This document shows, one piece after another, positions 1-64,000 of a stretch of 64,000 nucleotides of DNA. The stretch spans positions 10,139 through 74,138 of the forward strand of contig CADCNH010000004.1 in NCBI GenBank assembly GCA_902802755.1. Direction: 5' to 3'. The DNA is from an uncultured Bacteroidota bacterium (GTDB lineage: Bacteria > Bacteroidota > Bacteroidia > Bacteroidales > WCHB1-69). The position numbers and the translations under genes are program-made. Numbering within the stretch: the stretch's first letter is position 1; every line of letters starts with the position of its first letter. The notes under the pieces were generated by a model that worked only from the letters and a program-made list of their open reading frames with translations, was not told the DNA's origin and made no database searches.

Positions 1-1
1 T

Positions 2-1156
2 TGGGGTTGTATATTTCAATGAATCAGGGAATTTGATACTGTCTGCGGTCAGAAATTCGCCATGTTTGCTGCGGTTGTTGATGTCGTTGAGGTAGCTTTC
101 CACACCGTCATCGTAGGGTTTCTGGATACAACGGCCAGTGGGGGTGTAGTAATGCGAGATGGTGAGTCGAACCATAGCTTGGTCGTTCAAATATAAGGGT
201 TTCTGTACCAAGCCTTTGCCAAAGGTACGGCGGCCTACCACCAGACCGCGGTCCCAGTCTTGGATACAGCCGGATACAATTTCGGAGGCGGAGGCGGACC
301 CTTCGTCCACCAGCACTATCAGCTTGCCTTTTTGGAATTCGCCTTTTCCGTTGGATTTGAATTGCTGTCCGGTTTTTCTGAAATTGTCGGTATAGACTAT
401 CATCTGGTCGGCACCGAGGAAGATATTGGAGATTTGGAAGGCAACATCTAGGTAGCCACCACCATTGCCACGCAGGTCGAGGATGAGGTTTTTCATACCA
501 CGGGCGGTGAGTTTGGTCAGGGCGGTGTGTACCTCATTCGGTGAGGTCATGGCGAAGCGGTCGAGTTTGATGTAGCCGGTTTTGTCATCCACCATGAAGG
601 AGACGTTGACGCTGTTCATAGGGATTTTGTCGCGGGTGATGGTGAATTCGAGCAGTTCGGGGTTGCGGCCACGTTTCACGCCGACCACCACCTTGGTGCC
701 CTTGACACCGCGCAAGTGGCTCTGCACCCACTTGTTGTTCACATGCTTGCCGCAGGCGATAGCGGTATCGACCTTCACGATTTTGTCACCGGCGCGCAGC
801 CCAACCTTGTCAGATGGACCGTCGGGAATCACTTCCATCACGTTGATGGTATCTTTAATCAACTGAAAGGTCACGCCGATGCCGTCGAATTTGCCTTCCA
901 GGGGCTCATTGGTTTGTTGCACATCTTTTTTGGGGATATAGACAGAGTGCGGGTCAAGTTCTTTAAGCATTTCCACGATGCCTTTCTCCACCAGGGGGTC
1001 GAAGTTGACGGTGTCAACATACATGTCGTTGATGGCCCTCAACATTTGTGCCATCTTATTGCTGTTTTGCTGGTAGGAGGGGTTTTGTGAAAAAAGAGAA
1101 TAATTGCAAAATACTGATAAAGAAATAATTAGTAAGCAGACAAGTGATTTTTTCAT
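2..1156 (-). CDS. S41 family carboxy-terminal processing protease (runs off the window edge; not in the ORF track)
   Basis: Manual translation from ATG at 1156 gives a signal peptide, LDPHSVY, PDZ region (FDGIGV...GLRAGDKI), LILDLRGNGGG, SASASEIV and TFGKGLVQ, all S41/CtpA motifs. Confidence 0.92.
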   Translation of the reverse strand, partial: MKKSLVCLLIISLSVFCNYSLFSQNPSYQQNSNKMAQMLRAINDMYVDTVNFDPLVEKGIVEMLKELDPHSVYIPKKDVQQTNEPLEGKFDGIGVTFQLIKDTINVMEVIPDGPSDKVGLRAGDKIVKVDTAIACGKHVNNKWVQSHLRGVKGTKVVVGVKRGRNPELLEFTITRDKIPMNSVNVSFMVDDKTGYIKLDRFAMTSPNEVHTALTKLTARGMKNLILDLRGNGGGYLDVAFQISNIFLGADQMIVYTDNFRKTGQQFKSNGKGEFQKGKLIVLVDEGSASASEIVSGCIQDWDRGLVVGRRTFGKGLVQKPLYLNDQAMVRLTISHYYTPTGRCIQKPYDDGVESYLNDINNRSKHGEFLTADSIKFPDSLKYTTP

Positions 1157-1208
1157 ATTAATATTTTTGAGTTAAAAAAATACAGCAAGAGAAGCCTTGA
1201 GTGTTGAA

Positions 1209-1508
1209 TTATAATGGACGAAGTTCCACGGTAAGTCCCATAGCAGCAGCGATGCGATAGATTGTAGAGACAGAAGGTGTAATTAATCCTCTCTCAATAC
1301 GTGATACATATCCTTTATCAACACCGATTCGATCAGCAAGTTCTTGTTGTGTCAATCCTGCATTTTTACGAGCATCAAACAAAATTTGGGCATTGTATTC
1401 TTCCCAAGCTTTGTCTTCTGCCATTTTTCTGCTTTCGGATCCTTTGGGACCGAACTCTCGTTCAAGTTCGGCACTTACATCATATATTACCTCGTTTTTT
1501 TTCATCAT
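1209..1508 (-). CDS. XRE-family HTH protein, HigA-like antitoxin
   Basis: ARKNAGLTQQELADRIGVDKGYVSRIERG is a Cro/C1 HTH; overlaps the end of the upstream toxin-like ORF. Confidence 0.85.
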   Translation of the reverse strand: MMKKNEVIYDVSAELEREFGPKGSESRKMAEDKAWEEYNAQILFDARKNAGLTQQELADRIGVDKGYVSRIERGLITPSVSTIYRIAAAMGLTVELRPL

Positions 1509-1827
1509 AATATTCCTCCATTATTTTTATTGCCTTATTGATTTCTTTTTTAGGTGCTTTTTGTGTTTTTTTTGTGTAGCAGTTGAACAGTACCACGATG
1601 TTTTCCCCATCATATATAAAGAACAAACGGAATTCTTTATTTCCGAATGTAACGCGAAATTCGTATAATCCGTTGCGAATATAGCTGATGTAGTGTCTTG
1701 GGATTTTGTCTTCGGTTTCAAAAAGCAATAATGAACGCATTATTTTAAGTCGTTCAGAATCAGATAGTTTACCCACAAACTCCTGATAGTATTTCTTATA
1801 TGCAATAATTCGTCTCATCGCTTGCAA
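1480..1827 (-). CDS. RelE/ParE/HigB-family type II toxin (start may be the ATG at 1818)
   Basis: 115 aa with GLYEFRV...EFRLFF...VVLFNCYTKKTQKAPKKEINKA; toxin-before-HTH order as in higBA. Confidence 0.8.
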   Translation of the reverse strand: MQAMRRIIAYKKYYQEFVGKLSDSERLKIMRSLLLFETEDKIPRHYISYIRNGLYEFRVTFGNKEFRLFFIYDGENIVVLFNCYTKKTQKAPKKEINKAIKIMEEYYDEKKRGNI

Positions 1828-1881
1828 AAATACAAAAAAATGTTGTATGATTATACAACATGATAAAGAAAAATCTGATGT

Positions 1882-2637
1882 TTATAAATATATTTCCTCT
1901 GTTAATTTCCGGTATGCCTCTGACATGCTGCCATCGGCATTGCGGATACATAATGTCTCGATAACGCAAGCTGGTGCCGTTGGGCATATTTCCGAGGATG
2001 TTGCAGGGGAGAGTCGGTAGCCAGTGATGATGCGGTTCACGGTTTTTGACGGGGTGGGCTGAATCAGCAATTGGTAGAATTTAAATAATTGATTTTGAGA
2101 AACTTGCTCAAATCTTTCGCTTTCGTTGGCGGGAAGTATCAAGAAGAAGGATCCTTCAGGCTCAAGCAATTGGCAGACCGCATCCCTCAGGTCTTCAAAA
2201 GGTAGTGTGTCGTTGTGTTTGCTGATATTTTTTTGTGGGGTGTTGGGCTTGAGGGCATCCACAAAAAATGGCGGATTGGAAACAATCAGGTCAAAATTTT
2301 TGTCATTTTTTTGGGCAAAATCTTGAATGCGCTGTTGATGAAAAAGAATATTTTGAAAATCTCTTTGCGGAAAAATCTCTTTGCTTTTCAGGGCGTCTCC
2401 GATTGAAGGAGCGTCAATGTCGATGCCAATAATTTCTTGAAGGTCTTTTCCTCTATTGGTATTTTCTTGCTGCATTTTCCACGCCAGACAGTAGGCGATG
2501 ACTCCGCAGCCGCAGCCGATGTCCAGCACTGTTCTCACCTGGTCCACGGGGGTGACAGCGGCCAGCAGCACCGCGTCGGTGGAGATTTTCAGGGCGCTGT
2601 TGTCGTGGTATAAAGAGAAGTGCTTGAAGTGAAACAT
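1882..2637 (-). CDS. tRNA1(Val) A37 N6-methyltransferase (YfiC/TrmN6-like)
   Basis: MFHFKHF...KISTDAVLL, VLDIGCGCG SAM motif and DLIVSNPPFF; start placed at the ATG at 2637. Confidence 0.85.
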   Translation of the reverse strand: MFHFKHFSLYHDNSALKISTDAVLLAAVTPVDQVRTVLDIGCGCGVIAYCLAWKMQQENTNRGKDLQEIIGIDIDAPSIGDALKSKEIFPQRDFQNILFHQQRIQDFAQKNDKNFDLIVSNPPFFVDALKPNTPQKNISKHNDTLPFEDLRDAVCQLLEPEGSFFLILPANESERFEQVSQNQLFKFYQLLIQPTPSKTVNRIITGYRLSPATSSEICPTAPACVIETLCIRNADGSMSEAYRKLTEEIYL

Positions 2638-2901
2638 GTAAAAGTTCTTTCTATCCTTGCGTGACATATTCAGTTCGGCCACATTGGCATATTGCTCGCA
2701 TTCGGCTATATTGAAAGGTGATTTTTCTTCCGATTAACATGATAAGAAATTTGAATTACAGATGCAAAAATAGAAAAAATGTCTTATAAATCCCCATAAC
2801 CTCCAAAAATAATATAGTTACGGGGATTTATACGGTAAAAATCACTTTATAAATGCCCGTAATTATCGATACAAAACTCCTTAATAGTTTGCCTCAAAGA
2901 G

Positions 2902-3106
2902 GCGTGCCAAAGGCACGATATTCTATTAACCCCGCACAACTTGTTGTGTGGGGTGGAAAATAACAAACCCTGTCTGCGTGCTGAAAGCACGCTATATATG
3001 CTTCAATGTGGCGTACCTACGGCACGCAGGAGTAGAGCAGTTTGCCGTATACCCCACATTGCGCTACGCTTATGCGGGGTTAATAGGATTACGTGCTTTC
3101 AGCACG
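2902..3106. repeat. Composite REP/MITE-like element with ~38 bp terminal inverted repeats and four CGTGC-N-GCACG-type hairpins
   Basis: Left gcgtgccaaaggcacgatattctattaaccccgcacaa versus right ttatgcggggttaataggattacgtgctttcagcacg; internal gcgtgctgaaagcacgc and gcgtacctacggcacgc. Confidence 0.75.
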
Positions 3107-3308
3107 GCTAATCGCTTATTGTATGCCACTTATAAAAAAACTTTTAGCACCAACCTAAAAAAAATAGCAACACTAGTAATGAAAAAAAAGTAGCACTAAC
3201 AACAAAAAACTTTTCTTTCAAAATAGAATTGATAATCTCAAAAACTTTGCGTAAATTTGCACCCCCTAAAATAGACAATCAATGTAAAATATAAAAAACA
3301 AAACTATC

Positions 3309-4814
3309 ATGAAAGAAAACTTGGTAATGAGCATGAATCCTTTAGTGAACTACTTGAAAAAGGATCCGAAAGAATTTACAAAAGCAGACATCATTAAGTA
3401 CATCGAAGAGAAGGAAATCCCGATGGTGAACTTCCATTATGTGGCTGGTGACGGTCGTCTGAAAACTCTGAATTTCGTGCTGAACAACCGCGAGTACCTC
3501 GAACAGATCCTGTCCGCCGGCGAGCGTGTTGACGGCTCCAACATCTTCCCCTCATTCATCCATGCCGGTTCCAGCGATTTGTATGTGATTCCGCGTTTCA
3601 GCACCGCTTTCTTGGATCCGTTTGCTGAAATTCCAACCATCTCCATGCTGTGCTCCTATTTCAACAAGGACGGCCAGCCGATGGAAAACTCTCCCGAATA
3701 CGTGTTGCGCAAGGCCGCCGATGCTTTCACCAAGGTGACAGGCATGAAGTTCCAGGCCATGGGCGAGTTGGAATATTACGTGATTGGCGACAAGGATGAT
3801 CTGTATCTGACTCCCGACCAGCGCGGTTACCATGAGTCCACTCCGTTCACCAAATTCGAAGAGTTCCGCAAAGAATGTATGCTGAACATCTCCAAGGTGG
3901 GTGGACAAATCAAATACGGCCATTCCGAAGTGGGTAATTTCACCATGGATGACAGGATTTTCGAGCAAAATGAGATCGAATTCCTGGTGACCGACGTGCA
4001 GGATGCCGCCGACCAGCTGGTACTGGCCAAGTGGATTATCAGAAATTTAGCTTATCAGTATGGTTTGGATGTCACTTTTGCTCCGAAAATCACCGCAGGC
4101 AAGGCTGGTAGTGGTTTGCACATCCATACCCGTATCGTCAAAGACGGCAAGAATCAGTATGTTACCAAAGGCAAGCTGAATACTATCGCTCATTCAGCTA
4201 TCGCTGGTCTCATGACTTGTGCTTCCTCGCTGACCGCTTTCGGCAACACCAACCCCACTTCTTACTTCCGCTTGGTGCCTCATCAGGAAGCTCCTACCTC
4301 CATTTGCTGGGGTGACCGCAACCGTTCGGTGTTGGTGAGAGTTCCGCTGGGATGGACCCACAAGAACGACATGGTAGCCATGGTCAATCCGATGGAAAAA
4401 CCCGCCCGTATGGACTTGTCACAGAAACAGACTGTAGAATTCCGTTGCCCGGACGGTTCCGCCGACATATACTTGCTCCTGGCCGGTTTGTGCGTGGCTG
4501 CCCGCCATGGTTTCGAAATGGAAGGTGCCCTCGAATTCGCTAAAAAAACATACGTGGATGTCAATATTCACAAGGCAGAAAACAAAGCCAAAATGGAAAG
4601 TCTGGCCCAACTGCCGACTTCCTGTTGGGAATCTGCCGACGAGCTTAGCGCCCACAGAGATATTTTCGAGCAACATGGTGTATTCAATGCCGAAATGATC
4701 GATGACATCATCAAGATGCTGAAATCATATAAAGACAAGAATATCCGTGAGGAAATCGCCAAACATCCTGAAAAGATGCTTGAGCTGGTACATGATTACT
4801 TCCACTGCGGATAA
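3309..4814 (+). CDS. glnA: Glutamine synthetase
   Basis: GELEYY, HSEVG, EQNEIEF, GKAGSGLHIH, SYFRLVPHQEAP, WGDRNRS and VEFRCPD motifs. Confidence 0.93.
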   Translation: MKENLVMSMNPLVNYLKKDPKEFTKADIIKYIEEKEIPMVNFHYVAGDGRLKTLNFVLNNREYLEQILSAGERVDGSNIFPSFIHAGSSDLYVIPRFSTAFLDPFAEIPTISMLCSYFNKDGQPMENSPEYVLRKAADAFTKVTGMKFQAMGELEYYVIGDKDDLYLTPDQRGYHESTPFTKFEEFRKECMLNISKVGGQIKYGHSEVGNFTMDDRIFEQNEIEFLVTDVQDAADQLVLAKWIIRNLAYQYGLDVTFAPKITAGKAGSGLHIHTRIVKDGKNQYVTKGKLNTIAHSAIAGLMTCASSLTAFGNTNPTSYFRLVPHQEAPTSICWGDRNRSVLVRVPLGWTHKNDMVAMVNPMEKPARMDLSQKQTVEFRCPDGSADIYLLLAGLCVAARHGFEMEGALEFAKKTYVDVNIHKAENKAKMESLAQLPTSCWESADELSAHRDIFEQHGVFNAEMIDDIIKMLKSYKDKNIREEIAKHPEKMLELVHDYFHCG

Positions 4815-4820
4815 TTAGTG

Positions 4821-4907
4821 AACAGGGGACAGGGGTCAGGTTACAGTAATCATATCTGACCCCTGTAACCTGTAACCTGTAACCTGAAACCTGAAACCTG
4901 AAACCTG
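4821..4907. repeat. Heptamer tandem repeats (CCTGTAA/CCTGAAA) with inverted upstream copies
   Basis: acaggggacaggggtcaggttacag...ctgacccctgtaacctgtaacctgtaacctgaaacctgaaacctgaaacctg. Confidence 0.85.
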
Positions 4908-4909
4908 AT

Positions 4910-5425
4910 ATGGAATTTGCCCTGTATATTATCGGAACATTCCTGGTGGCGGTGATTGTTTTTCTGACCGCCTTTTTCTCCATGCGCATGTTTATCAGAA
5001 ACGATGAACGTAAGCGTTTGCTGGAATTGAAAGAGCATAACAAGTCAGTAATAGCTCCTGTGCGTTTGCAGGCTTACGAGCGTATGGCCATGTTTTTGGA
5101 ACGTATCGAGCCCAATCAGTTGATTTTACGTCTGAATGACGGCAACACCCCTAACGCGAACTTGCGGATGCTGCTGATTTCCACTATCCGCGCGGAGTTT
5201 GAACACAATCTGTCACAGCAGATTTATATTTCTTCCGATGTTTGGAATCAGATTTGCAACGCCAAGGAGGAAACTATCCGTATCATCAATGTCAGTTCTG
5301 GCAAGATTGCCCAGGATGCACCTGGCATTGAGTTGGTGACTTCAATTTTGGAACAGACTGCAGGCCAGTCTCCCACAGCAGCGGCTATGGAGGCACTGAA
5401 AGAAGAAGTCAGGTTGATATTTTAA
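4910..5425 (+). CDS. Membrane-anchored hypothetical protein
   Basis: N-terminal TM helix followed by RLQAYER...FLERI.P and EFEHNLSQQIYIS..W, a pattern I recognise from Bacteroidetes hypotheticals. Confidence 0.8.
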   Translation: MEFALYIIGTFLVAVIVFLTAFFSMRMFIRNDERKRLLELKEHNKSVIAPVRLQAYERMAMFLERIEPNQLILRLNDGNTPNANLRMLLISTIRAEFEHNLSQQIYISSDVWNQICNAKEETIRIINVSSGKIAQDAPGIELVTSILEQTAGQSPTAAAMEALKEEVRLIF

Positions 5426-5620
5426 AACTGAAAACTGAAAGTTGAAAACTGAAAACTGAAAGTTTTTTAATGTGTTAATGTGCCAATTGAATTAGCAAAT
5501 TAGTTAATTAGCAAATGTGCAAATGAAACTGAAAAAACAATAACTATTAATTATTAACTATACTGCCCCTAATCACTAACCCCTGACCCCTAACCCCTGA
5601 CCCCTAAAACCTGAAACCTA
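5424..5620. repeat. Mixed 7-mer/8-mer intergenic tandem repeat tract
   Basis: (AAAACTG)n, then AATGTGCY/AATTAGYW octamers, then (CCCTRAC)n and AAACCTG units. Confidence 0.85.
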
Positions 5621-5627
5621 AAAATAT

Positions 5628-7922
5628 ATGACCAAGAAATTTATAGCGTTTTTCATCTTACTGACCAGTGCACTGTTTGGAATGGCACAAAGCACTGTGA
5701 AAGGTTTTGTCTATGATGCCACCAGTGGTGAGCCTGTGGGTTATTGTCCGGTGAGTCTGCAAGGCACAAGCTATGGTGCTATGACAGAATCTAATGGTAA
5801 CTTTATCATCGACAAGGTGCCGAAGGGAACTTATGTGCTGGTTATCAACTTTTTCGGCTATGACACTTTCACGGATACCATAGAGGCCACGGGGAAAATG
5901 ATTATCAAGCGATACATGATCAATCCGTCAAAGGTGTCATTGGATGAGGTTCAGGTAACAGCGGAGACAGACCGTAAGGTGCAGGAGACACGTACGGCTG
6001 TAATCAGTATCTCCCCTAAAGAAATCTCCAAAATGCCCGCCATTGGCGGCCAACCCGATTTTGCCCAGTATTTGCAGGTGCTGCCGGGTATTATCTCTAC
6101 TGGTGACCAAGGTGGACAGTTGTATGTGCGCGGTGGTACACCTATCCAGAATATGCTGCTGTTGGATGGTATGATTGTTTTCAATCCCTTCCATTCCATT
6201 GGTTTGTTTTCGGTTTTTGACATGGATATCATGAGTGGTGCCGATATTTACACGGGTGGTTTTGGCGCCGAGTTCGGCGGCAGAATCTCATCAGTTATGA
6301 ATATCAAAACCAAAGATGGCAACAAAAAACGCTTGTCGGGTAAGATAGACATAAGCAATATTGGGGCACAGGTGTTGTTGGAAGGTCCATTGGTGAAACT
6401 GAAAGAAGGACGCAAGACTTCCATGAGCTTTATTCTTTCAGGCAAAGGCTCTTTTTTGGAACAGTCTGCCAAAGTTTTTTATCCATACGTGAAGAATGAG
6501 AATGGCCTGCCATATAATTTCTTGGATTTGTATGGAAAAGTGACTATAGCATCCCAAGGTGGCTCCAAATTCAACATCTTCGGTTTCAATTTCATGGATA
6601 GGGTCAATTACAATACCTCTGTCCAGTATAACTGGAACAACTGGGGTGTGGGCGCCAACTTCCTACTGGTGCCCGGTCAGGCGAATACGACCATAGAGGG
6701 TGCTTTCTCTTATTCTGATTATGTTTCCAAAATCAATGACCCCGCATACCAGAACGAGGGTTCTTACAGCAAATATACTCATACTGGCGGTTTCAACTTC
6801 AGCATGGTGTTCAATTATTATGTGGGCCGTAGTGTGTTTAACATAGGCATCAATGCTGTGGGTTTCAATACGGAATATAGATATTGGACAAAATATGGGG
6901 AAAAAGAATATCCCAAAGACCATACCACGGACTTTTCAGCCTTTGTCAAGTATAAGTATAATTATAAAAACAAATTGCTGATAGAGCCTAGTTTCCGTTT
7001 GCAATACTACACCTCGCTGAGCAAGGTCTCTCCGGAACCGCGTTTGGCTTTGAAATATAATATTACCAAGCAAATCCGTTTGAAGATGTCGGGTGGTATG
7101 TACTCGCAGAATTATGTGGCCGTCACCTCCGACCGCGATGTGGTGAACTTGTTCTATGGCTATATTTCAAGCCCTTCCTCACTGAGTATTACGCCTACTT
7201 TGCCCAATGGAAAGAAGCCCAAACACAGACTGCAAACTTCGCAGCATGCGGTTTTGGGACTCGAATTGGATGTGCTGAAGTACACGAGCATCAATGTTGA
7301 GGGCTACTACAAGCATTTCTCTCAGTTGATTTCTGTGAACCGCTATATGATGGATGAGTCTGCCGATGAAATATTCATGTGGGAGCAAGGCCATGCGTTT
7401 GGTGGCGATATTTCCATCAAGTTTGAATACAAGGGCTTGTATCTCTGGGGTGTATATTCCTTGGGTTGGGTGAAGCGTACCGATACAGAAGTGACCTATT
7501 CGCCAAACTTTGACCGTCGCCATAATATTAATATTTTGGCTTCATACGCTTTCGGAAAACGTCGCTCCTGGCAGATTGACGTGCGTTGGAACTTCGGTTC
7601 GGGTTTCCCATTCACGCAGACCATGGCTTTCTATCCCAGCTTTGTTCCGAGTGGCGGCATTGGCGACGACATCATTCATGCCAACGAGGAATTGGATTTC
7701 GTGTTGGATGAGTTGAATGGTGGACGTTTACCAGCCTACCACCGTTTGGACATTGGCTTCAAGAAGAAATTCTTCATTGGTGAGCGCCACTCTATTGAAC
7801 TGAGCGCCTCACTGACCAATGTGTATAACTACAGCAACGTATTCTATGTGAACCGTATCACCAACGAGGTGGTATATCAGCTGCCCTTCCTGTATTATTT
7901 CGGGATGAACTGGAGATTCTAA
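5628..7922 (+). CDS. TonB-dependent receptor with N-terminal CarboxypepD_reg-like domain
   Basis: Signal peptide, VKGFVYD..SGEP, plug (LQVLPG...LYVRGG...QN..LLDG), GGF.AEFGGRISSV, LPAYHRLD and C-terminal aromatic (NWRF). Confidence 0.9.
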   Translation: MTKKFIAFFILLTSALFGMAQSTVKGFVYDATSGEPVGYCPVSLQGTSYGAMTESNGNFIIDKVPKGTYVLVINFFGYDTFTDTIEATGKMIIKRYMINPSKVSLDEVQVTAETDRKVQETRTAVISISPKEISKMPAIGGQPDFAQYLQVLPGIISTGDQGGQLYVRGGTPIQNMLLLDGMIVFNPFHSIGLFSVFDMDIMSGADIYTGGFGAEFGGRISSVMNIKTKDGNKKRLSGKIDISNIGAQVLLEGPLVKLKEGRKTSMSFILSGKGSFLEQSAKVFYPYVKNENGLPYNFLDLYGKVTIASQGGSKFNIFGFNFMDRVNYNTSVQYNWNNWGVGANFLLVPGQANTTIEGAFSYSDYVSKINDPAYQNEGSYSKYTHTGGFNFSMVFNYYVGRSVFNIGINAVGFNTEYRYWTKYGEKEYPKDHTTDFSAFVKYKYNYKNKLLIEPSFRLQYYTSLSKVSPEPRLALKYNITKQIRLKMSGGMYSQNYVAVTSDRDVVNLFYGYISSPSSLSITPTLPNGKKPKHRLQTSQHAVLGLELDVLKYTSINVEGYYKHFSQLISVNRYMMDESADEIFMWEQGHAFGGDISIKFEYKGLYLWGVYSLGWVKRTDTEVTYSPNFDRRHNINILASYAFGKRRSWQIDVRWNFGSGFPFTQTMAFYPSFVPSGGIGDDIIHANEELDFVLDELNGGRLPAYHRLDIGFKKKFFIGERHSIELSASLTNVYNYSNVFYVNRITNEVVYQLPFLYYFGMNWRF

Positions 7923-8003
7923 ATTTAATGTGCTAATTAGCAAATGTGCTAATGTGCCAATTGAATTAGTTAATTAGCAAATTAGTTAATTAATGAATTA
8001 GTT
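7923..8003. repeat. Octamer repeat tract (AATGTGCT/AATTAGCA/AATTAGTT)
   Basis: aatgtgctaattagcaaatgtgctaatgtgccaattgaattagttaattagcaaattagttaattaatgaattagtt. Confidence 0.85.
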
Positions 8004-8053
8004 TATTGGGGCTATGGTAGAGGTAATTTAGCAAACTGCACTTTGGGAAGGGA

Positions 8054-9202
8054 TTACTTCATTTCTTTTTTTAGGTAGTCGGATGGACTTTGACCGTATT
8101 TCTTCTTGAAAGAACGGAGGAATGTAGTGTATGAGTTGAAGCCCGAAAGGGTAGCGATCTCTTCTATTGAATAAGAATGGTTGCTATTGTTGATTTCCAA
8201 AAATTTTTTTGCTTTCTCCAAACGAAAATCGTTGATGTATTCGTAAAAAGTCTTGTGTTTCTCCTGGTTGATATAGTTGCTCAAATATTGACGGTTGGTG
8301 CCCAAATACCTTGCTAACTTTTGCAGTGTGAGATCAGACTCCATGTAATATTGCTTTTCACTTATTATATTCTCAATATTCATGTTCAGCAGGATTTCAT
8401 GATAGGGAGAAGTATAAGAAGCGTCCGTCAAAAGGTTTTCCTCAGTTGGATTTTGATTTTCTATCGCATTGTTCTCTTCGGGGTTGTTTTCTTCAGAAGT
8501 CAGGATAAAAACTTGCTGACGGATTATTTTTACCGTAAAAATTACCACAAAGATGAGAGAAAGGAAACAATAGCAAGTGTCAAAAAGGAGATTCTTGTCC
8601 GCTGAAGATACTGAAAACCAGGTTTGCTGCGAAAAACTCTCGAAGGCCCACAACAATTGGACCCCAAATAAAGTGACTATCAGGATAGAACCCCATCGCA
8701 GGTCGAAATATTCCATATTCCCCACATTGTTTTCCAACATTTTGGTGTATTTTTTGATGGAAATCAACAAGCAAACCAACAAAACAGAAGAGGCTACAAG
8801 GGTATAAATCTGAACGACAGAATAAACAATGGGGTTGTCCGAGAAAGTGAAAAACAGCGTGGCGATGATGAAAGGAATTTCCAAAAGCAAAAGCTGGCGG
8901 ATGTTGTAACGATTGGGAAAAACAAGGGAAACCGCAAACATCATGTATCCACCCACAGTCATATAGTCGTATAGAATTAGTAACGTATTGATATATTCGT
9001 AATTGGGAAGATTCTGGCAAGCCAACATCACAAAATTGTTGAAGAAGCCGAAGGAATGCATCACTAACACGGCGGCGAATATTCGTTGAAACAAGTATAT
9101 ACGATGATGACGAAACATGTATATGCTAAGGCAAAGCAATACTGCCTGGGTAAAACCAGAGGCAAGGCAAAGCAGTAATTCGTAAAAAAAGTCCGTGTTC
9201 AT
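8054..9202 (-). CDS. AraC-family regulator with multi-pass membrane N-terminus
   Basis: About 7 hydrophobic segments, then DLTLQKLA..LGTNRQYLS.YIN...FYEYINDFRLEKAK and IATLSGFNSYTTF.RSFKKKYGQSPSDY. Confidence 0.92.
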   Translation of the reverse strand: MNTDFFYELLLCLASGFTQAVLLCLSIYMFRHHRIYLFQRIFAAVLVMHSFGFFNNFVMLACQNLPNYEYINTLLILYDYMTVGGYMMFAVSLVFPNRYNIRQLLLLEIPFIIATLFFTFSDNPIVYSVVQIYTLVASSVLLVCLLISIKKYTKMLENNVGNMEYFDLRWGSILIVTLFGVQLLWAFESFSQQTWFSVSSADKNLLFDTCYCFLSLIFVVIFTVKIIRQQVFILTSEENNPEENNAIENQNPTEENLLTDASYTSPYHEILLNMNIENIISEKQYYMESDLTLQKLARYLGTNRQYLSNYINQEKHKTFYEYINDFRLEKAKKFLEINNSNHSYSIEEIATLSGFNSYTTFLRSFKKKYGQSPSDYLKKEMK

Positions 9203-9292
9203 GTTGGTAACAGTGCAGAGATTTTAATGGTATTTTGGATAAAATTATTATTGCAGGGACGCAATTTATAGCGTCTGCATAAAATATAGAGG

Positions 9293-9425
9293 CAAAAATA
9301 CGATTTTTTATGGTTCTTATTTCGTAAAAACGGCAGAAATCACTGATAATTACTGTTTTTTACGCTTTGCAAATTGGTTTTTTACGGAATGAAACAATCT
9401 CTCTGCATGTTTTTTTGTATTTTTG
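9293..9425. promoter_or_regulatory. Divergent Bacteroidetes -7 promoter motifs for araC (minus, 9293-9300) and giant gene 1 (plus, 9418-9425)
   Basis: TATTTTTG on each strand matches the TAnnTTTG consensus. Confidence 0.6.
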
Positions 9426-9514
9426 CAATTTATGTTTGAACAATACCATCTTTGGATTAAGGGTGTGAACATTAAAAAAACAAGAAAAAATTTAAGAAAC
9501 GAAATACAAGGCAG

Positions 9515-12500
9515 ATGAAAAAATTTACCTTTTTGATGATTCTCATGCTTTTGGCGGTATGCGGTATGATGGCGCAGGCTCCGGAGAAATTCACCTACCA
9601 GGCAGTGGTGCGAAATGCCAATAATCAACTCATGACGAATACGTTGGTTGGCGTCAGGGTAAGTATTATGCAGGGAAGTTCCACTGGCAGTGTGGTCTAT
9701 TCGGAAACGCAAATGCTGAGCACCAACGCCAACGGTTTGATGACACTGAATATCGGTGATGGGAATATTGTTTATGGCAATTTCAGTACAATAAATTGGG
9801 GAAACGGCCCTTTTTTCCTCAAGTCGGAGATTGACGTTTCTGGCGGCAGTAATTACACGATATCCTCCACGCAGCAGTTGCTGAGTGTGCCGTATGCTTT
9901 GTATTCGAGCAAGGCGGGCAATGTTCCGGCTTTTACGGTGGTGCCTACCGACACAGGCTATGTCATCAGCATCAGCCAAGATGGTACAGCAACACAAACC
10001 TTTGTACTTCGACATGGTGCTCCTGGTCCGCAAGGTCCACAGGGTGAAACCGGTCCGCAGGGTCCACAAGGTCCGCAAGGAGACCCGGGAGCCACTGGTG
10101 CTCAGGGTCCACAGGGAGATCCAGGGGCTACTGGTGCCCAAGGACCACAAGGTGATCCGGGTATCCAAGGTCCGCAAGGTGATCCAGGTGCTACCGGTCC
10201 GCAGGGTCCACAAGGCCAGCAAGGTATTCAGGGTGAACCAGGACCTGCGGGTTTTTCTCCTCAAGTAACTACTATTTCCGCTGGCGATAGCACGGTGGTG
10301 GTGGTTACGGATGCGGAAGCTCAGCATCGTTTTGTGATTTATAACGGTGCCCAGGGTCCACAAGGTGAGCAGGGTATTCAAGGTCCGCAAGGTCCGCAGG
10401 GTGAGACGGGTGCTATCGGTCAGCAAGGTCCGCAGGGTCCTCAAGGTGAGCAGGGTATTCAAGGTCCACAAGGACCTCAGGGTGAGACGGGTGCTACCGG
10501 TCAGCAAGGTCCGCAGGGACCTCAAGGTGAGCAGGGTATTCAAGGTCCGCAAGGTCCGCAGGGTGAGACAGGTGCTACCGGTCAACAAGGTCCGCAGGGA
10601 CCTCAAGGCGAGCAAGGTCCTGCGGGTTTCTCTCCGATGGTGAGCACCATTTCCGCTGGCGACAGTACGGTGTTGGTCATCACAGATGCGGAAATACAGC
10701 ACCGTTTCGTTATCTATAATGGTGCCCAAGGGCCACAAGGTGAGCCCGGTGTAGGAATACCTCAAACACTCTCTCTTGAGGGAAACAACTTGTCGATTTC
10801 TGATGGCAATAGTGTTACCCTTCCGAGTATTCCGACTAATGTGAGCGCCTTTACCAATGATGCGGGCTACCTCACCAGCGACTCCATTCCCACCAATGTC
10901 AGTGCCTTTGCCAACGATGCCAGCTACCTCACCTCCTTCACTGAAACCCAAACTCTCGCCGATGTGACCGCCCAGGGCAACTCCGCCGGCAACCGCCAGC
11001 TGAAGGACGTAGCCGACCCGACCGAAAGCTACGATGCCGTGAACCTGCGCTCGCTTACCCTGATGATAGACTCGGCAAAAAACACCATGCAGCAAATGCA
11101 ACAACAGTGGCTGCAAGCACAGCAGCAATGGCAGGAAACCCAACAGCAGTGGCAGATACAACAGCAACAAATGCAACAACAATGGCAAATGCAGCAAACA
11201 CAACTGCAACAGCAGATTGACAGCTTGACACTGATTCTTAATTCGATAGCAGCCGACACCGCCTTCGCTCTTTGGAACACCTCTGTTGTGAACAAGACGG
11301 CCTGTAGCGCATACGAGTGGCACGGAGAGACCTATACCCAAAGCGGAATCTATCTTTACGGCTTCACCAACACGGACGGCTCCCACAACATAGAGGCCTT
11401 GAATCTGACCATTATTGCGGCCGACTCCATCCATATCCCAAAGGAGGCTTGTGACAGTTATACATGGAATGGCACAACCTACACAGAATCAGGAGACTAT
11501 TATTTAAGACTGACCAACCAATATGGCTGTGACAGTCTCCGGATCCTGCACCTGACTCTTCATCATGGAACACACAATGTGGAAATTGATACCGCTTGCG
11601 ACAGCTATACTTGGCATGGTGTCACCTACCATGAAAGCGGTGTTTATACCTACGCATACTCGAATGAATATGGCTGTGAGAGTGTAGATACCTTGAAGCT
11701 GACCATTTATTACACTCATAAGATGGAGACAGAGATGGCTTGCGAAAGCTATACTTGGCACAATACAACTTACACTACCAGTGGCACTTATACTTACGCC
11801 TATAACAACGAGTACGGTTGTGCCAGTGTGGATACGCTGAAGCTGACAGTCTATCCAGTCACCCACCATACGGAGACGGAGATTGCCTGCGAATCTTATA
11901 TCTGGCATGATTCCACTTACACTACCAGTGGCACCTACACATACACTTATAATGACGAAAATAGCTGCGAGACGGTGGATACCCTGAAACTGACAGTGCT
12001 ATATGGCTGTACTATTGATGAAAAGTCTTGTCCAGGTACACCAATTCTCGTGGATTTTGACAACAATGGTTATAGCACCGTACAGATTGGCAACCAGTGC
12101 TGGATGAGGAACAACCTTCGCACCACGCATTTTGCCGATGGTACATCCATACCTTTCAGCAGCGGGATGTCTGTAGCAGCTCCCTATTATTACGACTACA
12201 ACGACATTAACTATACTGAGTTTACCTTGGCAGAACGGGGAATGCTCTACAACTGGTCCGCCGCCATGCATAGCACATCCTCAGTGCCGTCTAATTCTGT
12301 TGGTGTGCAAGGTGTCTGCCCCACGGGCTGGCACGTACCTTCCGACGGGGAGTGGGCACAACTCATTAACTATGTGAACAGCCAGGAGCAGAACAGATGT
12401 GGTGGCATTGATGGACAGATAGCGAAAACCTTGGCATCCACCACAGGTTGGGATAGGGGCTATTCCGGCTATGAATGTCTCGTGGGCAACTACCAAAATA

Positions 12501-15500
12501 CAAATAACACTACCGGTTTCAGCATTGTTCCGGCAGGCAGCCTGACACGTGCAGGTAATTATGACGGTCAACGATATAACGCTCTTTTCTGGACTTCTAC
12601 AGAAAAAGAAGAAGATGCCTCACAGGCATATCGTTGGAGTATAGGTAACAACAGCTTGGGTATGAGTAGTGGTGCAGATTATAAGGATTGTGGTCTATCT
12701 GTCCGATGCCTGCGCAATGAAAACGGTGGAAGTGGCGGCGATACCCCGGCACAAATGTCTGCTGTGATTACCGATAATCCCACCAATGTCTCCCCAACCT
12801 CTGCCACCTTCAACGGAATTATTACCAATAGTGGCAATGCAGGGGTAACGGAGCGAGGTTTTGTGTATGGTGTGGGAACTGTCATAACCGATACGGTTCA
12901 AGTGACAGGGTTAGATTTTGTCTTTACAGCCGGGAACCTTACCCCTAACACGGAATACAGCGTAAAGGCTTATATTATAAACAGTTCGGGTACGAGTTAC
13001 GGCCGCATGGTGAACTTCACCACTGCGTGGGAACCTCAGCCGTGGGACGGTACAGGCCGCAATCCCAACGATGCGCGTCCTTGCAATGGCACGCCAACAG
13101 TAACCGACCACGAAGGCAACGTCTATAATACCGTGCAAATCGGCACACAGTGCTGGACCAAGGAGAATATGCGTTGCAAAACATCTCCAAGTACAGGTAC
13201 TCTAATTTTGGAAACATCCTATTCCGCTTTCTGTCCATATACTGCCAAGAAGGCTTATTATTTGTATGGTGATTCCACCCTGAATACAAGTGTCTATGGC
13301 CTGCTATATAATTGGAATGCGGTGGTGGATACATTCAACACTAATTATGGTGAGACCGATTGGCATCCTTGGTGGGAAAATTCCACTTTGGCAGTGTCTG
13401 TCACCTTCAATGGCCACCGCAGGGGCATTTGTCCCCAAGGCTGGCATGTGCCTTCCGACTCGGAGTGGACGCAGCTTGCTAACTATGTGAACAGCCAAGA
13501 ACAATACCGCTGCAATGGAACTGATGGTTCCATCGCGAGAGCATTGGCCGCGCCCACAGGTTGGAGCAGCAATAGTAGTAGTAGTAGCGGTAATGGTTGC
13601 TGGTTGGCCAACAGCCCTGCAAACAACCAAACGGGATTCACGGCTGTTAACACAGGAGGTATTTACAGCAATGGGGTAAAATTTTGGTCTTCTACCCAAG
13701 TGGACCGAGGCCATGCGTGGAGTTGTGTAATGCCTACCGGAAATAACTATCCAGTGCTGAATCTTGAGTGGATTTATGAGAATGATAGAAGATCTGTCCG
13801 CTGTCTGCGTGATACAGGAACGGTAAACGGTGGTGGAAGTGTTGACCCTCAGCCAAACTGTAGTTCTTACACTATCAGTATCAGCGGTAATACAGTCCTT
13901 TGCAGCGGCGAAAGCACCACCCTTACGGCTTCCGAGGCTATCAGTTACAGCTGGAGCAATGGAAGCAGCGATGCCAGCATTAATGTCAGCCCAACTGCCA
14001 CTACCACTTATTCTGTTACAGGCACCAACAGCCAAGGCTGTATGGCTAACGCATCTACAACTGTAACGGTCAACTACGCCACCAATAATACCATCACCGA
14101 GACCGCTTGCGAGTCCTACACATGGCATGGGCAAACCTATACCCAAAGCGGCACTTACACATACGCTTATACCAACGACAACGGTTGCTCCAGTACGGAC
14201 ACATTATTCTTGACCATTTATAATGGCACACACAATGTAGAGACTGAAACTGCTTGCAACTCTTACACTTGGCATGGAACCAACTATACGGAGAGTGGTA
14301 CCTACACATATAATTACACCAATGGTGACGGGTGTTCCAGTGTAGATACACTGTTCTTGACCATTAATAATGGCTCCCATAATGTGGAAACGGAAACTGC
14401 TTGCAACTCATATACTTGGCACGGGCAGACCTATACCCAAAGCGGTACTTACACATACAGTTACACCAACGAGTATGGCTGCCCTTGCACGGAAACGTTG
14501 AATTTGACCATTAATCACGGTTCGCACAATGTCTTTACCGAAACGGCAGAAGGCTCCTACATTTGGCATGAGCAGACATATACTGAAAGTGGCACTTATA
14601 CCTATGCTTACACCAACGAGCAGGATTGCGCCAGCGTGGACACTCTCCACTTGACGGTTTCCTCCGTTACTCCCATTATACCCACGGATACACTCGTGGA
14701 TGGTCAACCTTGCCCCGGTACCCCCACGGTGACCGACCACGAAGGCAATGTATATAACACGGTGCAGATTGGCAGCCAATGCTGGATGAAAGAGAATCTG
14801 CGCACTACCAGTTACAGCGACGGAACATCTCTCTCTTTGAGCAGTATTTCTTCTACGGATAACGGTTATAACTACTACTATCCTTATTATTACTACCCTT
14901 ATAATGATTCGTCCAATGTACGTACATACGGACTTCTTTACAATGGGAAAGCTGTGATGCGCGACTATACTTTCTCTTCTTCCAATCCGAGTGGTGTGCA
15001 GGGTATATGTCCTGTGGGGTGGCATGTCCCAAGTGATATGGAATGGACACAATTAATAGATTATGTCTCCTCGCAGGACCAGTACAAATGCAGTTCAAAG
15101 TCCAAATACATAGCCAAGGCATTGGCTGATTCAACGGGTTGGCCAGCTGGTAATACTACTCCTTGTGCTGTTTCCAATAATCCTTCCAATAACAATCTCA
15201 CGGGTTTTTCAGCTTTGCCTGCCGGTTATTATGGCGAAAACTCTTCCGTCCGTAAGGCATACTTTTGGAGCACTGCCGAGGAAATGGGAATTTGTCTTCT
15301 TCCTAATAATCCTGCTATCTATAATAGTAGTTATGGTTCTTCCGTTCGTTGCCTTCGTGATGATGTGGCAGGTGACAGTGGAGGGGAAGGATCGCAACTC
15401 CTTACTGTGACTACTTCTTCTGTGACCAATGTCACAACTATGTCTGCTATTTCAGGAGGCAACGTCACCAATAGCGGAAACGCATCTGTAATAATGCGTG

Positions 15501-18500
15501 GTGTGTGTTGGAGCACCTTACCATCTCCGACTATAGTGGACACACACTCCATAGATGGTGCAGGAACAGGGGTTTTTACGAGCAATATCACGGGCTTGGA
15601 AGAGGGAAGTACCTATTATTTGCGCGCCTATGCTATCAATAGTACGGATACTTCGTATGGTGCCGAAGTGAGATTCACTACTTTAGTATCAAATGTTGCT
15701 AATGATGGACAAACCTGTCCCGGTGATGCTACTGTGACTGACATCGACGGCAATGTTTATAATACAGTGCGGATTGGTAACCAATGTTGGATGAAAGAAA
15801 ATTTGCGTACTACCCATTACAGCGATGGAACATCCGCCAATTTCTACTATCCAAATAACGATTCTTCAAAAGTGAGTACATACGGATGTCTATACAGCTG
15901 GAATGTGGCAATGCATGGAGCGTCCTCCTCGCCAACTGTTCCGAGTGGTGTACAGGGCATCTGTCCCGTAGGGTGGCATGTACCAAGCAATGGAGAATGG
16001 TATCAACTGACTTATTATGTTTCCTCGCAGGAAGAGTACCTGTGTAGTCCTAATACCTCTTATATTGGCAAAGCATTAGCCAGTACGACGGGCTGGGCTA
16101 TCAGCAACACCAATTGTCATGTAGGCAAAAAACCTGCTGATAACAATGCCACGGGTTTTTCAGTGCTTCCTGCTGGCTATTACTATTATGGTGAACTTAA
16201 GAATTTTGGCAGTCAGGCTTACTTTTGGTCTTCTACCGAAAGTAATGCGGGTGCGGCCTATGAACGGCAAATTTTTTACAACGGCACTGGAATGGGCAAA
16301 GTTTCTTACAACAAAAGTTATGGTTACTCCGTCCGCTGTCTCCGCAATACATCCGTATCCGAAATTGGTGGTGGCGACACCCCATGCATCGGTACACACA
16401 ATGTGGAGACGGAAAATACTTGTGAATCATTTACTTGGCATGGACAGATTTATTCCCAAAGTGGCACTTACACGTATGCCTACAACAACTCCGAAGGGTG
16501 TGCAAGCGTGGATACACTAAAACTGACTATTTATCAGCCAGTGGCCACGACAAGTTCGGCCACTGCGTGCGAGTCCTACACTTGGGGCGACACCACCTAT
16601 ACCGAAAGCGGAGACTACACGCAGACCTTCTCCGCCGCCAACGGCTGCGACAGCGTGGTGACGTTGCATCTGACGATTAATCAGCCGGTGGCCACGACAA
16701 GCTCTGCCACTGCGTGTGAGTCCTACATTTGGAACGGACAGACCTACACCCTGAGTGGTGACTACACGCAGACCTTCACCGCTGCCAACGGCTGCGACAG
16801 CGTGGTGACCTTGCACCTGACCATCTATCAGCCAGTGAACACAACAAGCTCTGCCACCGCATGCGAGAGCTACACTTGGCATGAGCAAACTTATACCCAA
16901 AGTGGCGATTACACGTACAATTACACCAACGAACACGGCTGCCCTTGCACGGAAACGTTGCATCTGACCATTAATCACGGTTCGCACAACGTCTTTACCG
17001 AAACGGCAGAAGGCTCCTACACCTGGCACGAACAAACTTACACGGAAAGTGGCACTTATACCTATACCTACACCAACGCCAGTGGTTGTGCAAGTGTTGA
17101 TACCCTCCACCTGACCGTCACTTCAAATCCTCCCACACCTCCTACTCCTCCCTCAGACACCATCGCTGACGGCTACCCCTGTCCCAATGCGCACACAGTA
17201 ACCGACCACGAAGGCAATGTGTATAACACCGTGCAAATCGGCAACCAGTGTTGGACCAAGGAGAACATGCGCTGCACCACCTCTCCCAGCACAGGTACCA
17301 CCATTTTAGAGGTCTATCCCAATGGCACCTCTTACACAGGCAAGAAAGCCTACTATGTGAACGGAAATTCCTACAACACCCCCTCATACGGACTGCTGTA
17401 CAACTGGAACGCGGCGGTCGATACATTCAACACGGCATACGGGGAGACTTCCACCAACTCAAACTCCAGCAATGCGGTGTCCGTCGCGTTCACCAGCTAT
17501 CGCAGAGGCATCTGTCCGCAAGGCTGGCATGTGCCCTCCGATGCAGAATGGACACAGTTGATAAACTACGTTTCTTCGAAGAGCCGGTACCAATGCGGCT
17601 CCACCGGCGGCTCTATCGCTAAGGCATTGGCCGACACCACGGGCTGGAATATATATTCCATTCCATGCGCTATGGGCAACGACCTTTCCGCAAACAACGC
17701 CACGGGCTTTAGTGCGTTGCCCGCAGGTGCCTACTTCGGTAGTTTTTACTACTTCGGAGATGCCGCTGACTTTTGGAGTACCACTTCAATCTACAGCAAC
17801 TCCGCCTACTACAAATACCTCTACTATGACTACGCCGGCGTATACCAAGACCTCGGCAATATATACTGCGGAATTTCCGTCCGCTGCCTGATGGACTCCG
17901 CTATCGGTAGTGATACCTTATGCATCGGCACACACAATGTGGAAATGGAAAACGCCTGCGAAAATTACACCTGGCATGGGCAGACCTACACCCAAAGCGG
18001 AACATACACATACGCCTACACCAACGACGGCGGGTGCGCCAGCGTGGACACGCTTTTCTTGACCATTTACAATGGCACACACAACACTTACACCGAATCG
18101 GCAGAAGGCTCTTACATCTGGCATGAGCAGACGTACAGCGAGAGCGGTACCTACATATACACTTACAACAATGCGCAGGGTTGTGCCAGCGTGGATACAC
18201 TCCACCTGACCGTTACTTCCGTCATTCCCGATATTCCTGATGGACCGGCAGAAGACGGTCAGCCTTGTCCAGGTGTGAATGCGGTGACCGACCATGAAGG
18301 CAATATGTACAACACCGTGCAAATCGGCAACCAGTGCTGGACCAAGGAGAACATGCGCTGCACTACCTCGCCTACCACGGGAAGCAATTTGCTAACAGAA
18401 AACACTTCGGCGGCAAGCAAGTCGGCGAGTTGGCATTCCGACAACGGTTTGCATGATCCAGCCTACGGAGTACTCTACAATTGGTGTGCGGCTTTAGACA

Positions 18501-20659
18501 CCTTCTTCGCCGCAGGGGGCGCTCCCGAAGTTGCAAACGGGACATCAACCCAGAAGTTGAATTATTCATTCAGTGGCTATCGCAGGGGTATCTGCCCCAT
18601 AGGATGGCACGTGCCCGGAAAAACGGAATGGACACAACTGGCAGCGTATGTATATAGCAACGGCTACCGTTGCAGCGACTGTTCCTATCCGGAACTTGAT
18701 GAGTATAGTGCTTCTTGTATTGTCAAAGCATTGTCCTCCACCACTGGCTGGGAGACCGACGACTATGAGTGCGCGGTGGGCAACGATTTGTCTGCTAACA
18801 ACGCCACGGGTTTCAACGCTATGCCTGCTGGCCGTTATAGTGGCAACAACTATAGCGATTTTGGCGATTACGCTTACTTTTGGACCGCCACTGAGGATTA
18901 TGACCAATATAGTACCTGGGCATATTATCTCAATTGGTCTTATTATGAAACTGACTTTCATTTCCAAAACGAAACTCCAAAAGCCAATAAATTCTCTGTA
19001 CGCTGCGTGAAAGACGACACTTCTGGTGATGGTGGTAGCGACACGGGTTGTACCGGCACACATACTTCAGAGAATGTAAACACTTGCGAATCATACACTT
19101 GGCACGGATATACCTACACAGAAAGCGGCACTTACGTTTTCTTTTACACCAATGCGCAAGGCTGTTCTTGCTCGGAAACGCTTCACCTGACCATCTATGA
19201 AACAGTGCACTCGGTCAACTCAGCCGAAGCCTGCGAATCCTACACCTGGCACGGGCAGCCCTATCTTTCTTCTGGCACATATACATATAACTACGAAAAT
19301 GAATTTGGCTGCGCCAGCACGGAAACACTGAATCTAACCATTTATAATGGCACGCATACAAACTTTTCGGCCCAGGACTGCGAATCCTATACCTGGCATG
19401 GCACCACCTACAACGCAACTGGCTCATACACGTATAACTATACCGATGAGCATGGTTGTGCCTGCTCAGAAACCCTGAATTTGACCATCCAAGAGCATTT
19501 GAATTTGACAACCGCAGCCGGAGCTTGTGAAGAATACAATTGGCGCGGGCAAACACTTACGGCAAGCGGCTCCTATACTGCTGATTATATCAACGATCAT
19601 GGGTGCTCTTGCACGGAAACGCTGAACCTGACCATCTATAATGGTACGCACAACAACTATGCGGAAACAGCTTGTCCAAATTATAATTGGCATGGTGTAG
19701 TTTATGACCAAAGCGGAGTATACACATATTCCTATACCGATGAACATGGCTGCGCAAGTGAGGATGTACTCCACCTGACCATTTCCTCCGATTGTGAATA
19801 TAGCAATCCTTGTCCTGGCACACCTACTGTGACCGACCATGAAGGCAATGTGTATAATACGGTGCAAATCGGTAGCCAATGCTGGACAAAGGAGAACATG
19901 CGCTGCACCACCTCGCCGAGCACGGGCAGCAACCTTATACCCGATTGGATATATTCCTCTGGCTGCTTCGATTCAGAATTCAGCAAGTGTGCGATGTATT
20001 CCGATCGTTTTTCGCAAGATTCTGCATACGGAGTGCTCTACAATTGGTGTGCGGCCATGGATGTTTATAATACGTCTTATCCCGAAATTCATGATGGATC
20101 CTGTGGGGGTAGTGATTCAACAGAAGAATGGATATACACTATCACCAGTCAACACAGAGGCATTTGTCCACAAGGATGGCATGTGCCTTCCACCGATGAA
20201 TTCCATCAATTAACAACTTATCTCTATGATAGCGTCGGATATCAGTGTGGCAATGACTGTTATGCCTTCATTATGGGAAACACAGTCAACTGCATTGCCA
20301 AGGCGTTGGCAGATACAACGGGATGGAACATTGACGATAACACATCAGGGACACCTGTCTGGATGGGAGGAACCTGTTCTGTTGGCTACGACCTATCCTC
20401 CAACAACGCCACAGGATTCAGTGCGTTGCCCGCCGGATTTGCAGGAGGAGGTCACGGCGATCAAATAGACGATTACCATTGGATTTTCTACCCCTACGTT
20501 TACCGTTCCGGTGAAAGAGCCTGCTTCTACTCTTCCACTTCTACTCCCTCTTCCGGCCAGTACTACTTTCAAATAGACTATGATACAGCCGCAGTGAAAC
20601 ATCAAGATGATATTATTGGAATCAAAGGACATTCCGTCCGCTGTGTGAAGGATGAATAA
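9515..20659 (+). CDS. Giant secreted fibre-like protein 1 (3714 aa): SVPYAL N-domain, collagen repeats, Q-rich coiled coil, 21 Cys-containing ~49-aa repeats, FN3/Ig-like domains and 7 Fib_succ_major (FISUMP) domains
   Basis: Sec signal peptide; GXY runs; seven copies of D..GN.Y.TV.IG.QCW...N.R ... G.CP.GWHVP ... SVRC; ACESYTWHG...GC.SVDTL.LTI repeats. Confidence 0.9.
10016..10756 (+). repeat. Collagen-like Gly-X-Y tract with two beta-rich interruptions
   Basis: (GPQ/GEQ/GET/GAT)n with 63-bp repeated units; interruptions [28 protein letters not shown]. Confidence 0.9.
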
Positions 20660-20663
20660 TATT

Positions 20664-20690
20664 GTAGAGACGGGGCGTGCCCCGTCTCTA
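20664..20690. repeat. GTAG-type REP palindrome (may also act as a terminator)
   Basis: gtagagacggggcgtgccccgtctcta immediately after the stop of giant gene 1; a degenerate relative is at 41366-41390. Confidence 0.7.
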
Positions 20691-20792
20691 AATATGCGTA
20701 CGTCTGCTCTACATAAATGACACCTTTTGTAACGCTTTGCCAATAGTGTGTAGTCCCTCAATAATGCGCTTGCATTGTTCAGGACGTGGTCT

Positions 20793-21605
20793 TTAATACG
20801 AATATGAAGTCTCCCAGAATTCCCAAACTTCAGTGATGTTCCGGTAGGTGAGTCTGAAATGTTCTTTATCTAAATACTCCGCTTTTACAGGGATGTTTTC
20901 ATAATTGGATTTTTGTGCCTCGAACTCTACGGCACCTTCATGAAAATAAAATTCGTTAATCCATCTGCGACTAATAGTCTCTGTGATGTCAAACTTCAGC
21001 TTAATGAGACCGTTTTGGTTGTATATGTACATGCCGTTGCCAGAAAGGGTGTAGTAGTTTTCAGAGAATAAGAGAACACCCTCATTGGATAAAGATTTGA
21101 TGTACAAGTCGCAATAGCATCCCCGGTTTTCGGTGCTGTCCATTTGGATGAGCCATTGGTCATTGCTCTTGCTGATATGCATTTTTTCCCCTTCACTGTA
21201 ACTGTTGAGGAAAATGGGCAGGTCACCATGGTTCTCAACATACGCATTGTACTTAGTAACGAGCCAGTTGGAACCATTTGCCCTAAGTGATTTTCCGTTG
21301 GTGTTGATGGTGAACATTTTGTTGGCCCCATTATAAATAGTGAATACGTTGTCTCCCTCCTCGCGTATCCGATAATACGGAAAATACCGGTCTTCAATAA
21401 GCCGCCGTAAATCCTCGTTGTCGGTGTTAATCCATACATCGAGATGAAACATGGGAATGACATCATTCTCTATCATCTGCCTGCTGGCATTGTACCATGA
21501 ATCATGGATTTCCTTGCCCTTTTGGGTCAGCTTGCCCCGTTCTTCACGACCGCAGCCCATGCAAATCAGTGCGATAAGCGTTACTATCAATATATTCTTT
21601 TTCAT
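20793..21605 (-). CDS. Hypothetical lipoprotein
   Basis: MKK plus hydrophobic stretch and CMGC lipobox-like motif; 270-aa open frame. Confidence 0.7.
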   Translation of the reverse strand: MKKNILIVTLIALICMGCGREERGKLTQKGKEIHDSWYNASRQMIENDVIPMFHLDVWINTDNEDLRRLIEDRYFPYYRIREEGDNVFTIYNGANKMFTINTNGKSLRANGSNWLVTKYNAYVENHGDLPIFLNSYSEGEKMHISKSNDQWLIQMDSTENRGCYCDLYIKSLSNEGVLLFSENYYTLSGNGMYIYNQNGLIKLKFDITETISRRWINEFYFHEGAVEFEAQKSNYENIPVKAEYLDKEHFRLTYRNITEVWEFWETSYSY

Positions 21606-21625
21606 GATAATTTTTAAGCTAATAA

Positions 21626-22324
21626 TTACTGATTATTTTTTGTCTTGCTGTTGAAATTATAACCGAAACCAGCTTGAATAATGCCTTTGTACCCAAAACC
21701 CAATTCGGCAAAACCATACCATTTTTTGCCCACATGGATACCCACCGCTGTGAGATGAAAGGCAGGAGCGTATGAAGTCTCATCATAGTTGCGGGTTTTG
21801 GTGGTGTAAAATTTGTCAGAATAGTATGTATCGTCAATATATATAGCCAAGCCTAATCCAAAGCTGGAATACATCGTTACAATTCTTTTGTTCAACCATG
21901 AGAAACGGGCTTCTGGCAAAATGCTTATCAAATGACTATTATAAGACGAACATTTGAGATTGCTGAGGCGTTCGTATTTGGCTTCATAAAATCCTGTATA
22001 TGAAAATGTTCCGCCCAACCAAAACCATTTAGCCAAGCGATATTGGTAGCCAATACTGATGGTCGGTGTGGCAATGAGCCCCTTGCTATAGCTGTCCAGC
22101 GCAAACCAATCGGGAATATATTCGTCATCACTGCATTTGGTGAATAAACCACCACATTTGCTGAAAAACTCGAATCTGCCGGTTAGGACTCCCGTAACCA
22201 AGGGGTCGCCAATGCCCAAATAAACGTCGTGCCGAGGCAACTCCTGCTTCCACGACGGCACATCCTGAGCTGCCAATCCCCAAGCCATGCAGACTATAAT
22301 CAAGCTAATAAGAAATTTTTTCAT
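21626..22324 (-). CDS. Outer-membrane beta-barrel-like hypothetical protein
   Basis: Signal peptide; alternating strands (ISIGYQYR, WLGGTFSY, YSSFGLG, GFAELGFG) ending AGFGYNF. Confidence 0.72.
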   Translation of the reverse strand: MKKFLISLIIVCMAWGLAAQDVPSWKQELPRHDVYLGIGDPLVTGVLTGRFEFFSKCGGLFTKCSDDEYIPDWFALDSYSKGLIATPTISIGYQYRLAKWFWLGGTFSYTGFYEAKYERLSNLKCSSYNSHLISILPEARFSWLNKRIVTMYSSFGLGLAIYIDDTYYSDKFYTTKTRNYDETSYAPAFHLTAVGIHVGKKWYGFAELGFGYKGIIQAGFGYNFNSKTKNNQ

Positions 22325-22553
22325 AGAGCCAATATTTATATATTAAAGTGTTGAAACACAACATTTTTCAACTTATCTAATCTTACAACTGCAAAAATAC
22401 ATTTTTTTTTGGAAAAATCCCTTTTAGCCTTGTTGAAATTAGAATTTATTACGAGAGTTTTCTTGCATCAGCTACAGTCTCTTTATTTTGAGGCAGCAAA
22501 GTCACGTCTTCGGGACAAGTGGTTACAATGCGTAGTTCCAATTTCAGAAAAGA

Positions 22554-22584
22554 AAAAGAGGAAGTCGAAACTTCCTCTTTTTTT
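22554..22584 (-). terminator. Intrinsic terminator downstream of tRNA-Leu
   Basis: aaaaagaggaag-tcgaaa-cttcctcttttttt hairpin. Confidence 0.7.
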
Positions 22585-22586
22585 CG

Positions 22587-22670
22587 TACCCAGGGCCGGG
22601 ATCGAACCGGCACGAGTGTTACCTCATCGGTTTTTGAGACCGACGCGTCTACCAATTCCGCCACCTAGGC
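22587..22670 (-). tRNA. tRNA-Leu (CAA)
   Basis: Reverse complement GCCTAGGTGGCGGAATTGGTAGACGCG TCGGT CTCAAAA ACCGA ... GCCGGTTCGATCCCGGC CCTGGGTA; long variable arm; CCA not encoded. Confidence 0.95.
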
Positions 22671-22793
22671 CTGGGATTGATTGACCTTGTCAAAATCTCG
22701 CTGATTGAGCTTGTCGAAACCAGCGGAATGACCCCGTCGAAATCAGGCTGCAAAAATACAACTTTTTTCGATATCTCAATCAATAAATTTCAT

Positions 22794-24506
22794 TTATTTT
22801 TCAATCCATGATTTGATAGTGTCCAAAGGCACTGCCGGAACGTCCATTTTCAGCTTCTTTCGTAAGCCTCCCAAGTCATTGAGCAATTTGTTGGGGTTGG
22901 CAGCTTTCAGCTGGTCGATGGTGTTGATGTTCAGTTTTCGCAGCACGGGTACCCAAATTTCGGGTACGCCTCTCTCCATAAAGTCCTTGTCGCTGGAAGT
23001 TTCGGGCTTCTTTTCGGGACGCATCTGCGGGAAGAACAGCACATCCTGGATGGAGGGTGAGTTGGTCATGATCATGGCCAGACGGTCGATGCCGATACCC
23101 AAACCTGCTGTTGGTGGCATACCGATTTCCAGAGATTTCAGGAAGTCTTCGTCCAAAACCATGGATTCGGTGTCGCCACGTTTGCCCAATTCCAGCTGGT
23201 CCTCGAAACGCTTGCGCTGGTCGATGGGGTCGTTGAGCTCGGAGTAGGCGTTGCAAATTTCCTTGCCGTTGCACATGGCTTCGAAACGCTCGGTGAGACC
23301 GGGTTTGCTGCGGTGTTTCTTGGTCAGCGGTGACATTTCAATCGGATAATCATAGATGAAAGTCGGCTGGATGAGCTTGTGCTCGCAGGTTTCGCCGAAG
23401 ATTTCGTCGATGAGCTTGCCCTTGCCCATGGTGGAATCGACCTTCACGCCTTGTTCTGTGGCGAATTTGGCCAGCTGAGCCTCGTCCATGTTGGAAATGT
23501 CGGTGCCAGTGAAGTGCTCAATGGCCTCGAACATGGTATAGCGCTTCCACGGACGTTTGAAGTCGATGATGTTCTCGCCCACCTGGACTTGTGTTTTGCC
23601 GTGCAGAGCCAACGCAATGCGTTCCACCATCTCTTCCACTGTATTCATCATCCATTCATAATCTTTGTAGGGAACGTACAGCTCCATCTGGGTGAATTCG
23701 GGGTTATGGAAGCGGTCCATACCCTCATTACGGAAATCTTTGGAGAATTCATACACACCGTTGAAACCACCCACAATCAGTTTTTTCAGATACAATTCAT
23801 CAGCAATACGCAGATACAGCGTCATGTCCAAGGTGTTGTGATGTGTCTTGAACGGGCGGGCGGCGGCGCCACCGTACAAAGGTTGCAAAATGGGAGTTTC
23901 CACCTCTAAATAGCCCTTCTCGTTCAGGAAGTTGCGCATGGTGTTCACCAGCAAGGTACGCTTGATGAAGGTGTCTTTCACCTGTGGGTTGACGATGAGG
24001 TCGATATAGCGTTGGCGGTAGCGCTGTTCCGGATCCTGGAAAGCGTCATAAACCTTGCCGTCTTTCTCTTTCACGATGGGCAGCGGGCATACCGATTTGC
24101 ACAGTATGGTGAACTCTTTCACATGGATGCTGATTTCGCCCATCTGGGTAGTGAACACAAAGCCCTTCACGCCGATAATATCACCGATATCCAATTTTTT
24201 GAAAACGCTGTTGTACATAGTTTTATCCTCGCCAGGACATAATTCGTCACGTTTGGCGTAGATCTGGATGCGGCCCACGGAGTCCTGGATCTCGAAGAAA
24301 GAGACAGCTCCCATGATGCGCTGGGTCATGATACGACCGGCGATGCTGACATTCTGGAATTTGCTGTTGTCTTTCGGAAATTCCTCCAAAATCTCTGTGG
24401 TAGTGGCATTTACCTCATATTCCGCTGCCGGATAAGGATCGATGCCAAGATTCAACAAATCCTCTAATTTCTTACGTCTGATAATTTCCTGTTCTGATAA
24501 TTCCAT
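22794..24506 (-). CDS. lysS: Lysine--tRNA ligase (class II) with C-terminal extension
   Basis: [44 protein letters not shown] and [15 protein letters not shown]; start at ATG 24506. Confidence 0.97.
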
Positions 24507-24592
24507 GTTATTTTTTTTGTTGGTGATACAAACTGCAAAGATACGAAAAATAATTAGCAAATGAGCAAATTAGTAAATGTGACAATTATTTT

Positions 24593-24725
24593 CGTGGAGG
24601 CGTCAAGGCGTGAAGTCATTCGCTGCGCTCATTCGTGGAGATCAAATTCGTCTTAACGAATGCACGAAGTGCATGTCTATCCGTCTTCACGTCTCTCCGT
24701 CTTGACGTCTCCCCGTTTCAACGCA
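24593..24725. repeat. Dispersed CGT-octamer/palindrome element, copy A
   Basis: cgtggagg cgtcaagg cgtgaa gtcattcgctgcgctcattcgt ... acgaatgcacgaagtgcatgtc ... cgtcttca cgtctctc cgtcttga cgtctccc; related to 26068-26202 and 62801-62912. Confidence 0.75.
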
Positions 24726-24801
24726 TGAAAAAAATAATCTCAATTGTCAAACAATCACAAATTTCTTGTAATTTTGCATTTTAATCGAAATTACTACTGC
24801 T

Positions 24802-26067
24802 ATGAATTTGAAAGTCAGACTGATTATCATGAACTTCCTCGAATTTGCCGTTTGGGGAGCGTATTTAACATGTATGGGCCGCTATTTGGGACCGCATGGA
24901 ATGGGTGGCAAGATTGGACTTTTCTACTCTATCCAGGGTATTGTGTCCCTTTTTATGCCGGCGTTGGTGGGCATTGTGGCCGACCGATGGATTCCCGCAC
25001 AAAAGATGCTGGGCATTTGCCATGGTATTGCCGGTGCCGCCATGATTGCCGCTGGCTATTATGGCTTGGCGACAGGCGATGCGGTGCAGTTCGGCACCCT
25101 CTTCACGCTCTATACCATCAGTGTGGCTTTCTATATGCCGACCATTGCGTTAGCTAATTCTGTGGCTTACAATGCGTTGGAGATGGAAGGTTATGATACG
25201 GTCAAGGCATTTCCGCCTATCCGTGTCTTTGGTACCATCGGGTTTATCTGCTCCATGTGGGCGGTTGATTTGCTGGGCTTCCAACACTCATCAAAACAGT
25301 TTCTCCTTAGCGGTTTCATCGGATTGGTATTGGCAATCTATGCTTTCACCTTGCCGAAATGTCCGATTTCAACCTCTACCGACAAAAAATCTTTTGTGGA
25401 CGCCTTGGGCTTGAAGGCTTTCGCCTTGTTCAAGGAGAAAAAAATGGCTATTTTCTTCATTTTCTCCATGCTTTTGGGCGTATCTTTGCAGATAACCAAC
25501 GGTTTTGCCAACCCATTCATCCATAGTTTCGGCGCTCAGCCGGAATATGCCGACACTTTTGGGGTGCAACACGCCAATATTCTGGTTTCTTTGTCACAGA
25601 TTTCTGAGACTTTGTGTATTTTGCTGATACCCTTCTTTTTGCATAAGTTCGGTATCAAGAAGGTGATGCTGATCGCCATGTTCGCCTGGGTGTTGCGTTT
25701 CGGTTTCTTCGGCTTGGGTAATCCCGGCAATGGAGTGTGGTTGTTTATCCTCTCTATGATTGTGTATGGCGTGGCTTTCGACTTCTTCAATATCAGCGGT
25801 TCGCTGTTTGTGGACAAGGAAACCAGTGCTGATATACGTTCTTCGGCTCAGGGTCTATTCATGCTGATGACCAATGGTATCGGTGCCACTATCGGTACCT
25901 TGGGTGCGCAGTGGGTGGTCAACCAATACTGCACTTGGGAAGGTCATCATTTGGTAGGCAACTGGACTGCAGTATGGGATGTTTTCGCTGCCTACGCCTT
26001 TATAGTTGCTGTTCTCTTTGCCATCATTTTCAAATACAAACACAACCCCGCAGAAACTAAGAATTAA
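24802..26067 (+). CDS. MFS nucleoside:H+ symporter (NupG/XapB family)
   Basis: RLIIMNFLEFAVWGAYL, GIVADRW, FPPIRVFGTIGF and AFDFFNISGSLFVD. Confidence 0.9.
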   Translation: MNLKVRLIIMNFLEFAVWGAYLTCMGRYLGPHGMGGKIGLFYSIQGIVSLFMPALVGIVADRWIPAQKMLGICHGIAGAAMIAAGYYGLATGDAVQFGTLFTLYTISVAFYMPTIALANSVAYNALEMEGYDTVKAFPPIRVFGTIGFICSMWAVDLLGFQHSSKQFLLSGFIGLVLAIYAFTLPKCPISTSTDKKSFVDALGLKAFALFKEKKMAIFFIFSMLLGVSLQITNGFANPFIHSFGAQPEYADTFGVQHANILVSLSQISETLCILLIPFFLHKFGIKKVMLIAMFAWVLRFGFFGLGNPGNGVWLFILSMIVYGVAFDFFNISGSLFVDKETSADIRSSAQGLFMLMTNGIGATIGTLGAQWVVNQYCTWEGHHLVGNWTAVWDVFAAYAFIVAVLFAIIFKYKHNPAETKN

Positions 26068-26202
26068 TGCGTTAAGACATGCACTGCGTGCATTCGTGAA
26101 GACGTACACTAATGTGTACTCGGTAAGACGGGGAGACGGTATCGTATAACCGAGTGAACGAAGTGAACGACTCCACGAACGAACGAAGTGAGTGACTTAA
26201 CG
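26068..26202. repeat. Dispersed CGT-octamer/palindrome element, copy B
   Basis: cgttaagacatgcactgcgtgcattcgtgaagacg ... ctccacgaacgaacgaagtgagtgacttaacg; inverted relative to copy A. Confidence 0.72.
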
Positions 26203-26232
26203 TATAACCGAAAAACATATAGCCCCACAATT

Positions 26233-26865
26233 ATGATTGAACTTGTCGTTTCCGATATCCGCAATGCCCAGCCGCCATCAGAGGCGTATGCGTTAATCCT
26301 CAAAGAAAAAGAGGGCGAACGTCAGTTGCCTATCCTCATTGGCATGAGTGAGGCAAGGGCTATTGTTTTGGAAATGAATAAGATGCGACCCAAAAGACCC
26401 ACTCCGCACGATTTGTTCTTGCAGTTGTCGGAGCAGTGTAAGGTGTATCCGGGCTATGTGGTTATCCATAAGTTTGAAGAGGGTGTTTTTTATGCTGATA
26501 TCCATTTCCGTAAAGAAAACGGAGAGGTGTTCACCATTGACTCGCGCACCTCTGATGCAGTGGTTATCGCCTTGAAAACCCATATTCCTATTTATATTCA
26601 AGAAGAAGTAATTGATGCTTATCTATCTGATACTGAAAATCTTGTGGATATATCAGATGAGCAAGCTGAAGAAGATGACGAAGAATTGGCAGACGAGCTG
26701 GAGATGGATTTATCAGATGAGAATTACGACAAATATATTTCCACCAAACTCGAGGAGATGAGTCTTGAGGAACTGCAAAATCTTCTGGATGGTGCCGTAG
26801 AGTGTGAGGACTTTGAGATGGCCTCCAAAATCCACGACGAAATCGAACGCCGGAAGCAGGGGTAA
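26233..26865 (+). CDS. Bifunctional nuclease (DUF151) family protein with C-terminal UVR motif
   Basis: YALILKE..GERQLPILIG..EA.AI, RP.PHDLF, IDSRTSDAV..AL; C-terminal AVECEDFEMASKIHDEI. Confidence 0.88.
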   Translation: MIELVVSDIRNAQPPSEAYALILKEKEGERQLPILIGMSEARAIVLEMNKMRPKRPTPHDLFLQLSEQCKVYPGYVVIHKFEEGVFYADIHFRKENGEVFTIDSRTSDAVVIALKTHIPIYIQEEVIDAYLSDTENLVDISDEQAEEDDEELADELEMDLSDENYDKYISTKLEEMSLEELQNLLDGAVECEDFEMASKIHDEIERRKQG

Positions 26866-26868
26866 GGG

Positions 26869-29043
26869 TTATTGTAATCTAATCAGTGTTGAACCTGTGG
26901 TAGCTTTGCTGTCGGTGGTCAGTTGTACGGCATAGACTCCGGTTTTCAAGGCGGAAAGGTCGATGTCGCTTTTGCCGCTTTGCGAAAGCAATAGGCGGCC
27001 ATCAAGTGAATAGATTTTGAAGACCATCTGTTGCGGAATATTGTCACCGAAGTCGGCATAAAGGTGGTGGTGCTCCAAACGGAAAGTGACCTTTTGCGGC
27101 TGGTTTTTGCTCAGTTCAGGGATACTGGTGGATAGGTTCAGCACTTCAAGAAGTCCTTGATAAGCGTCGATTTGTCCGTGTCCGTATGTATTGTTTGGAT
27201 ACGAAAGTGTGTTTTCGGGGTGTGTGGAGGTATGACTGATAACTTCCAGCACCTGTTCGGGCGTGAGGTCGGGTTTAGCTTGCAACCATAGGGCAATGAC
27301 GCCAGCCACCACGGGTGATGCCATTGAGGTTCCTGACTCTGCTAAGTAATAGTAAGTCTGACCATTGTAAGTTCCTGTATAGGTAAGATTTTTTCGCATA
27401 CCTGCGAAATCCTCGTAGAAGCTGTTGTAGGCAGCGTTGATATTGAACCCTGGTGCGACGACATCGGGCTTGGTAAGTCCATTGAAGGTGGGGCCGCAGG
27501 AAGAAAATTTGGTGATTTGGCCCATTTGTTCTGGGGCAAGGGTAATATAGTCGTCGTTGACCTGTCCGTCAATGTTGACGAAGTTGTTCTTGTATCCTGT
27601 GGCTCCTACGGCAATGATGCCGGGCAGCATGGCGGGCCAAGTAATGGAATAACCAGGCTTGGCGAAACTGTATTGAGGCACGTTGGTGACATTGAGGAAG
27701 GGACTGTAGGAGATGTCGCTGTACATATAGGCAGGATAATTGCTGGTGAGTAGCACCGTGGCGCCGCAGAGCAGTAGATAAACAGCATTGGGCATTGTGC
27801 CGTGGATATGATAAACGGATCCGCGTGGGTCTTGATATGGGCTTTGCACCACTTCGAGTTGTATTTCACCCATACTCACTGTGGTGGAGAACTGGCTGCC
27901 AGCTGCATCGATACTGTCGGTGTTGAAGGCGATAGTACCTTCGATGCCGCCTCCTGCAAGTCCTACGCCCATGAAATCGAAACGCACATATTGGTTGCCA
28001 GGGGTGACAAGGTCGATGTCGATAATCTGGCCGCCATGGAGGCCGTTCTTGATGCCTGTGCCTGCTTGGAAGTCGTTGGCACTTTTTTCAAGGTAGCACG
28101 AGCGGGTGCCATCATTGCCAGCCGACGAAACAATAATACGGCCAGGTCCTGTCAGTGCCTGCATGGCTTCGCCTTCGAGTACACGTTGAGAGGTGAAAAT
28201 AACGCTCTCACCGCTGCTGAAGTTCACCACACAAGGCTTGCCTTCGGCTGTTGCACGGTCGAAAATTTTCTTGAAGCCCAACACAGCAACTGCCGAGGTG
28301 TTCTCGTCGGGGTTGGCAAACTGCTCGCGGTCGGAGTTGAAGTCCACCAGATAGATGTCAGCTTCAGGGGCCATTCCTTGGTATTGACCATTTACCGCTG
28401 AGCCGGTCATGATGCCGGCCACATGGGTACCGTGAATACCATTTCGAGAGTAAAGAGAATGCTGCTGGGCGGCAATCTCGCTGGAACTCACCAACGCATG
28501 GCCGTATGTGCCATCGGCATTAGGCCATTGGAAATCATAATAATAGCTGATGCGCAAGTCTCCATTGACATCACGGAAAGCGGGATGAGTGAAATCGAAA
28601 TAGCAGTCGAAGACTCCTGCCACTACACCTGCACCCGTGTATGCCTGTGGGAGGTTGGTGCCAGCATAGACGCCGGTGGCATTTATTTGTTGCGGAGTGA
28701 CATCCATCAGTGGCTGCGGCATACGCTCTGCCTCAATACGCTCGATAGTGTCGTTGTTCGACAACGGGCCCACTTCGCTGAGTGGAATGCTCACAATGTA
28801 GATTCGCTCCACGTTGTCAATGAGGCGACATCCGTGCCGCTCAAAGAATGCAGGAGCATCACAGGCTATGGACAGTGTGGCCAAGGCGTTGACACTCCTG
28901 TGACTGTCTTTGGCCGCCGTGTTGACAACCATCTCTGTCAGATATGTCGATACTTTGCTTTTGTTTATTAAATTTTGTGCTGATGCTGTGATTCCTATCA
29001 AGAATGCCATCAGTATCAAATTTGCTTTAAATATTATTTTCAT
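26869..29043 (-). CDS. S8 subtilisin-like serine protease with T9SS type A C-terminal domain
   Basis: GVFD, HGTHVAG, SAGNDG, FSSCGP..GLTKPDVVAPG and SGTSMASP; C-terminal IYSLDGRLL...IDLSALKTGVYAVQL. Confidence 0.92.
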   Translation of the reverse strand: MKIIFKANLILMAFLIGITASAQNLINKSKVSTYLTEMVVNTAAKDSHRSVNALATLSIACDAPAFFERHGCRLIDNVERIYIVSIPLSEVGPLSNNDTIERIEAERMPQPLMDVTPQQINATGVYAGTNLPQAYTGAGVVAGVFDCYFDFTHPAFRDVNGDLRISYYYDFQWPNADGTYGHALVSSSEIAAQQHSLYSRNGIHGTHVAGIMTGSAVNGQYQGMAPEADIYLVDFNSDREQFANPDENTSAVAVLGFKKIFDRATAEGKPCVVNFSSGESVIFTSQRVLEGEAMQALTGPGRIIVSSAGNDGTRSCYLEKSANDFQAGTGIKNGLHGGQIIDIDLVTPGNQYVRFDFMGVGLAGGGIEGTIAFNTDSIDAAGSQFSTTVSMGEIQLEVVQSPYQDPRGSVYHIHGTMPNAVYLLLCGATVLLTSNYPAYMYSDISYSPFLNVTNVPQYSFAKPGYSITWPAMLPGIIAVGATGYKNNFVNIDGQVNDDYITLAPEQMGQITKFSSCGPTFNGLTKPDVVAPGFNINAAYNSFYEDFAGMRKNLTYTGTYNGQTYYYLAESGTSMASPVVAGVIALWLQAKPDLTPEQVLEVISHTSTHPENTLSYPNNTYGHGQIDAYQGLLEVLNLSTSIPELSKNQPQKVTFRLEHHHLYADFGDNIPQQMVFKIYSLDGRLLLSQSGKSDIDLSALKTGVYAVQLTTDSKATTGSTLIRLQ

Positions 29044-29219
29044 GTATCAGTTAAATCACTATTATTTTTTTAAGAAATATACTATAAATCAATTTATTAT
29101 GTTAAATTTTTATGGCTTTGATGTATTTGGAAGCAAATGCAAAGGTACAAAAATTTTTTTCAACAATTAAACAGTTCAACAACTCAACAATTCAACTGTT
29201 TTTTTCGTATTTTTGCACC

Positions 29220-30548
29220 ATGTTGAAAACCTCTGTTACCAATCGTGAAATATGGCGTATTGCCTATCCCATTATGCTGGGCAATCTGGCACAAACTGTC
29301 ATCACTTTTACCGACACGGCTTTCTTGGGACATTTGGGCACTATAGAACTGAGTGCGTCGATGATGGCAGGCTTGTTCTATTACGTATTCACTACGCTGG
29401 CAATGGGTTTTGCGGTGGGCATCCAAATCTTCATCGCCCGACGCTATGGTGAAGGTAATCTGAAACAGATTGGCGTGGTTTTCCAGCATGGGGCTCTTTT
29501 CGTCATGCTACTCGGTTTATTGTTACTCAGTCTTTTGTTTTTTTTCAGCGATGGATTGATGAATATTATCATTGAGTCGGAGAATATTTACGTGGCTTCC
29601 ATGAAATACCTGGATATCAGGCGTTTTGGCATTGTTTTCGTGGTGTTCAATTTTCTATTCCGTTCGTTCTATGTGGGTATCAGTAATACCAAGGTTATCA
29701 CGTATTCCACCCTTCTCATGGCGGTGGTCAATATTTTCTTCGACTGGGGTCTGATATTCGGGAACTGTGGTTTGCCCGAAATGGGCATAGGCGGTGCGGC
29801 CTTGGCTTCGCTGTTGGCAGAGTTGACAGCTTTCTGTTTCTTCTGGGTCTATACTTTTTTCACCATTCCTCATGAGGAATATGGTATGTTCCGTTGGCAC
29901 AAGCTGCAGCCTGCGCTGATGGGCAATATCTTGAAAGTGGCATTTCCCTGCATGATTCAGCGACTGTTCTCCTTCGGGGCCTGGTTTGCCTTCTTTATTC
30001 TGATCGAAAAGATGGGCGAGACGGCTCTTGGGGTATCATCGGTGGTTCGCAGTACCTATATGATTCTCATCATTCCGTGTTTCGCTTTTGCGGCCACAGC
30101 CAACACACTCACCAGCCGCATCATCGGCGAGGGCAAGAGCGATGAGGTGATGGCAATGCTTGGGAAGGTGGTGAAAAATGCTGTGCTTTGCTCTTTGGTT
30201 TTGGCCGTTTTCACAGCCATTTTCCCCGATCTTGTCCTGCGGATTTATACTGATGACCTCAACTTGGTGGCGGCTGCCATTCCTTCGATTTATGTTATAT
30301 GCGTAGCCACTATTTTGGGTTCTGTTGGTGTTATTTATTTTGAGGCGATTTCGGGTACTGGCAACACTTCGGCAGCCATGGCTTTGGAATTTGGAGTACT
30401 TATTGCCTATATGTTTTATATCTACTTGACAACCAGGGTTTCCACTATTGCCGTCGTTTGGACCGCCGAGTGGTTCTATAATATTATCATTGGCTTTATC
30501 TCTTTTTGCTATATTTGGAAGGCCGACTGGCGGAAGCGGGCGATATAG
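29220..30548 (+). CDS. MATE family efflux transporter
   Basis: IAYPIMLGNLAQ...TDTAFLGHLG and LIFGNCGLPEMGIGGAALAS; multi-pass membrane pattern; start at ATG 29220 after a -7 motif. Confidence 0.92.
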   Translation: MLKTSVTNREIWRIAYPIMLGNLAQTVITFTDTAFLGHLGTIELSASMMAGLFYYVFTTLAMGFAVGIQIFIARRYGEGNLKQIGVVFQHGALFVMLLGLLLLSLLFFFSDGLMNIIIESENIYVASMKYLDIRRFGIVFVVFNFLFRSFYVGISNTKVITYSTLLMAVVNIFFDWGLIFGNCGLPEMGIGGAALASLLAELTAFCFFWVYTFFTIPHEEYGMFRWHKLQPALMGNILKVAFPCMIQRLFSFGAWFAFFILIEKMGETALGVSSVVRSTYMILIIPCFAFAATANTLTSRIIGEGKSDEVMAMLGKVVKNAVLCSLVLAVFTAIFPDLVLRIYTDDLNLVAAAIPSIYVICVATILGSVGVIYFEAISGTGNTSAAMALEFGVLIAYMFYIYLTTRVSTIAVVWTAEWFYNIIIGFISFCYIWKADWRKRAI

Positions 30549-30589
30549 TTATTCTGTGCATCTGTTCTCACTTCCGCAACGTTTTGATT

Positions 30590-31672
30590 TTATGCCTTAG
30601 TGCAAACACTTTTTGCACTACGACTTTTATGAGATAATTCTTGTTCGTTTTTAATTTCGCTTTTAATCAATTCTTTAATTTCTTGTTCGGGGAAATCAAG
30701 TAAATATTCTGCGACGCCAATGGGTGCACTGGCAGTCTGCAACGCAATTTCCACTTCGTCATTATCTTTATCAGCACATAAAATAATTCCTATTGATGGG
30801 TTTTCTCCTTCCAAACGAACATTTTTGTCAAGCAACGAGAGGTAAAATCCCATTTTGCTCACATATTCTGGTTTAAATTCTCCGATTTTCAGCTCAATAG
30901 CCACCAATGATTTAACACACCTGTTAAAAAATAACATATCCACAAAGTATTCTTTCCTGTTGAGTTCCAGTCTGTATTGGTTGCCTATAAATGAAAACCC
31001 ATTACCAAGTTCTAGAATGAAGAAACGTATTTTTTCCATCAACAGTTTCTCAAGTTCGAGTTCTTTTAAGGGACGGTCAACTTCAAGAAAAGCAAGATTA
31101 TAACGACTTTTTAAAATCTCTTCTGCCTGATTCTGCAGGTCATTTGGCATAACTTCCACAAAATTATGTAGCTTTACTAATTTTTTCTGTCCGAACGCAT
31201 CCGCCTTAATGTAATTCAACAAAACATTCCGAGACCAACCTAATGTAACTGCTTCTTTGGCATAATACATCATTTCTTCTTGAGATGATAACCTGTTCAT
31301 CAACAAAAGGTTATGTCCCCATGGTAAAACTGCAACAAGTTGTTGCAGTTTTTGGTCAGTAGAGGAAAAAGTATCATAAAATTGTTTCATATTCCACAGA
31401 TTACGTGGCGAAAAACCCATATTTGGAAATTCTGTCTTCAAGTCGGAAGAAAGCCTCTTGATAACAGCGCTACCGTATCCTTCTTCAATTCTACGTTCGG
31501 AAAGTTGTTTTCCAATATTCCAATATAATTGTATGACAGTACTATTCATTCTACGAGCCATTGATATCCTCGTATTCTTAATATCAGCATATAATTGATT
31601 TAATAAAGTGTGATATTCTTCCTCGTTTAGAATTCTTGAAATTTTCGTTTTAGAATGTTCTTTGTCAATCAT
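30590..31672 (-). CDS. YhcG/DUF1016 PD-(D/E)XK nuclease-domain protein
   Basis: LYWNIG, GFSPRNLWNMKQFY, LPWGHN, FILELG.GFSFIG.QY, DMLFF, IELKIGEFKPEY and ENPSIGIILC. Confidence 0.9.
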   Translation of the reverse strand: MIDKEHSKTKISRILNEEEYHTLLNQLYADIKNTRISMARRMNSTVIQLYWNIGKQLSERRIEEGYGSAVIKRLSSDLKTEFPNMGFSPRNLWNMKQFYDTFSSTDQKLQQLVAVLPWGHNLLLMNRLSSQEEMMYYAKEAVTLGWSRNVLLNYIKADAFGQKKLVKLHNFVEVMPNDLQNQAEEILKSRYNLAFLEVDRPLKELELEKLLMEKIRFFILELGNGFSFIGNQYRLELNRKEYFVDMLFFNRCVKSLVAIELKIGEFKPEYVSKMGFYLSLLDKNVRLEGENPSIGIILCADKDNDEVEIALQTASAPIGVAEYLLDFPEQEIKELIKSEIKNEQELSHKSRSAKSVCTKA

Positions 31673-31853
31673 GGTATTCTTGAATTAAATCTATATCTAA
31701 CAGTTTAGTTTATAATAAAATGTATATCATTATTAATATTTGTAATAATAAAATATAAATATTAGAAAAATAATGCAAATATACAAATTTTTTTTACTAT
31801 TAAACAGATAGATAAAAAAATTTATTACTTTTGCACAATAAATACCCTTTGTC

Positions 31854-32045
31854 ATGGATAAATACATTATTAGGATTGTTGTTTCCTCTATTTTTTTTGG
31901 CATTATTGCGGCATTGACAGGCAAAAAGAGCAAGATAGGCCCATATTGGTCATTTTTAATTGGTGCCGTATTGCAGTGTGTTGGATGGCTTATTGTGGCA
32001 TGGGTTAGAGAAACTTATCCCAAATCTGTTGACAACGAACAATGA
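31854..32045 (+). CDS. Small two-TM membrane protein
   Basis: 63 aa with two hydrophobic segments (G.KSKIG.YWSF pattern); preceded by a TACTTTTG promoter motif. Confidence 0.55.
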   Translation: MDKYIIRIVVSSIFFGIIAALTGKKSKIGPYWSFLIGAVLQCVGWLIVAWVRETYPKSVDNEQ

Positions 32046-32175
32046 ATAATTAGAAAATGTGCAAATTAGAATCATTAACCAATTAACCAATTAACTAATT
32101 TGCTAATTAACTAATTTAATTGGCACATTAGCACATTAATAATTAGCACATTAACTAATTAACTAATTTGCTCAT
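32041..32175. repeat. Octamer repeat tract (both orientations)
   Basis: Reverse complement of ~32090-32152 nearly matches 7927-7990; the waaA stop codon lies inside the tract. Confidence 0.85.
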
Positions 32176-33390
32176 TATTTTTTTGCAGCTTCCTAAATTG
32201 CTTTCCACATATTTTTTGCATATCTCACAAACAGCATTGTATGCTTCGGGCGAAGAAGCGTAGAGTTGGCACTTTTGCAGCATCTCTTCGTAGCTGGTGA
32301 TGGAGAAAGCTCCCTGCAAAGCTACCAGTTGCACGGCTTCGTTGAACTTCTGGTATTTGGGGCCGAAGAAGAGGGGAACTCCAAAAACGGCGGCCTCCAG
32401 GATGTTGTGCAAGCCTGTTTCGAAAGCACCGCCAATGTAAGAAATATAACTGTATTTGTATATCTTGCTCAATATGCCAATGGTGTCAATGACTAATACC
32501 CGATAGGCCGATAAATCTTTGCTGTCTTTTTCGGTATAGCAAACCGTGGAGAATTCTTGGAACAGTTCTTTGATCTGTCCGATGTGCTTGGCGTCGGTGA
32601 CATGTGGGGCCAGCACCAGCTTGTAATGGGCAGGCAGTTTTTCTAACAGTTGTTTTAGCAGTTGTTCATCCGGACCCCAGGTGCTGCCTGCTACAATCAG
32701 TTTGATGTCTTCTTTACAGAAATCCTGCACAAAGTCCAGCTCGTACTGCTGTCGCGAGATGTCATAAACCCGGTCGAAGCGGGTGTCGCCGGTGATTTCC
32801 ACCTGGTCGATGCCGATGGAGTGGAGCAGGTCTCTGGAGGCCTCATTCTGCACAAAGAAATAAGTGCATTTTTTAAGCTGCTGGGCGAACCATTTGCCGT
32901 AGGGCTTAAAAAAGTATTGCGAGGGGCGGAAAATGGCGGAAATGTAGTAAAAAGGCACATGGTGGAGGCTGAGCTGGTGCATGTAGTTGTACCAGTATTC
33001 GTATTTCACGAAAACGGCTTTCTCCACGGGCACAATGTCCAGAAATCGTCGGGCATTGCGGGGAGTGTCGAGCGGCAGGTAGCAGATAATGTCGGCCACC
33101 TTGTCGTTTTTCTTCACTTCGTAACCTGAAGGGGAGAAAAAGGTGACCAGAATGGTGCATTCAGGATGCTGCTGACGGTATAGCTGCATCAGCGGCTTGC
33201 CTTGCTCAAACTCTCCCAACGAGGCTGCATGAAACCAAATGATATGTTCTTTTCCAGCACATTGTCGGGCTAAGAAGTCAAACACCCCATGCCGTCCCTG
33301 TACCCATTGCCGGGCCTTAAAATTAAATAATGCAGCAAGGTGGATTGCTGCATTATAGAGATGTATTGCGACAGAATATAAAAGTCTCAT
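32155..33390 (-). CDS. waaA: 3-deoxy-D-manno-octulosonic acid (Kdo) transferase
   Basis: IWFHAASLGEFEQG, TFFSPSGYE, YLPLD, GDTRFDRV, VAGSTW and GLHNILEAA. Confidence 0.93.
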   Translation of the reverse strand: MRLLYSVAIHLYNAAIHLAALFNFKARQWVQGRHGVFDFLARQCAGKEHIIWFHAASLGEFEQGKPLMQLYRQQHPECTILVTFFSPSGYEVKKNDKVADIICYLPLDTPRNARRFLDIVPVEKAVFVKYEYWYNYMHQLSLHHVPFYYISAIFRPSQYFFKPYGKWFAQQLKKCTYFFVQNEASRDLLHSIGIDQVEITGDTRFDRVYDISRQQYELDFVQDFCKEDIKLIVAGSTWGPDEQLLKQLLEKLPAHYKLVLAPHVTDAKHIGQIKELFQEFSTVCYTEKDSKDLSAYRVLVIDTIGILSKIYKYSYISYIGGAFETGLHNILEAAVFGVPLFFGPKYQKFNEAVQLVALQGAFSITSYEEMLQKCQLYASSPEAYNAVCEICKKYVESNLGSCKKIMSKLVN

Positions 33391-33392
33391 TT

Positions 33393-34181
33393 TTAGAAAG
33401 TATAGAAAGTGGATACTTTTTTCTTCTCATACAAAGGAATAATCCAGGCTACCTTAATACCAATTAATCCACTGAATTTGGCCTTGGTGCCTTCGGTAGG
33501 GCCGAGGCCGATAATGTAATTGCGGTCGGGTTTGGTCCACATCTCGTGGAACTCGAGACCTGCATAGAAGCTGGCGACACGCACTCTTTGGATGAAGAGG
33601 TAACCGATGGACTGCGACATGTGGAAGCCCGTGGAGCGGCGGTCGTATGCCTTCTTGTAGTTGCCTCTCAGCATGGGTACGTAGTCAGCCGCCTGGCTGC
33701 CCATGTGTATCTTATGCTGGGCAATGCCAAAATCAGCATATAGTCTAATACCAGAGTTTTTCCAACGGTTGACAGGTATCACATAGCCAAAGCCGGCTGC
33801 CACATACCAATAGCGGCCTTCTATTTCTTTGTCAAGGTAGTCTTGGTTGCAGGTGCCATCGGAGTTATAGGTGTAGCCGTTGTGGTCTTTCAAATTGTCC
33901 AGTATGGTGTTGTCGCGCATGGCGGCACCAAAACAATAGTTGCCGCTGATGCCGAACAGCCAGTTGGAGGCTGTCTTGACGGTAATGCCTGTGCCCACGC
34001 TACCGTTCATCTTGAACAGCTGGCGAATACCACCAACAGGAAACTGCCACGACATGTTGACCTCAGTCCACACCATCGTTGATGCCGAATCCACAAAGGA
34101 TTTGTCATACTTGATAGATTGGCCAACAAGCATAGCCGGCATCAACGACAGGAATAGTATGAGGACTTTTATTTTTCGCAT
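33393..34181 (-). CDS. Hypothetical outer-membrane protein
   Basis: Signal peptide, amphipathic strands and C-terminal GIKVAWIIPLY; abuts hppA and waaA. Confidence 0.7.
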   Translation of the reverse strand: MRKIKVLILFLSLMPAMLVGQSIKYDKSFVDSASTMVWTEVNMSWQFPVGGIRQLFKMNGSVGTGITVKTASNWLFGISGNYCFGAAMRDNTILDNLKDHNGYTYNSDGTCNQDYLDKEIEGRYWYVAAGFGYVIPVNRWKNSGIRLYADFGIAQHKIHMGSQAADYVPMLRGNYKKAYDRRSTGFHMSQSIGYLFIQRVRVASFYAGLEFHEMWTKPDRNYIIGLGPTEGTKAKFSGLIGIKVAWIIPLYEKKKVSTFYTF

Positions 34182-34190
34182 ATTGCAATA

Positions 34191-36584
34191 TTATTTTTTG
34201 ATACGCATACCGTAGAAAGAACGGTAAACGAAAATCAGACCGATTACAAAGAAAACAATACCGATAATCGGTGAGTAGTCGGTGGAAGTGGCGGACAGCT
34301 TCATGGCGATAGCGATTTCCACTGCCAGCATACCGAACAAGGTGGAGAACTTGATGATGGGGTTCAAAGCCACGGATGAGGTGTCTTTGTATGGATCGCC
34401 CACGGTATCGCCGATAACGGTGGCAGCGTGCAGGTCGGTGTTCTTCTCTTTCAGGTCAACTTCAACCACCTTCTTGGCGTTATCCCAAGCACCACCGGCA
34501 TTGGCCATGTACATAGCCTGGAACAGACCGAATACGGCGATGGAAATCAGGTAAGCCACGAAGAAGTTAGGATCGAAGAAGGCGAAAGCCAAAGTGAGGC
34601 AGAAAATCACAGCGAAGATGTTCCACATACCCTGCTGAGCGTATTTGGTACAAATCTTCACCACTGTCTTGGAGTCTTCAATATCCGCTTCACTCTTATC
34701 AAGATTCATATTTTTCTTGATGAATTCCACAGCACGGTAAGCACCCGTGGTAACAGCCTGCATGGAAGCACCACTGAACCAGTAAATCACAGCACCACCG
34801 GTGATGAAACCTAAGATTACAGCGGGATCGGTGAGATTCAGCTGCATCATGCCATTGTTCTTCAGCAACATGATGATAGCGAAAATCATGGTGGTGGCAC
34901 CTACCACAGCCGTACCGATGAGCACGGGTTTAGCAGTGGCTTTGAAGGTGTTACCGGCACCATCGTTAGCCTCCAGATAGTATTTGCCCATTTCAAAGTC
35001 AGGAGTGAAACCGTAGTCTTTTTCAATTTCTGAAGAGATATTCGGAATCTGCTCGATTTGTGACAACTCAAATACTGATTGGGCGTTGTCGGTTACCGGT
35101 CCATAGCTATCTACAGCGATGGTCACAGGACCCATGCCCAAGAAACCGAAGGCTACCAGACCGAAGGCGAAAATTGAGGAATATTCGCCGAAGATGTCCA
35201 AACCGTTGGAAGCGACCATAACGCCACCGAACATCAGACCTACCATAACCAGACCTTTCCAGAAGGCGCTGAAGTTACCGGCTACCATACCAGACAGAAT
35301 GGTGAGGGAGGCACCACCTTCGCGTGAAGCGGTCACTACTTCCTGTACGTGACGGCTGTTGGAGCTGGTGAAAGCCTTGGTGAATTCGGGAATGATGGCT
35401 GCGGCCAAAGTGCCGAAGCTGATGATAGCGGCCAAACGCCACCACAAATCAGGACCGTAGGTGTCGGAAACAGAGTTGCCATTCAGCAACAGGTAGCTGA
35501 TGCAGAAGGTTACGATGATAGAAATGATAGAAGTAATCCAAACCAAAGAGGTCAGCGGAGTCTCGAAATTGAAATTCTTGGAGTTTTTGTATTTGGCCGC
35601 TGAGATAGCGTGGTTGATACCGTAAGACAGAACGGAGGTGAACACCATGAGGATACGCATAGCGAAAATCCAAGCGATCAGGAGAGCCTGAGTGTCAACA
35701 TTGTTGCCTAATACCAGAATGATAAAGGAGATCAGAGCCACACCAGTCACACCGTAAGTTTCGAAACCGTCGGCGGTGGGGCCTACGCTGTCGCCGGCAT
35801 TGTCACCGGTACAGTCGGCAATCACACCAGGGTTACGCGGGTCGTCCTCGCCGATTTTGAAGATCACCTTCATCAGGTCGGAACCGATGTCGGCGATTTT
35901 GGTGAAGATACCACCAGCGATACGCAAGGCACTGGCACCCAAAGACTCACCAATAGCGAAGCCGATCAAGCATGCGCCGGCGCTTTCAGCGGGCACAAAG
36001 AGCAGGATGATGAGCATCATCACCAACTCGATGGTGATCAGCAACAAACCAACGCTCATACCGGACTGTAGGGGAATAGAAACCACATCCCAGGGTTTGC
36101 CTCTCAGGGAAGCGAAGGAAGTACGGCTATTGGCGTAGGTGTTGATACGGATGCCGAACCAAGCCACTGCGTAAGAACCTAAGATACCCAGTACGGTCCA
36201 CAAGAGGATCAGCAGTACCTGAGGTGCGGTTTTGCCACTCAGCACACCAAAGTAGAAAATGATGATAGCACCGATGATGGCAAAAAGGATGAGCAGGAAC
36301 TTGCCCTGTTGCAGCAGGTAGGTCTTGCAGGTTGTGTAGATGGTGTTAGCCACATTGGCCATGGCTTTGTGCACGGGGAATTTCTGGATTCTCATGGCCT
36401 GGAAGAGACCGAAGAGCAAGCCCAGAATAACGATGATGGAGCCCCAGAGCAGCAGTGCTTTGGCACTCAGCGCACCGTTAAAAAAGGTGACATCACCGAA
36501 ATTAGGCAGTGTCAAATCCGCTTCACTCGCAAACATAAAGGCGGGAAGCAGCAGCAACATTAAAGAGGTTAGGATTTTTTTCAT
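34191..36584 (-). CDS. hppA: Membrane-bound ion-translocating pyrophosphatase, divergent type
   Basis: GGIFTKIADIGSDL, EDDPRNPGVIAD, DSYGPVTDNA, GGAWDNAKK and GDTVGDPYKDT. Confidence 0.93.
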   Translation of the reverse strand: MKKILTSLMLLLLPAFMFASEADLTLPNFGDVTFFNGALSAKALLLWGSIIVILGLLFGLFQAMRIQKFPVHKAMANVANTIYTTCKTYLLQQGKFLLILFAIIGAIIIFYFGVLSGKTAPQVLLILLWTVLGILGSYAVAWFGIRINTYANSRTSFASLRGKPWDVVSIPLQSGMSVGLLLITIELVMMLIILLFVPAESAGACLIGFAIGESLGASALRIAGGIFTKIADIGSDLMKVIFKIGEDDPRNPGVIADCTGDNAGDSVGPTADGFETYGVTGVALISFIILVLGNNVDTQALLIAWIFAMRILMVFTSVLSYGINHAISAAKYKNSKNFNFETPLTSLVWITSIISIIVTFCISYLLLNGNSVSDTYGPDLWWRLAAIISFGTLAAAIIPEFTKAFTSSNSRHVQEVVTASREGGASLTILSGMVAGNFSAFWKGLVMVGLMFGGVMVASNGLDIFGEYSSIFAFGLVAFGFLGMGPVTIAVDSYGPVTDNAQSVFELSQIEQIPNISSEIEKDYGFTPDFEMGKYYLEANDGAGNTFKATAKPVLIGTAVVGATTMIFAIIMLLKNNGMMQLNLTDPAVILGFITGGAVIYWFSGASMQAVTTGAYRAVEFIKKNMNLDKSEADIEDSKTVVKICTKYAQQGMWNIFAVIFCLTLAFAFFDPNFFVAYLISIAVFGLFQAMYMANAGGAWDNAKKVVEVDLKEKNTDLHAATVIGDTVGDPYKDTSSVALNPIIKFSTLFGMLAVEIAIAMKLSATSTDYSPIIGIVFFVIGLIFVYRSFYGMRIKK

Positions 36585-36756
36585 AGTTTATAATATTGAT
36601 TAATACATAATTATAAGCATAGAACAAATTCATCAGGGCATTTTACACGAAAATGCTCAAATGAATTTGCAAAGTTAAAGTTTTTTTTTGATAATGAAAC
36701 AAAAAGGGGCGAAAAAAATTCCGCCCCTGTATTTTCATGCAATAATTTTAGTGATT

Positions 36757-38166
36757 TTAGTACCGATACAAGTCACTCTTGAAAGGACCATTGACAGACA
36801 CGCCGATGTAGTCGGCTTGCTTCTGGGTGAGCTTGGTCAGCTTGACACCGATTTTGGACAGGTGCAGACGGGCCACTTCCTCATCAAGTTCTTTGGGCAG
36901 GTTGTAAACGCCTACCTTGTAGTCGTGTTGCCACAAGTCGAGCTGGGCCATCACCTGGTTGGTGAAAGAGTTGCTCATCACGAAGGAGGGGTGACCAGTG
37001 GCGCAACCCAGGTTCACCAAACGGCCTTCGGCCAGAATGAAAATAGAATGTCCATCGGGGAAGATGTACTCATCAACCTGCGGTTTAATGGTGCGTTTGG
37101 TAATGTTCTTCTGGCTCTCGAAAGCGCTCACTTGAATTTCGTTGTCGAAATGGCCAATGTTGCACACGATGGCCTGGTCTCTCATCTTGTTGAGGTGGTC
37201 AACGGTAATCACATCGCAGTTGCCGGTGCAGGTGACAAACACATTGCCTTCGTCGAGGGCGTCTTCCACGGTCTTTACCTCATAGCCTTCCATAGCGGCT
37301 TGTAGAGCGCAGATAGGATCGACCTCGGTCACGATGACGCGGGCACCATAGGACTTCATGGATTGGGCACAGCCTTTGCCTACGTCGCCATAGCCGCAAA
37401 CCACCACCACTTTACCGGCCAGCATGATGTCGGTGGCACGTTTGATGCCGTCAGCCAGCGATTCGCGGCAGCCGTATTTGTTGTCGAATTTCGATTTGGT
37501 CACCGAGTCGTTGACATTGATGGCAGGGAAGAGCAATTCGCCCTGCTCCATCATCTGGTACAGACGGTGTACACCCGTGGTGGTCTCCTCAGACACACCC
37601 TTAATGTCTTTAATCATGCGGTGCCAGCGTTGCGGGTCTTCTTTCAATAATTCTTTCAAGGTATTGAAAACCACGGCCTGTTCGTGCGATTCAGGAGTTT
37701 TGTCCAGAATAGAGGCATCCTCTTCAGCTTTGAAGCCGGTGTGAATCAACAAGGTAGCGTCGCCACCGTCGTCCACGATGAGGTTCGGGCCTTTGCCACC
37801 GGGGAAGGAGAGGGCCTGGTTGGTGCACCACCAGTAGTCTTCCAGCGATTCGCCTTTCCAAGCGAAAACGGAAACGCCGGCGGCGGCGATGGCGGCGGCG
37901 GCGTGGTCTTGGGTGGAGAAGATATTGCAGCTGCACCATCTCACCTCGGCGCCCAAATGCACCAAGGTCTCAATTAATACAGCGGTTTGGATGGTCATGT
38001 GCAGGGAGCCGGTGATACGGACACCTTTCAGGGGTTTGCTGTCTCCGTATTTCTCGCGCAAAGCGATCAAACCGGGCATTTCTTTTTGGGAAACCTCAAT
38101 GTCTTTGCGTCCCAATTCCGCCAGACTCATGTCGGCGACTTTGTACTTCAATTCGTAATCAGTCAT
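36757..38166 (-). CDS. ahcY: Adenosylhomocysteinase
   Basis: [47 protein letters not shown] and GHPSFVMS. Confidence 0.97.
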
Positions 38167-38212
38167 AATAATTCTGTTTAAATTCATAAATAAATACGGC
38201 GGCAAAGATACG

Positions 38213-38242
38213 AAAAAAGACCGCCATTTGGCGGTCTTTTTT
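38213..38242 (-). terminator. Intrinsic terminator after rpsU
   Basis: aaaaaagaccgcc-attt-ggcggtctttttt perfect hairpin. Confidence 0.8.
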
Positions 38243-38264
38243 TCTTTTTTTATGAGCTTTGCTA

Positions 38265-38462
38265 TTATTTGTCAGCTTCTTTGGATTGAAGTTGCTGTAC
38301 ATAGATAGCTTTCAGCTTCTGCTCCCTTTTGAGGACACTGGGTTTCGTAAATTTCTGTCTTGCGCGCAATTCACGTACAACACCGGTTTTCTCAAATTTT
38401 CTTTTCAGTTTTTTCAGCGCTCTTTCAATGGTTTCGCCTTCTTTAACGGGAACAACGATCAT
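38265..38462 (-). CDS. rpsU: 30S ribosomal protein bS21
   Basis: [42 protein letters not shown]. Confidence 0.95.
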
Positions 38463-38550
38463 AAAAAATACCTCTTTCTTTTAAAAGTTAATACTATAAT
38501 TTTTTGGGGCTGCAAAAATACACAAATTTTTTGATATGATGTACTTTTAT

Positions 38551-38610
38551 TAATTAGCAAATTAGTAAATTAGTTAATGTGCTAATTATCAATATGCTAA
38601 AGTGTTAATT
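38551..38610. repeat. Octamer repeat tract
   Basis: aattagca aattagta aattagtt aatgtgct aattatc aatatgct aaagtgtt aatt. Confidence 0.8.
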
Positions 38611-38730
38611 ATTTTTCTTGTTGTTTCCATATTTTCCACGTCCATTCATTTAATTGTGTGCTCGAAATTCAGATAATTGTGTTTATCTCGAAAAATTCCC
38701 GTAATTTTGCACTCCCAAAATTCATACACT

Positions 38731-39798
38731 ATGAAGAAAAACACATTATATATCATTATCGCTGCGTTGCTGGTCGTGGCAGCCATTGTGGCGGTGCTGT
38801 TCAAAACCGGTGTCATCAAAACCTCCGACGACCATCTGTCATTCGATGCATTCGCCGTCAAAGACACCAACAACATTACCAAAATCTTTTTGGCGGATAT
38901 GCAAGGAGAATATGTGCTGTTGCAACGCACCAATGCCGGTTGGGTGGTGCAGGACAGTATCGGGGTCATGAAACCTATCATGGAGGAATTTCTGACTACT
39001 ATCGCCAGCTTGTCCGTTAAGCAGGTGGTGCCCAAGACTGGCCAAAGCACTATTAACAAGGTGCTTTCCACGAGTGCCATTAAGGTGGATATTTACCAAA
39101 CCAAGCCTAAATTCAAACTCTTCGGTATGGAATTTGGAGTGAAAGAGCGCAAAACCAAAACCTATTATATGGGTCCGGCCACGATGGATAATCTGTCGAA
39201 TTTCGCCTTGTTGGAAGGTTCTGAAGACCCGTATATCGTTTATGTGCCCGGTTTCAGAGGTTTCGCCACCCCGATTTATTCCACCAACTATGCCGATTGG
39301 ATTAACCATGATATCTATCAGACCAAAATCACTCGTATCCAAACAGCAGAATTTGTTGATGTTGAGCATCCTGAAGAATCTTTCAAAGCGGTGAAAACGG
39401 GTGCCCGCTTCTTCGATTTATATGATTATCAAAACCAGAAAGTGGTAGGGTATGATACTTTGAAACTGATTGATATGCTTTCGGAGTTCAGAGATAAGAA
39501 TTTCGAGGATATTGTGCTTTCTTTCACGCCTGAAAAAATTGATTCCATATACCGCACCCAGCATTTCAAAACCATCAGTATCACTGATTTAGAGGGAAAC
39601 ACGACCACCATGGAACTGTGCTATAAACTGAACCCTGAAGAGCAGGAAGATGGAACTGTGGTGATGGAAGCTGATGAGGATAATTTCTATGGTATCATCA
39701 ATCATAATTACCAGAATATCTATCTGTGCCAATTCTACCACTTCGACAGGCAGATTCAACCACTCTCTTATTTCACCAAGGCAAGACTTCAAAAATAA
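38731..39798 (+). CDS. Membrane-anchored hypothetical protein (DUF4340-like)
   Basis: N-terminal TM helix; FAVKDT..ITKIFLAD and PYIVYVPGFRG..TP.Y. Confidence 0.7.
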   Translation: MKKNTLYIIIAALLVVAAIVAVLFKTGVIKTSDDHLSFDAFAVKDTNNITKIFLADMQGEYVLLQRTNAGWVVQDSIGVMKPIMEEFLTTIASLSVKQVVPKTGQSTINKVLSTSAIKVDIYQTKPKFKLFGMEFGVKERKTKTYYMGPATMDNLSNFALLEGSEDPYIVYVPGFRGFATPIYSTNYADWINHDIYQTKITRIQTAEFVDVEHPEESFKAVKTGARFFDLYDYQNQKVVGYDTLKLIDMLSEFRDKNFEDIVLSFTPEKIDSIYRTQHFKTISITDLEGNTTTMELCYKLNPEEQEDGTVVMEADEDNFYGIINHNYQNIYLCQFYHFDRQIQPLSYFTKARLQK

Positions 39799-40770
39799 GT
39801 GCCGATGACTCGTGATGAAGTCTATATGTCGCGTTGCCTGCAATTAGCCGCACTCGGTTTGGGTAAAGTGCAACCCAATCCTATGGTGGGAGCGGTCATT
39901 GTGCATCAGGACAAGATAATAGGGGAGGGCTGGCATCGCCAGTATGGCCAGGCACATGCGGAAATCAACGCTTTCGCTTCGGTAAAGCAATCCGAATTGC
40001 TGAAAGAATCCACGATGTACGTGAGTCTGGAGCCGTGTTCCCATTTCGGCAAAACACCGCCTTGTGCCGATGCCATTATCCGCTATGGTGTTCCTAAGGT
40101 GGTGATTGGTACTGTAGATAGCAATGCAAAAGTGAATGGTGGAGGTATTAAAAAGCTACAAGACGCAGGAATAGAGGTGGTTACGGGTGTGTTGGCCGAC
40201 CAGTGCAAAGAACTCAACCGGCGTTTTTTCACTTACCATGAGCAAAAACGTCCTTATGTCATTCTTAAATGGGCCATGACCCGCAACGGTTACATGGACA
40301 TTGACCGCCAACAGAATCCTGCCGGTCAATATTGGATTACTAATCATGAGCTGAAAACCATTGTCCACCAATGGCGTAGCGAGGAAGACGCCATTTTGGT
40401 GGGCTATAACACTATGGTTAATGACAAACCGCAACTGACGACACGGTTGTTTCCGGGGAAAGATCCTCAGCGTTATGTATGTCAGAGAAATCCCGAAAAT
40501 TCCGAATCAGATTATTATCAACAAATTCCTGAAAACCCCGCTGAGGCATTGCAGCAGCTGTATGAGCAGAAAATCCAGTCGGTAATTGTGGAAGGCGGTC
40601 GCAAAACCCTGCAACGCTTTATCGACAGTGGTTTGTGGGATGAAGCTCGTATTCTAATAGGTGACCAGCTGTGGGAGTCGGGTGTGAAAGCCCCCTTGCT
40701 CGACGGCATTTGCGTCAAGGAAGAAATTATTCATCATAATACCATCCGATATGTTCGAAGACACCTATAA
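39799..40770 (+). CDS. ribD: Riboflavin biosynthesis deaminase/reductase
   Basis: PNPMVGAVIV, HAEINA, LEPCSHFGKTPPC and SVIVEGG. Confidence 0.95.
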   Translation: MPMTRDEVYMSRCLQLAALGLGKVQPNPMVGAVIVHQDKIIGEGWHRQYGQAHAEINAFASVKQSELLKESTMYVSLEPCSHFGKTPPCADAIIRYGVPKVVIGTVDSNAKVNGGGIKKLQDAGIEVVTGVLADQCKELNRRFFTYHEQKRPYVILKWAMTRNGYMDIDRQQNPAGQYWITNHELKTIVHQWRSEEDAILVGYNTMVNDKPQLTTRLFPGKDPQRYVCQRNPENSESDYYQQIPENPAEALQQLYEQKIQSVIVEGGRKTLQRFIDSGLWDEARILIGDQLWESGVKAPLLDGICVKEEIIHHNTIRYVRRHL

Positions 40771-41347
40771 AACCATTGCCGGACCGTCGGAAGGAATCTA
40801 CCGTGAAAAGGGCAGTAAATTCATTGCCTTGGCTTTTCCTGTGGAAACAGAAGCAGAGATTAAGGAGAAGCTGGCCGAAATCCAGAAGCAGTATTTTGAT
40901 GCCCGCCATCATTGTTATAGCTATATTTTGGGTCCCAATAAGGATGCATACCGCCTTAACGACAATGGAGAGCCGTCGGGCACGGCGGGAAGGCCTATCC
41001 ATGGTCAGTTGTTGTCCAAAGATTTGACGAACACGCTGGTGATTGTGGTCCGCTATTTCGGGGGTATCAAGTTGGGGGTCAGTGGTTTGATTAATGCCTA
41101 CAAAACTGCCGCCAAGGATGCTTTGGATAATGCTACGATTATTGAGAAAACAGTGGATGAAACCTACAAAGTCAGTTTTGATTACAGCGTGATGAATAGT
41201 GTGATGCAGCTGCTCAAAGATCCATATGTCAGTATTTTAGGTCAGGGTTATGAAGACCGTTATTTGATTACTTTTAAAATCAGAAGGCGTGAAGCAGACC
41301 GCATTGTCACAGCCTTGAAAAAAATCAACACGGTGACAGTGGAATAA
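40751..41347 (+). CDS. YigZ/IMPACT family protein
   Basis: EKGSKFIA, ARHHCY, DNGEPSGTAG.PI and VVRYFGGIKLG..GLINAY. Confidence 0.92.
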   Translation: MFEDTYKTIAGPSEGIYREKGSKFIALAFPVETEAEIKEKLAEIQKQYFDARHHCYSYILGPNKDAYRLNDNGEPSGTAGRPIHGQLLSKDLTNTLVIVVRYFGGIKLGVSGLINAYKTAAKDALDNATIIEKTVDETYKVSFDYSVMNSVMQLLKDPYVSILGQGYEDRYLITFKIRRREADRIVTALKKINTVTVE

Positions 41348-41462
41348 CTTACTTCCTCCTTTTCTGAGAAGGGGCATATCCCGTCTATACAATAAAATTA
41401 TACATTGGTGTATAATTCGAGAAATTTTTCTATCTTTGCACGAAATTTTTTTCGAGTATTAA

Positions 41463-42950
<1,488 letters not shown>

Positions 42951-42966
42951 TTTTTCACTAAATATC

Positions 42967-42999
42967 AAAAAAAACGCACCGTTAAGGTGCGTTTTTTTT
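42967..42999. terminator. Bidirectional intrinsic terminator
   Basis: aaaaaaaacgcacc-gttaa-ggtgcgtttttttt between convergent genes. Confidence 0.85.
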
Positions 43000-43063
43000 C
43001 TGTATTGTTAAAGTCTTTTATAAAGCTAAAGAACAAACTACAGTACTATTCAATTCAGAAATG

Positions 43064-43285
43064 TTACATCTTGCAATCGATCTGCTTAAGATCGGCTCCG
43101 ATTGCTGCATAGTGTTGTTCCAATTCTTTATTTTTAGCGCCACATTCAGTGTGTGAGATTTTACCATAAGCGTATGACGATGATTGACCGTCTTTCAGTG
43201 TAACGGTGCAGTTGCATTCTTTGTGACAAGAGGTGAAGCCTAAAACCAAAGCTCCCATTGCTAAGATACATACTAACTTTTTCAT
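43064..43285 (-). CDS. Small Cys-containing lipoprotein (73 aa)
   Basis: Start at ATG 43285: MKKLVCILAMGALVLGFTS-C lipobox, then CxC...C...C. Confidence 0.7.
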   Translation of the reverse strand: MKKLVCILAMGALVLGFTSCHKECNCTVTLKDGQSSSYAYGKISHTECGAKNKELEQHYAAIGADLKQIDCKM

Positions 43286-43337
43286 AGTTTTCGTTTTTAA
43301 ATTATTAATTGAATTAAGTTTGAAAGAATAATCGTAA

Positions 43338-43832
43338 TTATAATGCGATTTCGGCTTTGAATTTGAGTCTGTCGGGATGACTTGCAATATAGTCAAGGAA
43401 CTGGCTTTTTGAGGAAAATGTGTTCGTATTATCATCTTGGGTGTGTTGTTGAACACCATTTTTCGTGTAGTAGATAACGGGAAGACCTCCGAAAACTATA
43501 GTGCCGTCAGGAAGTTCACTTTCATTATAAGTGATGGTACCTTCGATTTTGGCGGTAAACGGAGATTTAACCTCAAAAGAAGTGGAAGCCCATCCGGGAC
43601 TGACATTGGTTACATTTACCGTTTCCCCTTTGGCATTTACATAACTGAGATTGTAATGAAAACAAGAGGAGATTTGCTGGGGTGTCGGCATTCCTGTAGT
43701 GGGAAACATACTTGTTTCCATTTTATATTGGATTGGGATCGTTTTGTTAGAATTATTATTTTCTTTTTTGCAACTGGTGAAAGCAATTAATACACTCAAA
43801 ACGATGGTGATTGATAACAGTACTTTTTTCAT
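43338..43832 (-). CDS. Hypothetical lipoprotein
   Basis: MKKVLLSITIVLSVLIAFTS-CKKE lipobox. Confidence 0.75.
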   Translation of the reverse strand: MKKVLLSITIVLSVLIAFTSCKKENNNSNKTIPIQYKMETSMFPTTGMPTPQQISSCFHYNLSYVNAKGETVNVTNVSPGWASTSFEVKSPFTAKIEGTITYNESELPDGTIVFGGLPVIYYTKNGVQQHTQDDNTNTFSSKSQFLDYIASHPDRLKFKAEIAL

Positions 43833-43856
43833 GTTTTTTTTATTTATGGTTGATTT

Positions 43857-44243
43857 TTATATTTCCCTGAAAGAAATTTTGTCTTTGGTGATAAATGCGC
43901 CGGGGAATTGTCCCTGAATCTTCATCAGGAAGCGATAGGCATCGATACGGTTCTTGAAATTGCCCACACGCACGCGGAATGTCGGTTCTGTGTAAGACAA
44001 ATAAGCGGAAACATCGGGATAGGAACCTTTGAATTCATTATACACTTTTTGTGCCCCGTTTTTAGTGGAAACCGCTACCAGCTGTATGCGGTATCCTTCA
44101 ATATATTTCACTGATTTCCATGCGTTTTCGTAAGCATTACTGATGCTGTCGATAACAGGTTCCTTATCGTAGCGGACTTGGATTTGTCCGAACAGCAAGG
44201 CATTCATGCCGAGGAGTATTAGGATGAGTACAAGGCGTTTCAT
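43857..44243 (-). CDS. SPOR-domain protein
   Basis: GYRIQL...F...YPDV.AY..Y.EP.FRVRVGNF..R.DA...FPGAFI; start at ATG 44243. Confidence 0.85.
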   Translation of the reverse strand: MKRLVLILILLGMNALLFGQIQVRYDKEPVIDSISNAYENAWKSVKYIEGYRIQLVAVSTKNGAQKVYNEFKGSYPDVSAYLSYTEPTFRVRVGNFKNRIDAYRFLMKIQGQFPGAFITKDKISFREI

Positions 44244-44367
44244 CTCAAATTTTTTTGCAAAAATACACAAATTTCCCAAAATACATACAAATTGTGCTGA
44301 AGTCAAGAAAAAAGGGAGTACCTTCCGGCACCCCCTTGAATAATATCACATTGTAATGACTGATTTA

Positions 44368-47300
44368 TCAATCTTTAACGCAGCGCAGTGAATTACCGTG
44401 GCTTTGAGCTGAATTTCCAATCGTATAACTAGTAGAATTATCTATATACAAAATCGTTGGAGTACCATTTGACCCAATGCCCCATAGTATAGTGTACTCT
44501 CCAAAACCTTGGTATATAGCTGCGTTTCCTGAAGGATACAATCTTCCGGCATATTTGGCTGCAAACCCAGTGGCAGATGTCAGGCTTGCTCCTGAATTCC
44601 TCAAAGCAGAAAAATCTGAATCAGTAGGAATATGCCAGCCTGTCGGGCAAATGCCCTTCATACCTTGAGTGGGAGTGGAAGCGCTGTTTGTGATAGCCTT
44701 CCAGTTATACAAATATCCGTATGTGCTCAAATTGGAGGAATTTCCTTTTGGATAATAACGATAAGCTGTTGTGGAGGATGGAGCAATAGTAGAATCCTTT
44801 AAAGTGCCTACAGGATAGCGCAAGTTCTCCGTCATCCAGCACTGGCTGCCGAATACCTTAATAGAATAGCTATTACCATTATTGTCCGATACCGTGGTGG
44901 CACGGCCGCAAGGACCTGCATCCTCCAACACGAATTTCAAAGCAAAACCAGCTTTAGTTACGGATACATCGCTCGTGAAATGAATGGTAAGGGCACCATC
45001 AGAAGATGTGGAGGTGTAAGCCGTTACTGTACCACCATTGGTACCAGTATACTGGGCCACACTACTTGCTGAGGCTGAAGTGTTTGTACCATTAAATACT
45101 TGTAAGACATCGTAGTCGGTTTCTATAGCATACGTGCCGGAAGCCAATTTCACTCTCTTGTTGATGGAAGAGGGCTTGACAATCAGATAACCATCCCAAT
45201 TGTTGCCATAATTGCCATTAGGGCCGCCAGCATCATAAACCCAGACGGAGTCGGAAGATAGTGTAAGTGTTCTATCTCCAGTGGTAGGCACTGTCTGGAC
45301 AACCGTAAAGTTGAGGTTGTTACTATAGGCTGTACCATTTATAGTGGTGGCAAAGGCGCGTACTGTGTAAGTGTAATTCATAGAGACGGAGAAGGTGAGG
45401 TCAAATGTGTTGGCACTGGTGTCCTTGGTAATGTAGGTGTTGTTGAGCGTTGGTGTGTTGGTGCCAGATACAAAGCAAATACCCTTGACTAACAGGTGCT
45501 CACCTTGGCCATTGACCGTCACTCTTACGGTTGCTTTGTTGTAGTTCATGGAAACAAGACTAACAGTAGCCGTAGGCAATGAACCCTGCTGATTGTTAAT
45601 CTGCTGCTGTAAGCTGTCTATAGTCTCCTGCATCTGGTAAATTGTACCCTCGGCCATGTCACGCACGCAGCGTACGGAATATCCGTTTCCAACATGATAA
45701 CTACTACTTGCATTTCTCAGCACATAATCATTGCACCATCTGAAAACATATACCACTGGAAGGGAAGAGCTTAGTGTTGAAGTCCAGAAATAGGTTTCCT
45801 CACCAGGTAAATAATTATAAAAGGGAGAATGGAAACCGGCCGGTCCAGCGTCGAAACCGGTAGCGTTGTTAGCAGATAAATTATAACCAGGGGTACAACT
45901 ATTGCTTGTGAAGGATCTCCAGTTGGATTGCGAAGCCAAAGCTTTGGCTACATAGAATCTTTCACTGTTATTGCTATTGTTATAACCGCTGCATAAGTAT
46001 AGACTGTTACTGCTCACGGAATTTAACATTTGTGACCATTCAGCATCACTCGGCACGTGCCAGTTGTCGGGACAAATACCTTGTACACCGCTGGGATTGT
46101 TATTGCTGCTTGATGCATCGTGCATCACAGCGGCTTTGTTGTATAAGTAGCCATAAATAGACAAATTGGCTTCGTTATTACCTGGATAGTAGCGGTATCC
46201 ATAAGTTTCAGAAGAATCGCTCATCTCTCCTAACCAAATATGGGCTCCATCAGCATAAGTGGTAGTGCGAAGGTTCTCCTTCATCCAGCACTGGTTACCG
46301 ATCTTCACGGTGTTGTAGCTGTTGCCGTCAATATCATACATCTTGGAGCTGCCACACAGGAACAAGGGATCGTCATTGTTCTGATCTTGCTGCTGCATCT
46401 CGTTGATTTGCTGCTGCATCTCGTTGATCTGTTGCTGCTGTTGGTTGATGGTCTGATTCTGATTGTCAATCGTCTGTTGCAACTGGCCTATGGTACCTTC
46501 AGCCACATCGCGCACGCAACGTACAGGATACAATAAAGCCTTATTCTCAATATTGTTGATATCGTCGATGTCAGCATCGTAAGCACTAAGCTTCAATGTA
46601 TAGGCACCAGAAACCGAAGCACTCGATTGATCATTACCATAGTTGTACGACAAGGTAGAACTCCAGAAGTTTGTTCTTTGTTTAGGAGACAGTTGTGCAT
46701 AAGTGAAAGAAGATGTGATTTGTGCATAACCGAATCCAATAGCGGAGAAACCGGAAGCATTGTTGTCAGAGAGATTATTACCAACAGCACATGTAATACT
46801 GTTGGTGTTCCAACTACCGGGAAGGTTGGAAGCCAGAGCCTTGGCAATGTCTCCTGTGTTGGTGCCACAATACATTTGGTTATTGACCAAGGTGTTTTTC
46901 AAGGTATTCCAATCAGTCCAATAATCAGGAATATGCCACCCGTCGGGACAGATACCTTGGTTTACAACACTACCCGCTTCATTCTGATTCCAGTTACCTA
47001 CAGGACTTTGCTCGGAAGCTGTGGACAGGCCATACAAAGCGGCAGCCAAGTTATACACACCACTCTGGAATTCATTGCCTGAATCGGTATATGACATAAG
47101 ATGATAGAGCGGTGTTGTTCCACTTGTATCGTGTGATAATATAGCACTACTTAAATTACTGATGGCGGTACCGTCAGGGAAGTGTGTGGTACGGAGGTTT
47201 TCCTTCATCCAGCACTGGTTGCCGATTTTCACGGTATTGTATGCGTTGCCGTCCACGTCGTATACTTTGGAGGTGCCGCAGGTGAAGGTGATATCGTTGT

Positions 47301-50300
47301 TACCCGTGCCGGCATTGGCCTGTGTATTGGCCAGCTCGTTCTCCAGACTGTCGATACGGTTGTTGAGTGTGCCCATGCTATTGTTAATCATTGCCTGAAC
47401 ATCGGCAGCGGTAAGGAATCCGCTCAAGTCGGGCGTCGTGAGATTGATAGTCTGGTTGTCGCAGGCGTTAGCAGAGAAGGTACCCACCGGCTCGTTGTTC
47501 TGCATAATGGTGAGCACACCGTCGCACACAGTAGGACTTTGGTTTTCACCTTCGTCGCCGTTGTCGGCAGTCTCAGCAATGTCGCGCACGCAACGGACAG
47601 ACATACCCCAAGTGTTGAAACTATAACTGATTCCAAAATTTGGATTAGCATAATTAATGATAACAGTCCATATACGACCTGCAATTTCCGGATATAAAGT
47701 TGTGCTGCTGAAGTATGCGTTTGTATTATGGATTGACGAAGTTCCTCCATTATTGAATCCTGCCGGCAATGCAGAAAATCCAGTAGCATTATTTTCAGAA
47801 ACATTATATCCAACATTACAATTATCTGCATAAGAGGTAGGAATGTTGGTATTCCATGCTGTGGCAGCGGCCAATGCTTTAGCAGTATAATTGGGTTCGC
47901 CGCAACCGTATTCGCTGACACTGTGTACATAGTCTTTCAAGAGTGTCCACTCGCCGTGACTGGGGACGTGCCATCCTACAGGACAAATACCCTGAACACC
48001 GCTGGGAACCGCATCACTACTGGATTCATTGTTCATCGCGGCTATCCAATTATAGAGATAGCCGTATGTGGCAACAGAATCTACACCTTGTTCTGGGTTG
48101 AAACGACAACGTTGGGTTGACGTAATTGACATGTTTCCGTATGGAATATCCGTTCCGTCGCTGTAATGTGTAGATCGGATATTCTCCTTCATCCAGCATT
48201 GGGTACCAATCTTGACAGTGTTGTATGTATTACCGTCATAGTCTTTCACCTTGGAAGTACCGCAGGTGAAGGTGGCATCTTGGATATCATTCATCGTATT
48301 TTGCATATCAGCTATCACATTTTGCAAGCTGTCGATTTGATTTTGCATGCCAGTGATGTCAGGAACAACAGGGCTCACAATGTTGACTGTTCGATTTTCA
48401 CTTTGGTTAGCGGTGAAGGTACCTACAGTCTGGCCATCCTGCTGGATGGTGAGTGTGGCGTTGTTCACTGTCGGGAGATCTTCAGATGTAATATATCCCG
48501 CGTCGTTTTGGAATTCACTTACGTTGGAAGGTACTGTCGGAAGATCTTGAGATGTAATATATCCCGCATCGTTTTGGAATTCACTCACGTTGGAGGGTAC
48601 TGTCGGAATGGTGGGTGCTCCGTTCAAATCGCTGTAATTGCCCGTAAAGGCCACGGTGGCCAGGCTGTCGTGCAGGTTAAGACTTGTCTCTTCATCCTGC
48701 GGGTCACGGAGGCAACGAATGGAATAGCCGTTGGCAGCACAATTTTCTGTGTGACGGACATTGTTTATATAATATGAATGATGCTCTTTAAACACCACTG
48801 GTTGAGCTGGTAACATTGTTATGGAGCAGTAACCCTTGGTATATTGATTGTCATCATATGTGGCACTCCAGAAACCAACAGAATAAGACTCAAAGATACC
48901 ACCGTTCCAAAAATAATTACCTGCGGGGAAAGCTGAGAAACCCGTGGCATTGTTGGTGGAAAGATCATGAGCCACCGCACAAGGAGAATAACTGGTAGAT
49001 GTATATTGCCAACCAGTGTTCGATGCTAAAGCCTTGGCCACGTATGTGGCATCACCATCACAAGCGTACTGGCTTTGACTTCCCACATAGTCAAGAAGCT
49101 GAATCCATTCTGCTTCGCTCGGCACGTGCCAGCCCGTAGGACAGATACCTTGTACCCCACTTGGGATAGCATTGCTGTATACAGCCCCATTCATAACCGC
49201 AGGCCAGTTGTATAGGTATCCACGCTCTGTCAATGACAAGTTGCAATCAGTGTTATCATAGTAATGGGGATTCGTGGTACTGGTATCTGTGCCAGCGGAT
49301 ATTTCCGTACCATCTGCATGGTGTGTGGTTCTTAGGTTCTCTTTGGTCCAGCACTGAGTGCCAATCTTGACGGTGTTATATGTATTGCCGTCATAGTCTT
49401 TCACTTTGGAAACACCGCAGATAAAGTTGACGCCATTCATTTCATCCATGTAATCTTGCATTTCATTCAGCAAATTCTGCAGACTATCGATTTGGTTTTG
49501 GAGAGAGCCCAACTGATCCTCAGTATTCTGCATCTGGTCGCTAATGCATCGTATGGAAAGACCTCGTTCTTGATTTTCATAACTTATGACGGCTTTAGTC
49601 CAAGCATAGTAAAACTCAAAAGTATAAGCTCTGTTCAAATTAGCGCCGACAGTTTTCCAACTGGAAGAACTCCAGAAATATGCATAAGCACCAAAACTAC
49701 TATAATAATTGTGATTAAAATAGCCAGTAGGCAGAGCTGTGAATCCAGTTGCATTGTTGGAACTTTGATCATTACCTACATTGCATTCTTGCGAATAGTT
49801 GGTCCATCCTGTATTCGAAGCCAAAGCTTTTGCTATATTTTCATTGGAAGAGCCACATATATATTCATTTTGATTGCTTACATAGTTAATAAGAACATTA
49901 AATTCTGCCTTACTGGGCAAATGCCAACCTGTGGGACAAATACCTTGCACTCCACTTGGGTCTGCAACACTGGGAGTAGCATTGTTCATGGCTGCCATCC
50001 AGTTATAAAGATAACCGTGTGTAGCCACATTTTCAACCTTATTACGAGGATAATAGCGATAAGCAGTGGTAGTTGATGTGTCAGTGCCAAGAGCAATTTC
50101 CGTTCCGTTGCTATAGTGAGTGGTACGCAGGTTTTCTTTCATCCAGCATTGGTCTCCAAGTCTAAGTGTATTATATACATTTCCGTCATAGTCGGTTACC
50201 GTTGCAGGGCATACACCCTGATTATTATTATCCGACGTTCCCTGTTGATTTGTACCAGATGCTTCATCCCGGACACAACGAACGGAAAGACCATTTGTTT

Positions 50301-53300
50301 TTTTATTATATGTCATTTGCGGTTCAAAAGAATTTGCATATAATTGGAAACTACTTGCATTAGCAACATTTTCTCTTTCCGTCGCACCCCATATATATGC
50401 ATATCCACCTGTTTGACCTATTGTTTTTGTACCTGCTGCTCTGGCTGAAAAACCTGTAGCGTTATTGGTGGACATATTATTTCCCACTACACATTCATTA
50501 TTTACGTTCCACCATCCTACGGTGTCTGCCAAGGCTTTGCCGTATGCTGTACCATAGTTGTTGCATAAATATTCGTTTTGGCTGCTTACATAATCAATAA
50601 GTTGGTTCCATTCTGACTCACTTGGTACGTGCCATCCCGTGGGACAAATACCTTGTACTCCACTAGGATTCGCACTGCTGGAAGAGTTACCCCTCATGGT
50701 TGCCGCCCAGTTATATAAACGACCGTAAAGAGAAGCATTACCAAGAACATAATGATAAGCTACAGTGGAAGAGGTATCGTTGTTTCCTGCAGCGATTTCA
50801 GTACCATCGCTATAGTGTGTGGTTTTCAAGTTCTCCTTGGTCCAACATTGGTTACCAATCTTCACCGTATTATAAACGTTACCATCGTAGTCCTTTATGG
50901 TGGAAGTACCACATACAAAACCAACAGCATCTATTTGGTTTTGCATATTGGCCATCACCTCCTGCAAACTGTCAATCTGGTGCTGCAGGCCCGTGATGTC
51001 GGGAACAACAGGGCTCACGATGTTGACCGTCTGGTCCTCACCCTGGTTAGCAGTGAAGGTGCCTACAGTTTGGCCATCCTGTTGGATGGTGAGTGTGGCA
51101 TTGTTCACTGCCGGGAGATCTTGGGATGTAATATATCCTGCATCATTCTGGAATGCACTCACGTTGGAAGGTACAGTTGGGATGGTGGGCTGGTTAATCA
51201 AGTCGTTGTAGTCGCCAGAAGTGGCAACGGGTTTGAGATCCGGTTTGTTAAGAATCATCTGTGTGCCGCTGGTGGCATTCCAGTCGGCAGGTAATTGCGT
51301 GATTTCACCGCTGGTGGTCGGGATGGTATAGGTATGTGTACCCGTTCCATCAGTCACGTGAATAAGGACATTGGAGCCGTTGCCTTCGGCCGTTACAGTC
51401 GGAGATACACCATCCTGTCCGTTTTCTCCGTTGGTGATGGTAAATGTGGATGTGGTTCCATCGGTATAAGTAATAGTGTATGTATCTACGGAACCCGCTG
51501 TGCTGGTCTTAGCAACAGAAGAGATGCCATTTCCGACAGGACCTTGGGGACCTTGCTCACCTTGGAGACCTTGCGGACCAGTTTCACCTTGAGGACCTTG
51601 TGGACCGACAGGACCTTGCACACCTTGTATACCTTGTTCGCCCTGAGGACCTTGTGGACCTTGCGGACCTGTCTCACCTTGTAAACCTTGCAAACCTTGT
51701 TCACCTTGAGGACCAGCGGGACCTTGTTCACCTGCGGCACCATTGGTTACCGTGAACATGCTGGTGGTGCCATCAGTATAATATATTGTATACACGTCTT
51801 GTAAACCACTGGTCACTGGACCTGTGATTTCTTGAATGCCGCGACCATCATTGCCGCCACCGGTACCGCCAGAAGGCAATGTTACGGTGTTACCACCAGA
51901 AATGGTCAACTGGTTACCAGAAATGGTCAACGTCTGGTTTGTGCCCTGACCATCCACACCGTTGGTTACCGTGAAAGTGCTGGTGGTGTTATCTGTATAA
52001 TTGATGGTATAGGTATCCACATTGCCATTGGAACTTGTCTGGGTGATGGAGACAATGCCCTTGCCAGCAGGACCTTGCAAACCCTGTTCACCCTGTGGAC
52101 CTTGCGGACCAGTCTCACCTTGCAGACCTTGTTCACCCTGTGGACCTTGCGGACCAGTCTCGCCTTGCAAACCCTGTTCTCCTTGGGGACCTACAGGACC
52201 TTGCTGGCCGTTGTGCACTATGAAAGTATGAGGGCCATACTTGTCGGTGATAGTCACTACTGTGCTGTCACCAGCTGTGATGGCTTCCACTACGGGTGAA
52301 TAGCCATCCACACCGTTGGTACCATTTGCACCGTCAGCGCCTTTCAAGGAGTTGAGGAAGTCGGTCACTGTGCCGGTATTGCCAGCCGCCAACCATAAGT
52401 CGTAAGCGGAGGCACCATCCTGACCATCTTCTCCATTAGTACCGTTGGTGCCATTTGCACCGTCAGCGCCTTTCAAAGAGTTGAGGAAGTCGGTCACTGT
52501 GCCGGTATTGCCAGCCGCCAACCACAAGTCGTAAGCGGAAGCACCATCAGCACCATCTTCTCCATTAGTACCGTTAGTACCATTTGCACCGTCAGTGCCT
52601 TTCAAAGAGTTGAGGAAGTCGGTCACTGTGCCGATATTGCCAGCCGCCAACCACAAGTCGTAAGCGGAAGCGCCATCAGCACCATCTTCTCCATTAGTAC
52701 CGTTGGTACCATTTGCACCGTCAGCACCTTTCAAAGAGTTGAGGAAGTCGGTCACTGTGCCAGTATTGCCAGCCGCCAACCACAAGTCGTAAGCGGAAGC
52801 GCCATCAGCACCATCTTCACCATTAGTACCGTTGGTACCATTTGCGCCGTCAGCACCTTTCAAAGAGTTGAGGAAGTCGGTCACTGTGCCGGTATTGCCG
52901 GCAGCCAACCACAAGTCGTAAGCGGAAGCGCCATCAGCACCATCTTCTCCATTAGTACCGTTGGTACCATTGGCACCGTCAGCGCCTTTCAAAGAGTTGA
53001 GGAAGTCGGTCACTGTGCCGGTATTGCCAGCCGCCAACCATAAGTCGTAAGCGGAGGCACCATCCTGACCATTTTCTCCATTAGTACCATTTGTGCCATT
53101 TGCACCGTCAGCGCCTTTCAAAGAGTTGAGGAAGTCGGCCACTGTGCCAGTATTGCCCGCAGCCAACCATAAGTCGTAAGCGGAAGCGCCATCCTGACCA
53201 TCGCTACCATCTTGTCCGTTTGTTCCGTTGGCACCATTCTGAATGGTGAAGGAGTGCGGACCGGTTGCATCGGTAATGGTCACTTGTGTTCCACCTTCTA

Positions 53301-53895
53301 CAGATGTTGTAGTCACAACAGGAGAGAAGCCGTCAGCACCATCCTGACCATCTTGTCCGGGAGCACCCGGAGGGCCTTGCGGTCCAGGAGAGCCTTGACG
53401 GAGGAAGAAAGTTTGCGGGGTACCACCAGGCTGAGTGATGGTAACCACATAACCACTGTCGGTCGGGATAATGGCAAAGGCGGGAATATTGCCAGCATGG
53501 CTTGCATACAAAGCATACGGTACACTCAGCAGCTGCTGAATACCCGCAATACTGTAGTTAAAACCACCTTCCGGGTCAATTTCGGATTTCAGGAAGAAGG
53601 GACCATTGCCCCAGTTAATACTGGAGAAGTTGCCTGACACAGGAGTACCGTTACCAACCTCCACAGTCATCAAACCATTGGCGTTGGTTTGTGTAGTATG
53701 GGTCTCCATATACACGGGGGTTCCACTTTCATTTCCTTGCAAAATGGTTATCTGCACGGAAACATTCTGATTGATGACCAAACTGTTGTTCGTATTACGA
53801 ACCACTGCCTGATAACTCATCTTTTGGGGTGACTGGGCCAGCAATGCGGCCATTGAAATCACCATTGCAAACAAAAAGAGTATAAGTTTTCTCAT
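44368..53895 (-). CDS. Giant secreted fibre-like protein 2 (~3175 aa): SVPYAL N-domain, collagen and 43-aa SAYDLW repeats, phage-fibre-like motifs, coiled coils, 7 FISUMP domains, FN3-like and CUB-like domains
   Basis: Signal peptide from ATG 53895; paralogous to 9515-20659 at the N-terminus; seven QCW..EN...G.CP..WH.P...RC domains; [13 protein letters not shown]...ETDYD.L...IHFTSD....AGF is CUB-like. Confidence 0.9.
52312..53215 (-). repeat. Seven near-identical 129-bp (43-aa) tandem repeats
   Basis: [43 protein letters not shown] x7; cgtaagcgga recurs at 52401 and 52530 (129 bp period). Confidence 0.95.
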
Positions 53896-53984
53896 GGCAA
53901 ATGTTTTTGAAAATAAATTTTGTTTCACGTTTTGTTTTACAGATGCACAAGGGCTTACCCTAACAACTATTGATTGTTAGTCGT

Positions 53985-54473
53985 TTACAGACTGTTTTTC
54001 ACCACCTTGAAGGTTTTGAGCAGTGTTTTGTTGTCCACAATACGCAAATGATAGGTGGCTGCCGCATAGTCGGAAAAATCTATTTCGGTATCCAAATCTT
54101 TCACAATAAATGATTTAACCAACTTTCCATTAAAATCGTAAAGCTGGGCTGTTAAGCCGTAGGATGGAATATCGTATTTCCTGATGCTTAACAGAACCTT
54201 GCTGGTGGTGGGGTTAGGATAAAGTATGGCTTCCAGGGTTATGTTGGGATAACTGTTGATGCCCACCTCCTGGATTTCGAAGGGCTGTTGAACACCTTCA
54301 ATGATGTATTGGCCACTGCCTTCCACTTTCTGATCTGCTATCTGGCCTACGGTGTAGGTTACTGTACCGCCGCTACCTGTTGCACTACCGCCTGTGGTTA
54401 CCACAGCGGATTGTCCGAACGCTGATAACGACAAAAAACTAATGGTAAAAAATGTAAATAAAAATTTCTTCAT
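53985..54473 (-). CDS. Small T9SS type A sorting-domain protein
   Basis: Signal peptide, short N-domain (GGSATGSGGTVTYTVGQ...EGVQQP), then LYPNPT...LYDFNGKLV...IDFSDYAAATYHLRI...KTFKVVK. Confidence 0.88.
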   Translation of the reverse strand: MKKFLFTFFTISFLSLSAFGQSAVVTTGGSATGSGGTVTYTVGQIADQKVEGSGQYIIEGVQQPFEIQEVGINSYPNITLEAILYPNPTTSKVLLSIRKYDIPSYGLTAQLYDFNGKLVKSFIVKDLDTEIDFSDYAAATYHLRIVDNKTLLKTFKVVKNSL

Positions 54474-54600
54474 ATCAATAAGGGTTTAATTAAACTTTTT
54501 TCTTACAAAATACTATAAATTCCATGCAAATATAGAATTTTTTTTAAATGAAACATCAATTGTTGATAACTTTTTTTAAGAAATCTTGTTTTTTTGCAAA

Positions 54601-54635
54601 AAAAAAGAGGGAAACATATGTTTCCCTCTTTTTTT
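54601..54635 (-). terminator. Intrinsic terminator
   Basis: aaaaaagagggaaacatatgtttccctcttttttt perfect palindrome downstream of 54671-55207. Confidence 0.8.
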
Positions 54636-54670
54636 AAAAACTACCTCTTTATGAGGTGTTTATTCAAGAA

Positions 54671-55207
54671 TTATTTCTTTTCGCAGGGTTTCTGACCGTC
54701 TTTGCAGCAACCTTCGCCTTCTTTATTGCAGCAACCTTCTTTAGCTTCTTTGCAGCATTTGTGGCCTTTGCAGCAGGGAGCGTTCTCATCGAAGAAAGCT
54801 TTTTGCTCTTCAATGGTCATATTGTCCCAGTTAGCCATAACTTTTTCGATTTCAGCTTTCTTAGCTTCACATTCGGCTTTCTTGGCTTCACATTCAGCTT
54901 TCTTAGCTTCGCATTCGGGTTTGTTAGCTTCACATTCAGCTTTGTGGGCTTCGCATTCAGCCATTCTCTTGTCGAAGCATTCTTTTGCTTTGGCAATCAG
55001 TTCGGCTTTTCTTTCTTCGGTCTGGTTTTCCCAGTTTTCCCAGTCAGCTTTGAATGCTTTCTGTTCTTCTGTCATTTGGCAGCAGTGTTGTTCTTCAGCG
55101 GCAACTTCTGTGTTTTCTTCGGTAGCAACGGTTTCTTCAGCGGGTTTGTTGTTGCATGAAACGAAAACGAAGCATGCGGCTGCAATTAATAACATTAATT
55201 TTTTCAT
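54671..55207 (-). CDS. Cys-rich lipoprotein with AECEAKK heptad repeats
   Basis: Lipobox FVS-C; five ECEAxKx units; C-terminal CC pairs. Confidence 0.8.
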   Translation of the reverse strand: MKKLMLLIAAACFVFVSCNNKPAEETVATEENTEVAAEEQHCCQMTEEQKAFKADWENWENQTEERKAELIAKAKECFDKRMAECEAHKAECEANKPECEAKKAECEAKKAECEAKKAEIEKVMANWDNMTIEEQKAFFDENAPCCKGHKCCKEAKEGCCNKEGEGCCKDGQKPCEKK

Positions 55208-55341
55208 TGTTTTTTCTGTTTTTTTGTGTGAATAATAAATTTATTTATGTTCAAATTTTGAGGTTGCAAAAATACAATTTTTTTTTATCTTTGCATCCTC
55301 AAAAATACAAAAAATTTTAACCCCTTAAATAGTTCAAATTT

Positions 55342-56415
55342 ATGCAGAAAAAAGGTAACAAATACGGTACACACCGTGTCATCGAACCCAAGGGTGTTCT
55401 TCCACAACCCGCTAACAAATTGGATAACAACATGGATGAAATCTGGGACAATGAGATTCTCATTGACGTTCAAACCCTGAACATCGACTCTGCCAGTTTC
55501 ACCGATATTCACAATTATGCCAAACAGCAAGCAGGTGAGGGCGCTTCAGAAGAAAAAGTGATGGAAGAGGTGAAGAAAGAGATGCTTCTCAATGTTGAAT
55601 TACAAGGCAAACACCGTAACCGTCGTACTGGTTCTGGCGGTATGCTTCTCGGTAAAGTGGAGAAAATCGGTGATGCTCTGAAAGGCAAAATCGATCTCAA
55701 GGAAGGTGACCGTATCGCTACTTTGGTGAGCCTTTCGTTAACTCCGCTGCGTATTGACGAGATTTTGGAAATCCGTCCCGATGTTGACCAAGTTGACATC
55801 AAGGGTAAGGCTATCCTTTTCGAGAGCGGTATCTATGCCAAGATTCCGACCGATATGCCTGAGAAACTCGCTTTGAGTGCATTGGATGTTGCCGGTGCCC
55901 CCGCTCAAACCGCTAAATTGTGCCAATATGGCCAGACCGTTGTTATCCTCGGTGCTGGTGGCAAGAGTGGTATGCTTTGCTGCTACGAGGCTAAGAAGCG
56001 TGTTGGTGTAACTGGTAAGGTAATCGGTATCGCCAACAGCCCGAAGTCAACCCAGCGTATCAAAGACCTCGGTTTCTGCGACATCGTGGAATCCGCTGCA
56101 GGTATGACTCCTGTTCAGGTTTACGAATTGGTTGAAAGACTGACCAATGGTAAAATGGCCGATGTGACCATCAACTGCGTCAATGTTCCCGATCAGGAAA
56201 TGACCGCTGTGCTTTGCACTAAAGACGATGGTATCGTTTACTTCTTCTCTATGGCTACCAGCTTCACCAAAGCTAGCCTCGGTGCTGAAGGTATTGGCAG
56301 CGATGTGAACATGATTATGGGTAACGGCTATACCAAAGGCCATGCTGAATTCACTTTGCAGGAACTGCGTGAAAGTCCCGAATTGAGAAAGATTTTTGAA
56401 GAATTATATGCATAA
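55342..56415 (+). CDS. kdd: L-erythro-3,5-diaminohexanoate dehydrogenase
   Basis: KGNKYGTHRVIEPKGVLPQPA, LNIDSASF, TGSGGML, ATLVSLSLTPL, LDVAGAPAQ, GAGGKSG and FFSMATSFTKA.LGAEG. Confidence 0.9.
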   Translation: MQKKGNKYGTHRVIEPKGVLPQPANKLDNNMDEIWDNEILIDVQTLNIDSASFTDIHNYAKQQAGEGASEEKVMEEVKKEMLLNVELQGKHRNRRTGSGGMLLGKVEKIGDALKGKIDLKEGDRIATLVSLSLTPLRIDEILEIRPDVDQVDIKGKAILFESGIYAKIPTDMPEKLALSALDVAGAPAQTAKLCQYGQTVVILGAGGKSGMLCCYEAKKRVGVTGKVIGIANSPKSTQRIKDLGFCDIVESAAGMTPVQVYELVERLTNGKMADVTINCVNVPDQEMTAVLCTKDDGIVYFFSMATSFTKASLGAEGIGSDVNMIMGNGYTKGHAEFTLQELRESPELRKIFEELYA

Positions 56416-56431
56416 TTCTTATTTCGTATTC

Positions 56432-56467
56432 AAAAACAGGGCTGCCATTAGGTAGCCCTGTTTTTTT
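56432..56467. terminator. Bidirectional intrinsic terminator
   Basis: aaaaacagggctgcc-atta-ggtagccctgttttttt. Confidence 0.8.
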
Positions 56468-57212
56468 ATAGTCGCTTCAGCCGCAGTAGCTCCCGCAAGC
56501 GTACAATGTAGATGCGTGACACACAGAATTGCTCACCTTGAATAAAAACCTGCTGGTTCTGGAAGCTGTTGATTTTGGTGTAATTCACCACCACGGATTT
56601 GTTTACCCTGGCAAATTTTTGCGGCGGTAGCATGTTGAAAAATTTCTTCAGGGTAGATCGGTAATAAAAACTTTTTCCATCTATCATTTTGATTTGAAGA
56701 GTGTTGCCTACATTCTTTATGTATAACACTTCGTCAAATACTATCTTATAAGAGATTTTGCCGTTTTTGAGGAACATCTGCTCTTCGTTCCGCACAGGCT
56801 CATTCATCTCGTATTTTGTATCTTTTTCTGAAACTATAGGACTTATTTCCGTAGGGATTCTGTAGGTGTTGGCAATCTTGAACACCTTACCGAGCACATC
56901 ACACAGGTTCTGTTCCTGAATGGGGGTGGTCAGCACGTCAAAATACAAGTTGCGTTTCCTTTTGTCTGATGGCAATGTTTTATTATCAATGATGATGACA
57001 AAAGGAGGTTGATAGATGTTTTGTAATATCTCACAGTATTTTGAACTTATGAACAGTATGTCCGTTGGCTTTTGATGTATTTTCTCCACAAGTTCCAAGT
57101 AGTTTCTCAATACATGCAGCACATTGATGCTGGTGGTCTTTCTGATGTTTTCAACAAGTTGAGATTCGGCAAGTTTGTCGTCAACAAAAATAGAACATGT
57201 TAGTGAATTCAT
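56466..57212 (-). CDS. LytTR-family regulator with degenerate receiver-like N-terminus
   Basis: C-terminal FDEVLYIK..GN...STLK....LP..KFARVNKSVVVN...VSR.Y. Confidence 0.82.
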   Translation of the reverse strand: MNSLTCSIFVDDKLAESQLVENIRKTTSINVLHVLRNYLELVEKIHQKPTDILFISSKYCEILQNIYQPPFVIIIDNKTLPSDKRKRNLYFDVLTTPIQEQNLCDVLGKVFKIANTYRIPTEISPIVSEKDTKYEMNEPVRNEEQMFLKNGKISYKIVFDEVLYIKNVGNTLQIKMIDGKSFYYRSTLKKFFNMLPPQKFARVNKSVVVNYTKINSFQNQQVFIQGEQFCVSRIYIVRLRELLRLKRL

Positions 57213-57544
57213 GTTTATAGCGTCAATTTTTTCTAAATATTTATCGGCAAATATATAAATTTAATGCTTTGGTATAACAAAAAATCAAAATAAAGTGTTG
57301 AATTTGTTATTTTTGTTGAAAAATTTACAGCTTTTGTTATATAAAAAACAAAAATCAAATAAAAATCCGCTTTTTAGATAATAATTAATACAAAATATGA
57401 AGGATTAACATGTTTTATATTATTGCTTGTTGTTTTTTTAGGAGGTGGTAAAAGCTAAATTGTATAATAAATAGAAAAAATAAACCCCCACTGTCGTAAA
57501 AAAACAGCGGGGGATAACCAAATCTATAAAATGGAAAAAGTGTC

Positions 57545-58966
57545 TTAATCGGGAATGTCCTTAAAGAAATCGGACATATCATTATCAAGTTCGTAGGCAC
57601 GGCTGTTCTGCATATCAAAGTCCTCTTGGCGTTTGTTTCTCAGAATGGCCGGAGTATTCACCAAGTCGTTGAAGAAATCATTGTTTTCGTATTGGGACTC
57701 GGCATTTCCAATGCGTTGCGGACCATATTGTTGCATGCGGGCTTCGCCGGAAAAGACGGGCTCGCCACTCATCACGGGCTCAAAAATGTTGTTTTGGGCG
57801 GTTTCTGATTGTGTGACGGGACGTTGCTCTGTTGCAAAGGTATTCTGGTCCTGCATGTTGAAGAAATCATCCTGTATATCAGTTTGATTTTCTGTTTTTT
57901 TGTCACCCAAAAGATCGCTCATGTCATTCTCGCCGAAGGGCCATGTGGGATCTTTTTCAAGGTCAATCTTTGTTTCTTTTTCAACCATCTGGTTGTTGTG
58001 TTCGTAATTGGTGACAATAACAGACAAGCGGATTTTGTCGCCCAGATTTGGATCTTTGGCACGGCCCCAGATAACATCGGACTCACTGGTTTTAAGCTTG
58101 TTGAATTTCTCTGTAAGGGCTTCCAATTCAGATATTTTCAATGCTTTTTCAGGACCATAGCTGATGAAGAAGAGAAAGTTTTGTGCTTTGGTGATCACGT
58201 CATCGCTTATCAGCGGACAGGCGAGGGCGTCTTCCACCACCTTATCGATACGATTGTCGCCACCAGCTTCTGCCAAGCCCAGCATGGCGTGACCGCTTTC
58301 TTTCATGATGGTCTTGATGTCGTTGAAGTCGATGTTCTGGTCGGCATTGACAGTGATCAGTTCGGCGATACATTTGACGGCGTTTTTCAGCACATCGTCA
58401 GCGTAGGCGAAACCGGCATCAACATCCTCATCGTTATAATATTTCATGATATTCTGATTCTTCACGACAATCAGAGAATCGACATATTTCTCCAGTTCCG
58501 CAATACCGTTTTGGGCATATTTTTCTCGTACCGCACCTTCAAATTTGAAGGGGAAGGTCACTACGCCGATGGTCAGGATACCCATATCGTTGGCGACTTT
58601 GGCCACTACTGGGGCGGCACCCGTACCTGTACCTTTACCCATGCCTGCGGTGATAAAGAGCATTTGTGTTTCCTCACCGATAAACTCTTTGATTTTATCG
58701 ATACTTTTTTCAGCCAATTCGCGGCCTACTTCGGGTTTGGCTCCTGCACCTAATCCGGTATCACCCAAAACTAATTTTGAGGGAACCACATTCTTGTGCA
58801 GTGCTTGGGCATCTGTGTTGCAAATCAGGAAGTCAACGCCCACAATACCTTCGCTGTACATGTGTTTCACGGCGTTGCTACCGCCACCACCCACACCAAT
58901 TACTTTGATGATGGAGGTGTTTTGCTTGGTGCCATAATCTGGTGTAAAATCAATTCTGTCTCTCAT
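57545..58966 (-). CDS. ftsZ: Cell division protein FtsZ
   Basis: IKVIGVGGGGSNAV, NTDAQAL, GLGAGA.PE.G, PFKFEG and NIDFND. Confidence 0.95.
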   Translation of the reverse strand: MRDRIDFTPDYGTKQNTSIIKVIGVGGGGSNAVKHMYSEGIVGVDFLICNTDAQALHKNVVPSKLVLGDTGLGAGAKPEVGRELAEKSIDKIKEFIGEETQMLFITAGMGKGTGTGAAPVVAKVANDMGILTIGVVTFPFKFEGAVREKYAQNGIAELEKYVDSLIVVKNQNIMKYYNDEDVDAGFAYADDVLKNAVKCIAELITVNADQNIDFNDIKTIMKESGHAMLGLAEAGGDNRIDKVVEDALACPLISDDVITKAQNFLFFISYGPEKALKISELEALTEKFNKLKTSESDVIWGRAKDPNLGDKIRLSVIVTNYEHNNQMVEKETKIDLEKDPTWPFGENDMSDLLGDKKTENQTDIQDDFFNMQDQNTFATEQRPVTQSETAQNNIFEPVMSGEPVFSGEARMQQYGPQRIGNAESQYENNDFFNDLVNTPAILRNKRQEDFDMQNSRAYELDNDMSDFFKDIPD

Positions 58967-59024
58967 GTTATATTTTGTTTTATTTATTATCTTTAATAGT
59001 TTATTGCCGTTATTGTTAAGCTTA

Positions 59025-60428
59025 TTATGAGGTCTTGTCTACCAGTCCTTCGAAGAAGTCTTGGACTTTTTTCATGATAAAATTGGAACCCCAGGGTTTG
59101 GGGTCCGTATTTTTGGGTTTGTTGGTGTTTTTCCCTTCGTTTCCGAGCTTTTTGCCGCTGTTGTCGGGTTTGGGATTGTCGGGTTTGGGATTTGTTTTTC
59201 TTTCTTCTACCACGGGTTTTTCCTCTTGTTCCGTCTCCAGTGCGTATTCCTTTTTGTTGATACCATACTTCAGCAAGCCCAGTGCGGTAGAGTACATGGG
59301 GTGTTTCAGGTCGTTGGGGATATTACGCACAAAGCCGAATTCGGGGATGCCGATGCGGACAGGTTTCTGCAGGGTGTATTGGCACAACTCTTTGATATGT
59401 TTGAGTGTTGCGCCGCCACCGGTGAGCACCACTCCCGCTCTTAGTTTGTCGGCATAGCCGGAGCTGTCTATTTCACGTTTCACCTGGTCGAGAATGTCGT
59501 TCTGCACGCGCATGTTGATGATTTTGGCCAGATGTGTTTCATTGATTTGTCGCGGTTGCACAGCATGGAACTGGGGCAGGGTGATATAATGGTTAGAGTT
59601 GCTTTTTTCGACGATGCAAGTGCCGCAGGTAGTCTTCAGTTTTTCAGCCAGTTCTTCTGTGATCTGACATACAGTAGCGATGTCGCGGGTGATAATGCTG
59701 CCGCCGATAGGAATCACTTTTGTGAACACGGGGTTTCCTTCGCAGTAGATGGCCAGATCGGTGGTGCCGCCACCGATGTCTACCAATGCCACACCTTGTT
59801 TCTTTTCCTCTTCGCTAAGGCAGGATAAACCTGATGCGATGGGTTCCAGGATGATGTCTTCAGCTTTCAAACCTGCGCTTTCCACGCACATCAGTATCTT
59901 TTTGATTTCGCTCTCATTACCGGTGATCAATTGGAAATAGCCTTCGATCAATTCTCCCAGCATGCCTACGGGTTCGTTGGTGTCCATCTCTCTGTCAATG
60001 ACATAATGCTGGGGGATAACCGTGATGATGCGTTCTCCTGAAGGCACCGAGATGTTGTACAGATCGTTCAGCATGCGGTCAATCTCTTCTTGTCTGATGA
60101 CAAAATCCTTGCCGTTGATGCGTGTCAGCACATGTTTGTATTCGATGCTTTTGATATGGCGTCCGGCAATGCCCACAAAAACGTTGCGTACCTTGAAGCA
60201 GTCGGTGCGGTTTTCGGCCTGCTCTTTGGAAATGTTGATGCCATCCACGGTTTTGTTGATGTTGTATATCAAACCGTGTTGTACACCCGTAGATTCTCCG
60301 CGTCCGTGGCCGATAATGTCAATCTTATCGTCACTCTTATAGCCGATGATGGTGGCTATTTTTGTGGTTCCTATGTCGAGGCCGACTACGAGGTCGGGCA
60401 TATCCGTCATCTGGTCTTCTGTTTTCAT
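59025..60428 (-). CDS. ftsA: Cell division protein FtsA
   Basis: VGLDIGTTKI, LEPIAS, VDIGGGTTD and GVVLTGGG. Confidence 0.95.
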   Translation of the reverse strand: MKTEDQMTDMPDLVVGLDIGTTKIATIIGYKSDDKIDIIGHGRGESTGVQHGLIYNINKTVDGINISKEQAENRTDCFKVRNVFVGIAGRHIKSIEYKHVLTRINGKDFVIRQEEIDRMLNDLYNISVPSGERIITVIPQHYVIDREMDTNEPVGMLGELIEGYFQLITGNESEIKKILMCVESAGLKAEDIILEPIASGLSCLSEEEKKQGVALVDIGGGTTDLAIYCEGNPVFTKVIPIGGSIITRDIATVCQITEELAEKLKTTCGTCIVEKSNSNHYITLPQFHAVQPRQINETHLAKIINMRVQNDILDQVKREIDSSGYADKLRAGVVLTGGGATLKHIKELCQYTLQKPVRIGIPEFGFVRNIPNDLKHPMYSTALGLLKYGINKKEYALETEQEEKPVVEERKTNPKPDNPKPDNSGKKLGNEGKNTNKPKNTDPKPWGSNFIMKKVQDFFEGLVDKTS

Positions 60429-60434
60429 GCCTTG

Positions 60435-61196
60435 TTATTTTTTCTTAGCTATCACCCGGTTTTTATATCTCACATCCAAGGTGGAATATTGGTCCATACC
60501 CATATAGGCCAGTCCCTGTTGGTATGTTTGTTGTAAATTGAAAAGTTTTTCCTCCATGTTTTTGTCTGTCCCGAAAAGAATCTTATGTCGGCCTATGGTC
60601 GGCACCAGCACCACTTCATTGTTGTTCTGCACATACAGTTGTCTGAACTGTGCGCGGTAGAAGTCGTTGCTGTGCATGTAAGAGGCTATCTTGAACACGC
60701 GGTGAAGATTGCTTTGGCTATCTTTCACATTCTTTCCATTGGCAAAGGCATCGGTGATTTTGCCATTGACGACAGCCACATTTTCCTTTACCGCAAGGGA
60801 GAAAGGAAGCATGTATCCATCCTCATCCACAAAATACTGATGGCCTGTCTGGGTATATACGTGGAGTAAAATATTTTTCAGGGTTACAACAATTCTCAAT
60901 TTGGTGCTTGAAAAGCGAACTTCGTTTACCGTTTTGATGTAGGGGTTCTGTTTCAATAGCTCCGCAATTTGCTCCAAATCAATGTCTTTCATCGGAATGC
61001 CGATGGTTTTGACGGGGGTGGTTTCAATCATCTGACGGATATCGTCCTGATTGATAGTGGGATAATTGCCGTCGTATTTCACCGTCAAATCATAACCGGA
61101 ACAGGGGCGTTTCGGCATATTGACAGCTGCAAAAACTATGCCTGTCACGACGGCCAGGCACAGTATAACAGCGGAAATAAAACGGAATATTTTCAT
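60435..61196 (-). CDS. ftsQ: Cell division protein FtsQ/DivIB
   Basis: Single N-terminal TM helix, POTRA-like region and Y..LDVRYKNRVIA; directly upstream of ftsA. Confidence 0.8.
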   Translation of the reverse strand: MKIFRFISAVILCLAVVTGIVFAAVNMPKRPCSGYDLTVKYDGNYPTINQDDIRQMIETTPVKTIGIPMKDIDLEQIAELLKQNPYIKTVNEVRFSSTKLRIVVTLKNILLHVYTQTGHQYFVDEDGYMLPFSLAVKENVAVVNGKITDAFANGKNVKDSQSNLHRVFKIASYMHSNDFYRAQFRQLYVQNNNEVVLVPTIGRHKILFGTDKNMEEKLFNLQQTYQQGLAYMGMDQYSTLDVRYKNRVIAKKK

Positions 61197-61313
61197 TTAT
61201 ATCTGATTCTTATGGATAGCGTACAAAATTATAACTTTATTTTACGCTAATTTTACAAAGAATATAGATATAATAAACAGGCAAATGTTAATATGCAAAA
61301 TGGATAAACATAC

Positions 61314-61748
61314 TTATTTTGCGGGATATGGGATGACAATGTCATCGCAGTATTCGCAGCGGTATGAGCGTTTGTCTTTATCCACCAGATGGAAAACATG
61401 GTCAAAATAGTGTTCTACGGAGGTAACACAGCGCGGATTCTTACATTTGATGATGTTGCGCACCACCTGAGGAACTTCCAGTTTCACTTTTTTTACGGTT
61501 TTGCCGTTGTCAATGATATTCACAGTGATATTGGGGTCGATAAGGCCTAAGAAGGTATAATCAATGTCAATGACATTATTGATTTTGATAATATCTTTTT
61601 TGCCCATTTTCTCACTGTAGGCGTTTGTGATAAGCGCCACATTGTATTCGGCCTTGTCGAGATTCAGATAATTATAAACTTTGAAGCCGAAGCCTGCCTT
61701 GATATGGTCGATGACAATACCTTTGTCTATACTTGTGATTTCTAACAT
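61314..61748 (-). CDS. pyrI: Aspartate carbamoyltransferase regulatory subunit
   Basis: GIVIDHI, KMGKKDIIKI and Zn ligands CKNPRC...RCEYCD. Confidence 0.93.
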   Translation of the reverse strand: MLEITSIDKGIVIDHIKAGFGFKVYNYLNLDKAEYNVALITNAYSEKMGKKDIIKINNVIDIDYTFLGLIDPNITVNIIDNGKTVKKVKLEVPQVVRNIIKCKNPRCVTSVEHYFDHVFHLVDKDKRSYRCEYCDDIVIPYPAK

Positions 61749-61758
61749 GACTTTCTTT

Positions 61759-62682
61759 TTAATAAATTCCTAAAAGTTTCAATATCAGAGCCATACGGAC
61801 ATACATGCCGTTTTTGGCCTGGGCAAAATACTGTGCACGCGGGTCTGCGTCAACTTCCACGCTGATTTCGTTGACACGCGGGAGGGGATGCAATACATAG
61901 GTGTCGGGACGGGCATACGCCATTTTCTCCATATCCAAGATGAAGCGGTCTTTCAAGCGGATGTAGTCTTCTTCGTTGAAGAAGCGTTCACGCTGCACAC
62001 GGGTCATGTATAAGAAATCCAACTGGCCCATATAAGGTTCCATTTCCTGAACTTCCTGGAACGGAATGCCTTTTTTCTTGATGACTTCCTCGCGGATGTA
62101 TTCGGGAACTCTCAATTCTTCGGGGGAAATCAGAATGAATTTCACGCCTTCGTAATTGCTGAGGAATTTGATCAATGAGTGCACGGTTCTGCCGAACTTG
62201 AGGTCACCGCAAAAACCGTAAGTTTTGTTTTCCACATTGCCTCTCAGACGCTCGATGGTCAATATGTCGGTCAGCGTTTGGGTAGGGTGCTGGTGACCAC
62301 CGTCGCCGGCATTGATGAGGGGCATGTGAATGTAATGGCTGGCTACACGGGGAGCACCTTCCTTGGGATGTCTCATGGCAGCGATATCCGCATAACATTC
62401 GATGGTGCGGATGGTGTCGGCAATGCTTTCACCTTTGGCGGTGGAACTGGAATTCGGCTCGGAAAAGCCGATCACTTTTCCGCCTAAACGCAGCATGGCT
62501 GCCTCAAAGCTGAAACGTGTACGTGTGCTCGGTTCATAAAAAAGAGTTGCCAAGATTTTACCCTCACAACTCTTACTGAACTTTTCTGGATCTGCAACGA
62601 TTTGATGTGCCAAATCAAATATTTCACGAAATTCTTCGCGCGTGAAATCCGAAGGGTCTATAAGGCATCTGTTTTTTAACAC
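61759..62682 (-). CDS. pyrB: Aspartate carbamoyltransferase catalytic subunit
   Basis: [41 protein letters not shown] and LHPLPR; GTG start. Confidence 0.96.
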
Positions 62683-62800
62683 TATAAGGTCCTCCTTTGA
62701 TTATAAAAGTTATTATTTTGAAAATTTAAATTCATGATGGGAATATTTGTGCAAAAATACGAAATTTTTTTTTTGATTTTTATGGTGGGGAATTTTTTTT

Positions 62801-62912
62801 CGTTAAAGTGTGGAGGCGTGGAGACGCTCACTTCGTTCGCTTGTGGAGACAGAATTCCTTATCGTCTTGACGAATGAGCGTAGTGAATGACTTGACGCCT
62901 TAACGTCTTAAC
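62801..62912. repeat. Dispersed CGT-octamer/palindrome element, copy C
   Basis: tgtggaggcgtggagacgctcacttcgttcgc ... cgtcttgacgaatgagcgtagtgaatgacttgacgccttaacgtcttaacg. Confidence 0.72.
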
Positions 62913-64000
62913 GCAGACCCACGACCGCCTGCTTGCTTCGTTTTTTGCCCGACAAATTCCAGTATTGCATTCGGACAATATACAAGTCTGGCGGGGTCAA
63001 ATGTCCGTTCTCATCTGTTCCATCCCATAAATAACGGGCTTTTCCACCACATACTTCATTATGTGCCAGTTTTTTTATCAGCAGCCCGTTCCGGTGATAA
63101 ATTGCTATAGTCACTCGGTTTTCCGCATCTTGAAATTGGCAGTATATTTCCGCAAAGTCTTCAAAGCCGTCGTTGTCGGGAGAAAAAATGGCGGGTTCTA
63201 TACGCAATACATCCTCAGAAGATAACATTTCGGCAGCTTGGGAGTTGGGAAAACCAGGAGTGCCGAAACCTACATGGGCTGCTGCTGATTTCCAATTGTT
63301 GTCATCTTGTGTGTCTCCTTCATAATGAACTCTTTCCAAAGAAACGCCATCAGTGGAAATGAGCATGGAATAGTGCATGTCCTCGTTGTATTGAAAACGG
63401 TCAATAGCTTGCAAAGCCAAATCTGTAAGGTGTACCACCCCTTCCGCATTGGGAAAGGCGGGCAAAGAGTCACACGACAAAAGATTTTGAGGGTATAACG
63501 GATGATATTGCTCTTCTGTGAGTCGCCGATTTTTACAAAGAGCGACCATTTGTTGGGGAAAGAGTTGATAACCTTGACTGACCGCTATGGCTGTTTTCTC
63601 TGGAAAATCCATGCCACCACTGCCTAATTTTATTTTCTTTAAATCGATGATTTTGGAAGAGCGATTGTAAATTTCAATAAAATCAGCATCTTCATTATTT
63701 AGGGGATTAGTTAAAACCTCATTGATAATCAAATCTTTATACCATGGGTTTTGGTCCAAACCAAAGGAAAGGATTTGCCCATTGACTGCACACTGTCCGG
63801 CACAGTCGCAAATGTTTCCGCAAAGGGTTAATTGGTAAACTATTCCGGCCTGCAAGGCTTGGTCAAACCGGATGTCAAGGGCATTGTTGTAGGGATTGAC
63901 AGGCTTAATGTCAGTAATGTTCAGATTATGGTCCAAGGCAAAAACAGGTATGTCGGATGGCAAAAAAATGGGCTCGGAAAAATGTACCTGTAGCAAGTTG
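62908..64000 (-). CDS. Lamin-tail-domain protein with T9SS type B C-terminal domain (5' end outside window)
   Basis: LIINEVL.NP...DFIEIYNRS, GVSLER and GTPGFPNS; FSPDNDGFED...IY.RNG.LI...WDGTDENG. Confidence 0.8.
   Translation of the reverse strand, partial: NLLQVHFSEPIFLPSDIPVFALDHNLNITDIKPVNPYNNALDIRFDQALQAGIVYQLTLCGNICDCAGQCAVNGQILSFGLDQNPWYKDLIINEVLTNPLNNEDADFIEIYNRSSKIIDLKKIKLGSGGMDFPEKTAIAVSQGYQLFPQQMVALCKNRRLTEEQYHPLYPQNLLSCDSLPAFPNAEGVVHLTDLALQAIDRFQYNEDMHYSMLISTDGVSLERVHYEGDTQDDNNWKSAAAHVGFGTPGFPNSQAAEMLSSEDVLRIEPAIFSPDNDGFEDFAEIYCQFQDAENRVTIAIYHRNGLLIKKLAHNEVCGGKARYLWDGTDENGHLTPPDLYIVRMQYWNLSGKKRSKQAVVGLR

Follow-up and report, generated by a model that had tools for sequence, protein, structure and literature searches.

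A giant ORF of a ruminant-gut Bacteroidales bacterium raises the question of whether one of its lectin-like domains is, or once was, the target of a DGR. The ORF (3714 aa) lies at 9515..20659 on the + strand of the window, that is, the whole stretch of 64,000 nucleotides analysed here. Within its fifth FISUMP domain (D5), a Tyr-rich segment was proposed by the initial annotation to be a present or past DGR target, either a remote target or a domain that was shuffled in after its diversification.

A giant protein and its fifth FISUMP domain

The ORF encodes a signal-peptide-like N-terminus, collagen triple-helix repeats (Pfam profile PF01391, E 8e-23), a Q-rich stretch, seven FISUMP domains and many Cys-containing repeats of ~45 aa each. 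The Pfam profile PF09603 (Fib_succ_major) matches it over seven stretches with an E-value of 3.5e-204 and 673 bits (cut-off 33.9). The translation shows the LPAG...FWS...SVRCL frame described earlier for the fifth domain. D5 spans 17186..17896 on the + strand (residues 2558-2794) and, scored alone, reaches 104.2 bits with TIGR02145 (cut-off 41.65 bits). This architecture is best explained by a secreted or surface protein in which D5 is the fifth of seven C-type-lectin-like FISUMP modules.

Alignment to the 193-nt template (TR) of a DGR found in the congener G009 delimits a collinear segment of D5 at 17707..17896 (+), equivalent to a variable region (VR). The 47-codon Tyr-rich stretch at 17729..17869 (+) is in frame with the ORF and contains the majority of the 25 codons that align with Asn codons of the TR. 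The ORF stays open through the linker 3' of D5 (17897..17960, +), and the seventh FISUMP domain is the C-terminal one. The VR-equivalent is thus internal, as previously noted, with ~2.7 kb of ORF still to come 3' of it.

The AlphaFold2 model of D5 (pLDDT 95.6) adopts a C-type-lectin/FGE-like fold, so that the variable positions would sit on a predicted scaffold of the C-type-lectin type, as in active or former VRs. The structural matches listed by VIA-align are mostly FGE-like and C-type-lectin folds and include three DGR variable proteins, namely TvpA (2y3c; Z 8.6, rmsd 3.8, 174 aligned), TaqVP (5vf4; Z 7.0, rmsd 3.3, 155 aligned) and Mtd (1yu0; Z 6.8, rmsd 3.8, 139 aligned), besides the Lcl C-terminal domain (Z 7.5); Z values of 6.8-8.6 fall in the range that the tool rates as middling. 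Foldseek of the model against the PDB gave nothing at E <= 0.001, and a sequence search of D5 against PDB chains gave 0 matches.

The DGR of a congener and its variable regions

G009, which belongs to the same genus, carries a true DGR with a FISUMP target, a TR, an Avd-like gene and an RT. On contig L025 the target occupies 3417-4949, with its VR at 4757-4949, the TR 5237-5429, the Avd-like gene 5449-6186 and the RT 6190-7311. The TR and its VR differ at 27 positions, 27/27 of them TR adenines. The RT matches RVT_1 with 54.7 bits (cut-off 29.6), and the Avd-like gene matches NF033474 (33 bits, E 5.7e-8) and PF22296 (23 bits), both below the model cut-offs. The cassette adds a case from within the genus to the statement of the initial annotation that Fib_succ_major domains are reported DGR targets, which agrees with PMC5758913 and PMC4159848.

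Three genes on other contigs of the genome under study, C56, C9a and C23, carry clear VRs of the G009 TR type. At the non-adenine sites of the TR they are 92-94% identical, and at its adenine sites they differ by about 50%. Their N-terminal halves share merely 73-79% nucleotide identity, and this dissimilarity, combined with the matching non-adenine sites, indicates that one TR type rewrote several paralogues. In G009, C56 and C9a a hairpin lies just 3' of the stop (z -4.4, -4.6 and -4.1; 0/200 shuffles); C23 keeps its VR without a hairpin. G004:C176, considered as an orthologue control for C9a, shows 100% identity to it across 1100 nt, which leaves no differences to learn from. C19, which has 17% non-adenine mismatch to the TR and no hairpin, is another fossil VR in this genome; its VR peptide differs at just 3 residues from that of the G005 orthologue (89% identical), and C19 and C9b would be decaying variable regions.

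The codon footprint

The counts that had first drawn attention to 17729-17869 were reproduced exactly: 30 of the 47 codons end in C and 40 in C or T, and 12 encode Tyr, 11 of them as TAC. In the whole ORF, the background fractions are 0.326 for codons ending in C (C3) and 0.641 for those ending in a pyrimidine, with 7.5% Tyr and a TAC/Tyr ratio of 0.48. Among 47-codon windows of the ORF, at least 30 C-ending codons occur in 0.98%, at least 40 pyrimidine-ending codons in 1.5% and at least 12 Tyr in 0.6%. As so few windows match these counts (the top ~1%), the stretch is unusual within its gene.

The footprint is sharper when read through the TR. The codons of D5 aligned to TR Asn codons are 22 NNC, 3 NNT and 0 other (n=25), and the NNC share is the highest among 43 paralogous domains. 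The clear VR class gives 21/4/0, 20/5/0, 20/5/1, 19/5/2 and 17/8/1 (NNC/NNT/other) at the same columns, and in none of the remaining 37 domains does the NNC count exceed 16 or the number of other codons fall below 2. Against the C3 fraction of the N-terminal part of D5 itself, the footprint has a binomial P of 3.1e-5. Mutagenesis of AAC to NNC cannot yield K, E, Q, M or W, and these are absent from the D5 residues at the 25 sites (AFSYYDADIYNSYYYDYGYDLGNYC); AAC/AAT-templated positions in D5 thus show the NNC/NNT pattern, devoid of K/E/Q/M/W, of an active or former VR. Across 73 homologues, column entropy is 3.16 bits at the 25 TR-Asn columns versus 0.99 in the other TR-covered columns, and the K/E/Q/M/W share is 3.1% at the TR-Asn columns versus 14.1% in the remainder of the domain.

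The same pattern could have arisen in ordinary FISUMP binding loops never touched by a DGR, with a Tyr/Asp/Gly/Ser-rich composition selected for the ligand and C-endings supplied by the local codon usage in and around D5, an explanation that we regard as possible but rather doubtful. The caveat already attached to the footprint, that third positions are C-rich across the domain, is borne out: in the rest of D5, 81/170 codons end in C (0.48), Tyr is encoded by 8 TAC and 5 TAT, and C3-rich windows reach on to about 17984. Moreover, 17/25 footprint codons encode Y, F, D, N or C and lie in two-fold boxes that are NNY by necessity, and the C/(C+T) ratio is 0.74 in the N-part and 0.88 at the TR-Asn sites. 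Since most key codons are obligate NNY and the N-part prefers C as well, part of the footprint reflects amino-acid composition and local codon usage. Domains other than VRs are also rich in Tyr (for example D4, 0.20, and D6, 0.19). Against this explanation, two paralogous C32 domains (1844 and 858) with equally C3-rich backgrounds (83/161 and 65/150) reach only 10/26 and 11/25 at the same columns, and D5 is the extreme of the 43 domains with zero NNA/NNG at the TR-Asn sites. Eight of the 25 codons belong to four-fold or six-fold families, and every one of these is NNY.

Divergence from the template also has to be weighed. D5 mismatches the G009 TR at 38/64 adenine sites and at 44/126 non-adenine sites (35%), with one 3-nt gap; true VRs have 8-13 non-adenine mismatches. 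Expressed as a fraction, non-adenine mismatch is 0.06-0.17 in the clear VR class and 0.29-0.56 in ordinary paralogues, so that the 0.35 of D5 lies inside the range of the latter, as a domain without DGR history would. Similarly, third bases equal those of the TR at 19/25 sites in D5 versus 22-24 in the VR class. If drift was as heavy as a non-adenine mismatch of 0.35 would imply, the near-perfect NNC pattern is surprising, unless D5 came from a different, unsampled TR lineage.

Mosaic structure

The two parts of D5 have different relatives. The N-part is nearest to D2 (67% aa) and groups with D2, D6 and D7 of the giant protein; the C-part is nearest to C9a (64%) and C56 (59%), with which it shares LYYDYA, and groups with the VRs of other genes. 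In a sliding window the affinity switches around codons 120-180. That the protein sequence of the C-part is nearest to true VRs speaks further against loops untouched by a DGR. The D5 segment is homologous to the VRs of related FISUMP genes in the genus, which are rewritten by the DGR.

A diversified C-part may have been brought in from elsewhere or written where it stands. If written in place, D5 or a once C-terminal ancestor would have been retrohomed by a DGR, and downstream modules would have been added later, with no recombination with a diversified paralogue. Such a course is in keeping with the C-terminal position of the seventh domain in a gene plainly grown by module duplication, and single-domain proteins that combine a D5-type N-part with a VR-like C-terminus are common among the homologues. 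It is nevertheless unlikely, as the distinct affinities of the two parts fit import of the C-part better and no remnant of an IMH or hairpin is found at D5.

No live template and no DGR components in the assembly

Nothing in the assembly of this genome could serve D5 as an adenine-only template, and a tile scan performed no better than shuffled controls. Adenine-only scans of the whole assembly with tiles of five other VR-like segments likewise equalled the shuffled controls, and all that these scans returned was self-matches, paralogous VRs and A-rich tracts. The genome-wide BLASTN that had been suggested for finding such a copy near an RT/Avd gene (word size 7, query 17650-17950) came back with paralogous FISUMP domains alone, at 58-66% identity. 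TR-like segments recovered near 29 RT-hit loci of the family still had, at best, 29% non-adenine mismatch to D5. Several weak RT matches among the family loci belong to RTs of other kinds and lack a TR of the FISUMP type.

A scan of genome_contigs (596 Gb) with an exact 21-mer (17876-17896) yielded no TR matching D5; it retrieved two orthologues (L070, a G009 contig, and L072) and one match in L071. The latter (23 nt, in an unrelated MAG and in a frame full of stops) was regarded as a chance match, since by our own arithmetic about 0.3 chance matches are expected in 596 Gb.

The machinery is missing as well. In this genome (assembly 88% complete) PF00078 gave 0 RT matches, a protein search for RT/Avd gave 0, and the RT and Avd-like protein of G009, used as tblastn queries, found nothing below E 0.07; at this completeness, absence of RT/Avd from the organism is not proven. 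An RT search in the genome of L072 also came back empty with the query used, an outcome that by itself does not speak for absence there. The earlier remark that no RT or template repeat is visible near D5 therefore extends to the whole assembly. VRs normally form the 3'-terminal part of a target gene, and a recognition role is said to have been ascribed to the hairpin/cruciform following the VR (by Guo and colleagues in 2011). D5 has neither the 3'-end position nor the recognition hairpin of an active VR: no DGR-type hairpin was found in the linker that follows it (fold z -1.2; 18/200 shuffles fold equally well). A cognate adenine-only template and an RT/Avd in the same genome, further attributes of an active VR, were not found for D5.

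Conservation between genomes

The VR-like peptide of D5 is identical in three genomes, namely in the one under study (G000), in G009 (L030/L070) and in another MAG (L072). At the nucleotide level there are 5 + 5 differences at 8 distinct sites, 8/8 of them synonymous third positions, while the linker just 3' of D5 shows non-synonymous first- and second-position changes between genomes. Logan contigs of three further studies (runs X3, X4 and X6) that span the region carry the same five synonymous differences and nothing else, bearing in mind that contigs mask rare variants. In run X2, which is left out of these fully accounted runs, the one spanning contig differs in the region at 17875 alone among the differences listed, with 27 other letters contig-wide. 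Hypervariability at codon positions 1-2, which marks an active VR, is thus absent from D5 in these genomes and contigs, and its peptide appears to be held constant by purifying selection.

These data bear on whether D5 could be a live remote target whose TR and RT are missing from the 88%-complete assembly. The assembly is indeed incomplete, C56, C9a and C23 look recently serviced with no cassette present, and remote DGR targets are possible according to PMC5758913. Such a role is nonetheless highly improbable, as the peptide is unchanged in three genomes, including G009 with its intact DGR, and in the contigs from three further studies. Furthermore, the last 27 nt of the segment show about 10 differences from the TR 3' end (read by eye), no hairpin follows, and D5 is internal, in contrast to VRs at 3' gene ends.

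All in all, the past tense of the original proposal is plausible, based on the footprint and TR homology, and the present tense is refuted by the missing template, RT and hairpin and by the invariant peptide. Likewise, the best reading, albeit unproven, is that D5 was once a target or was shuffled in as an already diversified domain; that it is a target at present is not supported. Three observations had been named at the outset as counting against a DGR target: no adenine-only template, no position-biased variation, and the same codon bias outside the region. As regards present-day activity the first two were made, and the third holds in part.

A probable fossil variable region

Our main reading, to which we assign a probability of roughly 60%, is that D5 contains a fossil variable region that is now fixed under purifying selection. 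The C-terminal half of D5 would descend from a DGR-diversified variable region in which template AAC/AAT codons had become NNC/NNT, giving a surface rich in Tyr, Asp, Gly and Ser. This half would then have joined a D2/D6/D7-type N-half by recombination or domain shuffling, or through old in-place retrohoming. It would be the ligand-binding half and today part of a module of fixed binding specificity. It is no longer a DGR target, as neither a cognate template nor a 3' hairpin nor an RT was found for it and its peptide is constant. A more specific version has in our view even odds: a VR that mutagenic retrohoming had optimised in a small C-terminal FISUMP gene would have become part of a giant adhesin with many lectin modules, and this DGR-evolved binding site, frozen and domesticated, would since have been preserved across species by purifying selection.

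The useful part is a concrete, testable case in which the products of hypermutation may outlive the retroelement. Four stages would be represented in one genus: the intact cassette of G009, orphan VRs (C56 and C9a with a hairpin, C23 without), decaying VRs (C19 and C9b) and the conserved D5. If true, the genus shows the whole life cycle of a DGR target, and DGR output feeds domain shuffling of rumen Bacteroidales surface proteins. If D5 is indeed a fossil VR, NNY at template-Asn columns could reveal past DGR activity in genomes that lack an RT, and such footprints would show how DGR-selected specificities become fixed in multi-domain rumen surface proteins. For annotation, a DGR-like codon pattern by itself does not identify a live target.

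Comparison with known systems

The principle is not new, as Fib_succ_major lectin domains have been published as DGR targets (PMC5758913 and PMC4159848); our literature search found nothing specific on fossil, orphan or inactive VRs, and absence from the literature is not claimed. In the classification of PMC5758913, DUF1566/DUF823/Fib_succ_major targets form category 'd' with CLec2 VRs, exemplified by Legionella LdtA. Compared with CLec2 VRs as described there, D5 shares PF09603 and a Tyr-rich, Asn-templated VR-equivalent at the C-terminus of the domain that ends in ...SVRC.., and the fold predicted for it is similar to that of DGR variable proteins. Unlike them, D5 lies well inside a protein of 3714 aa, has no cognate TR, RT, Avd or hairpin that could be found, and is invariant between genomes.

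Within the genus, D5 is collinear with the G009 cassette and with C56, C9a and C23 bar one codon gap, has NNY at every template-Asn codon, and shares with G009-type VRs the frame PAG..FG..FWS..AY..L.Y..A.V..G.SVRC. It departs from these copies in its 35% non-adenine mismatch (6-10% in the copies) and in fixed residues, with STTS, K, Q and CLMD in D5 versus SATE, R, R and C(L/V)RD in the G009 type. Finally, the D5 model has the C-type-lectin/FGE-like fold in common with Treponema denticola TvpA, Thermus TaqVP and Bordetella phage Mtd, at a sequence identity of just 8-12%.

Codon composition of the tyrosine-rich segment

A 3714-aa ORF (9515..20659, +), in which a Pfam search recognizes seven Fib_succ_major (FISUMP, PF09603) domains together with collagen repeats, contains the Tyr-rich stretch in frame, in the C-terminal part of the fifth of these domains (D5, 17186..17896, +). 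On recount, the codon figures of the initial annotation proved exact: among the 47 codons at 17729-17869, 30 end in C, 40 end in C or T, and 12 encode Tyr (11 TAC). Averaged over the ORF, the share of codons ending in C (C3) is 0.326, that ending in a pyrimidine is 0.641, Tyr accounts for 7.5% and TAC for 0.48 of Tyr codons; indeed, only 0.98%, 1.5% and 0.6% of its 47-codon windows reach the D5 counts of C-ending, C/T-ending and Tyr codons, respectively. The accompanying caveat that the whole domain is C-rich at third positions was also right, as the remainder of D5 has a C3 of 0.48 (81/170 codons; 8 TAC, 5 TAT) and C3-rich windows run on to about 17984, past the Tyr-rich segment. C3-rich patches occur beyond D5 as well: 10829-11065 (+) of the same ORF, outside any FISUMP domain, has as many C-ending codons (up to 32/47, with up to 43/47 ending in a pyrimidine).

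A DGR cassette in a congener

Searching relatives with a segment of C23, an own-genome contig with a FISUMP gene, led to a locus in the congener G009 (L025, G009:C65:14000-24000) that holds an intact cassette from FISUMP target to reverse transcriptase (RT) at 3417-7311. Downstream of the FISUMP gene lies a 193-nt template repeat (TR, 5237-5429) encoding FSALPAGNYNNGNYNNFGNNANFWSATENNDNNAYNRNLNYNNANVNRNNNNKNNGFSVRCLRD, which differs from the variable region (VR, 4757-4949) at the 3' end of the gene by 27 mismatches, 27/27 at repeat adenines. The next two genes are an Avd-like ORF (5449-6186), whose C-terminus matches the DGR Avd models NF033474 (33 bits, E 5.7e-8) and PF22296 (23 bits), both below their cut-offs, and an RT (6190-7311; RVT_1, 54.7 bits, cut-off 29.6). 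This cassette is a bona fide DGR targeting a FISUMP domain. Its RT has matches at E <= 1e-20 in 25 of 152 family genomes (weak in 8, with E 1e-36 to 1e-21), and in 2 of 9 genomes of the genus, with a strong match only in G009 and none in the genome of the window.

The own assembly (69 contigs, 88% complete) gave no match to the RVT_1 profile either, and the copy of D5 differing only at adenines that the initial annotation had proposed looking for in the genome did not emerge, as a scan of the assembly for such a template performed no better than shuffled sequence. Just past the G009 TR lies a palindrome of ~30 nt (L025 about 5451-5482), which recurs on many own-genome contigs in both orientations (C8:21186-21216, C8:28227-28258, C39:4125-4157, C1:273635-273676, C10:3734-3781, C3:108979-109008, C44:12489-12519) and appears to be a REP-like or terminator repeat.

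Variable regions elsewhere in the genome

In a comparison across every full FISUMP domain of the own genome (45), a D5-like codon signature was found in the same segment of a small group, the N-terminal parts of which lack it. In particular, segment and N-part C3 are 0.71 vs 0.29 on C9 (12749.., -; TAC 12, TAT 1), 0.69 vs 0.30 on C23 (50392.., -; TAC 12, TAT 0), 0.68 vs 0.36 on C56 (..907, +), 0.57 vs 0.26 on C19 and 0.54 vs 0.29 on C28, and the five segments have one peptide frame in common.

Three of these are VRs of the G009 TR type: C56:716-907 (+, L001), C9:12749-12941 (-, L004; C9a) and C23:50392-50581 (-, L003). They mismatch the TR at 6-10% of non-adenine and about 40-50% of adenine sites (non-adenine 13/127, 10/126 and 8/126; adenine 34/66, 24/64 and 26/64, respectively). 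Among themselves they differ, in the TR-covered part, at 8-10 of 125-126 non-adenine and 30-33 of 64 adenine sites, while the 460 nt 5' of the segments are just 73-79% identical, the pattern left when several paralogues are rewritten from one template. A hairpin (AGACCGC...GCGGTCT) 3' of the stop codon is present in G009 (z -4.4), C56 (z -4.6) and C9a (z -4.1), with 0/200 shuffles as stable, and is absent after C23, C19 and a second C9 segment, C9b. C23 is the orthologue of the G009 cis target (91% identical over the N-terminal 465 nt), and no DGR cassette lies in the 50 kb of contig assembled downstream. Since the assembly has no RT, Avd or TR, the three are orphan or recently serviced targets; these VRs, all outside the window, are the by-products of more interest, those of C56 and C9 bearing the hairpin and that of C23 lacking it.

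Two further segments, C19:1001-1191 (+, L002) and C9b (C9:53015-53203, -), have 17% non-adenine mismatch (21/125 and 21/127; adenine 32/65 and 30/66) and no hairpin, and look like older VRs that are decaying and no longer diversified. Indeed, the C19 orthologue in the related genome G005 (L079) is 89% identical, with just 3 residue differences in the VR peptide, so that C19 would attest to fossil VRs in the own genome.

As to the assembly itself, C9:12601-13700 is 100% identical over 1100 nt to G004:C176 (L009), despite supposedly different species representatives, which could reflect a shared or mis-binned contig or a very recent transfer. C56:1-213 and C19:1-213 carry the same FISUMP 5' sequence (89% identical) and both contigs begin inside the gene, with the ORF open from base 5; because the assembly breaks at this repeated N-terminal module, FISUMP copy number is probably under-assembled.

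D5 as a present target

The initial annotation held that D5 is or was a DGR target, and the two halves of that claim fare differently. Positions 17707-17896 are collinear with the G009 TR, with mismatches at 38/64 adenine and 44/126 non-adenine sites; the latter rate (0.35) is one that ordinary paralogues also show (0.29-0.56), and the VR class is far lower (0.06-0.17). No TR-like segment recovered near 29 family RT-hit loci fits better than 29% non-adenine mismatch, no hairpin follows the segment (z -1.2; 18/200 shuffles equally stable), and the ORF runs on past it. A 23-nt exact match to 17874-17896 in a stop-filled frame of an unrelated MAG (L071:1499-1521) is probably due to chance.

The peptide is also invariant. 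The G009 orthologue of 17245-18300 (L030, G009:C5:1-1056) is 95% identical, and 97% in the VR-like segment, its differences within 17714-17896 (17722, 17725, 17731, 17764, 17875) being synonymous third positions; a third MAG (L072) differs at 17725, 17782, 17788, 17854 and 17875, again all third positions with the same peptide, while the linker directly downstream (17909-17946) has first- and second-position changes. The D5 stretch occurs in 20 sequencing runs from 15 studies, mostly of ruminant or other gut samples. For four runs, each from a different study, contigs were compared, in which rare variants are invisible: X3, X6 and X4 each have one contig across the region (records 7, 21 and 17, with 5, 5 and 6 differing letters) with exactly the G009-type synonymous changes, and count as the invariant runs, the differences of the X2 contig being not fully accounted for. 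As G009, with an intact DGR, keeps D5 unchanged, D5 is not a current target. The segment is not diversified now and lacks any part that a target needs (template, hairpin, RT), so a live remote target is very improbable, and only the past half of the claim stands, as a probable fossil footprint.

Around the G009 DGR locus, identity to the counterpart stretches is 79-91%, below the 95% that 17245-18300 shows between the two species representatives, and this adhesin segment appears either unusually conserved or recently exchanged.

A probable fossil footprint at template-Asn codons

By sequence affinity, D5 is a mosaic. The nearest relative of its N-part is the second domain of the same protein (67% aa), that of its C-part is C9a (64%), then C56 (59%), and a nucleotide sliding window places the change of affinity around codons 120-180. 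LYYDYA is common to D5, C9a and C56 where the TR has LNYNNA.

Footprint sites were set externally, as the 25 codons aligned to Asn codons of the G009 TR. There D5 has 22 NNC, 3 NNT and no NNA/NNG, the top NNC share of 43 domains, followed by the clear VR class (NNC/NNT/other 21/4/0, 20/5/0, 20/5/1, 19/5/2 and 17/8/1), while the remaining 37 domains have NNC <= 16 and at least 2 others. The NNC excess is significant against the C3 of the D5 N-part (binomial P 3.1e-5). Pure composition and codon usage, which might yield such a pattern without any DGR, find some ground here: 17/25 codons stand for Y/F/D/N/C, residues that only NNY codons encode, and the preference for C over T is only somewhat stronger at the sites (0.88) than in the N-part (0.74). 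However, a C3-rich background elsewhere does not yield D5-like NNC at these columns: two domains on C32 have background C3 of 83/161 (C32|1844) and 65/150 (C32|858), yet NNC at only 10/26 and 11/25. This explanation is thus possible, if rather doubtful.

In 73 homologues, most of which have a single domain and a VR-like C-terminus, entropy is 3.16 bits at the 25 TR-Asn columns vs 0.99 at other TR-covered columns, and K/E/Q/M/W make up 3.1% at the former vs 14.1% elsewhere in the domain. Within FISUMP domains, the D5 segment falls in the class that DGRs can diversify, and it probably carries a fossil footprint. Against this, the third base equals that of the TR at only 19/25 codons, and near-perfect third-position C sits oddly with 35% non-adenine divergence, unless D5 derives from an unsampled TR lineage. 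Owing to these two points, and to the NNY codons and the C preference of the N-part, the probability that D5 is a fossil VR is put at about 0.6.

Comparison with known variable proteins

The AlphaFold2 model of D5 (74-sequence alignment) has a pLDDT of 95.6 and a pTM of 0.92. Foldseek of the model against the PDB returned nothing significant, and the D5 sequence had no match there. A VIA-align search against 48,161 chains, with Z values that the tool itself rates as middling, retrieved PvdO (5hha, Z 8.7), the DGR variable protein TvpA (2y3c, Z 8.6, rmsd 3.8, 174 aligned), CarF (5aoh, Z 8.6), the C-terminal domain of Legionella Lcl (8q4e, Z 7.5), TaqVP (5vf4, Z 7.0) and Mtd (1yu0, Z 6.8), followed at Z about 5 by many C-type lectins. 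The list is coherent, and the predicted fold is C-type-lectin/FGE-like, as in DGR variable proteins. The Tyr-rich segment would form the face with which one of the seven lectin modules of a collagen-stalked surface protein binds its ligand. That Fib_succ_major domains are DGR targets, as the initial annotation stated, agrees with the G009 cassette and with two papers, in which DUF1566/DUF823/Fib_succ_major form category 'd' with 14% of DGRs (PMC5758913) and Fib_succ_major variable proteins in human microbiomes number 9 (PMC4159848).

Follow-up and report, generated by a model that had tools for sequence, protein, structure and literature searches.

A small T9SS type A protein encoded upstream of a CTD-less giant fibre in Bacteroidales, and its possible role as a surface dock

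Cargo of the T9SS is normally recognised by its own C-terminal domain (CTD). How, then, is a giant fibre handled that has no such domain, and what is the role of the small sorted protein encoded directly in front of it? These questions are raised by two neighbouring genes on the minus strand of the window, by which the whole analysed stretch of 64,000 nucleotides is meant (Table 1). A Sec signal peptide is present in the fibre, whereas CTD, lipobox and beta-barrel are all missing, and it therefore has to pass the outer membrane in some other way.

The two genes and their products

Table 1. Features of the gene pair, its signals and a paralogous fibre, in window coordinates.
Feature	Position	Strand	Remarks
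Candidate Bacteroidetes -7 promoter motif, TATATTTG	54534-54527	-	54 bp 5' of the small gene ATG
Small gene	53985-54473	-	162 aa + stop; ORF translation
Small protein: putative signal peptide	54414-54473	-	residues 1-20
Small protein: conserved N-part	54282-54413	-	residues 21 to ~64; linker after the N-part
Small protein: type A T9SS CTD	53988-54224	-	residues 84-162
Spacer between small gene and fibre gene	53896-53984	-	89 bp
Fibre gene	44368-53895	-	3175 aa + stop; start ATG 53895 backed by relatives
Fibre: signal peptide	53836-53895	-	
Fibre: N-domain	53491-53835	-	residues 21-135
Fibre: short GXY runs alternating with seven 43-aa repeats, then long collagen runs	51526-53394	-	
Fibre: coiled-coil-like linkers, then seven FISUMP domains	44371-50925	-	weak CUB-like stretch before the last FISUMP
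Terminator-like hairpin and T run	44337-44312	-	11 pairs, 6 G-C; 31 bp after the fibre stop
Paralogous fibre	9515-20659	+	3714 aa; N-domain 57% identity, collagen runs, Cys-rich repeats, FISUMP domains

The CTD of the small protein is a T9SS type A sorting domain. Both curated cut-offs were exceeded in the profile searches: PF18962 (Por_Secre_tail) was matched with 34.4 bits against a cut-off of 27 at residues 84-150, and TIGR04183 with 34.6 bits against 23 at residues 84-160. The N-terminus is hydrophobic and is followed by Gln21, which is invariant in the family alignment. The passenger, that is, the part without the CTD, amounts to about 45-60 residues, and its Gly-rich N-part is ~45 aa long. 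Profile, model and Atlas searches gave no recognisable enzymatic or binding fold for the mature part, and the profile searches linked it to no known chaperone family; all clusters matched by the N-part in the Atlas look-up were unnamed Bacteroidota ones (best score 0.89). AF2 models the CTD with confidence (pLDDT about 90) and gives the N-part a pLDDT of about 46-51. Such a poorly modelled piece beside a confident CTD fits the pattern of a segment that folds on a partner.

The small-protein family comprises 464 matches of about 161-162 aa, and throughout the phylum its members stay within about 155-200 aa. The N-part is its best-conserved part (mean p-distance 0.46 versus 0.60 for the CTD, 97 pairs). 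The N-part family falls into 3338 representative clusters, and 145 of the 150 best representatives are 209 aa or shorter. The three genuine longer proteins with a CTD at their end likewise start with the N-part. In one representative, P0156, the N-part is joined directly to a FISUMP domain and there is no CTD; thus, an N-part can occur apart from T9SS sorting. A metagenome scan with P0156 returned mostly FISUMP matches and no CTD-less architecture of N-part and FISUMP; its loci served as an independent sample of fibres in the counts below.

The possibility that the small gene is a CTD torn from the fibre was also considered. A gene split is expected to leave a CTD piece downstream of the body, with no signal peptide of its own and with variable length. 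The small gene is upstream, has its own signal sequence and is steady in length, and the split-gene explanation was rejected.

The reading frame around the fibre gene is open over 44368-53928 on the minus strand. In the profile searches, the fibre matched PF01391 (collagen) with 83.6 bits, PF09603 with 669.6 bits over 7 stretches and TIGR02145 with 588.2 bits, the latter two being the FISUMP assignments. It holds five 'IDSL' coiled-coil-like linkers. Together with the collagen GXY runs, these linkers imply that the fibre would be trimeric. Por_Secre_tail was not matched by the fibre in the profile searches, and its C-terminal end is a FISUMP domain. The signal sequence contains no Cys and hence no lipobox, and no beta-barrel was found in the fibre. 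The tips of paired relatives vary: FISUMP, Peptidase_S74 (loci L128 and L133) and multihaem-like tips (L135) were observed, and some tips have no Pfam match.

The N-domain of the fibre is modelled as a beta-sandwich (pLDDT 79). The fold search gave no PDB match at E <= 0.001; it lists weak Ig-like matches with TM of about 0.3-0.4, pilus chaperone-subunit complexes among them. The profile NF053851 (Bdello_MAT_N) was matched by 40 of 40 N-domains, all below the cut-off (best E 3.3e-12). Against the cut-off of 60 bits, this fibre scored 27.6 bits as a whole and 41.5 bits with the N-domain alone, over profile positions 3-78 of 162. By these profile matches, the N-domain is homologous to the N-domain of Bdellovibrio mosaic adhesive trimer (MAT) fibres and lies outside the curated Bdellovibrio subfamily. 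The sequence-only reading had not made this connection.

The candidate promoter motif in front of the small gene, TATATTTG, agrees with TAnnTTTG, which we take to be the Bacteroidetes -7 consensus; promoters of this type are outside the coverage of the sigma-70 promoter scan. The terminator scan found no minus-strand terminator-like site between the small gene and the fibre. The two genes form a conserved two-gene unit and are probably one operon. Contigs from one RNA-library run (X20) lie on 53692-53873 and 53973-54101, with 6 and 7 differences in 182 and 129 bases. None of them spans the spacer, and they are no proof of a transcript, DNA being possible in such a library. DNA contigs from two other studies span the junction with no difference (X2, 53579-54258; X4, 53505-54019), which indicates only that the pair exists elsewhere too. 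The arrangement described in the sequence-only reading, a small CTD gene 89 bp upstream of a ~3175-aa fibre that lacks a CTD, is upheld by the sequence, the profile searches and the terminator scan.

The genome encodes the T9SS parts that are required for sorting the small protein: SprA (TIGR04189, E = 0), PorU (NF033707, 1234.8 bits, cut-off 420) and PorV (NF033710, 441.6 bits, cut-off 250).

Conservation of the pair and one-way dependence

Among 80 small-gene loci, 78 have room downstream. In 69 of these 78, from 51 of 55 assemblies, a fibre N-domain starts 19-739 bp downstream on the same strand, and the distance from the end of the small gene is mostly under 250 bp in the relatives. Judged by how densely further N-domain starts occur in these loci, ~0.5 would be expected by chance, and the observed pairing is far above this. 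The small N-part also adjoins the N-domain in 27 of the 30 best order-wide N-domain loci. Outside the order, an N-domain gene follows all 10 of the small-gene matches, which come from seven genomes of other orders and classes; complete genomes that carry the pair are among the finds in other orders (G520, G477). In metagenome loci picked by FISUMP likeness, 7/7 small-gene matches are followed by an N-domain gene. Enrichment of the two families as neighbours, a check named in the sequence-only reading, is strongly borne out by all four counts.

The order and strand of the two genes are constant across classes of the phylum, and the pair is retained at small-protein identities as low as about 42%. 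Their flanks are unlike: any upstream ORF within 3 kb is common to 64 of 1634 locus pairs of different assemblies. In the window, the pair is flanked by FtsZ/FtsA, a LytTR regulator, IMPDH and a SPOR protein. Many of the small-gene loci belong to MAGs of Bacteroidales from gut and rumen that are related to one another, and such kin are not independent; this would be in line with mere inherited synteny, in which the adjacency has no functional meaning. However, the pair is kept while its flanks change, and it is kept in other orders and classes (10/10) down to the identities given above, so that mere synteny is very improbable.

Partial Mantel analysis of 97 pairs gave r = 0.38 between N-part and N-domain when the CTD was held constant, and r = 0.32 between CTD and N-domain when the N-part was held constant. 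Because both halves of the small protein track the N-domain about equally, their co-divergence shows inheritance as a unit and not contact. Co-evolution as a sign of contact between N-part and N-domain was dropped for this reason.

In the order sample of 401 genomes, the N-domain is present in 147 of the 151 genomes having the small N-part and in 107 of the 250 without it. In other words, the small gene was not found in 107 of 254 fibre-bearing genomes. The same 401 genomes contain at least 898 N-domain matches versus 244 small-gene matches. In an independently chosen metagenome set, the small gene precedes 7 of 25 N-domain genes. In the genome studied here, one of the four fibres is paired, and the N-part HMM found a single copy in the whole genome. 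The paralogous fibre in the window has an AraC-type regulator on the other strand as its upstream neighbour and no small partner. The N-terminus of a 424-aa FISUMP protein upstream of another fibre (L014) was considered as a second N-part and was rejected, as the HMM found one copy only. No other small CTD gene was seen upstream of 11 unpaired fibres. The idea of a two-gene module holds in one direction: the small gene nearly always occurs with a fibre, but it is not obligatory for the fibre family.

The N-domain is found in 252 of 384 SprA-positive genomes versus 2 of 17 SprA-negative genomes of the order sample. The two exceptions are G271, which is 82% complete, and G312, whose genus-mates have SprA; both may be incomplete. 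The association with SprA is weak because the 17 negatives were drawn from few families. The presence of SprA cannot separate the readings discussed below because 384 of the 401 genomes have it.

What the small protein may do

Residues 21-140 of the fibre, covering the N-domain, and residues 21-84 of the small protein were modelled as a 1:1 complex. The three runs gave ipSAE of 0.44, 0.47 and 0.47, and the best of three controls gave 0.00. The runs share at least 69% of their contacts, with a partner pLDDT of at least 46. The calibration of the tool comprised 80 solved complexes, of which 58 reached the mark, and 110 mismatched pairs, of which 2 did; among those that reached it, only 7 solved complexes and both mismatches scored 0.60 or under. 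By this calibration, the interface between N-part and N-domain is weakly supported by the models. To the same weak degree they speak for the binding put forward in the sequence-only reading, the best score being 0.47 against 0.00 in the best control and the partner pLDDT 46.

The reading favoured here, held with slightly less than even confidence, is that the small protein, delivered by the T9SS, serves at the surface as a dock for the base of the fibre. The T9SS would take the small protein across the outer membrane. PorU would cut off the CTD and fix the N-part onto the cell surface. The N-domain of the fibre would bind the N-part there, and the fibre would be tethered at its base with the FISUMP heads outward. 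We infer that N-part and N-domain bind, that the small protein is attached to the surface and that the fibre forms trimers. Co-export of the fibre with the small protein through the T9SS is possible. Some observations run against the dock: the fibre family in general does without the small gene, P0156 carries an N-part with no CTD, and MAT fibres reach the surface in Bdellovibrio, which is not known to have a T9SS.

Export of the fibre by hitch-hiking is unlikely, although a good part of the evidence for a dock applies to it equally, namely the pairing counts (69/78, 27/30, 10/10 and 7/7) and the weak complex score. The N-part would clamp the N-domain in the periplasm, the CTD would act in trans and take the CTD-less fibre through SprA, and PorU would anchor the complex. 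The small protein would then amount to a sorting signal that can be detached. The distribution of the N-domain over SprA-positive and SprA-negative genomes points in this direction, with the weakness of that association counting against it. According to the available text of a review (PMC9251779), T9SS cargo includes folded proteins and proteins of very large size. In this case, however, a megadalton trimer with 21 FISUMP heads would have to fit the translocon. Fibres are also commoner than the small gene, and its absence from 107 of 254 fibre-bearing genomes implies that fibres have another route or other carriers, of which none was found upstream of 11 unpaired fibres. The surface MAT fibres of Bdellovibrio are a further point against hitch-hiking. 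The search of full-text literature found no paper on T9SS cargo carried by the CTD of a partner, and no printed description of the pairing of a small CTD protein with a fibre.

A functional link with no binding is doubtful to the same degree. The small protein would be a co-expressed surface peptide or a released factor, and the pair would be kept for co-regulation; for example, the small protein could alter the surface around the fibre base or compete for ligand. Conserved operons need not encode binding partners, and 7 of 44 blindly picked neighbours passed the test of the complex-prediction tool, in which the score of this pair is weak. Some large T9SS proteins also begin with the N-part, and in one case it is joined to FISUMP, suggesting a function of its own. 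Such a loose link fits poorly with the strongly one-way dependence (fibres in 147 of 151 small-gene genomes), with the gene order and strand fixed across classes, and with a tiny mature part that has no recognisable enzymatic or binding fold. Less probable again is an assembly helper, which would cap or chaperone the N-domain in the periplasm and then be removed via the T9SS. It could keep the three chains aligned until the collagen zipper forms, or block premature sticking. The small protein would be made first because its gene is upstream in the two-gene unit, its N-part is disordered when modelled alone, and the pilus chaperone-subunit complexes among the fold matches of the N-domain would suit such a role, those matches being weak (TM about 0.3-0.4, none at E <= 0.001). 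Yet most fibres of the family fold without the small protein, a CTD would be odd on a periplasmic helper, and the profile searches showed no resemblance to known chaperone families.

Long adhesive fibres with no CTD are a widespread class among Bacteroidales of the gut and rumen, and they also occur elsewhere in the Bacteroidota. In many cases a minimal CTD protein is encoded in front of the fibre, and this protein seems to have no role apart from these fibres. Since their lectin-like FISUMP heads stand in series, the fibres are probably important for adhesion to plant fibre, to host glycans or to other microbes in the rumen. If N-part and N-domain bind, as in the dock, the pair would be a modular means of hanging exchangeable adhesins on the cell surface, and a simple testable one of about 45 + 115 residues. 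If the CTD works in trans, the prediction of T9SS secretomes would change and CTD-less proteins would be possible cargo. Hitch-hiking, if true, would be the first case of T9SS cargo carried on a partner's CTD, and it would name the kind of surface partner for the N-domain of MAT fibres.

Comparison with known systems

The gingipains of Porphyromonas gingivalis are type A CTD cargo, which PorU cleaves and links to A-LPS. The small protein resembles such cargo in its TIGR04183/PF18962 domain, which exceeds the curated cut-offs, and may also share the Sec signal peptide; SprA, PorU and PorV are present. In contrast to gingipain-type cargo, its passenger is only ~45-60 residues long and has no enzyme or adhesin domain. 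The conservation of this passenger and the fixed neighbour suggest that another protein is its real payload.

SprB of Flavobacterium johnsoniae is a type B CTD adhesin, and its cognate PorP-like protein SprF, an outer-membrane barrel, is encoded downstream. Both systems have a small gene, dedicated to the adhesin and related to its handling by the T9SS, next to the gene for a giant adhesin of the cell surface. The giant protein here has no CTD, unlike SprB, and its helper is CTD cargo encoded upstream, whereas SprF is a barrel encoded downstream.

In the hitch-hiker export of the Tat system, a subunit with no signal is carried by a signal-bearing partner, as described in the available text of PMC9251779. 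A sorting signal that acts in trans from a small partner would be common to both, in the hitch-hiking export reading only. The two machines differ, and so do the membranes in which they work.

The closest comparison in architecture is with the Bdellovibrio MAT fibres, as far as these are described in the available text of Caulton et al. 2024 (PMC10769870). In both, a conserved, beta-rich N-domain (about 115-130 aa) comes directly after the signal peptide, and it is followed by a long shaft that should trimerise and by exchangeable C-terminal tips. Thirteen MATs of Bdellovibrio bacteriovorus carry S74 tips, and paired relatives of the fibre in other classes likewise end in Peptidase_S74. Neither N-domain has a solved structural relative. 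The two systems differ in the host, which is here a T9SS-bearing Bacteroidales bacterium, and in the shaft, which is here composed of collagen GXY runs and coiled-coil-like linkers. The heads here are serial FISUMP domains and not a single tip. A small CTD gene precedes the fibre here, and none is mentioned for MAT in that text, in which the surface partner of the MAT N-domain is left open. If N-part and N-domain bind, the small protein would be a concrete candidate for the missing partner of the MAT-type N-domain.

The small gene and the giant fibre

The 162-aa product of the small gene begins with a hydrophobic predicted signal sequence, which ends before an invariant Gln21. This is followed by ~45 Gly-rich, strongly conserved residues, hereafter the N-part. 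In profile searches, the C-terminus scores over the curated cut-offs of both profiles of the T9SS C-terminal sorting domain (CTD), PF18962 (34.4 bits versus 27) and TIGR04183 (34.6 bits versus 23).

The downstream fibre gene starts with ATG and encodes 3175 aa. A longer frame from a GTG at 53928 finds no support among the relatives, all of which start with MKK or MRK at the equivalent position. The signal sequence of the fibre has no Cys. It is followed by the N-domain (residues 21-135), seven 43-aa repeats interspersed with short GXY runs, two long collagen runs (PF01391, 83.6 bits), five coiled-coil-like linkers, and seven FISUMP domains (PF09603, 669.6 bits), the last of which forms the protein end. 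The profile search of the 3175-aa fibre gave no CTD match. The seven repeats (residues 221-517) are near-identical, each opening with its GXY run; the sequence after the run presumably resembles a motif common in collagen-like phage tail fibre proteins.

The layout of the two genes is that of one predicted operon. The pair is preceded by a candidate -7 motif, which we take to match the Bacteroidetes consensus. The terminator scan found no terminator-like site on the minus strand between the genes, and a hairpin after the fibre gene. The sequence-only reading had described a gene for a signal sequence and a CTD 89 bp upstream of a giant protein without CTD that ends in FISUMP, with no terminator between them. 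This observation was right in each of the details checked.

Coordinates of the features in the window and at related loci
Feature	Location	Strand	Remark
AraC-type regulator gene	window 8054-9202	opposite to the 3714-aa fibre	upstream of that fibre
Second giant fibre, 3714 aa	window 9515-20659	plus	N-domain 57% identity; no small partner
Hairpin, 11 pairs and T run	window 44337-44312	minus	terminator scan; after fibre gene
Seven 43-aa repeats of the fibre	window 52408-53235	minus
Fibre gene start (ATG)	window 53895	minus
Spacer, small gene to fibre gene	window 53896-53984	minus	89 bp
Small gene	window 53985-54473	minus	ORF, 162 aa
Candidate -7 motif TATATTTG	window 54534-54527	minus	read from sequence
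Adjacent PorU and PorV, own genome	G000:C12:26327-30922	minus
FISUMP gene upstream of 515-aa fibre, own genome	L014:1969-3243		424 aa
Fibre of a decayed pair	L068:10619-11020		134 aa
Decayed pair	L036:10774-12078		insertion-sequence-like fragment
Consecutive fibre genes	L081:10001-16100
Consecutive fibre genes	L048:10001-14700
N-part protein of variant pair, genome G340	L135:995-2368		457 aa
Fibre of variant pair, genome G340	L135:2444-4213		75 bp after N-part gene

Conservation of the pairing and unpaired fibres

The small-protein family is tight (464 matches, nearly all of 161-162 aa) and, where named, is called only "T9SS type A sorting domain-containing protein". Its best 80 loci, in a collection where each species is represented by a single genome, belong to 55 assemblies, most of them Bacteroidales MAGs from rumen or gut. 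At 69 of the 80, in 51 assemblies, an N-domain gene starts on the same strand 19-739 bp after the small gene. Of the remaining 11 loci, two break off no more than 95 bp from the small gene. The usable count is therefore 69/78, versus 0.5 N-domain neighbours expected by chance from the density of other N-domain starts (10 in 1.12 Mb). Among the nine usable loci without the pair, one shows an insertion-sequence-like fragment ahead of a FISUMP gene and another a fibre that has lost its N-domain; in the remaining seven, the downstream genes are unrelated. The fibres downstream of the small gene range from 426 to over 3300 aa, nearly all with FISUMP at the end.

Two decayed pairs were observed. At L068, the fibre is reduced to a signal peptide joined to a FISUMP-domain end, and at L036 an insertion-sequence-like fragment separates the small gene from a short FISUMP gene. 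At L081 and L048, two or three consecutive fibre genes lie on the same strand behind a single small gene; at L048, the first of them is frameshifted.

Among 401 evenly sampled genomes of the order, 27 of the 30 best N-domain loci have an adjoining N-part. An even phylum sample has the N-part in 7 of 200 other genomes (four from other orders, three from other classes), and an N-domain gene directly follows all 10 matches. The same holds for 7/7 matches among 79 metagenome loci, which were picked solely by FISUMP-domain likeness and in which two of the seven seem to be one sequence sampled twice. The adjacency proposed from the window is borne out across Bacteroidota.

N-domains occur in 254 of the 401 order-sample genomes (at least 898 matches) and N-parts, by profile search, in 151 (244 matches). 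Comparison of the two match lists places both in 147 genomes, neither in 143, and the N-domain without the small gene in 107. The small gene without the N-domain is found in four, and in at least two of these it lies at a contig end or in a truncated frame. The own genome encodes four N-domain proteins (3175, 3714, 415, and 515 aa) versus one small protein. The 3714-aa fibre contains long collagen runs, FISUMP domains, and many ~40-aa Cys-containing repeats (C.SYTWHG.TYT.SGTYTY type). In the FISUMP-chosen metagenome set, the small gene precedes 7 of 25 full N-domain genes. Upstream of the inspected unpaired fibres is another fibre or an unrelated gene, with no other small CTD gene. These one-way counts suggest that the small protein is accessory to the fibres rather than the fibres to it. 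Should it serve fibres, those beyond its own neighbour are probably included.

On contig C9 of the own genome, a secreted FISUMP protein without N-domain is encoded directly upstream of the 515-aa fibre. A tendency of FISUMP genes to lie near fibres also where the small gene is absent seems to emerge from this and four other loci (L148, L155, L140, and L175).

The own genome encodes SprA, PorU, and PorV. Contig C28 opens with a further, incomplete PorU/PorV pair, which may reflect either a duplicate or a split in the assembly. SprA is present in 384 of the 401 order-sample genomes. The N-domain occurs in 252 of these 384 versus 2 of the 17 without SprA, which come from few families; in these two, assembly gaps may explain the lack of SprA. 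The distribution hints at an association of the fibres with the T9SS.

The N-part as a module and its predicted contact

The N-part profile matched 3338 representative clusters at E <= 0.001 and 334 at E <= 1e-10. Five of the best 150 representatives are longer than 250 aa, one of which is a repeat protein with no relation to the family. The remaining four (P0154, P0156, P0159, and P0212) carry the N-part at the N-terminus. The 2690-aa protein has a C-terminal tail that is CTD-like by eye, with no Pfam match. The 306-aa protein has two N-parts and a CTD, the 534-aa protein has two N-parts, and in the 301-aa protein the N-part is fused directly to a FISUMP domain, without CTD. The two-copy arrangement is a tandem one. 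In the variant pair of L135, which belongs to a genome of the order, the N-part comes first, followed by a dockerin-like stretch and a weak CTD match below cut-off. Its fibre (589 aa) has a tip with several CxxCH motifs and weak, below-cut-off matches to multihaem cytochrome families, and may have a redox-active head. Such diverse architectures indicate a small portable module, which is usually on a CTD protein and, wherever the context is checkable, before a fibre.

In the model of the small protein, the CTD is confident, and the N-part, its most conserved part, has a pLDDT of only ~46-51. Complex prediction was performed 1:1 with N-domain residues 21-140 and small-protein residues 21-84, which exclude the signal peptide and CTD, using 30-row alignments in matching order. 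Three runs gave ipSAE 0.44, 0.47, and 0.47, versus 0.00 for the best of three controls, with at least 69% of contacts in agreement and partner pLDDT of at least 46. In the calibration of the tool, the mark was reached by 58/80 solved complexes and 2/110 mismatched pairs; only 7 of the 80, and both mismatches, reached it with an ipSAE of 0.60 or under. According to the tool itself, most passes of this type are false unless the proposed pair was already likely. The conserved adjacency does make this pair likely in advance. With this 1:1 interface, the modelling lends weak support to the binding proposed by the sequence-only reading.

Possible roles and comparison with known systems

The reading that we tentatively favour is that the small protein is a surface dock delivered by the T9SS, which tethers the fibre by its base. 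The small protein would be exported by the T9SS, PorU would fix the N-part at the cell surface, and the fibre N-domain would then bind it. Binding, anchoring, and trimer formation are what we infer here. A bolder version, in which the CTD acts in trans to take the fibre across, is unlikely. It would account for the crossing of the outer membrane by a fibre without CTD, but the small gene is absent beside many fibres and from many genomes, which counts against it.

A link between the two proteins without any binding is about equally doubtful, and a role of the small protein as a periplasmic assembly helper is quite improbable. Synteny without meaning is hardly credible. The flanks are not conserved: an upstream ORF within 3 kb is common to 64 of 1634 locus pairs from different assemblies. 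In the window, genes for cell division and housekeeping flank the pair.

NCBIfam NF053851, the N-terminal domain of the mosaic adhesive trimer (MAT) fibres of Bdellovibrio, was matched by 40/40 N-domains (best E 3.3e-12), below its curated cut-off and over the first half of the profile. The N-domain model is a beta-sandwich (pLDDT 79), and its fold search against PDB gave no match at E <= 0.001. Both results fit the published description of the MAT N-domain. Paired fibres outside the order (L128 and L133) end in Peptidase_S74 chaperone domains, as S74 MATs do. Several papers reportedly list FISUMP domains among the targets of diversity-generating retroelements, in keeping with a head that binds ligands. 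A non-exhaustive search of full-text literature found no account of this pairing or of cargo riding on the CTD of a partner. CTD cargo, MAT-like fibres, collagen, and FISUMP are known kinds; the conserved pairing, and the link that it makes between the T9SS and a MAT-type N-domain, appear to be new.
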